This document shows positions 1 through 48,162 of a stretch of 48,162 nt of DNA, piece after piece. The first letter of the stretch is position 1; every line of letters begins with the position of its first letter. Under the pieces are notes generated by a model that worked only from the letters and a program-made list of their open reading frames with translations, searched no databases and was not told where the DNA came from. The translations under genes and the position numbers were made by a program. Source of the stretch: Microthyrium microscopicum. Its lineage: Eukaryota. The DNA lies in NCBI GenBank assembly GCA_010405405.1, contig MU004241.1, positions 744,001-792,162 on the forward strand, given 5' to 3'.

Positions 1-781
1 AGGGCCCAGATGTCCAGGGTACAAGGGTCGAACTGCCAATGGGCCAACGGCGTCTATTCATGCACTACGAACCACGAGGACGGTTGGAGACGTAGAGTTA
101 TGCGATGCATCATGGCATTTGACCAGTTTGCGCAGCATCAGGCTGTAGCTGCAAAATTTGCCATGCCCTCCACCAATGTTGCAAACAAAGATCTGGTCGC
201 TGACTGTAAAAACTGTAATAAGCAAAAGTGAGGCTGTATTATGCCATTCTTATCGCCTATTAAACCATTTTGCAGAGTTAGTGATGTCACTGGAGATTTT
301 ATAACTTGAAGTTGTGATACTTGCCAAGTGGCAATGAATCAGGACAAATATCAAGATGGCACGTTGTGATGTTCACTGGGCGAGACCCACTAGGGAAACA
401 CACAAACATGGAGGCTTATAGAAATATGAAATTTAGGGAGTTTGTGGACATTCAGCTGAACTGACAAGGTGCGCCGCAAAGGATAGAAAATGACTTTAGG
501 TGTTGAATTTGGTGCTCTAGAGCGAGGTCGGTGAATCGGTGCGGAAAAGACCGATGGGCAGATCTTGGCAGTTCTTTGGGTGTAAATTGTTTGGAAGCTT
601 GGCGGACGGCTAGTAGGCAGTTGCGCGCCAAAGCCTGGCAAATGGGACTGCAAAGGTGAGGGGGGCTCTTTCCCTCTCAATTGAGAGTCAAGACTCGGTG
701 AGTCGGGCAGAGGACGGAAAGTGCAGGCCACACACGGCGGAAAGCACGATCATTGCTTTGGGCAGGAGACATGGGCTGGGA

Positions 782-820
782 TGGGCACTACTACTGGGCA
801 CTGGGCACTGGGCACTACTG
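782..820. repeat. short ACTGGGC-type tandem repeat upstream of GRR1
   Basis: tgggcacta ctactgggca ctgggcactg ggcactactg: 4 TGGGCAC units. Confidence 0.6.
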
Positions 821-1876
821 AACAGGCAAGCGCGGGCACGCTCAAAGGGCAACTGCAATGGATCACTGGACTGGTTATGCATCACCGCATTGGGCAACAT
901 GTACTCTACAGCATATTGCGCTTACTATTTTGCTTGAACAAATTGAGTAAGAAAATGCTGCGGGCTTAGATCTAGAGTAAGTAGCGATTGGGCATTGGCC
1001 AGAGTCGTCATAATTAATGTGAACTGAATTCGTAAACATTAGTATAGTAGTAAGTAGTAATAATAACAACATGATGTATGCCATTGCGCAGCCCTCCTTC
1101 TAAGTTCTCACTCACAAATAGATCACGTTGCTGTCTTGCCCAGAGTTACGGTTCTACCACTCACAGTTGACAAGCTCCACATTCTGCTGTATGCGGATTT
1201 AGGGGACGTGAAATCCAGTGTCCCACAGTCAAAAGTTGCACTGTCCCAGCATACAGCCTCAAAAGCTAGTCGAGCCAACTGCAAGTCTAGATTTACAGTG
1301 TCCCGCCAAAACAAACCCATAAGACTCACAGAGCGCATATTTCTCCCTCGTCCAGCCAGACCAGCCAGACCAGCCAAAATCACTCCCTAGACAGCTTTGA
1401 CAGCCCAAAGAACCAGACCCAAGACCTAGCGACAGGACCATCATCCGCTCCCAGCCTGAGCGTGCGTGAAACAAGTCAAAACGGGCCTACTTGCCTGCCA
1501 ACCTGCCTATTGCTTCTCCGCCATCCTTGAACTTATTGCACATCAACAAATCTCGCTTCCCACCTCCAACCTCTCCACCACCTCCTCCGCCAAACATCAA
1601 CATTAACTTGCCTGTTTTCCCCTCACCTACCACTGTCCTATTCGCTCCTCCCTTATCTTCACTGTCCGCGCTTTCCTCTCGTCATTTCTCCACCAAAACT
1701 ACCTACCAACCCTCACCTAGCCAGACAACCCCCCATATAAGCGCCTCTCCTGAAATCACCTCCTCGAATCCTACAAGTCACAACAACAACATTCCATATC
1801 GAAGACCTAGCAATCATTGCTGTTACCGTCACCTCTCCTAAACCTGTCACTCGTAAAATCTCACACAAACTTCACC

Positions 1877-4079
1877 ATGGACGCCAGTATAGTGATGGTT
1901 GAACGACAACCCCGTTCCCAAAACCGCAGACTTTCCAATAGCCAATATGCTTCTTCCGCTTCCACCTCCCCCGAACGCGGTCCAGACGACGATAACGATT
2001 CTTTTATGCTCCAGCAAAACGATTCCGTGTCCTCCCTCGCTTGCTCAGACTTTGACGAGCTAAGCGATTCAATGCTACGAGAAATGGAAGAGCGATGCCG
2101 TCTTTCGCCAATCAGCAGATTACCTGCAGAACTCATGATTGCAATCTTCCAAAAACTGCCAAAGACTAGTGATCTAAAGAACTGCATGATGGTTTCAAGA
2201 GAATGGGCGAGAAACAGCGTTGGTCTTCTCTGGCATCGACCCGCCACTGGAAGCTGGGAAGCCATTCACTCGGTTTCTCAGACATTACACAACACACAAA
2301 CGACTTTTGACTACGATCATCTTGTCAAGCGGCTCAATTTGTCTAGTCTAGGTCCACATGTGAGCGATGGGACGTTGCTGCCATTTCGTTCCTGCAAACG
2401 AATTGAACGCTTGACATTAACCAACTGCTCCAAGTTGACCGATTTTAGCGTGGCTAAAGTCATTGATGGAAATCGGAGCTTAGCTGCGTTAGATGTGACA
2501 GGAATTGATGGTATTACTGATATCACCATGGACGCTGTAGCTCAAAACTGCTACCGCCTACAGGGACTCAACATCACCAACTGCTTGCGTATTTCCAACG
2601 AAAAACTGGAAGCAATTGCCACATCCTGCCGACATTTGAAGCGCGTAAGTTATCTAGCTCAACTCATGTAATTAAACTAATGCAATGCAGCTCAAATTCA
2701 ACGGATGTGCGCAAATCACAGACAAGTCGGTAATTGCATTTGCTCGAAACTGTCGCCAGCTTCTGGAAATTGATTTGGCGGATTGTCGGCGCTTGGAAAA
2801 CGATGCAGTCACGGCATTGATCAGCGAGGGGATGCACTTGCGCGAGTTGCGTCTCACCCACTGCCAACAAATCTCAGATACTGCATTCTCAAACTTGCCA
2901 TATGGAGCTACCTATGAGAGCTTGCGCATTCTCGACCTTACTGGATGTGTCGAATTACAGGATGCTGGTGTTCACCGAATTATCGAGGCAGCCCCGCGTC
3001 TGCGTAACTTGGTTCTTGCAAAGTGCCGCCAGATAACGGATCGGGCTATCACAGCGATCACCAAATTGGGAAAGAGCCTGCACTTCATCCATCTTGGTCA
3101 TTGCGCCCGCATCACAGACGCGGGAGTAATCCAGCTTGTGCGACTTTGCAACCGCATTCGATATATTGACTTGGCCTGTTGCACCAATCTGACCGACCAT
3201 TCCGTTACCCAACTAGCAACCCTGCCAAAGTTAAAGCGAATTGGTCTGGTCAAATGCGGAAATATCACGGATGTTAGCATCTATGCTCTATCCAAGCCGC
3301 GCCAGCCTGGCATGCAGCCTGTTTCGCCTGGCTCAGGAACACCAAGTTCTCTAGAGCGTGTTCATTTGAGTTACTGCATCAATCTAACTCTAGATGGCAT
3401 TACTTCCCTACTGAACAACTGCCCTCGATTGTCCCATTTGAGTTTGACAGGGGTTCAAGAGTTTCTGCGAGACGATCTTCTCCATTTCTGCCGACCAGCG
3501 CCTAGAGGTAAGCAGCCATTGTCACTTTGCATCTTAGCCGATTCTAACATTCTTTTAGAGTTTACAGAGCATCAGCGAAACTTCTTTTGTGTCTTCTCTG
3601 GCAACAATGTTGCGCGACTCAAGGAATATCTCTTAGAACAGCAGGAAAATGCTCAGAATATTGACCCGGATTTACAAGCGACTCAATTTGGTGGGCCGAC
3701 GATGTTGATCCCCCCTCCACCTGCCGTCTCTGGGCCTCTACCCCAACCAACTCATATCCCGCCTCCACCTCCGGCCCCACCAGCGCCTCCCGCTCTTCCT
3801 ATCCATCAGAATATGGGAAATCTTGCTATCCTTCCTATGGGACAGCCGGGTTCAACTCTAGTGCCGGGTTTGAGGCAGAATAGTTTACCTCGATTGCGGA
3901 TTCCACCAGCTCGAGAACTTGGACCAAACGGTACTCCTCCTTCAATGAGCCCAACCAATGATGCACCACTTTCAGTTGATGAAGGTGAAGAATTCATTGA
4001 CTTTCCCGAAATAGAACCAGCGCCGCAACCTGATCGCGAAGGTGGACGAAGCATCCAACGAAGAAGAAGCATACGGTAA
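1877..4079 (+). CDS. GRR1: SCF E3 ligase F-box/LRR protein (Grr1/GrrA); 3 exons: 1877-2644, 2691-3507, 3559-4079
   Basis: F-box (PISRLPAELMIAIF...CMMVSREWARNSVGLLWHRP) followed by many LRRs (LTLTNCSKLTD, IDLACCTNLTD, LKRIGLVKCGNITD). Introns 2645-2690 (GTAAGT...CTAA...CAG) and 3508-3558 (GTAAGC...CTAAC...TAG) restore LKR|LKFN and PAPR|EFTEHQR. Pro-rich C-tail. Confidence 0.93.
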
Positions 4080-5508
4080 TTGCGATGTTCTTGGAAGAAC
4101 AAGTTTCATGTTCTTCCAGAAGCGCACTGTTACATGTCCAACTCACGTTTTTGGCCCGGACCTTCAACTGTCGCCAATTATAAACACACGAATACATTAT
4201 GTTTGAGGTTTTGGCCACATATATGCCACTTCATCTGATGGCATAAATATTGTGGTCTACCCATAGTATGTTTCCATCCACGTTATCCAACGGCTTTTCC
4301 GCATCTCACCATTGGTCTTCAAAAATGCATATAGCGCACCCTCAGCATTCCTCATCTCTGGCCCTGGACCTTCAAACCAACTCACATACATTCGGTGCTA
4401 CGGCAGTCCAGCATGTAGACCATGCTTTGTGCTCATTTCAGCATCATACACCTTCGCTTCTTGTCAAATATTAGTGGCTCTGTCCACCATACGACACGTT
4501 CTTTTTCTTTTACTCTTATGTTTGTGTAGAGTCCTCTGGCTCAAAAGCGTTGTTGGCAGCATTGTTCATACCCCTTGTATCTGAAGTATTTCGATTTCTT
4601 TTTTTGCCGTTGCACGGGCCGCTCTCGACGACTGTGGATACAGAATATCTCAATGATTTGCATTATTTGAACGCTGTTCAACGATTATCCGATATTGGAC
4701 TGCATTCATGTCTTGGATGCTTATGTTGATTATGATGGCCATGTTAATGATTACGGAATTACCTATCCAAAGTAGATAGCCTTGAAGATGAATTACACAC
4801 CTCTCCTGAACTCACATCATTACCACTTTTGAACTTACAACTATGGTGTTCACTTGATTTCTTTTAGATTGGTGCTACAACATTTCTTGTGAAGTGATGT
4901 CGTGCAGCACATCCCTGTTGCGATATCTCCCCTGCCAAGTTGGTTTAAACTTGCATGCTGTGCCTGAATGTATTCGGTCATATTATCCACTTCTAAAAGT
5001 TCAGGCTGCGGAAAAAAAAGTGGCATGGGAGATAAGAAAGGTCGATCTTTTGAGAGATCTGTCCTGCGTCATCTTGATGTTTCAAGTTTGTCCTTCGCTT
5101 AATCGGGTTGGAGTGGCTGTGTGCGAATCCTGCTCATTGGGGTGCCGAGATAAGCGCGTGGTTGAGCTGTTGGGACTCGGGAGGGTGAGCAATAATGGGA
5201 ATTCATGTTGATTGTTCGAGTCCATTTTTCAAAGCGATCGTGGAGTATTGCTAGTTTTGAAAAGAACGGGGATTAAATAATATTTGTCTGAATAGCGAAA
5301 CTAAGGAGCTCTGTAGATGAGGAGCTTCAAGCTCCGCCAACCCTCTCCAAAATGCACAATCTCCATCTCCAACTCCCTCAGCCTCGTGCTCCCGTGAGGC
5401 CGCCCACATATCAGAACGAATAAATTCATGTCTACAATAATAAGCTCGTCATCATAACTCCTTACGGATTTCACATGCAATCGCACAATCACACCGCAGC
5501 TTGCGCAT

Positions 5509-6597
5509 ATGGACGGACCCGCACCGCCAGTTCTTGCCATCAATGAACTGCCCATTGCGCTGGCCCGAACACGGTCATTGACCCGCACACCGACCGGGTG
5601 CATTCCGATTGACGAAATTCTTCATGGTGGTGTTGAGTCTGGTCGCATCGTCTGTCTAAGCGGCGCGACAGGTGTTGGCAAATCTGCAGTATGTCCGCTC
5701 CTCGGATGGTCTATCATTGCTGAATAAATTGTAGTTGGTACTACAAGTCCTCGTACGAGCTCTCATTGCAAAACCACGCGCTCAAGCACTCGTGCTGGAC
5801 GCAGTCGGTGGTTTTGACGTAGTGCGTCTAGAAAGCATAGTCCAGGCTGCCGGTGCGGATGCGGACGATGTTTTAGGTCGAGTGCGGATTGTAAGGGTGT
5901 TTGATTTCGTGGGCGTGCAGGAGGCTGTTGACGAATTGAAGGCTGGCTTAATGGCGCCGGTGGCGAAGACTAGGCGGAGAGACGGGAGAGTGCTGGATTC
6001 TGAGGATGAGGAGTCTGATGAAGAGGAGGAGGGACGGGTGGAGATGGTGGTGCTGGATAATTTGACGAGTGTGGTTGGGCCGTTGTTGAAGAGCAACTAT
6101 ATCCAGGGTTAGTATCGTAGGTCTGAGATTGCATTGAGCTAACTGGAATTGTAGCGCAGGCGGTGCTGGGGACGTTTATGCGTGGATTGGCGGAGTTGAC
6201 GAGAAAGTTTGGGCTGACTACGCTGGTTATCAATGGTGTTGTTATGCCGCGGATTCGACAGTTGCCAGATCAGGGGGGACTGAACCCAACGGCTAGAGTT
6301 CAAGAGCCATCACCATCAATATTTGCAGCAAACACGGTGCGACCGGCGCTAGGTCGATCCTTTGCTCATTATCTCGACCTGCATTTGCTGCTGAGCGTTC
6401 TTCCTAAGAGCGAGCGGGACGCCAGAATCGTGTATGGTGGAAACAAAGGAGACGACTCCAAAGAACGAGGCCAGTCCATGGGCACTGCTGAGATGGTCAA
6501 CGTAGTTGAAGTCTTAGCCGATAGGTATAGCGATCGAACGCGGCAGTGGACGGCATTCAGAATCGAAGAAGGGATAGAGCTCAACAGCGTATTTTGA
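5509..6597 (+). CDS. RecA/Rad51-family paralog (RAD51D-like) P-loop protein; exons 5509-5688, 5735-6107, 6155-6597
   Basis: TGCIPIDEILHGGVESGRIVCLSGATGVGKS (Walker A), MVVLDN (Walker B), RPALGRSFAHYLD. Introns 5689-5734 (GTATGT...TAG) and 6108-6154 (GTTAGT...CTAAC...TAG) join three ORFs in frame. Confidence 0.85.
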
Positions 6598-6656
6598 ACT
6601 CATAATCAAAATCGAGTAAACATCGTTGATGACATGAAATACTGGCATTCATTTCT

Positions 6657-7212
6657 CTACTGGTTTTCAATCTTCTTGTACGGTAGCCACCTTGGGACCT
6701 TGAGATTCTTCTCTTCCATGGTCGCCTCAATCACACCTAACCGCCGAATTTCGCCCGCTGTCTTCTTCTTCATCTCGGGGTGTTCTGCCTCCCATTTCCG
6801 ATATGCTTGTGTGAGTTTGCCTATCCGCTCGGCCTATTGTTATTTGTATGATTAGCAGCGGTCGTAACTGGAGATTGTGGAGGATTCGGACCTCTTTTTT
6901 GTGATGTAGGCATTCGTGGTAATCTTCAAAAGCGGGTACGCATTTCTCGGCGCCTTTGTTGGTGTCGCCGGAGGTGTTTAGGACGTAGCAAGCCATGACT
7001 TCTTGCCAGAAGACGAAACAAGGGGTCGAGCCTAGAGTAAAAGAGGTGTTTGTTAGCGATTGCCTCAATATAATGGTTCAATGCTGGCTGTGTTGAGCGG
7101 AAGAACATGCGCTTTGACGGCCATTGTGGAGCCACGAAGCGCGGTTGTCTTTTCAATTCGATCCGGGGTAAGGTAGGTTCTCACCTCCTTTGATACCGTA
7201 TCCTGAAGCCAT
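6657..7212 (-). CDS. NDUFS5: NADH:ubiquinone oxidoreductase iron-sulfur protein 5 (NDUFS5 / 15 kDa-type, twin CX9C-like); exons 7212-7185, 7031-6892, 6833-6657
   Basis: Spliced product MASGYGIKGG|STPCFVFWQEVMACY...KCVPAFEDYHECLHHKKE|AERIGKLTQAYRKWEAEHPE...ENQ*. Introns 7032-7184 and 6834-6891 have GT/AG ends and CTAAC/CTAAT branch sites. Confidence 0.9.
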
Positions 7213-7628
7213 GGTTGACAGTGTTGTATGGGAATTTTGAGCTGTGAACAATGAGTCGAGGTTGGAGATGGAGCTCGGAAATGGCTTCAACACCTGATGG
7301 CCCGAGCGTTTGAGGTGGACACAGAAGGCCAACGACAACCACTGACTTGATAACTCGATATCAATGCCCAGACAAGTTTATGCTTATGGTCAACATGCAA
7401 GGCAATGTGTTTAACTGTCCACTTGCCTTGTGGGCTTTTTGCTTGTTGACAGGGGCATCTTGATGCCGCCTAAATCCTGCTGCGTCATGATCAACTCCAA
7501 GTAATCTCTAGGCGCGCGAGCCGCTGAAACCCCAACTATTCTCTTCCCCTTTCACCATGTTCGCGTCGTGAGAATCTTTCGTCCTATCCGACACTCTTTA
7601 CTGGATCATTGGGGGGTACTATAGAGCC

Positions 7629-9282
7629 ATGGCAGAACACTCGGAAACCACCCCGTTGCTGTCAACGTCGGAGCAACCAGCCAGCCAGCCAAATCACGCT
7701 TCGAACCCGGCCAGTTCATCTGCGGTACATACTCTGAAGTCAACAGCTCAAGGCTTGCGAACTCATTTGAAAACGTACTCGACGCTTTACTTGATCATTT
7801 TGTTCGTTCTTGCAATCGATTTCCCATCGTTTATGAGTCAGACAGCGTCGCTTCGCGTCTACGAGCTTGCAATATGTCGCGACTATTATCGAGAGCATGA
7901 CCCCAGTGTCATTGACCCACACGGATTTATCGACGAGCATCTCTGCAAATTGAAAGGCATACAGAGTGGTGTATCCAATATGAAAGCTTTAAAAGCGTTT
8001 CTGGACGAGTTCATTGGTGCTCTTATGGTCATTCCATATGGCATCGCTGCCGATACGTACGGAAGAAAAATGGTTGTTGTTCTTTCAGTGATTGGTTTAC
8101 TTATGGCATCATCGTGGGAAATTCTGGTCCTTCGATGCTTCGATATATTTCCGACGAACGCCTTTTACTTCGCGTCAGGATTTCTGGTCATTGGAGGAGG
8201 CAACTCTGTTGTTGTTCCAGTGCTTCTTACAATGCTTGCAGATACCAGCCCCCCGGAATATAGGTCAGTATTGCTTGAGCGGCCGAATGATCATGAGTGC
8301 TAACTGTGTCTCAGAACAGAGGTCTTCTTTTATTTTACTTCCAGCTTTCTGGTCACAGAAATCCTTGCTCCGCCTATAGGCAAACATCTTATGGATGCAA
8401 TTGGACCTTATAACACGGTCATTATAATCATTCCCGCGTGTTTATCTTCTCTTTCGTTCGTCTTCGTCATTCCAGAAACTTTGCAAAAGTCAGAGCAAGT
8501 CGAAGAGCCAGGTACAGCATCATTATCTTCAGATTCCTCGTTGCTGTCAAAAATCCAAGCCAAGGTGATAGGAATAAAAATGCATCTCAAAGAAGGTGCT
8601 CTTCCGCTATTGAAACGACCAGTTTTGATCCTCGTTCTGTTAGCCATGTCTCTCAATAAGCTATCGCGGCCAATTCTAATGGTGACACTTCAATACGTAT
8701 CTGCAGTATTTGGCTGGACTCTTGGTGAAGTAAGTCGATTTTTCACAAACCATTTTAAGCAAGTTAACTTATCACATATAGACCAGCTATCTTTTATCCT
8801 TACAGGCAACAGTTCAATTAGGCTTGTGTACTATCGTACTACCCATCATTCATAGATACCTCAATCACCGAGTCAAGGACACCAGAAAAGCCAACCTTAT
8901 ATTCGCGAAAGGATGCACAATTTTCCTAGTAGCCGGTGCTCTGACCATGGGCTTTTCTCGCGTTATCTCAGTCTTCATCACTGGCATGGTCATCTTCCTT
9001 CTGGGCTATGGGTACGGCGCGGCACTTCGCTCCTGGGCCACTGAACTCGTGCCAAAAAATGAAGTCGCTTTACTGTATACAGTCATGGCCCTCTTCGACG
9101 GTGTTGGCGCCCTAGCAGGTGCGCCTCTTCTTTACGGATCACTTTCGTATGGCCTTGGCCATGGAGGGAGTCTCATTGGATTACCGTATTTCGTCGCTGC
9201 CATTCTGTTCGGCTTGAGTGCACTCTTGACATGGAATTTGAGCGAGGGTGAAAAGATTGAAGAGGAGGAAACAGAAGGATAG
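7629..9282 (+). CDS. MFS transporter (SLC46/UstT-like efflux type); exons 7629-8263, 8315-8729, 8782-9282
   Basis: N-terminal ETTPLL sorting motif, ICRDYY...LCK loop, YGIAADTYGRK MFS motif A, many hydrophobic segments. Introns 8264-8314 and 8730-8781 join the ORFs in frame. Confidence 0.87.
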
Positions 9283-9934
9283 ACTACAAGAATCAAGCGT
9301 CTATCAGGCCTCGTCACTTCAAGGCCCATAAACGTCGTTGAGAGCACGTGGCAATAGAAACCTAGAGCTTGGAGGAGCGCTTGTCCTCAATCAGTGGTCA
9401 AAGAAGCACAGCAGCTTGAGGACCGACGCGGTATACTGCTCCCTGTACCTGCGGAGCCGCAATCTCGACCTGCTCAAATACTTTAGTGGCCTCAAATAGC
9501 TCTCGTGGTTGTTTCTGCGCGGCAGCTGGCTGGATCTTTTTGAAGACAGACAAGGCAAACGATCATGTACCAAAAGCTGTGCCACATCCATGATCGAACG
9601 CAGCATCTACCTCGAAACAAGAAATGGCAGTTCTCCATGCTCATATAGATTTACATCGCAAATACCCACAAAATTCCACGGTTTTCAAGATCACCAGCCC
9701 TGTATCAAAATCTCCAAAACAGAAGAGCAGGGAAGATCATATCTCAGTCAAATGCCAAATGTTTTACCCGAGTATGATAAAAAGTTTCAAGAAAGTAATA
9801 GACCGCAGAAGCAGTGTATCAAAGACCAAGGACCTACATGACTATTGCTGTTCACTGAGAAAGCGGAAAGGGCCGGTCAGAGTCTAGGCTTGTCCCTTTC
9901 AGGGCATGCTACCAGAAGTGGTCTGATAGTCACA

Positions 9935-10147
9935 CAACGGCATGGCAAAATAAATGGCGTACTCCCATCAACTCTGATGGCGCCCAGAGGCTACGGTCTG
10001 CTATCGAGTGCTTTATTTGCCATAAAGGGCGTTTAGATTAAGAGTATTTATCAGATACGATGGGAATTTAAGCGCCTTTTGGTTAGCAGCGCTGGTGGTA
10101 GCCATCAGAGTTGATGGGAGTACGCCATTTATTTTGCCATGCCGTTG
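9935..10147. mobile_element. MITE copy 1: 213 bp, perfect 47-bp TIRs, 6-bp TSD GTCACA
   Basis: 9935-9981 CAACGGCATGGCAAAATAAATGGCGTACTCCCATCAACTCTGATGGC is the exact reverse complement of 10101-10147. GTCACA at 9929-9934 and 10148-10153. Confidence 0.92.
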
Positions 10148-10548
10148 GTCACACCACAAGAGCTCTGGCCGCGCTTAAGGTTAACTTGCATTATCTAGAT
10201 GCAAAAGAACTAAGTAAAGTCAGGTACCTAGTAGCTAACTATACTCCAAAGTAACCAAAGAGTTGTGTAGATCCATAAATTTTGACATAATAAGTGTGCA
10301 CTTCCCTTTCTACTGTAGTTAATGCTCCGCCTTTGCGCCAACCGTGCAAGGGATGAGCTTTTCCCTACTTCCATTGACACTTCTATTCTCACACAGAATA
10401 ATTATAGCCCTTGCTTCTCCACATTCAATAAAGTTACGAACAAAAGCTTGAGCACACCTGAAGAAACGCTACAGATTGATCATCCATCATTGTCATTTTA
10501 AAGGTGAGAGCTATTGGGTAGTAGTAGGTAGGAAAGCATCTTTCTAAC

Positions 10549-10968
10549 ATGTCTCTGAAAACAGCAAACTCAACTACGATAACTACATCAATGGAAAAAA
10601 ACACAGAAGAGAGCTTACAAACCGGAAAAGGAAGCAGAATCAAACCTCTCAGGAGGGAAGACTCATTGCCCACAAAGTCACAAACGGAAGGCGCTGCATC
10701 CGGAAGCTCAACTGATCTCAGGAATGCTCGGGGACCAAGGCAGGATTTGACTTCGACTATTGAGACTTCATCGCCCTCTGATCAAAGTTTGTCTGAATTC
10801 CTCAAAAGCAAGTACAAAGAGTTTTGTGCAAATCACGATAAGAGAGAAACACAAAGGGCCAAGGAATACGCTGAATATCGTCAAGCACGACTAACTAAAA
10901 TGAATACCAATCCCCACCAAACGGCAACGGAATCCCCACCAAACTATGATGATCTATATCCTAGATAA
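10549..10968 (+). CDS. small hypothetical hydrophilic protein with C-terminal PPxY motif
   Basis: 139-aa ATG ORF, Ser/Thr-rich, short charged helix, ends PPNYDDLYPR; no family recognised. Confidence 0.45.
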   Translation: MSLKTANSTTITTSMEKNTEESLQTGKGSRIKPLRREDSLPTKSQTEGAASGSSTDLRNARGPRQDLTSTIETSSPSDQSLSEFLKSKYKEFCANHDKRETQRAKEYAEYRQARLTKMNTNPHQTATESPPNYDDLYPR

Positions 10969-11246
10969 GACGCAAAGTCCTGGAGAGCAGCACTTCGGCC
11001 TGTAAGTAGCTCTTGTCGTAACGGCTGCTGTAACATTGTACAGTGTCTATTTGGGTCTAACGACATCTACTCTGTTTGACTAAGGGTATCGGGGAATCAT
11101 AATCATAGCATAAGGAGAACAAACATTCCTGTTAGTAAAGCTAGTACCCAAGGAATCGGAACGTGCTGGCTCGTCGCAGCAAAAAAGTTTCAACTGCACA
11201 AAACTGCAAGCAAATGCTTCATTCGCGAGAAATCTATTCTGATATA

Positions 11247-12692
11247 TCATTGAAGGTAATTGAGCGAACAATCAAACCGGTGGTCTGCCAGTTTTGACCT
11301 TAACCACGATGACATATCGATCCATCGTGCAGAAGAAAAGTCGTTTTGGTACTCCAGCAAGACTCTTTCCACATGCGTTCTTTTGGCTAGATCGTCCGTT
11401 ACAGCCAACGCTGCCATGAGAAAGAGCGGCATTGAACTGGATCCCAAAGGCCGGTATTGCGATGCTTGTTCGGCGAGATCTATTACGATGTCGACAAAAA
11501 TAGCTGACTCGTGTGCAAGAGAAATCGTCGGCTCATATGAACAAATCACTGCGTTCAGGATGATCGCAATGCAGAGCACAATTCCGTATGCTGTTGAGTA
11601 ACGGACGTGGTGTCTCCTAAGAATATGCAATGCGGACCCTGGTGTGTCTGGTGAGTGAAAGGCGTTTTGGATACTGGTGTGGACGGTTCTCATAGTCGCT
11701 GTATCCGCTTGCAGTTGTTGATAGTACACCCTTATTTCATTCCAATAAAGACTTGGATGCTGTAGAAATTCCGGAACTCGTGCCAATGCTCGAATCTTTA
11801 GGCTTTCAATGACAGACATGTCACTCGGCGCACTACGAGGTCCAAAATGCTCGGGAAATATCAATAACCAAGGCTCTAATCTTATTTTGGGATTGAAGAA
11901 GGACTCCATAATCTGGTTCAATATGAGTTTGAGCCCTTTCTAGATTACGAATGGCATGTACATACCGCAATGATAGTTAACGTAACTAGTAGGTCGGACT
12001 CAAATTGGCCTTCCCACTTATTAGGAACGGCAGCGTTCAAGAGATATGCCATGACTTCTCCATGATTCGGACACTGGTCGTCTCGTTTACCTATCCATCC
12101 CTTAACAATGATCAGTACCATTTGAATAGCAATCAGTTGATTACAAACATACTTGCAAAATCATTAATAGATATATAGCGCAAAGAGTCTCTGACGACCT
12201 AGTCTTCTCAGGGTCATCCAAGCAGACCCTGAGCATTTTCAATGCATATGAATAACTATCATATAGCTCCGGAGATACTTGGTGGGTACGAACTGAGGAA
12301 CTCGCTTTGGTAAGGGCGTACACTGATGCATCGAGCGCATCATTTGTTCCCATTCGTCTAGGTATCTCTTTGAAGAATGCCCCATAGATGCTCAAATCAT
12401 ATCGAATGTCGGTGACTTGCAGAGCCGACATAAATCCACTGGCTGCCAATGTCATAGCATTGCTAGGAGTCGGTGCTGGTGCGATGGCTTGTGTGGGGAT
12501 TGAGATTGCCTGCGATGATCCAGCAGCTGTCACAGCAACAGACTGGTTCTTGAACGTATATCTCTGCTCCCCGCTTCCAACACACTCTATTCGAAGACGC
12601 GTACATCTCGAGCAGGCTGGTTTCCCTTGATCACACTTCTTCTTCTGCTTGCGACAGGCTGCACAACCTTTGCCTGATGGAACGCCCGGCAT
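11247..12692 (-). CDS. Zn2Cys6 fungal transcription factor; exons 12692-12153, 12100-11966, 11912-11247
   Basis: MPGVPSGKGCAACRKQKKKCDQGKPACSRCTRLRIECVG. Introns 12101-12152 and 11913-11965 (both GTATGT...AG) give a continuous frame. Confidence 0.9.
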
Positions 12693-13148
12693 TTTGAAGC
12701 GCTAGGTTTTGCCCAAAGGAGATTGTGGACATTTTGAGAGATGTCCAGATGAGGTACGAATATTGACAATGCGCAGGTCGTTCTCCAAGAGTGACAAGGC
12801 ACAAACTGGTCGGCGCACGCGAGATCAACAATGACGTTCCATACAACCAACAGGGGTGCGATTGGCTGGCGCTCCATACAACCTGATTGAGACTAGCGCT
12901 GAGGCTTTTCGCAACCTCATGCATTACTTTGGAGCCGCTTCCTGCACAACTAAGTAATGCGCAGAGCATTAGTCTCTTGGCCAAGAGCTGTACAATCCGT
13001 GAGTGATATGTACTGGCAAGGTCGAAGAAGGAGCTACAGGGAACGAGACTCTTGAGGCTGAGGGCAAAGATCTACGCGTCTCTCGATTCCGCTGGCAATG
13101 CTAATTACGATTACGATTCTACGTTACATGATACCCGCAAGAACCTGA

Positions 13149-14969
13149 TCATGACTTCTTCAAGCTTATCCTCAAAGCAGCAGGACTAACAGCTATAGCC
13201 TTCCCATCAGATTCAACATCAAATACAAAGAGCGCTAACGCAATGCCACCATACGTCAGCGAGTCAAGCTCAAGCCAGTCCGGGCTGACGATTCCGTTTC
13301 CAGAGAATAGGCCCACCACTGGTTTGTTAGGTGCGTCAGTGGAGGTGACGAGTCTGAAAGCTTGCTTTCCATTCTTTGAGTCTGCAATCGAAGGCACCAG
13401 TCGATATGGGCCCGCCCCCAGAATGTTTGCCAAAACAGGAAGCACATCTGTGCCATTACTCTTCCACGATGTGATCACTAGACCCGGCGCAGCTGTCACG
13501 GTCTGGTTGATAGCTATGGTCAATGAAGACTCCATTCCTTGGACCGAGGAGGTGTATGTGCCTGCATACTTGCGTCCGCTTTCGACGACTGTCTCAGCAG
13601 CGATAGCTGGAACAACGGTTTCGGTGATCAGGTCTGCAATGGCGGCTACGACTGCGAACCGTCCTTTGACTGTGCCGGCTGTTAGGACAGAAAAGCCTAA
13701 ATCATAGTCCGGGATCAGGACAAAGGAAGCACTGTAGCTGCCAGAATCACCAAACTTGGTATAAATGTCTGTGACAGCGCCGCATGGGTGGATATATCGA
13801 AAGATTTCCCATGGTCGACCAACAGATGCTTGCAAACGAGCGGTATGAGAAGTTGGCTTCAACCACTTTCGAGTCTGATCCGGAGGAAGAATGGTTGAGT
13901 TCAAGATTGCATTGCCAAACACTGCCAGGTCGCGAGTGGTGGAAAGCAGCCCACCGGTGGCTACATTTACTCCAGCATCCAGAGCAAAGCCACTTGTAAC
14001 AGCATCACCAACGATGGCAGATCGTTGCCACTCAGATACCGGAGGTGTCGAGGAATTCGAGCCGGTCATACCAAGAGGGCCGAAGATGCTTTCTTGGTAT
14101 ATCTGATGTATGTCTTTACCGGTGGCATGAGCTATAGCTAGACCTAGCATTGCAAAACCATCATCAGCATAACCTGGAGTCGTCCATGGCAGAAACGATG
14201 GGTATCGAATCGAGGTATCCTGGACAAACGAGCTTTCAGAGCATGTCGCGCTTCCATCGATGATGGAGTTTACACATGAAGTGTAAGCTAATGGATCTTT
14301 TGGGCTAATAGGTGGCAGTCCTTCGGTATTCAGAGCGGCGAGACTGCCATTAGTCCCGGTAAGCTCCGCTGTGAGGGCCGCGATGAACAGGTCCGATCCG
14401 CTTGTCACATCATCTCGTGGAACCCCGGCAATTTGCGCTGCGAGGGCACTGATGGTGACTTTGCTCCAATCAACTCTGTATATCGGGCTGGCTTCGGCAG
14501 TGGATTTGGCTGCGAAGTTAGCCAGGCCGGGGATGATGTCAGAAAGAGGACGCTCCCAGTCTGTACTGTTCACTTCAAGCAAAGCGGCTAGAACAGTGAA
14601 AACTTTGGTCACGCTTGCAACGCGGTATATGGTGTCCGCATCTACCTTGTGTGTTCCGTTCGGTGAGTTGGCCACTTCGGGTCCGGTGTGATGGTATTGC
14701 AACTGTGTGGCGTTTGGGTCATGTAGCGAAAACATGCCCAGAGAAAAGGTGAGATTGGACAGCTTTGAAAGCTGACTTGAAGACGGTGCTTGGTTGCCAT
14801 TCTTCAGATATGTTTCGATGGTCGATGTGACGTTCTGCCAACTGGCTGGTACAAGACTTTGGCTGCTACTCAAATCTGTAGGTGGTACATATTTGGGTCC
14901 TAACAGGTCTGCGACGACTATCGTGGTGAATAGCGAAAGGAGAGGGAGGTAACGATAAGATATATGCAT
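13149..14969 (-). CDS. secreted serine beta-lactamase / penicillin-binding-like (alkaline D-peptidase-like) protein
   Basis: Signal peptide; DADTIYRVASVTKVFT (SxxK), LAAQIAG, GGLLSTTRDL, GRPWEI, YTKFGDSGSY; intronless, 606 aa. Confidence 0.88.
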   Translation of the reverse strand: MHISYRYLPLLSLFTTIVVADLLGPKYVPPTDLSSSQSLVPASWQNVTSTIETYLKNGNQAPSSSQLSKLSNLTFSLGMFSLHDPNATQLQYHHTGPEVANSPNGTHKVDADTIYRVASVTKVFTVLAALLEVNSTDWERPLSDIIPGLANFAAKSTAEASPIYRVDWSKVTISALAAQIAGVPRDDVTSGSDLFIAALTAELTGTNGSLAALNTEGLPPISPKDPLAYTSCVNSIIDGSATCSESSFVQDTSIRYPSFLPWTTPGYADDGFAMLGLAIAHATGKDIHQIYQESIFGPLGMTGSNSSTPPVSEWQRSAIVGDAVTSGFALDAGVNVATGGLLSTTRDLAVFGNAILNSTILPPDQTRKWLKPTSHTARLQASVGRPWEIFRYIHPCGAVTDIYTKFGDSGSYSASFVLIPDYDLGFSVLTAGTVKGRFAVVAAIADLITETVVPAIAAETVVESGRKYAGTYTSSVQGMESSLTIAINQTVTAAPGLVITSWKSNGTDVLPVLANILGAGPYRLVPSIADSKNGKQAFRLVTSTDAPNKPVVGLFSGNGIVSPDWLELDSLTYGGIALALFVFDVESDGKAIAVSPAALRISLKKS

Positions 14970-15898
14970 TTTGGCTATTTTGACTTTATAAGAGGAAGTT
15001 GAAGTTGTTCATGAGATGGTTTAGTCTTCTCATGCTTTAATTGGCAAGTAACGAGCTCTTATATGCTGACTTGAGATCATCGTTCGTGCGACCAGAACAA
15101 AATATGAAGTGGCTGAAGCTCATGAAATGGTTAAACGATGTCATCAGTGGAGTTCGTGAATTGACTTGCTGCGCCATGTCTGCCTTGGAATGTGTGCAAC
15201 GGCTACATACTGACATTAAGTACTCGTTGAATACTGGTACTAGAGGCTTACAGAACCGGCGTCTGGGCTACATGTAGATCTTGATCGTTGAAATGCGCTA
15301 GCCAAATCCAGTGTCACTGAGCGCTCGTGTTCGGTGGACACGGCGAGATCTTTAAATAGCCTAGGAACATATTTGCAGACGAGCTGCATTGAGGATCCAG
15401 ACCAACAACATGTCTGTCCAGCAACACTGAAAAAACCTGAGCTGCCACCAACATGTGTGCGATGAAAGAAGCCTGATGAATTGAGATACTGTCCGCCGTT
15501 TGTCGACATCTCCTAGTATGGGCAAAAGAATAAGTACATTGGTTTTTTGAAGAACAATCGAAGCAAAAACTGTTATTATGAATTAAGTAAGGCATCATCC
15601 AGAACAGAATATACAACGCGTCCTGCTTGCTGGGCCAATATCACTCAAAGTCGCAGGCTGTACTAATGCAAAAGCCGAAGCAATAGCACTCTTTCCAATT
15701 GGGAGTAACTAATATAAGCAGCGTTCCCAGTTCAAACAGTCGACGTCTCTCTCAATTAATTAGACACCGCCTCCCAATGCGGTTCCACCTCATGGATTGC
15801 AATAGCCAAACAGAGCAACAGCGTCCAATCCGTTCTTCAATAAATTTACCGTGGTAAGACAAAGACTCGAAAATCCACTCTCCACCGCAGTTTCCATC

Positions 15899-17170
15899 CT
15901 AGTCGAGCCGAAGGAATAGTCCCGTAGCTTCTATTCCAGGATCAGGTTCATCGTCACCGAACATCTGTTCCCACATCGGGGGCTCAGGAGTCCAAGGTTC
16001 GAGTAATCCACGAGATATCATTTCAGCCCGACCTCCATCGGACTGTGCCTCTGGAGTTGCCCGATCGAGTTGCTCGAACTTGCTTTCGTCGTCCGATGCA
16101 TCATCCTCCTCCGAGAGTTCCTCTAACACTTGTTTGCCAGGAGTCACTGTACCTGAGCTTTCGTCGCTGCAATTGCTCATGGTCTCCTCGTCGGTGGTGG
16201 TGTCCATGGAGTCTTCGTCGAATTCAGAGTCTATGGAACCTTCATCGGTGGCAGCATCCATCAAGTCTTCCTCGTCTTCATCTGCATCATTCTGCTCTAT
16301 TGCGTCGGCTAACCCTTCAATTCTAGCCAGCTCGTGGAGGTCCGCCATTTCCCAGATGAAGTTATACTGTTCCAACACGCCTGGATCTCCCGTAGTTGGG
16401 AGGTTGCCTAAGATCAAAGCAGCAAGCCAGTTGCGCTTCAAGGTGTGGACGAAGATGTTTCGATATGCATCACCCATAGCGCTTGTTCCTGGCCGATAGA
16501 TCTGTGCCATCCATCGTATCGGAGGTAGTGATTGACCAGCAAGAACGGCCTGTGGAAGATCCTGAGACTTGTAGCAAGCGCGAATCACATCTGGGAAAGC
16601 ATTGAGGGGGTCTGAGCCTGACTTGGGAGGTACGGCGGCTGGATCCGGGGTACAGACGTTGCCACCATGTAGCTGGCATGACTGACATGGGTGCGAACTA
16701 TCGCAAGCACGGTTGTGAAGCTGGCACTCGAGACATTTTCGGGTGCGATGAATCTTGAAGTCGCCGCAGTACTCCAGATGCACAGGTTTACGCGAGCCAA
16801 TGCGCCGACGATCAATGACGAGCCGGCGACCGTCCTCTGCGGGCTTCAGATCACAATAGTGATCAAGGGCTAATATGGAATGCGGAAATCGCTCGTAGCG
16901 TATCTGATTCTTGTACTTGAGGACCACAAAGAACGTGATGTATCGAAGATCTTGTGGTATCCCGGACCGAGTATCCTTTGGATAATCAGTATATCGAGGT
17001 AGATTGCTGGTCTTGCCAAAAGCTGATCTCTTCAGTGGGCCTGACTGCCGGGGCGGTCTTCCGTCGCGAAGTGTTGGGCAGTACCATTTTCGGAGCAAGG
17101 ATAATCGGCCAGATCTAGTGCCATTCTTGATAGTCTGGTCCTCGGGGATAGTGGTGTCGACAGATGACAT
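15899..17170 (-). CDS. hypothetical protein with internal Zn2Cys6-like cluster and acidic C-terminus
   Basis: First ATG at 17170; CLECQLHNRACDSSHPCQSCQLHGGNVC = C-x2-C-x6-C-x5-C-x2-C-x7-C; long D/E-rich tail. Confidence 0.7.
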   Translation of the reverse strand: MSSVDTTIPEDQTIKNGTRSGRLSLLRKWYCPTLRDGRPPRQSGPLKRSAFGKTSNLPRYTDYPKDTRSGIPQDLRYITFFVVLKYKNQIRYERFPHSILALDHYCDLKPAEDGRRLVIDRRRIGSRKPVHLEYCGDFKIHRTRKCLECQLHNRACDSSHPCQSCQLHGGNVCTPDPAAVPPKSGSDPLNAFPDVIRACYKSQDLPQAVLAGQSLPPIRWMAQIYRPGTSAMGDAYRNIFVHTLKRNWLAALILGNLPTTGDPGVLEQYNFIWEMADLHELARIEGLADAIEQNDADEDEEDLMDAATDEGSIDSEFDEDSMDTTTDEETMSNCSDESSGTVTPGKQVLEELSEEDDASDDESKFEQLDRATPEAQSDGGRAEMISRGLLEPWTPEPPMWEQMFGDDEPDPGIEATGLFLRLD

Positions 17171-18338
17171 GATGCAAGATAAATTATTCGTGGATAGGAG
17201 GCGGTAAAGCACAGAATTGCCTATCGATGAGGTAGGAACCGCAGTGAAAGTAGTATAATTGTCGCGTGAAGAAGCCGATATGTTTTAACTTGTCCGGACT
17301 GAAGGAATATATGCTTTTGGCAATGTGCAGAAGTTATGTGCTATGAGTTGGGATTGGAGAAAGGAAGCTTCATTGTTATAAAAGTGGTGTTTGGGAAATT
17401 AGGCGGACGACATAGCATCTAATGGAAGCTAATAGAGCTCAAGGAGAATGTTATCAAGTTATAACAGGCAACAACGAGCAGTGACCATTTTGACCCATTG
17501 CATGGCGACTTCCTCGCATGGTAGGGACTACCTTTTAAGAGGCAGATGATAAAGGCAGTCGCCACCAATGCCTACAATGTGCGAGGAAGGAGCCATCTTT
17601 AGCCATTGATTCACTGCTCTAACAGGTAAGGTCTGTCCGTCTAGTATGGAACCTTGATGAAAGCTTATATCGAAGCTGATACTGCTGTTCCTTTGCGGTT
17701 GCGCTACAGTCATTCAGATATACACGTCTAAGACCTTTGGGTATACGCTTTGCACTTAACTGTGCCTGCCCGTGACATATTTTTACCTCTACGTTGCGGG
17801 TGTAGGAAGCATGTCGCATATCAGTATTCCGGAGGTTAATGTACCGCCAGCAAAACCAGGACGTGATGTTGAAGGGGCATATGTTCAACTTCCGGTAGAT
17901 AGACCGCAGAGACTCACGCCAGTGGCAGTATATTGTTTCCGGCAGAAACATGCAATATACGGCTGCGCCCAGAGGAGACAAAAATTCGAGAACCAAGGAC
18001 GCAGTTGAATGCAATGAAGGTTCCTGTTGGACTGCAAAATAAATGGTTGAAGCGGAGAGGCGAATGGTTCGTTGTCCTGTTCAGTTGTGGAAGCGCAACT
18101 TCAAGAATATATAGAGGAAGAGTACTTTGGCAGAGTTATATATCAGACTGTGAAACCGTCTTGGGATATGTTAACCAAAGTTACATAGAGCGCTGCTCAT
18201 CGTGCTGAAGAGCTGCATTCTTGAGCTTTTTGGGGACTGATATTCATCTGATGAAAAAGTGCTTCCCAAAAGTCCTTCTCTACGATATAGCAAGCATAGA
18301 GTACGTACTGTTTGTGGTACCACAAAGCAACAATCCAA

Positions 18339-19257
18339 CTACTGCGACAACCAAAAGTTGAACCACTCAACTATTCCGCGATAGCTTTGCTCCTTGACAT
18401 AACGCTCATACGGATCTTCCAAGTTGCATCTGACCGCAAATCCGTGAGAGACTCCCTGGAACAACTGAACTTGATACTTCTTTTGTCCTTCTTCCAAGAT
18501 TGCCTGTGCTTTGTTTCTTTTGCCTGGAGGAAATGCGTGATCCTTTTCGGCACAGCTAAGCAGCAAAGGCTTGTCGACGTTTTGGAATTGCTCTTCTGTT
18601 AGACTACCTGGATGTGCAAAGGCTCCCGCACTGATGAAACCCTTGGTAAGAGAGTCTAGAACGTATGTAGCACCAAAGCAGTAGCCAGCACAGACATACT
18701 TCGTGGTGTCTTTGCCGTATTTATCAGCAATTGCCTTGGTCCACTTGGGCACTGTTGCTTTGGCAAATGCGACGTGCTTGTCACGCCAGGCGGCGCGATC
18801 AAAGTCGGGCTTTACGCTCTTGTCTGCGTTTTGATGTTTCCAGATGGGGTCCTAGGCAAATTAGCATCTGCGTGAATTAGGACACTTTCCAAGCTCCATG
18901 ACTTTCTCAATCGCAACGAGAAGCAGTGTGATCTCTTAACCAATTCCGAAAATCTTATGAGGTTGAATAGTTCCACAATGAAGAACTTACATCTCTAAAA
19001 TAATCAATGCCAAAGACATGGTAGCCAGCATCAGCGAAAGCATCCATCAGCAGCAGAGAGTTGTTGTAGAATCCATGAACGTCAGGATAGTAGAACAAGA
19101 TATTGCCGTTGTCATTTCCATGCTGTGGAGTAGTGATATACGTAGGTGCTTCTTCAATGGTTTCAGTTTTGCCACGGGTGTCTCCAGTATGGAGGTTGCC
19201 AGAGAGGCAGTGGTCGCCCGGCGGGATCGCAAGATAGGTCTCTGCTGGTGGGGCCAT
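18339..19257 (-). CDS. dienelactone hydrolase family protein; exons 19257-18991, 18851-18339
   Basis: ILFYYPDVHG, GYCFGA nucleophile motif, AHPG, AEKDHAF, GVSHGFAVR; 139-nt intron 18852-18990 (GTAAGT...CTAAT...TAG). Confidence 0.92.
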
Positions 19258-20542
19258 GCTGAAGGCTGAGGACGAAAACTATGGAGTTGGTTATTCGCTT
19301 TGTGCCAAGCTATCAATTTATATACCCCTGGGATGAGTTGTTGTAGTAAGGATTCTTGATGCCGTTTAAAAGACGTAAACAAGAAGGGCAACAGTGAATG
19401 CCGTAATCGGCTCGGCATATTCGTACACCGAAGCTGAGAAACATGTTCAACTGTCAAGCATTAAATACCTCAGAATTTCAAATCGAAAGTCTATTCACGT
19501 TTGACGGTTTCCCAGGAATATGCTGGAGTTGATAATTATCTACAACGCCTGTTTGGTTTCCAGAAACAAAGAAGAAGTCCAGCAAAATGATGTGTGGCAG
19601 GCTTTAGAGCTTGTATCAACTGTTTCTTGAACAAGAGACCTTTTTTTGAAAGCTGAAAAAGAGCGATTGCTTGAATATCAAGTTTCTGGATACAGTACAG
19701 GAAAAACAGAAAACTGATTGATTAACGTGCCGAATTGTATTGTGATTTAGTAACGTTACAAAAGACAAAGACTTCAGTCCTGGCCATTCAGCGTATCACA
19801 AGACGGGTTGCGAAGGGGGTATTCTAGTTTTGGATTTGCCATGAGCAATTATGATTTCTACAAAATTTGAAGAAAATCGTGGAATCAATATTCCATTTTT
19901 CATTTCTACTGATGGAGAGTAGCAAAGCGCAACCAAGCTTAAAGAAGCATTTGTTGATACATTCTACCCATCGCAAATCTGAACTCTTCCACCGGAATCG
20001 AAGGAGCATCTTGTTGAACTTCAAAATCGAATTGGTTGACGAGATGATCGACCAGGCGATCCAACATATTCCATAATATCCGTACGTTTCAAATTCAAAC
20101 TTCGGTGGGATTTCAAAGTTCTCTTCAGGCATAGGATCGCACACCGGAGGATTTCACTGTTCTCTCCAGCCATAAGCTCGCACACCAGAGCGTATCGTAT
20201 ACTTAGTGTCTAAAGTTGTGGTCGATGCTGGTCCGTAGCCATCATTGTAATAGATGAATTGCTTATGTTAGAACGGAAGTCACTGATCATGTCGGAAGCT
20301 GTTGCCACACGTTTGGAAAAAACAGTATAGGGGCCCTTGAGTAGCTTAGTTGAAGGTTTATTTCATTGCTGAGAGCTAAATACTTTTTGTGTAAACGATT
20401 CTGTCTTCACGTTCTTCTGATCCCCACCCCCTAAGACCCATTCTTTGCAATTTCTCGGTTCGAGTAAGAGCTGATTTTTACCACGACTATCCTAGTAATG
20501 CTATCCATCACCAGAATCAACAATGAATATTTGTCAAGCAGC

Positions 20543-21121
20543 CTAATTGATTTGTACGCGGCGAGGCTGCTTGGCCTTGGCCTTCGGAACCGTCAGGCTG
20601 AGAACACCATTTTTCAGTTTGGCTATAACAGCATCCTGGTCGACGACGCTAGGGAACTGGAACGTTCTATGGAACGAGCCAAAGCTACGTTCAGTGATGA
20701 GGTATTTTGGAGCGTTGGCGCCATTTTGGACAATGTCCTTAACCTTATTGGTCTTCGTCACCTCGTTGGAATTGGACTTTTTGTCAGTGGACTCGGTTTC
20801 TCCTTCGTCCTGCATGGTGGGATTCTGATACAGCGTGCTGGATTCGGAGTTGCTGTGCTCACTGCGATGCTCGGTTTGGCCTGAGATGGTCAAGGTGTTA
20901 TGGTCGGACCATTCGATGTTGATGTTCTCCTGCTCAAGGCCAGGTAATTCGCCGTGAAGCTCGTAGGCATCCGTAGTTTCTTGAATATCGAAGCGAGGAG
21001 TAAAAGAGCGGAAGCTCTGGTTGTCGAGGCCTGAGCGAACGGCACGTTCCAGCTCATCAGAGAGATTGAAGAGAGAGGTGATCTCTGGTTGACTGGTGTG
21101 GCGCGGGAAGAAAAGAGACAT
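20543..21121 (-). CDS. small heat shock protein (HSP20 family, Hsp30-like)
   Basis: MSLFFPR..., FTPRFDIQET...YELHGELPG, ERSFGSFHRTFQFP, LKNGVLSLTVPK, C-terminal VQI motif. An in-frame upstream ATG exists at 21238. Confidence 0.93.
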   Translation of the reverse strand: MSLFFPRHTSQPEITSLFNLSDELERAVRSGLDNQSFRSFTPRFDIQETTDAYELHGELPGLEQENINIEWSDHNTLTISGQTEHRSEHSNSESSTLYQNPTMQDEGETESTDKKSNSNEVTKTNKVKDIVQNGANAPKYLITERSFGSFHRTFQFPSVVDQDAVIAKLKNGVLSLTVPKAKAKQPRRVQIN

Positions 21122-21294
21122 TTTTGGAGCTTGAGTGAAAAGTTTTCTGGACTCTGTGATTCCACGAGGAATAAATTTGTTTGTATGAAATTTTGCTAGC
21201 TTTGGAGTCTTGCTAATGGTTCGTCTCAACTGATGCATGAAGTTGTCTGTGGAGGGGAGATGGAGGAAGCATCTTTCCAAGCTCATCACGGTGG

Positions 21295-21302
21295 ATTATA
21301 TA
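21295..21302 (-). promoter_or_regulatory. TATA box of the HSP20 gene
   Basis: minus strand TATATAAT, ~175 bp upstream of ATG 21121 and just downstream of the HSEs. Confidence 0.6.
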
Positions 21303-21316
21303 CCCATCAATGAGGA

Positions 21317-21326
21317 GTTCTAGAAG
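21317..21326. promoter_or_regulatory. proximal heat-shock element (2 units)
   Basis: GTTCTAGAAG = nTTCn nGAAn, 15 bp from the TATA box. Confidence 0.6.
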
Positions 21327-21411
21327 GCTCCAGATGTTCATGTTCGTATTCCATGATGAAAACATTCCGACCTCAACGAAGGTCACTGAAACAACTCGAT
21401 GATTCTTCAAC

Positions 21412-21426
21412 TTTCTAGAAATTTCG
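21412..21426. promoter_or_regulatory. perfect 3-unit heat-shock element (HSF site)
   Basis: TTTCT AGAAA TTTCG = nTTCn nGAAn nTTCn upstream of the HSP20 gene. Confidence 0.75.
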
Positions 21427-22101
21427 ATCCAATAAGGCAGTTGACGCCGACCAGTATTGAACCCAAAAATGCATCAAGATGACAGGGCATAAAATAAGTC
21501 ATCAACTCATATCGGACTACCTATCAATTTACTTAATTCATAAGATTTGCTCCTGGTCCAGGCCATATCATCCTTCCAATGTGGGCAGATGTCTAAACTG
21601 ACCCCTGACCATCGTTGCTTTGCCCTGCAAAACCATGGAATTTAGGGGTCACTGATATTGGAATGTAAAGGCAATCGAATACTACTCAAGTATTCAAGCT
21701 GTATAAGTCTCGTCTGTTTGTCCTTCAAGTTTGAAGTCGCTTGGTTTCTGGAATATTGTAGCATATAAAATTGCATCACCAATTACCATCATGCTTTCAT
21801 GCTTTCATGATCATTTGAATATAGTAGTAGTAGTAGCTACTAGGCCCGCTGGCATACTGCATTCGATCCTTGTAAAGCGCATATTCTTGTTAATGGTTCT
21901 TCTAGAAAGTGTAGGTGAATGAAATCATAACAGCAGGAGTGGTTGGCCAAGGAGTGTCTCGAAAGGCTATGGCCACGAGTCATAATATAGGAGCTTAACG
22001 TTCAAAACTTCAGTGACAACAATCTACTTCATATTGTTCAAATTCACGATGGGGTTTTACGAGGTGAAATGAAGTTACCTTAGTGGCATAAAGGCTACTG
22101 T

Positions 22102-22313
22102 CAACCGGTGGACAAAATAATTGGCGTGCCCCCATCAACTTTAATGGCTTCCATAAACGCTACTAAACAGAAAATGCTATACTTTCTATTGCGTTCAACA
22201 AACTGTAGCAGTATGAACGCACTTTATGGAAATAAAGCACTTAGTTGCAAAGCGTGTCATATGGGAGCCATCAGACTTGATGGGAGCACGCCAGTTATTT
22301 TGTCCACTGGTTG
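22102..22313. mobile_element. MITE copy 2: 212 bp, ~54-bp imperfect TIRs, 6-bp TSD TACTGT; opposite orientation to copy 1
   Basis: 22102-22155 vs 22260-22313 inverted (7 mismatches, 6 transitions). TACTGT at 22096-22101 and 22314-22319. Its reverse complement is colinear with copy 1. Confidence 0.9.
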
Positions 22314-22515
22314 TACTGTGTACGCTTTTGCCCTTGCCGCACTCGCTTGCCTAATACCATTGCACGATCTATGATGTATGGGCATGACTCAGGCCAGAGT
22401 CCTATTACCGAACACATTTATATCTGTTTATGCAACCAATAGTTGGTAGTTTAACGTAGACATTGCAAGTAATCAAAACTCCAACACTATAACTTATACT
22501 TTGGAGGATCCAGCC

Positions 22516-23556
22516 ATGCCGTCCAGTACTGGATCACAGACTTGGCCTGATAGCACAGAGGGAGATTATGAAACCAAGAATTTCACCTTTCTCGATGGCA
22601 GTACTCTTCCGGTACTCAGGCTTCATTACCGCACATTAGGAGCACCCAAGCTCAATGAATCCGGCCAGACCACTAATGCAATTCTGATCATGCATGGCAC
22701 AACTGGATCCAGCGCAAACTTCTTGTCACCACAATTCGCAGGCGAATTGTTCAACCCGGGCCAGCTCTTTGACTCCAAAAAGTACTATATCATCATTCGC
22801 GACGGTATTGGCCATGGCGGAAGCAGCAAACCCTCCGATGGGCTCAAAGCCAATTTCCCAGGATACGGATATCAAGATATGGTCCGCGCAGACTATGAAC
22901 TTGTCACCAAAGGTCTCGGAGTAAATCACCTCAGACTTGTCATGGGAACATCAATGGGTGGAATGCACAGTTGGCTTTGGGCGGGCATGTATCCCGATTT
23001 CATGGACGCAGCGATGCCGCTTGCTTCTCTTCCGACGCAAATATCAGGCCGCAACCGGATGCTTAGAAAAATGGTTGAAGATGCTGTTCGTGGAGATCCA
23101 GAGTGGAACAATGGAAACTATAAGCGCAGTACCGATGTTCGAGGCTTCACTACAGCACTATATGTTCTCAGCATAATGTCAAGCGTCCCCTTTCAGTGGC
23201 AAAAGGCTGCGCCAGATCGCGAAAGTGCAGACAATTTTCTAGACAAGTGGATTACGGACCACACGGCTGGCGTCGACTGCAATGACTTCTTGTATGCGTT
23301 TGAAGCAAGTCGAGATTATGATCCTCGGCCACTGTTGGAGAAGATCGAAGTACCATTCTTAGCGATTAACACTGCCGATGATCAGGTCAATCCGCCAGAG
23401 TTGGGCATACTAGAAGATGGCATCAAGAAAGTTAAGCGCGGACGATGTGTGGTGTACCCGCATAGCGAGAACTTGAGAGGTCATGCCTCGCATTCATGGG
23501 CCAATATTTGGCTCGAAGAAGCCAAACGCCTCATGCATGAGAGCGAGAAGCATTAA
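22516..23556 (+). CDS. alpha/beta hydrolase, homoserine O-acetyltransferase (MetX)-like, bacterial-type
   Basis: LRLHYRTLG, LIMHGTTGS, DGIGHGGSSKPSDG, LVMGTSMGGMH (GxSxGG), INTADD and RGH triad residues; intronless. Confidence 0.88.
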   Translation: MPSSTGSQTWPDSTEGDYETKNFTFLDGSTLPVLRLHYRTLGAPKLNESGQTTNAILIMHGTTGSSANFLSPQFAGELFNPGQLFDSKKYYIIIRDGIGHGGSSKPSDGLKANFPGYGYQDMVRADYELVTKGLGVNHLRLVMGTSMGGMHSWLWAGMYPDFMDAAMPLASLPTQISGRNRMLRKMVEDAVRGDPEWNNGNYKRSTDVRGFTTALYVLSIMSSVPFQWQKAAPDRESADNFLDKWITDHTAGVDCNDFLYAFEASRDYDPRPLLEKIEVPFLAINTADDQVNPPELGILEDGIKKVKRGRCVVYPHSENLRGHASHSWANIWLEEAKRLMHESEKH

Positions 23557-23581
23557 GAAATGAAGTCGATGGAGAAAAAGT

Positions 23582-25140
23582 CTAAATCAATGATATATCC
23601 TCGACTGGAAACAGTTCGCTTTCAAATGCTTCCCCTAGCATTATTCCATGAACATAGCATTCGCCCACTAGGAAAAACTCCTTCTTATCAGATTCCACTC
23701 GGCGAAGAAGGAAGGGTACATTGCAGCCATGAAGAATTGCTATCTTATCGCCCGGTTTGGCTGATAAAGGAAACAGCCTGGCGTATTTGTAAAGTGTGAC
23801 TCCAAAGAGATGCTTATTGAAGGTATAGCTAAGACTTTGCACATACTCGGCACAATGCATAGGCCCTGTGGACGTGGGATCGCCGTTGCCGATGATAGAT
23901 AGTGATAGCGTTGACAAAGATCGCAATATTTCTTGCTTCCAGCCTCGCCACCCCCAGACGTATAGCCAAACAGCAATTGTGGACACGCTGGCAAATAAGG
24001 GAGCAAATTTAAATCCGAGAACAAGAACAAATGTTGTCGAACATGTTGGTAGGTCGCATGTCGCGAAGATGACCGTGACAATGAGTAGGTCTATCCAAAG
24101 CGGAAGCTTGATGATCAATAGGATGATCACAAGAAAGATTGAAGCGCGAAATCGCATATCAAGAGAGTACGCTTGGGGTCCTAGTTTTTTCAGCATTTTG
24201 TACTGTTAGACATAGCCTTTTGGAGCATTTCCGTCGCTTCTTGGGTCGTTCAGAATAAGCGTACGCCATATCACTTCTTCACCTCGCTACACCCGAATTC
24301 TTTCTGATATAGTTGACTACGGAACTTCCCAACGTATGTTTTGCTGATAATTTAACCGCTGCTATCCTTACTCGAGAACCTACGACAAGCTATCAGATTG
24401 CTTGGCAAGGCTGAGAAGATGACGAACAAGGCTGAAACAATAGGCGAGGAGGATATTTGAATACCATAATGCAGATATCCACCAAGCGGAAGGAGATCCT
24501 GATTTCTAATATGGTTTCTGGAGATAAGACTGCCTTCAAAAGGTGACTTTATTTCCTTCGGGTGTTTTCGCTCTTTGGTGTGTTCGCTTCATGTTTCTCG
24601 AATAGCGTGGAACAAACCCCTTGCTGTTTTTGAATCTTGGTCTGCTTCGGACGTCAAAACATTGATCTTATCAGCAACCTTACTTGCAGGTATATCCCGA
24701 TACAATGGCTATATTTGTCTTCGTCTGACACAATCAACCTTACCCTTCTCTTCGTGGACAAAATAAGTGAGCCGTTTCGATAACTACTTCCATCCATTGC
24801 GATGGCTGCCATAACACTTCTTGAAGAGTGATTGCTTTAATCCCATCAGCGTCGTAAGATTATATTAATTCATCCTATACGATAGTAATCAAAGTAGTCA
24901 CTTTTTAGGAAGTGTTATGCCAACCATCGCAATCGATGGGAGTAGTGGTCGAAACGGCTCACTTATTTTGTCTCTCGAGAGCCCTTCTAGAGATCTTTGG
25001 AGTGGATTCTGCATGAGCATTTAATCTTCTCTGTGCATCTATAACTGCATCCCTGTGGATCATGTTTCCCTGGTCTACTCAAAAGTATTATTGAAGATAA
25101 GAATAGTTCGTTGATCCCATCAAGGTAGAAACAACAGCCT
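23582..25140 (-). pseudogene. HET-6-like heterokaryon-incompatibility gene relic (5' boundary approximate)
   Basis: C-terminal HET-6-type motif GDKIAILHGCNVPFLLR...FLVGECYVHGIMLGEA. The upstream in-frame EEVIWRTLILND motif (~24255-24283) is cut off by TAA at 24206-24208. The 5' part is degraded and overlaps MITE 3. Confidence 0.7.
24748..24981. mobile_element. MITE copy 3 (related subfamily): ~233 bp, 82-bp imperfect inverted arms, 5-7 bp flanking direct repeat CCCTT(CT)
   Basis: 24757-24838 inverted vs 24891-24972. Arms begin GACAAAATAA and contain TACTYCCATC-n6-GATGG as in copies 1 and 2. CCCTTCT at 24743-24749 and 24982-24988. Confidence 0.82.
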
Positions 25141-25430
25141 CTGTGGAGCTCGGGTTTCTGCCGGGCCAAAGACTGATGGCATAACGAAACATGGTTGTAT
25201 CATACACTTGGGCCACTCTTGCGGACCTCAGAGGCAGAAGGATGTCGGCATTTGTGGGAGTAAATGCTACAAAACATGTTCCCTACCCAGCTTGTACTCT
25301 GCTAGATAGATGATATCTCGAATTCGTTATTCCTCGTTGTTTCCTGTGGCCATTTGGACGCGTGATTGTGTTTAGCAGACGTTCTACATTCCTCATCGTC
25401 GCCTGTCGTCTTGAGCAAAGATCCACCACG

Positions 25431-27251
25431 ATGCCTCTCGGAATATGGGAAGACAAATACATGGCTATGCCTCCAGGCACGGTCGAATTAGACGCAAAAT
25501 TTAGCAGTGAGTGTATCGGACTTAATGCCTGAAGTTGTTGTTAAGTGCAATACAGAAAACCAGTCGATAGCTGGGTCAGACAGCAGATTAAAGAAGCGTG
25601 GCGATATCATCCTAGTGCCTCAGCCTTCTGACGATCCAAATGATCCCCTGAACTGGTCGGAACTATGGAAGAACTCAGTTTTGATGATACTGAGCATTTC
25701 AGTAGCAGTGGTCATTGCGTAGGTGGACAGTTCCTGGTGGTGCACGAGCTAATGGTCTGTGATAGTCTTGGTCCAATGGTAACTCCTGGTCTTCCAACAG
25801 TGGCTAAGCAGTATGGCGTTTCTATGGACGAAGTCTCAGAGGATCTGCTGGGAGCAATGCAGTTTGCTGCGGGTGGAGCTTTGGTATTTGTAGCTGCTTT
25901 TGCCACGATATACGGCAAAAGAGCGTTCTTCGTGACTTCAGTATTTCTGCTTATTGGAACTTGCGTTTGGGGATTCTTTGCCAAAGTAAGTTATGGAAGC
26001 CAAAGAGGTCTAGAGGGGTTTGCTGATAGCCCACAGAGCCTTAAGTCGTTGTTGGTTATGAGAATTATCCAAGGTATGTCCACGGCACCAATCGAGGCAC
26101 TTGTTACACCAACAGTTGCGGACTTGTTCTTCGTTCACCAGCGTGGAAGTCGGCTTGCGTTGTGGCATATGATGGTCTCTGCAGGCGCTGGTCTTGGACA
26201 TGTCCTCTCAGGGTTCATTATTCAGTACCTAGGATTTCACTGGACCTTTGGAATGAGCGCCATCTGTTTCGGAGTGATAGCACCTTTCTTCATCTTTGTT
26301 GTATCGGAAACAACATATATCCGACCAAAGTCGGCATACGAAAGTGAGGGTGGTCTAAACTCTGAGACACCAAAAGAACTCAAGCAACGCGACAGCTTCG
26401 TATCGCAATCATCAGAGAAGACAGTGACGGAGAAAGAAAATTATCAGGTTGAGAAGATCGAGTACACCGAGACGACGGAAGAAGTGCCGCCGCCAAAGAG
26501 GTCATACGTCCAAAGCTTGAGTCTATACAACGGCAAGTTTTCCAACGAACCATTCTTGAAGCTCTTGGTAAAGCCAGCTCCACTGCTTCTATTCCCAGCT
26601 GTTATATTTTCCACGGTTGTCAATGGCTTCCACCTGGCTGGCCTGATCGCCATGGGACTTCTTAGTGTCACCATCCTCAAAGACGAACCATATAATCTCC
26701 AGCCAGCTGCTCTTGGCATGGTCAGCATTCCCAACCTTGTGGTTGGGCTTATTTTCGCGCCTATCGCAGGATATCTCTGTGACTGGCTAGCCCAATTCCT
26801 GGCTCGTCGCAACAACGGCATCTTTGAGCCAGAGTACAGACTATTGCTCATGATCATTGCGGTGCCAATTTCAACAGTCTCCTTCATTGGCTACGGTCTC
26901 GCCGTTGAACGAAAAGCTTCCATTGCCTGGATCTTGTTCTACTCTTCTCTGCAGGCAGTTGCGACGCCATTTGCTTCCCAAGCTGCACTCACATACGTGC
27001 TAGACTGTCATCCACGAGATAGCAATCCGGCGTTTGTGGCAATCAATTTTTTCAAGACGATATTTATCTTCGTCATCACAAGCAAAGCAAGTGGCTGGCT
27101 TGAGCATTTTGGACCTCGCAACCTGTTCAATGCGTTGGCGGCCATCAATCTCGTTGTTAGCTGCTTTACTGTGCCAGGATACGTCTTCGGTAAACGGTTC
27201 CGGTCATATTTGGCAAGAAGCAAGCTCGCTCAGAAGATCGCAACGGAATAG
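25431..27251 (+). CDS. MFS transporter (HOL1-like / DHA1-related); exons 25431-25506, 25556-25718, 25766-25985, 26037-27251
   Basis: MPLGIWEDKYMAMPPGTVEL start, ILVPQPSDDPNDPLNW, YGKR, ADLFFVHQRG, RRNNGIFEPEYRL; three GT-AG introns of 49, 47 and 51 nt. Confidence 0.9.
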
Positions 27252-27356
27252 CTGGTTGTCGAGTGTTTGAATTGAAGTCTGTGAGGAGCACGATTTGCGT
27301 TTTTGTAAGAATAATGATAGATATTGGCGGATCGCGTTTATGTATATTATTTTAGA

Positions 27357-28559
27357 TCAATATAGATATTTTTGATGGCGTACAGCAAATACATCGGGTT
27401 GTACCTTGCCGAAATCCCTTCTGATGATTTCTTTCAGAGCATTTTTGTATGCTTCATGACCTTGTCCATTGGGATGCATTACACGTTGAAGTTCGCCTAG
27501 TTCGCCTAGACCACCGCAGTTGCGACAAAATTGCCATGCGCGAGACTGCTGACGACCATCGTTGTCGTTGGCGTAGTGAACAAAGCTGTACTCAAGGGGG
27601 ATGCAATCGGGCCAAGTAAGACCGTATAGCCAGCTGTTATCCATTTGTGCCTCGAAAGTGCTAGCCTCAGTAGGCTCGCAGAATCTATGTCCGGCAAACA
27701 CATGATTGAGATCGATGTATTGAACCTTTGGGCTGTACAGAACATGATTGATTAGATTGTCGTAAACTTTTCGTCCATGGTCCAGAACATTGTTTATGGC
27801 GTGACGCAACTCGGTTGTCAAAAGAGGCTTTTTGCCTGGCCAAATACCAAATGTCCAGTCGTTACAGGCTGGATCATCATGATTGAATAACCCAGAATAG
27901 CTCAAAACGTATAAGCGGAAGTTGGGGTTCAGCCACATCCGTCGTTCGTTCTGTATGGCATTCAAGGTTTTGAATAGCTCCAAGTGAAACCAAGTAGACT
28001 CAAGCTTCGTGCGGACCCTCTCCAACGTTTTCCAACATTCACCGTCTGGGTCCGGATACTCAGGTCCATAATCGCGGTCGCGGTCGGGCAAGAAGATGCA
28101 GTCTGCCAGTATTTCAGCGAATCCTGCGGGATTGCCTCCGATCATCAGCGTTGCAAAATCAGGGACAATGGTTGGATCGAGGGCTTGTAATTGATGTGGA
28201 ACATCCTCGAATTGTGCTCCATGGCATGCCAGGAAGGTTAACTCCAAGTCACGACCTCCAATATAGCTTCTATCAGGGTCATCCAGTAGCTGCGCTGGAT
28301 ATGCTTCTCGCATTCGCCGGCATTGACAGACCTTCTGGTCGTCTGGAAAGTCGAATTCGGTGTTTTCGCTTGGTGGACCCCAATTCACTCCTGAAGCCCA
28401 GGAATCCCCAAAAGCAACATATCTAAGCCGTCTTCCGGAATCCAGGCTTGTGTCGCTCTTGAATGGGTACTGAACCCGGATACGATCACAAAGTATGGTT
28501 GGAATACTCGTAAACAGCTGCCATGTTGCTAAGAATATAAAACCAGTATAGAAGAGCAT
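27357..28559 (-). CDS. secreted SGNH/GDSL hydrolase (SEST-like lipase/esterase)
   Basis: N-terminal hydrophobic segment; YVAFGDSWASG (block I), ACHGA, MIGGN, FAGHRFCE, MHPNGQGH. Confidence 0.88.
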   Translation of the reverse strand: MLFYTGFIFLATWQLFTSIPTILCDRIRVQYPFKSDTSLDSGRRLRYVAFGDSWASGVNWGPPSENTEFDFPDDQKVCQCRRMREAYPAQLLDDPDRSYIGGRDLELTFLACHGAQFEDVPHQLQALDPTIVPDFATLMIGGNPAGFAEILADCIFLPDRDRDYGPEYPDPDGECWKTLERVRTKLESTWFHLELFKTLNAIQNERRMWLNPNFRLYVLSYSGLFNHDDPACNDWTFGIWPGKKPLLTTELRHAINNVLDHGRKVYDNLINHVLYSPKVQYIDLNHVFAGHRFCEPTEASTFEAQMDNSWLYGLTWPDCIPLEYSFVHYANDNDGRQQSRAWQFCRNCGGLGELGELQRVMHPNGQGHEAYKNALKEIIRRDFGKVQPDVFAVRHQKYLY

Positions 28560-29302
28560 TGCAGGCCCTATTGAATGACTACACCTTTGCTACAATGTAT
28601 TGGGACGCGAACTGTACTGGTAAAGGTCGTAAGACAAGATGTATGGTTGCCTGGAGGTCACTCAGTAGCCGCATGCTTCGCCGCACAGTCTTGTTTGAGA
28701 TCAGGGGACGGAAGGATTCCTCCAGCTTGATTCGGCTGGATCTGAGCGCTAAGAGCATCTAGTATATTCTTTTGGTGTACTGCTATCAGGAATTATTCAA
28801 AGTGAGATGGGCTTGACGCGTCGAATTGGAATATATTTCTCAAAGCCATGTACGTCGAGTCAATTTCGTGTTGAACGCGATCCACTGCAGCAGCTGTGGT
28901 CGTAAAAGCTGTCATGACTTTCAACACCCTGTCAGTAGAGTGTTTCTCTGGATAAAATAGGGAAGACACAAGTTTGACAGCAAATTAGAAAACATGGGCA
29001 TTAGCGAAGAATCAAGAGGAATATGAAGGTTAGAAACCTAGAAAAGCCATACATGAATGACTGACCAATCAGGAGCTCCCATACTTCAAGCTTCAGAATA
29101 TCTTCAACGTCACGATATTTTCCACCCAGCTCGACAGCAACCAAACACCAATGTGTCCCCACTAAATCCAATTGAGCGCCACCATCAAAGAGACTCAACC
29201 TGCGGTGACTCCAGCAACTCCAGCAAGCCAAAAGGACCACTACGGCAACCAAAACATACCATATTCACTACATAAAGCACTCGCGTGCCCAAAACCACCA
29301 CA

Positions 29303-29887
29303 ATGCCATCACCACCCCCCTCCTCCTTCGACCCCGACTACATCCCCGAAACACCCACCCGCCGGCTCTTCCGCCGCATGCGCGAAGAGCCACTCATCCC
29401 CCTCGGCCTCGTCCTCACCGTCTCCGCCCTCATCGGCGCCGGCCGCGCACTCCGTGCCAACGATCATCAGCGCGCAAACATCATGTTCAGACGACGGGTA
29501 TACGCACAAGGATTCACGCTTCTCTGTGTGTGTGCAGGAGGCCTATACTGGAGCAAGGATAGAGAACGGAGACAGCAGTTTGATCGGCTGGAGAGGGAAA
29601 GGGTGGCGGCGGATAAGCGGGAAAGGTGGTTGGCGGAGTTGCAGGCGAGAGATGATGAAGAGAAGAAGGCGAAGGGGAGGGTGGGGTTGTTGAAGGAGAA
29701 GAGACGGCAGAGGGAGGAGGTTATTCGGGAGAAGATTCGGGAGGAGGAGAGGGTGGAGAGGGAGAGGGCTGTGGAGAGGGAGTTGAATGGGGATATTGGG
29801 AGTAGGGAACCTAGAAAAGGGGAGGATGGGTATGAGAATTTTGTGCAGAAGGCGGCGAAGTTGGTGTGGACTGGTGGGGATAAGTAG
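29303..29887 (+). CDS. RCF1: respiratory supercomplex factor 1 (HIG1 domain)
   Basis: PSSFD...RRMREEPLIPLG...MFRRRVYAQGFT...KRERWLAELQARDDEEK, typical of fungal Rcf1; intronless. Confidence 0.9.
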   Translation: MPSPPPSSFDPDYIPETPTRRLFRRMREEPLIPLGLVLTVSALIGAGRALRANDHQRANIMFRRRVYAQGFTLLCVCAGGLYWSKDRERRQQFDRLERERVAADKRERWLAELQARDDEEKKAKGRVGLLKEKRRQREEVIREKIREEERVERERAVERELNGDIGSREPRKGEDGYENFVQKAAKLVWTGGDK

Positions 29888-30136
29888 AGATGAAGAGATG
29901 TCATATGGCGAGTGCTGTGTTTGAGTATATAGTAGAAGGATACCATAATATACATATCTCTGCTGCATGCATGGCTTGATCTACTTGTGAGAAGCAGAGA
30001 CGCTAGAGTGGATCTCTGAAGCTGAGTACCACGATAGTTCAGCAGAACGCAAGAAAGTAACAAAGTCTCAGGTTCATATTTCGTCATTCATTGTGTTCAT
30101 TAATCCCTCGAACATAATTTCGTCACACTATACCAC

Positions 30137-32577
30137 TCATAAGCCCTTCTGGCTATTCACTCCACTATTAACATTCCCCACAAACAACGAATTAAGCGCC
30201 TCAGGATCCCAATTCCCAGCCCCATTACTCTCAAACGCCATATCACTCCCAAAGCCCAAATACTGCCACATCAACATATCATCATTCGTTGGTCCCGCCG
30301 CCCACGAGAAGCTGTCCAATGCCAACGCCGGATCCAAGTCCAAGGACCCAGGCGAACCATTTGAGAATGCGCTAGGCAAAGATTGCGACAGCGAATTTGG
30401 TGACATCCCAAGCCCTGTCAGATCTGCCATATTGGACGCTGAAAATCCATCGGCGGATGCAAGCATATCTGATTTTAGCTGTGATTCTGGCGAGGAAGTG
30501 TAGACGGAGTTGGTGCGATTGTCGTAGGTTGCGCTCCACATTACTGTTGCGTCGATGCCGAGAACTTTCCAGACTTTGCGTCGTAGTGCTTCTAGGCGGG
30601 CCCAGGCTACTCGTGCGCCGTTTGAGAAACGGCGGTTGGAAGCGCCTAGGCCGCTGGAGGAATTGCGGCCGAAGACTCGACCATTTGGTCCAAGACATTG
30701 GAATATTGGCTCGAGAGCTAATCTGCTTTGCGGCACTTCTGGTGCATCTGGTCGTCGCAGCATGTCGACGAGCAACATACACACTTGATTGAGTGGCTGG
30801 TAGCTGCCTGGATAAAGCCAATGGAACGGCTTGAAGGAGACGTTATTGATCATCTTCGCAAATGTACGTAAATAGGACTGGAAGTAGGGAATCGCTTCGG
30901 CCCTGAGTTGAGACCAGAGATCGTGGTTATGTATCATAGGGATGTACAACAGTCCATACGCGCGATCAACTTGCATGCGGAGCAGGTCAATGGCCCAGGA
31001 GAGGAAGGCGTTGTCGTTGGCAGCGAATGGGAGTGGGACGGGATTGCCGTTGATCATGGCGTTTGTATTCCAGGAATCCGCGGAGGAGAGGTCGGAGAGC
31101 AAATGGATACGTTCTTCGATGCGGTCTTTCAGGTCATTTAGGCGTTTCTTGGCTTCTTCTATCTCCTCCATGTCGTAGCTGTGCGGTGAAAGGTGTAAAT
31201 TCAGCACTTCACGTATACAGGAGGACACCTCGTAGCGGCCAGTGGCCAGCACGTAGCCCGGGTAGAGACGGTCGCGGTCGTCTATGGCGGCTGCTAGTTG
31301 GGGCTGGCCGATGAGTTCGTCGCGTAGCTCACTAATGTAGCCGGTGGTAGTTATGGCTGTATTCAGGGACATTGGTAGACCGGAGACGACTGAGGTCATG
31401 ACGTCCAGATGCATGAGATATCGCCAGGTGCGTCGTCGTTCTTCACATTGAATTGGACTGAGGCCAAAGTCTGCTGGGTCACGGTGGAGGCCCATGGCTT
31501 GAGCTATTCTCAGTGCGATTGCGACGAAGGAGCAAGAGCTTAGAGACTCTTCTTCTTTAATTTGGAAGGACTGGAGAAGTAGAAAAGCTTCGAGTGAAGC
31601 CATTGATGGATTCTGTGGAAAGCCTACCATACTCAGGGCCTTCGTCGTTAGAGCGCATAGCTTCTTATCCAGTGATGGGCCATGAGAGGCCGGTGGTGAC
31701 TCGATGACCAGATCTTGTCCAGCAACCAGTCCAGTCCATAAAACAGCAAATAGTAGCGGAAGAAAACTTGGTATTTCAGCAAGGATTCCAGTTGGACTGC
31801 TTATGCCATTCCAGCTCTGATACCATTCCCAGAATCGTCGATACTGGTTGTCGAATGTTGGTGTATGCACAAGTGCTATAAGAGGATGAACATGGCAAAC
31901 AAAACTTCGATACAAATCATCGCAAGTGCTTTGAGCTGGGAGATGGCTCAAAATCATACGAAGATGTCGGCAATCGTTCTTTGCACGCGCCACTGGTTGA
32001 GTAGAAAAGAATGGTAGAGGTGATTGTCCTGATGGTGTGTCGTCGATGTACTCCTCGTTTTCGACTTCCGTTTCTACTGGTACTAACGGAAGCTCAAAGA
32101 TCAGTGAGTCCAGATCAAGTGCCTATACCATGAATCAGCCTTTAGTTGGAGCTGACAATCAGCGATTTACCTCAGGGTCAATGGTCGCCCAAAATGTATT
32201 CTCAATGAAACGAGATCTGCCACCACTTTGCAATGATAGGTAGCCACCTTTTGCGTGCGATGCGTCGCGAACCATTTTGCCCGTTCTGCGACGGCTGGAT
32301 TTATGCTCCGAGTCTTCTGATGCATGATCTTTCCGTTTCAGTGGTGTTGGATATACGCATGCTGAGCCAGTTTTTGAGCATGCGCTGCAGGTTGGATGCA
32401 CCTTCAATCGTATAAGTCGTTTGTCTTGTTACTAGGGGATGAGCTTACTCGATCACAACCTACGCGCCTCCGACGGCACTGTTCGCAGCTATATGATGGT
32501 CTTGTCCTACGGATACCGGTAGTAGTGCCTCGACGCGAAGATGCTCCGGAGTCGGATGGGGGAGATGTAGTTGACAT
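30137..32577 (-). CDS. Zn2Cys6 + fungal-specific TF domain transcription factor; exons 32577-32449, 32401-32171, 32122-30137
   Basis: SCEQCRRRRVGCDR|VHPTCSACSKTGSACVY; VHPLIALVHTPTF; IAQAMGLHRDP...EERRRTW. Introns 32402-32448 and 32123-32170. Confidence 0.92.
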
Positions 32578-33577
32578 GATGAAGCCTAATAGCAAATGGA
32601 GGTTTGGTGTATATGGAGAGATAGGTCGAGTATGCTAACATTCATACACCGAAACGAGGTAGGCGATCATTTGAGATTTATAGTCAACACCTCCCAAGAT
32701 ATAGCTGTACCTGGTAAGTGTTGCTGCACTAGTGCTTGGTATGCGGCTCTTGCTCGGACCAAGCTGCAGGGTCAAAAACAAGATATGAAGAACAAAATTA
32801 GATCGAGATGCCAATCTGATGGTGTTTTAGTCGTTGCAACAACTAACCCCTGCTTGTATTTGGGCGGAAGCAACCAAGATGAGAGAAGAGAGGAAGCTTT
32901 GGAAAGCGATGAGTCAAATCATACACCAACGAGCAGTCTTCACACTCAGCTACTACCCTCAATTCAGCCAATTATGAGCTCCTGGAGCATGTAGTGCAGC
33001 ATGACAGAGCGTCACGTAAGCAAACCTACTCCCGACAGAGTATAGTAATATGTCGGATGTTGAGGCCGTCGGTTAATCAGATGAAGACGAATATCAGGGT
33101 CTTTAGCGCGGAACGTGGAAGCATGGGAGCATAGCGCTAAGCCTGGTTCGGAGTAAGCTAGCCGAAAAACATATGGAAAACCTTTGAAAACGTCATTTTG
33201 GGCGTTCAACCCCGCATCAAACTCGGAGCGCTTCTGAGTACCTTTATGCGCCAGTACTTGCTGGATGTATAACAATTTATCACTTTTGTCGCACGAAAAG
33301 TTCATTTTTGCAGAAGTTCTTGGCCATGGGAAGATTATGCGATCTGATAGGCAAGAAAACAATACAACTAATCTAGCTGCTTTCTAAGCTTGCGACACAG
33401 GCTATACATAATCCTAATTACATTGCGCACTCGCAGAAGTGTACATAAAATGATGATCCTTCCTCGGCGATGTCAAATTATCAGTAAACAGAAGTGACAG
33501 TACTCGAAGTCAATGGGTCACAGAAAGAAACCTATGGTGATACGTATACATTATTCAACTATCTATACTTCATCATG

Positions 33578-35710
33578 CTATGCGCTTGCTCCAGCAGCAG
33601 TCTTCTCCTCCTCACCAGGCGGATGACTACCACCACCACGCTGCCAATTCCAGACCGCCTCCTGAGCCATAGCAATAGATGTCTGATGACCGCGTTCCTT
33701 CTTTGACTCTTCCAGTATAGTTTCCAGCACATGGCTTTGCGAAACCTCCGCCCATAGCCCGTGTGCTAACAACGCGCGCTGACCAGCTCGTCCTTCATCT
33801 TTGAGCTCCTTCTCATCCCCGAACTCGCCGCTGCCCAAACGATAGAGCAGCCGACCCATTGTCTGCATCGCTATACAGCGTTGAGCTGGGTATGTAGATC
33901 GCGAGAGATGTGCTAGCTCGGCAATGGTGTAGCCTGCTGCATCAGGCGCATCGCCATGGTGGTGGAGACCGAGACTTGTAGGCAGAGAGTGGGACTTTGA
34001 TGGTGGGATGAGGCCGCCTTTGAAGTCGAAGCGGATGTATTTTGGATCGATGGCGTCCTGGGTTGTGCTATATGCGTCGCTTTCCGACGGATCATTAGGC
34101 TTCAGCCAGTCTAATTTCGAAGGATCGTGAGGCAAGTTAGGAAAGAACTTTTGATGAAGATCATCTAGAAAGGTGCCGGATTCTGGGTTCAGTTCTGGGA
34201 CGTCTGGTGGACGAGGGAAGTGTACACTAGCTTCATGAAGGTGAGCATCGGGCACTGGGTTGAATTGAGGGGTGGAAGGAAGGCTGTGATGAGAGGCAGA
34301 ACTCTTTCTATCGTCTTCGTCATCATCATCTACCGCAGCGAAAGATACTTTTCTATTGGTGCTCGACGATGGCCTCATAGGCAGAACGAAGGCATCTTGT
34401 TCTACTGTTTCGGGAGGAGTAGCAAGCGGTAAGCTGTGGCTTGTAGCTGTTGATAGTTCGTTCTTCTTGGCCACCTTTTCCGGAACTTTGAATGATACTC
34501 TCCGATCGGAACTTGAAGATCTCCTGCTGTGGGAAGGAGAACCACCAATGGAGCCTTCTGGGGTCACAAGTATACTATGACTTGATGCCGACGACAGCTC
34601 ATCCTTCTTTGATATTTCGTCTGGCACACTAAATGAGACCTTTCGATCTGAGACCGAAGATTGCCGGCTATGAGATGGTGTATTTTGCATAGATGTGTCA
34701 GGGGTAATCACAATACTATGACTGACAGCAGAAGATAGCTCATCTTTCTTTGCTACATGCTCTGGAACGCTGAAGGATACTTTTCGCTCATTGCTTGAAG
34801 ATCGCCGACTACGTGATGGAGTGCTATGTATCGATTCTTCCGGGGTGTCAGGGAGAGGAACGCTATGGCTGGTGGCTGACGGGTGGTTCTCTTTGTTATT
34901 GATTCCCTCTTCTGGTATAGAGAAGGATACCTTGCGATCGCTATGCGATGGTCTACTTGGGTCGCTTTGCGATGTTTCTTCGCTAGGCGGGGTTGGAAGG
35001 CTATGACTTGATGCGGTGGGTTCATGCTTTGGTTGCGTATCTGCATCTGGCAGAGAGAATGACACTTTGCGTGGAGAACTAGAGGCGCGATGCAGCTCTG
35101 GTGGGTTTGCGGAATTCTTTGAATAAACGCCGGACTGGGTCGTGGGTAGCGAGATGCTGTGGCTTCCGGCACTCATTCTTCGCTCTATTTTCTCGATTCG
35201 CGTTTCTCCTACAGCAAAAGATACCTTTCGCTCAGATGCACTTGGACGTTGAGAATCTTTTTGAGACGACATGTCTTCTGGGGAGGAGTTGTTGGTTCGT
35301 TGAAGAAGTTTTTTGACCAAATTGGGGTTGAGTTGAGAGAGAAGTTCTTGTCGTTCTTGTTCAATTTCTTCTGGGGACATGTGGGCAAGACGTTGCCTAT
35401 TCTCAGTATCTATCTCTTGCTTTTCACGGCCCTCTAGTGATGCATCCGAAGTGATGGCGGAATCTGACTCTTGGGGCTCTTCACGATTTTCATGACCACC
35501 TTTTTTGATGTATCGACGACGATGTGCGGGCCACCCACTGGCTGACTTTGGTGCTGAGGGTGGCATTGGCGCCGATGCTTCTCTTTCCTTGATATCCCCC
35601 ACGATATCGGTAACGGAGAATCCGGTTGGCCGCCCTGGCGGCATTTCATCCGGGGCAACTTCATCATCATCCAAGGGAATATGAAAGCGTTCACCGCGTA
35701 AGGTAGGCAT
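33578..35710 (-). CDS. RBA50: RNA polymerase II assembly factor Rba50/RPAP1 with expanded internal repeat region
   Basis: RPAP1_N (EIDTENRQRLAHMSPEEIEQERQELL) and RPAP1_C (RFDFKG...GLHHHGDAPDAAGYTIAELAHLSRSTYPAQRCIAMQTMGR); intronless, 710 aa. Confidence 0.9.
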   Translation of the reverse strand: MPTLRGERFHIPLDDDEVAPDEMPPGRPTGFSVTDIVGDIKEREASAPMPPSAPKSASGWPAHRRRYIKKGGHENREEPQESDSAITSDASLEGREKQEIDTENRQRLAHMSPEEIEQERQELLSQLNPNLVKKLLQRTNNSSPEDMSSQKDSQRPSASERKVSFAVGETRIEKIERRMSAGSHSISLPTTQSGVYSKNSANPPELHRASSSPRKVSFSLPDADTQPKHEPTASSHSLPTPPSEETSQSDPSRPSHSDRKVSFSIPEEGINNKENHPSATSHSVPLPDTPEESIHSTPSRSRRSSSNERKVSFSVPEHVAKKDELSSAVSHSIVITPDTSMQNTPSHSRQSSVSDRKVSFSVPDEISKKDELSSASSHSILVTPEGSIGGSPSHSRRSSSSDRRVSFKVPEKVAKKNELSTATSHSLPLATPPETVEQDAFVLPMRPSSSTNRKVSFAAVDDDDEDDRKSSASHHSLPSTPQFNPVPDAHLHEASVHFPRPPDVPELNPESGTFLDDLHQKFFPNLPHDPSKLDWLKPNDPSESDAYSTTQDAIDPKYIRFDFKGGLIPPSKSHSLPTSLGLHHHGDAPDAAGYTIAELAHLSRSTYPAQRCIAMQTMGRLLYRLGSGEFGDEKELKDEGRAGQRALLAHGLWAEVSQSHVLETILEESKKERGHQTSIAMAQEAVWNWQRGGGSHPPGEEEKTAAGASA
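34280..35230 (-). repeat. seven degenerate 45-53 codon tandem repeats within RBA50 (R[KR]VSF...SHS)
   Basis: R[KR]VSF codons start at 35230, 35071, 34936, 34786, 34645, 34504 and 34354. Confidence 0.88.
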
Positions 35711-36859
35711 TGTGAACGTATGCCGTTGAAATGAAATAAGTGGTCAGTGATGTAGTACGATGAATTGTTGAGGGGAAACAATCCGATAAAGTAGGCGCAT
35801 GGACCATAAAACGGCTTTTGAATGGAATACTGGCAAAGTGCCAAAGATATAATTGTTGCGAAAGAAGGACCTTCAACCAGGAAGTGGGTATCGTGACCTG
35901 TACAGTTAAGGTGAAGTTGTTGTTAACTTCAAATTGTTGCAAGGTTGTAAACTTTGGTAGATGCCGATGAATGATTGTTGGGGACCAAAACAACCTTAGC
36001 GGGCCTTGGCGGTGTGGGCAACCGTTGTTCCACGGTTAATTAATAATCAACCATCGAACCACAGTTAGTTAAATTTTAATCGTCTTTTGACCGTTAGGAA
36101 ACATATATGTTGGTGAAGCCTTATCGTAGGCTAATGGTTAAATAATCTGCCAACGTTTATAGGTAATAATCGTTAAATGATAGTTAATTGACTATATAAC
36201 TATTAAATAAGTGTTAGTCTAATTAGTAAATATTAATTAGTAGTTAGCCTAGATTTTAACTATTTAATATTAGTAAGCTAAAGATTAACTATTAGTTAAT
36301 AGCGTAGTAAGTAAAGCTTAGCGCTATATACCTACTTATCTTAATTTTAAGATGTAAAGTCTTACTTCTTCTTTTTTTAGATTAGGCTAATATATTTATA
36401 AAGTTTTAAGCGTTTATTATATCTATTTAGCTTATTTTTAGATCCTATTTTTATATCTTGTTTTTACGTCTCGCTTTTATAATGTCGTTTTTTATACTTT
36501 TTTTTAAAAAGTTTATTTACTATGCCTTCTCCTTTGCTAATAAAGTAAGTAGCTACTAGTTTATTTAATAAACCTCCTAAGAAGTAACTTTAAAAGTTGT
36601 AAAATTTTTTTATAAAATATCTACTCTAGATATATATATATTTAATTAAATATCTCTAATATACTTCTCTATACTTTACTATAATTATTTATTACGTTAT
36701 ATACTTTCTTTTTTACTTATACTAATATACTTATTATACTTTAGCTTTATATAATTCTTAATTACCTTATATACCTTTACTTATTACTATTTATATACTT
36801 ATTACTACTATATAGGCTATTTTATTATAAAGTATACTTATATATATAATAAATATTAA

Positions 36860-38360
36860 CTATAAAAATAGACTCTTAATAATAATAATAATAATAATAA
36901 AGAAGAAGATAAAGTTAATCTATATACTAGTCTAGCTATTAAACTAGTAGTACCTATAAAGAAAGTTTAGCCTTTAAAGAAGGCTAAAGAGTTTATAGCT
37001 AGTTATACTATTACTAAGTTTATTACTAACGTAATAACTATTAAGTTAATAAATAATTAAGCTTTTTATAAGCTTAAGTAGGAGCTATTTTTATATAGCC
37101 TACTTAGAGATAAAGATTTAGAAGTATACTAAGTAGTCTAATAAGATAAGATAATCTAGAAAGAGGATCTAAGATTTATAGCTTTCTATCTAAAATATAG
37201 ATAGCGTACGTAAATAATAAAAAATACTATAGTTATAGCTATCTAAGTAAGTAAACTATTTCCTTTCTTTTCCTTTCCTTTTATTCTTATATATACCTAA
37301 TACTATACTTCTCCTTTCCTTTTATTCTTATATATACTTAATACTATATTTCTTTATCTTATTATATTCTACTCTATTTTACTTTATTATATTCTATATA
37401 ATCTTATATTACTATTCTATTCTATATTGCTACTCTACTATATAATATTACTTATATATAATAGATATTAATATATATAAATAGAAATACGTTTAAGTCT
37501 TTATAGAGGTAAAACCTAAGTTAGTTAATATAACTATAAATAGCTAGAAAAGTTATTTAAAATAAGTTTTTAATACTAAAATTTTTTTATTTTATTATAA
37601 TTTCCTAATAGGCTACTTAGACGCCTAAAAGATAATTACTAAGAAGATTACTAGCTCTTACTATATAGAGTATATATATATATACCTTTTCTTTTCTTCT
37701 CTTACCTTTTTTTTTCTTCTTTTACTTTTTCTTTCTTTCCTTTCCTTTTCTTTCCTTTACTTTTCTATCTCTTTCTATTATATAGGTATCTTAGATATTT
37801 TTCTATTAATAAGTTAGGTTTATATTCTAGTAACTTCTTTCTATTTATTAATTTATTTATCTATCTATTAGTAGATAGCTATAGCTATATACTATCCTTA
37901 AATCTTACTAGTAGTCTATCTATATATACTAATATATAACTATAGATTTCTATATAAACCTTTACTTAGTAGTGAAGAATACTTTTATAAATATAAAGTT
38001 TAAAGATAGTTAAGTAAAGATAATTGCTTAGTTTAACTAGATACTTAGTTATAAAAATTTTCGTAATATTAAGAAATCCTTATTTATAAAGGTTATAGTT
38101 TTTAAGTTAAAGAAAGCTTACGTAGCTTAAAAGGAGCTTATTGCTACTAAGCTTATAGTAATATTATTTAATTTAGAACCTCTAAATCCCTTATTTAAGA
38201 ATAAAGGGGATAATAATAAAGATAAAGATAAGGATAAGAATAAAGATAAAGATAAAGAGTTAGTAGAGAGTAAGGATAGAGAAGGTAGAATAAGTAATAA
38301 TAGAGAAAGTAATAATAATAAAGAGCCTCTTAAAGAGAATAGCCTTAGGGCCTTTAGTTA
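36860..38360 (+). pseudogene. RIP-destroyed multi-exon gene of unknown family
   Basis: (AAT)n AAA GAA GAA GAT reads as a former D/E run. GTAAGT donor at ~37247 followed by a T-rich repeat intron; second pyrimidine-rich intron ~37670-37786; GATAAA/GATAAG acidic run at ~38210-38260. Confidence 0.4.
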
Positions 38361-41300
38361 AAGTTAGTATTTTTATTTTAGTACTTTATAGTTTATAGTT
38401 TTAGCATAGTGTTTAGAGTCTTTGTTTTTTATTTTTGTTCTTTCGTTTAGGCTTTACCTTTATTTACTTATTTTGTACTACTTCTTCTCTTCTTTCTTTA
38501 TTTCTCTTATTTATCTCTTTCTTAGATTTTATCCTTAGGGTTATTATAAGTTATAGATAGTATTTATTTAATTGTGTCTAAATAACTTAGACCTAGGCAT
38601 AAATAGAAATAGATAGTAGTTTTAGCTTAGTATTTAGTAGTATAGTTTTAGTATAGGTATATTTCCTAATTAGATAATCTTTTAAAGACTAGGATAGTTA
38701 TAGTCTTAGGCCTTATCTTATACTATATAGCTATCTAGATATTCTTTATAGTTTATAATTTAGAGGTCTAATAGTAATCCTAGACGTTAAAGTAATTAGT
38801 GACTAAGACTATATAATAATGCTCTTAGTCTAAACTATCCTAGTTATAAGTTCTTATTATCTTTCTCTATAATAAGGTATATTTAGTTATTAATTGTCCT
38901 AATATCTAGGATATAGCTATAAGTAAGTAGCACCTTAGATATTATATTAAACTCTTTTAGTATATTTAATAAGAATAACGTGCTAGTTTTATTTAGAGTT
39001 TTAGTTACTACTAAGCTTAATCTAAGCTATAGTAGCTATGCTTATTAGACGTTAATATTAATAGATTATTTATAAGGGCTAAATGTTTTAAATATATCTA
39101 TATTTAATAGAATGCTACTATAGGATATTATATCTAACCTATATAGTTTAAATGCTTTTAACGTAGCTAGGGGCTATAGTAATATTTTAGAACTAGATAG
39201 TCTTACCTTAGTGTTTATAATTAGTCTAATTTATACTAATAGAGAGTATAATACTAATAGATTTAACTCTAAGGTAAATAGATAAAGGTATTATAAGTAT
39301 AATTATAATATAATAATATATAGATAGTATTTATTATTTATATAAGTTAATTTTTCTATTCTTACTTAGCTTAAGGCGTTTACTATCTAATAACTATATT
39401 ATTATTTATTATATTAATAGCTTCTAAATCCTCTACTTCTTCTTCTACTATACTAATAGTAGCTTTTACTTTAACTAGCGCTTTAAAGGCGTAAGCTTTT
39501 AGCTATATGTCGTTTTTAGTCTTAAAGGACTACTTTATTTTTAGAATTAAGCTTATTGCCTCTTCTAGGTATCTAATTGCCTTTTATATTATAAGAATAG
39601 TTAGTTATTATGTATACTATAGTAATATAGTTAAGATTTACTTATTAGTAGTAGTAGTAGTAGTAGTAGTAGTAATAAATAGTTAAAAGTAGCTACTAAA
39701 TCTATATAGTCTAGATAACTAGAACTTAATAACTTGTCTAATTAGATACTTAATAGTAATAGGGAAGACCCTAAAGGAGAAGAGGAGATAAGGAATAGCG
39801 CTTATAAGGATATATCTATTAGTTTATAATTAAATTAGTACGTAAATAATTTTTTTAGAGGTATAAAAGTAGAGTAAAGAATAGAGTGTTGTTATATTTT
39901 AGATAAGTTATATTATATAAAGCTCTATGCTATAGTTTCTACTAGAATTCCTTACTATTGTGTCTTCTATTTATAAGTAAAAGTCTAAAGGTAGTATATA
40001 TAAAAGTTTATAGGCCTCTTTATATAATTTCTAGCTATATATAGTAGTAAGATTTAACTAGATCTTAAGTTAGTTAGGTTAACTATTATAGACTTATAGA
40101 CTAATTAATAGAGACCTATATAATTATATATTTATATATCTTTTAATAATATAGTAAATTGCGTCGCTATATAATATTATTAGACTTAATAACTATAAAA
40201 GCTAATATTTCTTTATATTAAGTAACTCTAATAAGAATATATTATTTATATTAAATATTATTTAGTATAAGCTTCTTATATTTTAATAAGCTAGTAGTAT
40301 ATAATAAAGGGATATAGAGATTTAGGTAGTTTCTATATATAGTAAAGCCGTATAGAGGTTTCTATAAGTATTATATATATATCTAAGAGCGTAAGAGGTC
40401 TAATTTAGACTATAGTCTAGAGAAGTTAGAGTAAAACCTTCCTATAGTATATACGAAGTATTCTAAAGGCTAAATTAGGGTATTATTATAGTAGTAAAGC
40501 GTACTAAAAGCTATGCTAAGGCGTATTAGTCTTAGATAAAAGTAAGTATTATAATAAATTAATTCTTACTATATATATATACTAGTAAATAATATCTAAT
40601 AAGGTAGAGTAAGAAATATAACAAAATTAATATATTGTATATAATTTAATACTAAATGTTAGAAAATAACTTAATTAGGAAGCCTAAAGCAATAGATACT
40701 TAGACTTAGTAATGCTTTTATACGTTTAATAGTAAAGGTATTAACTAATAATTATATCTTTTTATTATATAGTAGGATTACTTTAGCTAAGGGTTAAATT
40801 ATTTAACTAATAGCTTAATTGCTTTAATTAATAGTAGCTTTATTCTAGCTAATAGTAATAGACTATAGCAAAAGTAATTATACTAAGATTATAATATTTA
40901 GGCTAGAAAACTTAAATTTTACTATATAAGATAAAGTATATAGGTATAATAAAGGATATATAATCTAGACTAGACTTATATATATTACTAATCCTTAATA
41001 TTAAGCTATTACTTACTTATAAAAAAGATATACTATTATATATAAGACTAGGTTTATATATTTTACTACTATAGTAATATATACTAGCTAGGTTATTCTA
41101 ATAATATTAGTATATTATGCTATAAGTTTATATACTCTATTTAAGGCTAATACGCTATAATATATAAAGCTAATATAATTAAAGTAGAAGAAGGTTATAC
41201 TACTATAGTTAAAATAATAATCTATAAAGCTACTATAAATAAGTAAAGTAAGTATATACTACTACTATAAAAATATATAATAATAAGGAGATAAAAGTTA

Positions 41301-41608
41301 TATAATTAAGCTAAAGCTAAAGAAGGACATAATAATTATAATAATGTTTTAGTTCTTTCTAGCTAGAAGATTATATAAAAGTAATATATTAGTAAATAGA
41401 TGTAATATATAGAGATCCTAAAATAGAATAGTAATTTAAAATAATTATAATACTTAGTATCTCTAAATAATTAGTAAAGTTATACTACTATATAAGCTAG
41501 TAAGCTTTCTAGTTATGCTAGTTACCTAATATAGTAATAGGTAAATAAGTAGCTAAGGCTACCCTAAATTTTAGAGTTAATTAAAGCGCTCTATAGAGCT
41601 AAAAGATA

Positions 41609-41678
41609 AAGCTAATTAGTAATCTAATAAGCTAATTAATAATCTAATAAGCTAATTAGTAATCTAATAAGCTAATTA
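41609..41678. repeat. 20-bp tandem repeat x3.5
   Basis: (AAGCTAATTARTAATCTAAT)n. Confidence 0.85.
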
Positions 41679-44600
41679 TATTAGCCTTTAGTAATTACTC
41701 TAAGGCTAGTAGCCTTTATACTAGCCTTATAGACAATTTATAAATAATTACTCCTACTTAAATAGTAAGAGTAATAAAGTTATAATACCCTACTATTAGT
41801 ATTTAAAAGACTTTAGATTTTTACTACGTTCTAGATCTCTTTATCTTCTATTTTCTATCCTCTACTTAAAAAAATTATTAAAATTAGGCTTTAACTAGCT
41901 AATATTCGTCTTCTTTATTAAATTCTCTTATTACTTCGTAGCTTAGCCTTAGGCTTAGCCTAAATTCTATTAAAAATTATAATATTACCTTAAAATACTA
42001 GACTTTTAGTTAAATTATACTCTATTATAATTAGTTAACCTCTATTCTTAATTATAGCTAGTTAAGCTTATTAATTTAGTAAGCGTCTTAAAGAGTTAGA
42101 GATAAGGCTATCCTCTAAATGCCCTTATATAGATAGTAGCTCTAAGGCCTTTAGTAATAAAGATAATAATCTTCTTATTCTTAACCTTAATAACCTTAAT
42201 AATCCTTAGGTACCTATACTCTTATTTCTAAATCTAAAAAAGCTTCTCTAACGTATAATAGGATATAATAATAGATTAGATTAATTCTACTTTCCTATAG
42301 TATTAAATCTATAACACTCTTTAAAGTAAAGTTATAGAGGGTCTTAATAATTAAGATACTATTCTATAATCTAATATTATTAATCTTAATGCCTTCTAGG
42401 GGCTTTAAGACCTTATAGACTATAATAATTATTGTCTTAACCTATTTAATAATAATAATAATAAAGATATAGTTTCTATTAATTCTAGCTCTACTAATAA
42501 TAATAATTAGCCTAGAGTGCTATTATCTTTTAGTTACGTTATTTCTTTTTCTAGCTTAGCTATTAAGGTTTATCTAAGTAATTAGCTTAACTTAACTCGT
42601 GCTACTACCTTCTAGTCTAATAATAATAGTAATAATTTTATTATATTACTATATATTTACTTAAGTACTATTATAATATAATTTGCTCTAGGTCTAGGTA
42701 TCTAGTATAAAACTAATAGTATTTCTTATTCTGCTTATACTTTACTATAAGAGCTACTTAGTCTTATTAACTACGTATAAGTTAATAATATAGCTTTATT
42801 ACTAAGTATATTATAAAAGTAGGTTATAGGAAAACTACCTTTACTTTAACTTTAAAAAAAGAATATCTATCTAATTACTAAGTAATAGCTATCTTGCTAT
42901 AAATATAAGAAGTATTAACTAGAAGTAATATAGATTATAGAGCCCTTATACTTTTTTAATCTCTATAAGCTTTTTATTTACCTTCTATTATTATCTATTA
43001 TATCTAATAAGATCTAGAAAGATATAGCTTAATTTATAGATACTCCTAAGGAGCTTTAGGAGTTAAATACCTAGGTATTCTTTATCTATACTTTAGGTAG
43101 AGTATTTACTTACTATAGTAGTATAAAGAGTAATTCTATATTTCTTTTAAACTTTATTATATTTAAGTATAATAATCCTAATTATTTCTATTAGTTTGTT
43201 ACTTAGATCTAGGATGATAAAGATATAGCGTTTACTAAGCTCTATACTAGCTAAGTCTTAGTATTTAGTAAAGATTATTATACTAATCGTAAATATAATA
43301 GTAATAAAGGTAATGTTATTCTTAAAGTCTAGTATATATACCTTAGTAATAGTTAGTAGTTTACTAATATAGCGTTTAATCCTTCTATAGTTATAGATAA
43401 AATAGTTATTATTAAAGATGATACTACTTTTATTTCTAAGTCCTCTATATTATATTAATTTAGTAATAGTATATTCTATATTAATAAAGAGTATAGTATT
43501 AATTATAAACTATTCTTTCCTATTAACTTACGTCCTACTAAAGGTAAAGCTCTTATTAAATTCTATAAGGATAAGAGAGCTTAGTAGTATATTTATTAGA
43601 TTTAGAATACTAAATAATAAGAACTTTAGCTCTTCTTTAAGAGCTTACTAATTTATAGTCTCCTTAAGATTAAGCACTTTAGACGTTAAGTACTTATTAA
43701 TTAATTTAATCTTAACTAGTATAAAGTTATCTTACTTCCTATTCTTATATTTATTAATAGGTTTAGTTTATATATAAATATATATTACTTTTTAATAAAA
43801 ATATATACTATTATTGCTACCTTTTTATTTAAAGAGTAGGCTTATTAATTTAATATCTTTCTACTTACCTTAGAACCCTATAGTAGTAGTCTATTAAAGG
43901 TTTCTAACGCTCTAAAGTTTATTACTTAACTTAATAAGAAAGTTAAGCTTTAGATTAATAGTAAGGATATCTTCCTCTATATACTTACTTTATTCTTTAT
44001 TAGTAACTATTCTTAGTAGAATTTAAACTATAGCTTAATTAGTCTAAGTAAAAACTACTCTTATTATATATGCTTTATTACTATAGTTAAACGTATTAAT
44101 TTAGATTATAATATCTTTAATAATAGCTAGTTCTATTCTAAAGCTATACGTTAACGTAAATTTATAGATAGTATTATAACTATAATAAAGAAAAAGGTAT
44201 TCTTTAAAAAGTAGGGTGTTTATAAAAAACCTTTAGCTATTAAGGTACTTGCTCTAGTACTTAACCTAATTATAAGCTACTTACTAGATCTAGCTTATTC
44301 TAAGTATAAGGGTATAATTTTACTTATATATTCTATCTTAATTAAGGCTATTCTTATACTAGTAGCTCTTACTAACTATGTAAAGATATTATATTTATTT
44401 TTGTTTTTTATAAGCTAGCCTTATCTATCTTTTCTAATTTAATATCTTAGGTTATATTACTTCTTAGAATATGCTTAATAGTTAATTATTACCCCTATTC
44501 TACTCTATATCTAGCTTTAAAGCAAATATATTAAGAAGTACTATATTAATGCTTTATAAGATATTATTACTAATAAGGTTACTAATAATAAGAAAGATAA

Positions 44601-45299
44601 AATTAACTATACTATACTAGCTTATTTCCTTATTACTACGTTTACTAGACTTACTAAGTTTAATATCCTTTTAATAAATAAGTCTATAGCTTAAGAGGTA
44701 TATAGTATATTTATATAAGATATTTTATAAGCTTATAAAATCCTTTATATCCTTCTTAAAGCTACTACTATATCTATAGAGTGAAACCTATATAGCTATA
44801 ACGTTAGCCTTTAAGGCTATAGCAAATCTAATAAACGTAGTAAGACTAGTAAGACTTAAGCTTTATTTACTTCTAATACTACTTAAGGTTTACGTAGCTC
44901 TACTTATAGATCTATAACTATTTTATTTACTAGTACTAGTTATAATAGAGGTTAAGATAGTTAAGGTTAAGGTTATACTACCTTTTATAGCTAATTAACT
45001 ACTACTCTAAGTATTCTATAGTTTAATAAACTAAATAATAAAATATCTAAAAATAAAGATAAGAAAGGAACTATAGCTAATATCCTATTAGAAGCTACTA
45101 CTTAGGTAGCTAGTATTATAGATCTAGCCTAATAGGAAGTAATAAAGTATAAGATCTATACTATTATATAGTATTATAATAAAGCTAAAAAAAGCATCAT
45201 TATACTAAAAGATTAATTTCTTAGAATTATTCTATAAAACTATTATTATTAGATTCGTCTTATTAAGATTATTACAACGGTGTAACTTTTAACTAGATA

Positions 45300-48162
45300 T
45301 AAGTAATAGCTAGCGCTATAGAGACAAATAAAGATTCATAATAGATAGCTATTATTACTATAGAGGCTACCTATATTAAAAATAAGGCAATATAGAAACA
45401 AAAAGATGACCTAAAACTACTACTTATAAAAGTATAGAGAGGAATTAAAGTACTATTAAGAAGACTTATATCTAAAAAAGAGGATCTAATACGACTATTC
45501 CTTAACTAACTAATAGCTAATTTTATATAACACTACGCGTCCTTTATTATAGTATAAGACTATATTAAATAACTAGTATTCTACCTAGCTTTAACTATAA
45601 ATAAGGCCCCTCTACTAACACGCCTTAAGGCATATCTCAACCAAAAACTTAATATAATTATAAAGTAAATTATTAAGATTAAAATAACCCCTAACTTCTA
45701 AGCAAAGGTTATAAAAAGACCTAACCTACTAATCCTTAACTAAAAAGCCTTCTTTATAAGCCTAATAATTTAAATTAATATTATAAAAGTAGTTAAAAAC
45801 ATATTAAAGAAAGATAAGTAAAATAAGGTAAAGCTATTTAAAAAGATTAAGAAAATTATCCTATAGGTAATAGCTATTAGGCTACTACCTAGTAAAAATA
45901 TTAATATTATAGTTAATATATAATTAGATAAGGACTATATTTAAAATAGGCTATACTAGGTAGGCTTAAATAAAGTCTAAGTCCTATAATAAGACTATTT
46001 AGTAGAGATCTTAAGAGCTTTACTTAAACTAAATATAGCCTATAGTAAGAATATAAATAATAGTAAACTAATTAAAGAACTAGTTAATAGAAACAAGATA
46101 AGGTTTAAATACCTAGAGATAGAAATAGTCTAGTAACTTTATAAAGGCGTAGAGTATAAATAAGCAAAAGAAGAACTAAAAAAGCATAAGAAAGTATATA
46201 CTAAGGGATTACTTATGCTATACTACTTAATAATAGTAATAAGAGATAAAGTTATTTAGAAAAAGTTTATTATTAGAGTAAAGAAGCTCTTTACTAAATT
46301 ATATAACCTAAAATATACTACTAAATAGTACTTCTACTACTAAGTCTAAGACTATATATAAATAGCTTATACTTAGTATAAACTAAACTATAGTAAATAT
46401 ATAAGTAATTATAATACTAGGAACTATACTAGAATAAGCTTAGTCTAATACTCTAACTATAAAGATAATAAAAGAAGAAGTAAGAAAGAGAAAGAATAAG
46501 GCTAGAGATATTACATATAGTAGAAAAATATATATAAAGTATACTAAACTTATTTTAAGAGTATAAAAGGATTCTAGGTAGTAAATAAAAGATATATAGA
46601 ATAGATAAGAGCTATAATACTTACCTAAATTATACTAATCTAGCTTATAAACAATAATAGATATATTATAGTAAATAATATAAAAAAAAGAAAAGTAGAG
46701 ACTAAGAACCTTAAAAGACTATTAGCATTATAAGAGGTAAAGGATAAAATATATAATAACCTAGTCTAAGGTACTTAGAGATTAATTATAAGTATATTTA
46801 ACTTTAATAAAGGTAATAATAGCTTATAAACTATAAGAAATAACGCTCTAGAAGACTAATAAAGAAATAACTATAAGAAAGTAAGATAAGCTATAAATAA
46901 CTCTAAGCTAACCTCTAGCAATAAAATAAGCAAAATCTAAATAATAAACTTAAATAAATAGTATTAATATTATATAATATAACTATAAGAGATTAAATAA
47001 GAGAGAAGTAAAGCTATTCTTTAATTTACTAAATAATACTAAGTAACTAATTATAGCAATCTAAGACCCTAAAGGAATTATAAAGCTAGGAGAAATATAC
47101 TACCTTTTTAGCTATACTTTAGCACATAATTAAGATAATTAATTAAGAGTATACTTTATAATAAGTAAGGTACTTAATATAAAGAATTAGTAAGTAAGAT
47201 ATTATAACTAATTTATCTTAATACTACGCCTCTAGTATAGGTATATAATACTAATAATTATTAATATATATAGCAAAGGCCTAATAGTAAGTAACTATAA
47301 CTATATTATTAAATGCCTAATACTAATAAAGGTAATTAATAAGGTAGAAAAAGAAATCCTATTAGTAAGAAACTTTAACTACTACTATTATTAATAAAGA
47401 GGCATAGTATTAGCTACTAAACCCTAAGTAAATACCTTACTTTATAATATAATCTAGTAAGGACTCTACTTAAGTATACTAGAAGAAGAGCTAACCTATA
47501 AGTTATATAAAGGAAAAAGAGTAAAAGTAGTAAAGATAATAATTAACCTTACGTTTATATTCTAATTCCTTTAAAAAAGACTAGAGTTCTATAGCCTAGT
47601 TAATACCTAAGTACTAATAAAAGATTATATCCTAGTACTAATCTAGCTTACCTTAAGATAAGAAAAGTATATACTAAAAGTATAATATAATATATAAAAA
47701 CTAGATATAAAATAATTTATTAAATATATAAATAATAGCTTATAAAATACTAAAGATATATTAATAGAGACCCTATATAAGGTAATAATAAAAGTACTAA
47801 AGATTTACTACCTAAAAGTAAAACCCTTAAAGTAAGCTTTATATAAGTAATTACTTATAACTACTTTACTAATATAAAGGAAGCGCTACGTAAAAAGAAG
47901 ATACTTCTAAATAAAGAATAACTAAGATAAGTATATATATAAATTAGTTATAGCCTAACTAAGGAAATCTCTACGCTAGAATAAAGTAATATTTTAGCAA
48001 ACCTTTATAGAAGAGATTATAAAGGATTATAAACACTATAAAAACTAAGGCTTATAAAGAATAAGTAAGTAGATAAAAGCTAAAGTAAGTAAATTAAAGA
48101 AAGACTTATACCTACTAGCACTTAGATAAATAACTAGTAATAACTATACCTATAATAACTAA
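45300..48162 (+). mobile_element. RIP-inactivated non-LTR retrotransposon (Tad1-like LINE): ORF1 gag with CCHC knuckles and ORF2 AP-endonuclease; runs off the window; 5' end approximate
   Basis: Manually reversing RIP at 46323-46430 gives KQCFRCQVWGH...AC...CGKCAGDHDTRNC. ORF2 motifs: ILQYNC...IIAIQ(E)P (~46966-47070), LVGDFNCHH (~47360-47390), IDLTF (~47540), DHIPV (~47620). Confidence 0.85.

Follow-up and report, generated by a model that had tools for sequence, protein, structure and literature searches.

Two sister families of short inverted-repeat elements in Microthyrium microscopicum with target site duplications of 5 or 6 bp and a shared target signature

The window analysed here, a stretch of 48,162 nucleotides of M. 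microscopicum contig MU004241.1 (assembly GCA_010405405.1, positions 744,001 to 792,162 of the forward strand), contains three MITEs, designated A, B and C, of which B lies between divergent HSP20 and alpha/beta-hydrolase frames. The elements and their parts are located as follows (window positions):

9929..9934, no strand: left TSD of A, GTCACA
9935..10147, forward strand: MITE copy A, 213 bp, CAAC…GTTG ends, perfect 47-bp TIR, young subfamily
9944..9953, forward strand: conserved subterminal motif GRCAAAATAA in A (mirror at 10129-10138)
9965..9980, no strand: outer dyad CCATC-n6-GATGG, left arm of A
10102..10117, no strand: outer dyad, right arm of A
10148..10153, no strand: right TSD of A
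22096..22101, no strand: left TSD of B, TACTGT
22102..22313, reverse strand: MITE copy B, 212 bp, older subfamily of the family of A, orientation opposite to A
22132..22147, no strand: imperfect dyad (1 mismatch), left arm of B
22268..22283, no strand: outer dyad, right arm of B
22314..22319, no strand: right TSD of B
24743..24747, no strand: left TSD of C, CCCTT, 5 bp
24748..24981, forward strand: MITE copy C, 234 bp, CTCT…AGAG ends, sister family
24790-24805 and 24924-24939: dyads in C
24982..24986, no strand: right TSD of C

An initial annotation had described all three elements as one family with CAAC…GTTG ends and exact 6-bp TSDs. For A and B, the positions, lengths, ends and exact TSDs were recovered as described, and an end-to-end alignment of A with the reverse complement of B contains a single 1-bp gap at 72 % identity, in agreement with the proposed colinearity in opposite orientations with one indel. 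A is also about 77 % self-complementary along its whole length. The internal palindromic motif reported for both elements does form a small stem, although one of merely 6 bp and −2.6 kcal/mol. The motif GRCAAAATAA is common to A, B and C, its six occurrences in the window falling one per arm (chance mean, 0.30). C, which had been counted as a further copy of the same family, shares this motif and the dyads, but its ends are CTCT…AGAG rather than CAAC…GTTG and its TSD (CCCTT) is of 5 bp rather than 6; compared with A/B, its spacer is 12 bp longer and its identity is about 58 %. A/B (~213 bp) and C (~236 bp) are two sister families of non-coding MITEs.

The suggested high copy number and non-autonomous nature were both borne out. 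At least 131 distinct copies were recovered from the M. microscopicum genome, taken as the 40 top-ranking candidates per search rather than at random; pattern searches of the same genome are unreliable, since copies already known escaped them. The elements are 212-236 bp long, possess TIRs, are overlapped by no listed frame of at least 100 aa and have no match in Rfam. Both families have spread through a RIP-competent ascomycete genome. The mean GC content of 103 copies is 45 %, compared with about 22 % in RIP blocks. Size is uniform (212-213 bp in 41 of the 48 TSD-classed A/B copies), while the family-wide median identity of A/B copies is 69 %, and four subfamilies can be distinguished. When ten partial or end-trimmed matches were extended, nine were found to be truncated, degenerate or internally duplicated MITEs, and one was a copy with a 560-bp insert (L198). 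The insert gave weak C2H2-finger-like and repeat matches only and is not recognisable as a transposase, with Pfam, the word index and Atlas all yielding no match.

The exact 6-bp TSD cannot be upheld as the rule of the family, as TSDs of 5 bp occur no less often. The 63 strict A/B copies in which the ends are intact comprise 25 with an exact TSD of 5 bp, 22 with an exact TSD of 6 bp, six and six with TSDs of 5 and 6 bp, respectively, that carry one mismatch, and four with neither. In an overlapping set of 62 copies, the chance expectations for exact 5- and 6-bp TSDs are 0.11 and 0.02, respectively, and no exact TSD of 7-12 bp was observed. Exact repeats of 2 bp (2/62, with 4.5 expected) and of 3 bp (1/62, with 1.1 expected) likewise do not correspond to the TA of Tc1/mariner or to the TSD of PIF/Harbinger. 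Tabulation across the genome thus revealed variable TSD lengths, which the initial annotation had held to speak against its own proposal, although the variation comprises two discrete lengths, 5 and 6 bp, and none of 8-9 bp. Both lengths are present in all four subfamilies and are intermixed on a tree of 48 copies, on which TSD length changes 14 times compared with 15.9 times after shuffling (107 of 500 shuffles were as low). In family C, nine exact 5-bp and no exact 6-bp TSDs were found, compared with a ratio of 21:17 in A/B (P 0.017). TSD length serves as a near-fixed family signature, so a split of about 50:50 is unusual; in the part of PMC3276498 concerned with Drosophila families that have many insertions, the modal length accounts for 94-99.8 % of insertions.

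The bases outside the TSD show a signature that is common to the two length classes. C at position −2 from the TSD edge was found in 3 of 170 half-sites overall (background 22 %), with none in the 5-bp class (0/54), the 6-bp class (0/42) or family C (0/24; background 0.216, P ~2e-13). Controls read in the wrong register contained 8/54 and 14/42 for the 5- and 6-bp classes, respectively, and the flanks of the MULEs of the same genome contained 5/24. Held-out copies gave 1/26 for the strict (P 0.015) and 1/12 for the non-strict set, and the earlier non-strict copies also gave 1/12. The target consensus is a weak palindrome, approximately W-(not C)-R, 5 or 6 nt, Y-(not G)-W; in the 5-bp class, it has T/A at −3 and G/A at −1, with C absent from −2 and a purine as the first base of the TSD. 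The −2/−3 signature is alike in both classes, whereas a purine at −1 is found in 34/42 cases in the 5-bp class and 17/34 in the 6-bp class (P 0.007). As both length classes and family C have this TSD-edge signature in common, a single transposase lineage with a stagger of 5 or 6 bp is indicated, and one enzyme with a flexible stagger is probably responsible for both TSD lengths. One family with a near-equal mixture of the two and a single target signature would represent a natural case of flexible strand-transfer geometry.

Every arm had also been reported to contain a small CCATC…GATGG stem-loop. In the window, the dyad is perfect in five of the six arms (chance mean, 0.04), the left arm of B being mismatched, and the stem is present in the centroid DNA fold of four of the six; in the genome, it is perfect in 49/102 A/B arms and 12/34 C arms. 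The core of the dyad is invariant in sequence and spacing, the unpaired flanks are also conserved, and the ATC-n6-GAT core is found again inside the element. Because the five core pairs show no covariation, and changes on both sides are rare, the supposed hairpin looks like a candidate protein-binding dyad of fixed spacing. The sixth pair, however, does switch between A-T (51/102 arms) and G-C (23/102) with 19 A-C mismatches, which speaks weakly in favour of a hairpin.

The initial annotation anticipated an unusual or undescribed transposase, and none of the M. microscopicum MULE, hAT and IS3EU-like elements that were examined could be matched to the MITEs, the ends recovered from them being different; no parent or autonomous element was found among them. 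For MULEs, 19 matches were obtained, and the 18 regions examined contained no MITE TIR; in 12 copies, the ends are of the G..C type and the TSD is exactly repeated over 9 bp, whereas TSDs of 8-9 bp are absent from the MITEs. Among 19 hAT matches, 15 loci were scanned and none carried a MITE-like TIR, although most stop short of a terminus; the two hAT termini obtained read CAGGGTTGTG, unlike those of the MITEs. The IS3EU-like element on the contig also differs in its ends and, in its one insertion, has C at −2 on both sides. Profile searches for KDZ (PF18758), for Transposase_21 and Plavaka (PF02992, PF18759) and for rva_4 gave no match, with the controls likewise below the cut-off or, for rva_4, silent. 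RIP can hide Plavaka, Transposase_21 and KDZ genes from such searches. A single weak DDE_Tnp_4 match had ends unrelated to the MITEs, no MITE-like end was present at 32 AT-rich block edges (some counted twice), and the RIP block of the window itself opens with a different 19-bp TIR. The class of the enzyme is judged from cis features only, these searches having turned up neither an autonomous element nor a transposase.

Among known systems, Mutator, with its G..C ends and 9-bp TSD, shares neither feature with the MITEs, and Kyakuja (KDZ) has similar CA..TG ends but a 7-bp TSD, of which no exact case was seen here, and lacks the TIRs that the MITEs possess. Hupfer may have a 5-bp TSD, and IS1634 may span 5-6 bp, of which the 6-bp case only was confirmed. 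The MITE ends may resemble Transib/RSS motifs. Transib has been reported absent from fungi (PMC5751038). The CMCT clade (EnSpm, Transib, Plavaka, ESTA and Lanisha) is described in PMC12730594 as having mostly CA..TG ends, as in A/B but not C, and TSDs of 2-5 bp, which fits the 5-bp but not the 6-bp class; the fungal members listed there have TSDs of 2-3 bp and ends CAC, CATCA or TGT, while no transposase is linked to the present elements. The EFT MITEs of Epichloe festucae are similarly short, non-coding, TIR-bounded, degenerate and high-copy elements of an ascomycete, but the TSDs given in the relevant part of PMC3227409 are TA, AT, TWY, 8 or 9 bp, and none is of 5 or 6 bp. Compared by description only, families 375 (6-bp TSD) and 819 (5-bp TSD) of Zymoseptoria tritici are also unclassified ascomycete MITEs, but each has one TSD length, with sizes of 74 and 511 bp and TIRs of 19 and 41 bp, respectively, in the account of PMC4522978.

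From the 6-bp TSD, the initial annotation drew a connection with IS3EU, Polinton or Dada, which is weak because the TSDs are of two lengths; the TA..TA ends of IS3EU were also not found. A driver of the integrase type, either IS3EU/GingerRoot or Ginger-like with atypical ends, nevertheless deserves consideration, although we regard it as unlikely. IS3EU/GingerRoot, including REP9/Styx, shares the 6-bp TSD, TIRs of more than 30 bp and presence in ascomycetes (PMC10045372, PMC8232023, PMC10853768), integrases as covered in PMC4422553 and PMC3526291 span TSDs of 4-6 bp, and the target of the 5-bp class resembles the HIV-1 motif (-3)TDG|(G/V)TWA(C/B)CHA, which is likewise anchored at the joints, with T at −3, G at −1 and no C at −2 (PMC4422553). 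In target motif, retroviral integrases are as good a match as any, but the MITEs lack an LTR and a 3′-CA end and do not belong to that system. The preference for T/A 2-3 bases outside the TSD is not specific to integrases, as P and hAT also show it. Against an integrase-type driver, the MITE ends are CA..TG or CT..AG, with 3′ ends TG or AG, whereas PMC10045372 gives TA..TA for IS3EU throughout and TA..TA or TG..CA for GingerRoot; moreover, the TSD of these groups is nearly fixed at 6 bp (33/36 copies for REP9/Styx, PMC8232023), while about half of the MITE TSDs are of 5 bp, and both the IS3EU-like element of the contig and the rva_4 search point the same way, the latter with silent controls.

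Two related transposases with 5- and 6-bp staggers could have moved A/B, the 5-bp enzyme alone having moved family C. The 9:0 bias of family C and the differing −1 base are compatible with two enzymes, and a single TSD length is the norm within a family, as in Drosophila; both enzymes, however, would have had to remain jointly active through four subfamilies with a median identity of 69 %, and the −2/−3 signature is identical in the two classes, which makes this a distinctly unlikely history. That the parent belonged to an ordinary hAT lineage of fungi in which the TSD is shortened would be more improbable. Elements of the hAT group begin with YA and carry subterminal repeats. Shortened TSDs of 5, 6 or 7 bp are known in hAT5, hAT6 and hAT7, but with a single length per group, hAT5 and hAT6 are placed among animal hATs, and the 5/6 mixture matches no hAT sub-lineage described in PMC12730594; the MITEs lack the 8-bp hAT TSD, family C begins with CT, and the 15 hAT loci scanned, most of which stop short of a terminus, offered no MITE-like TIR. 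The original proposal of one family with a fixed 6-bp TSD and arms acting as single-stranded hairpins can draw on the exact TSDs of A and B and on the folded stems, but exact 5-bp TSDs, slightly more numerous than exact 6-bp ones, refute the fixed length and, with imperfect dyads in many arms, this version is hardly credible.

On balance, we favour trans-mobilisation of the MITEs by an enzyme of the CA-type-end group with a flexible 5/6 stagger. That a DDE transposase mobilised them is very probable, while the chances that it came from the CA..TG-type clade are about even, the CT start of family C counting against such an enzyme. A cut-and-paste DDE transposase would move both families in trans, binding double-stranded DNA at GRCAAAATAA (positions 10-19) and at the repeated ATC-n6-GAT dyads and cutting at the terminal C. 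The enzyme would have two active sites, each perhaps reading the target 2-3 bases beyond the joint that it makes, and since the joints could lie 5 or 6 bp apart, one enzyme would yield both footprints. Its most likely place would be among the enzymes whose ends begin with C(A) (CMCT/Transib-like, hAT-like or P-like), and its autonomous copies were probably destroyed by RIP or lost, the short MITEs largely escaping RIP. More tentatively, and in our view doubtfully, the features may define an undescribed fungal cut-and-paste lineage, with CAAC or CTCT ends, GRCAAAATAA and ATC-n6-GAT recognition, a near-equal 5/6-bp stagger and integrase-like target reading outside each joint. Without a parent, the elements would simply add to the unclassified MITE families of fungi. 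Their ends and dyads, together with the avoidance of C at −2, provide a fingerprint for seeking the parent transposase in other fungal genomes.

Beyond this genome, metagenome scans for the MITE returned no match and later 46 single, chance-like matches that BLAST did not support, while one match was obtained in the viral collection and none among prokaryote genomes or plasmids. No joint across any element was seen in five sequencing runs, of which four are perhaps the source itself and the fifth contains scraps only. The read depth of the contig is far higher over A than over its flanks, a difference that does not equal copy number.

The stretch under study lies at G000:C12:744001-792162 (contig C12 of genome G000) in a 37-Mb eukaryotic assembly, and its intron-split fungal-type frames, together with an AT-rich block, suggest an ascomycete with RIP as the host. 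Three MITE copies are found in it, all located between long open frames:

9935-10147: MITE A, TSD GTCACA, behind an MFS-like gene
22102-22313: MITE B, in opposite orientation to A, TSD TACTGT, flanked by divergent HSP20 and alpha/beta-hydrolase frames
24748-24981: MITE C, ends CTCT…AGAG, 5-bp TSD, ahead of an MFS gene

The positions and TSDs that the initial annotation had assigned to A and B were borne out on re-examination, as was their colinearity in opposite orientations with one indel (72% identity, one gap). The third element had been counted as another CAAC…GTTG copy with a 6-bp TSD, which its ends and 5-bp duplication contradict; it represents a sister family. Aligned with its own reverse complement, each element shows 76-80% identity and thus consists essentially of two arms of ~100 bp apiece, and the predicted fold of A reaches -133.8 kcal/mol (z -19.7).

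When the genome was searched with the three elements, A yielded 225 first-look candidates, B 110 and C 60; the best 40 from each search were scored. The fetched loci contained 103 distinct paired copies (74 A/B, 29 C) and a held-out round a further 28 (17 A/B, 11 C); these counts, minimum values drawn from a sample skewed toward the best matches, agree with the high copy number predicted earlier, and the two families are an abundant, real MITE pair. The A/B family comprises four main subfamilies of constant length (212-213 bp), with a median pairwise identity of 69% and a closest pair at 98.6%. Copies of the A subfamily diverge by 0.5-11% from the subfamily consensus; their C-to-T changes are elevated at CpA (0.072) and CpG (0.064) versus 0.022-0.034, and despite this excess the mean GC of the MITEs is 45%. 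Repeats of >400 bp are typically needed for RIP, according to PMC4522978. The MITE copies seem to form clusters, spans of 10-70 kb holding several of them (G000:C8:1.708-1.719 Mb, C17:0.33-0.38 Mb, C4:0.16-0.23 Mb).

TSD length was scored in strict copies, in which the three outermost bases of either end are intact; 28 A/B and 20 C non-strict copies were set aside. An exact 6-bp TSD does not hold as the family rule it had been thought to be: among 63 strict A/B copies, 25 have exact 5-bp and 22 exact 6-bp duplications, with six one-mismatch cases of each length and four of neither. The 20 strict C copies comprise nine exact 5-bp, no exact 6-bp, five near-5, one near-6, one ambiguous and four of neither length, two of the latter being exact 4-bp. 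In an overlapping 62-copy set, flank shuffling gave expectations of 0.11 (5-bp) and 0.02 (6-bp), and exact TSDs of 7-12 bp were absent. Mapped onto a 48-copy A/B tree, the length label changes 14 times versus 15.9 when shuffled (107 of 500 shuffles as low), which indicates that length is set at each insertion and not inherited. The modal TSD is kept in 94-99.8% of insertions in well-sampled Drosophila TIR and LTR families (PMC3276498 Table 3), and multi-length TSDs have a precedent in IS481EU, with several discrete lengths (about 4, 15 and 25 bp) within one family (PMC10045372). Two Zymoseptoria MITE families are described with '5-6-bp TSDs', but Table S1 gives one 6-bp and one 5-bp family with no mix, unlike A/B (PMC4522978).

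What a specialist would notice is this near-even split combined with a single target motif anchored at the TSD edge. Counted outward from that edge, position -2 is never C in the half-sites of the 5-bp class (0/54), the 6-bp class (0/42) or family C (0/24), compared with 0.216 in the background (P about 2e-13). Although this position was picked post hoc, its significance survives correction for 24 positions. T is favoured at -3 and G at -1. In the wrong register, C at -2 reappears in 8/54 and 14/42 half-sites, and 12 MULE insertions have it in 5/24. Held-out strict copies show C in 1/26 (P 0.015), held-out non-strict copies in 1/12, by itself not significant, and earlier non-strict copies likewise in 1/12, giving 3/170 over all sets pooled. 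The signature does not depend on the duplications and so confirms both TSD lengths by a separate route. Since family C shares it, the same kind of enzyme probably serves both families, different end bases notwithstanding.

We lean, with measured confidence, towards mobilization in trans by a cut-and-paste DDE transposase that would cut with either a 5- or a 6-bp stagger and would most likely belong to the group whose ends start C(A). Two enzymes instead of one with a flexible stagger would fit the unequal exact 5:6 ratios (9:0 in C versus 21:17 in A/B, P 0.017) and the -1 base, which differs between TSD classes (P 0.007); the latter could equally mean a stagger biased by target sequence, and we consider two enzymes improbable. 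Scarcely better placed is an integrase-type enzyme with atypical ends: the target motif works similarly to the TDG motif of HIV-1 (PMC4422553, PMC3526291), but the MITE ends depart from those of IS3EU as defined in PMC10045372.

The parent, a long autonomous element encoding the transposase, was not found among the MULE, hAT and IS3EU-like elements examined in this genome. Its MULEs have G..C-type ends and 9-bp TSDs, and its IS3EU-like block is bounded by TA..TA, carries a 6-bp TSD and shows C at -2 at either end. Both hAT ends recovered begin CAGGG, and a short-TSD hAT is the least probable parent of those considered. A RIP-tolerant scan for the MITE ends in 41 loci gave no score >3.5 bits, and several further transposase-family searches were blank, yet uninformative. 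The A/B and C families were not found described in the literature on fungal MITEs and TSD length, a search with most subscription journals, Repbase and Dfam outside its scope; an undescribed transposase lineage is a tentative possibility.

The stem-loop initially reported in every arm, CCATC-n6-GATGG, is perfect in five of the six window arms and imperfect in the sixth; across the families it is perfect in 49/102 A/B and 12/34 C arms. These dyads and the conserved arm positions may act as binding sites in double-stranded DNA, set at constant distances from the cut, because the five core pairs are sequence-fixed (no pair has changes on both sides in more than 3 arms), conservation is as strong in the unpaired neighbours, the A consensus contains a further ATC-n6-GAT core at position 116, and arm positions 12-19 are nearly fixed. 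The sixth pair alone alternates (A-T 51, G-C 23, A-C 19), and positions 5, 7, 8, 9 and 11 vary among arms. One family-C copy (L200:1804-2204, G000:C3) carries a ~82-bp unit in triplicate, running between dyad-like motifs.

The AT-rich, RIP-mutated block (window 35993-48162, continuing to about G000:C12:798115; ~18 kb, GC about 0.22) is a transposon separate from the MITEs, presumably CACTA-like; it is bounded by a perfect 19-bp TIR beginning CC, with a possible 2-bp TSD (AA), and carries repeated subterminal motifs. The MULEs at loci L174-L191 fall into several distinct families, most of them ~3 kb in size; their TIRs are long, their 9-bp TSDs exact, and RIP has mutated them to differing degrees. 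An 872-bp element inside a RIP-mutated hAT (L114:2126-2997) was dropped as an IS3EU-like candidate, its ends being CATCG…CGATG and its flanks TA. Within L037:620-1495, a frame with a GYSQG motif, which we take to be cutinase-like, is enclosed by a right arm on one side and a truncated left end on the other, and a B copy lies 5 bp away; the locus was rejected as a single element because its ends share no TSD.

A 797-bp family-C copy (L198:1273-2069, G000:C13) with an exact 5-bp TSD has a 560-bp insert in its right arm, unique among the fetched loci, placed between 6-bp direct repeats and containing a frame of 118 aa in which a C2H2-finger-like motif occurs; it is either a captured gene fragment or a later insertion. 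Another C copy (L066:1493-1728) has, in place of a 5-bp TSD, a ~18-bp flanking duplication that includes the element's first bases, and at L071:369-802 an old A/B copy is nested in another A/B copy ~700 bp from a C copy.
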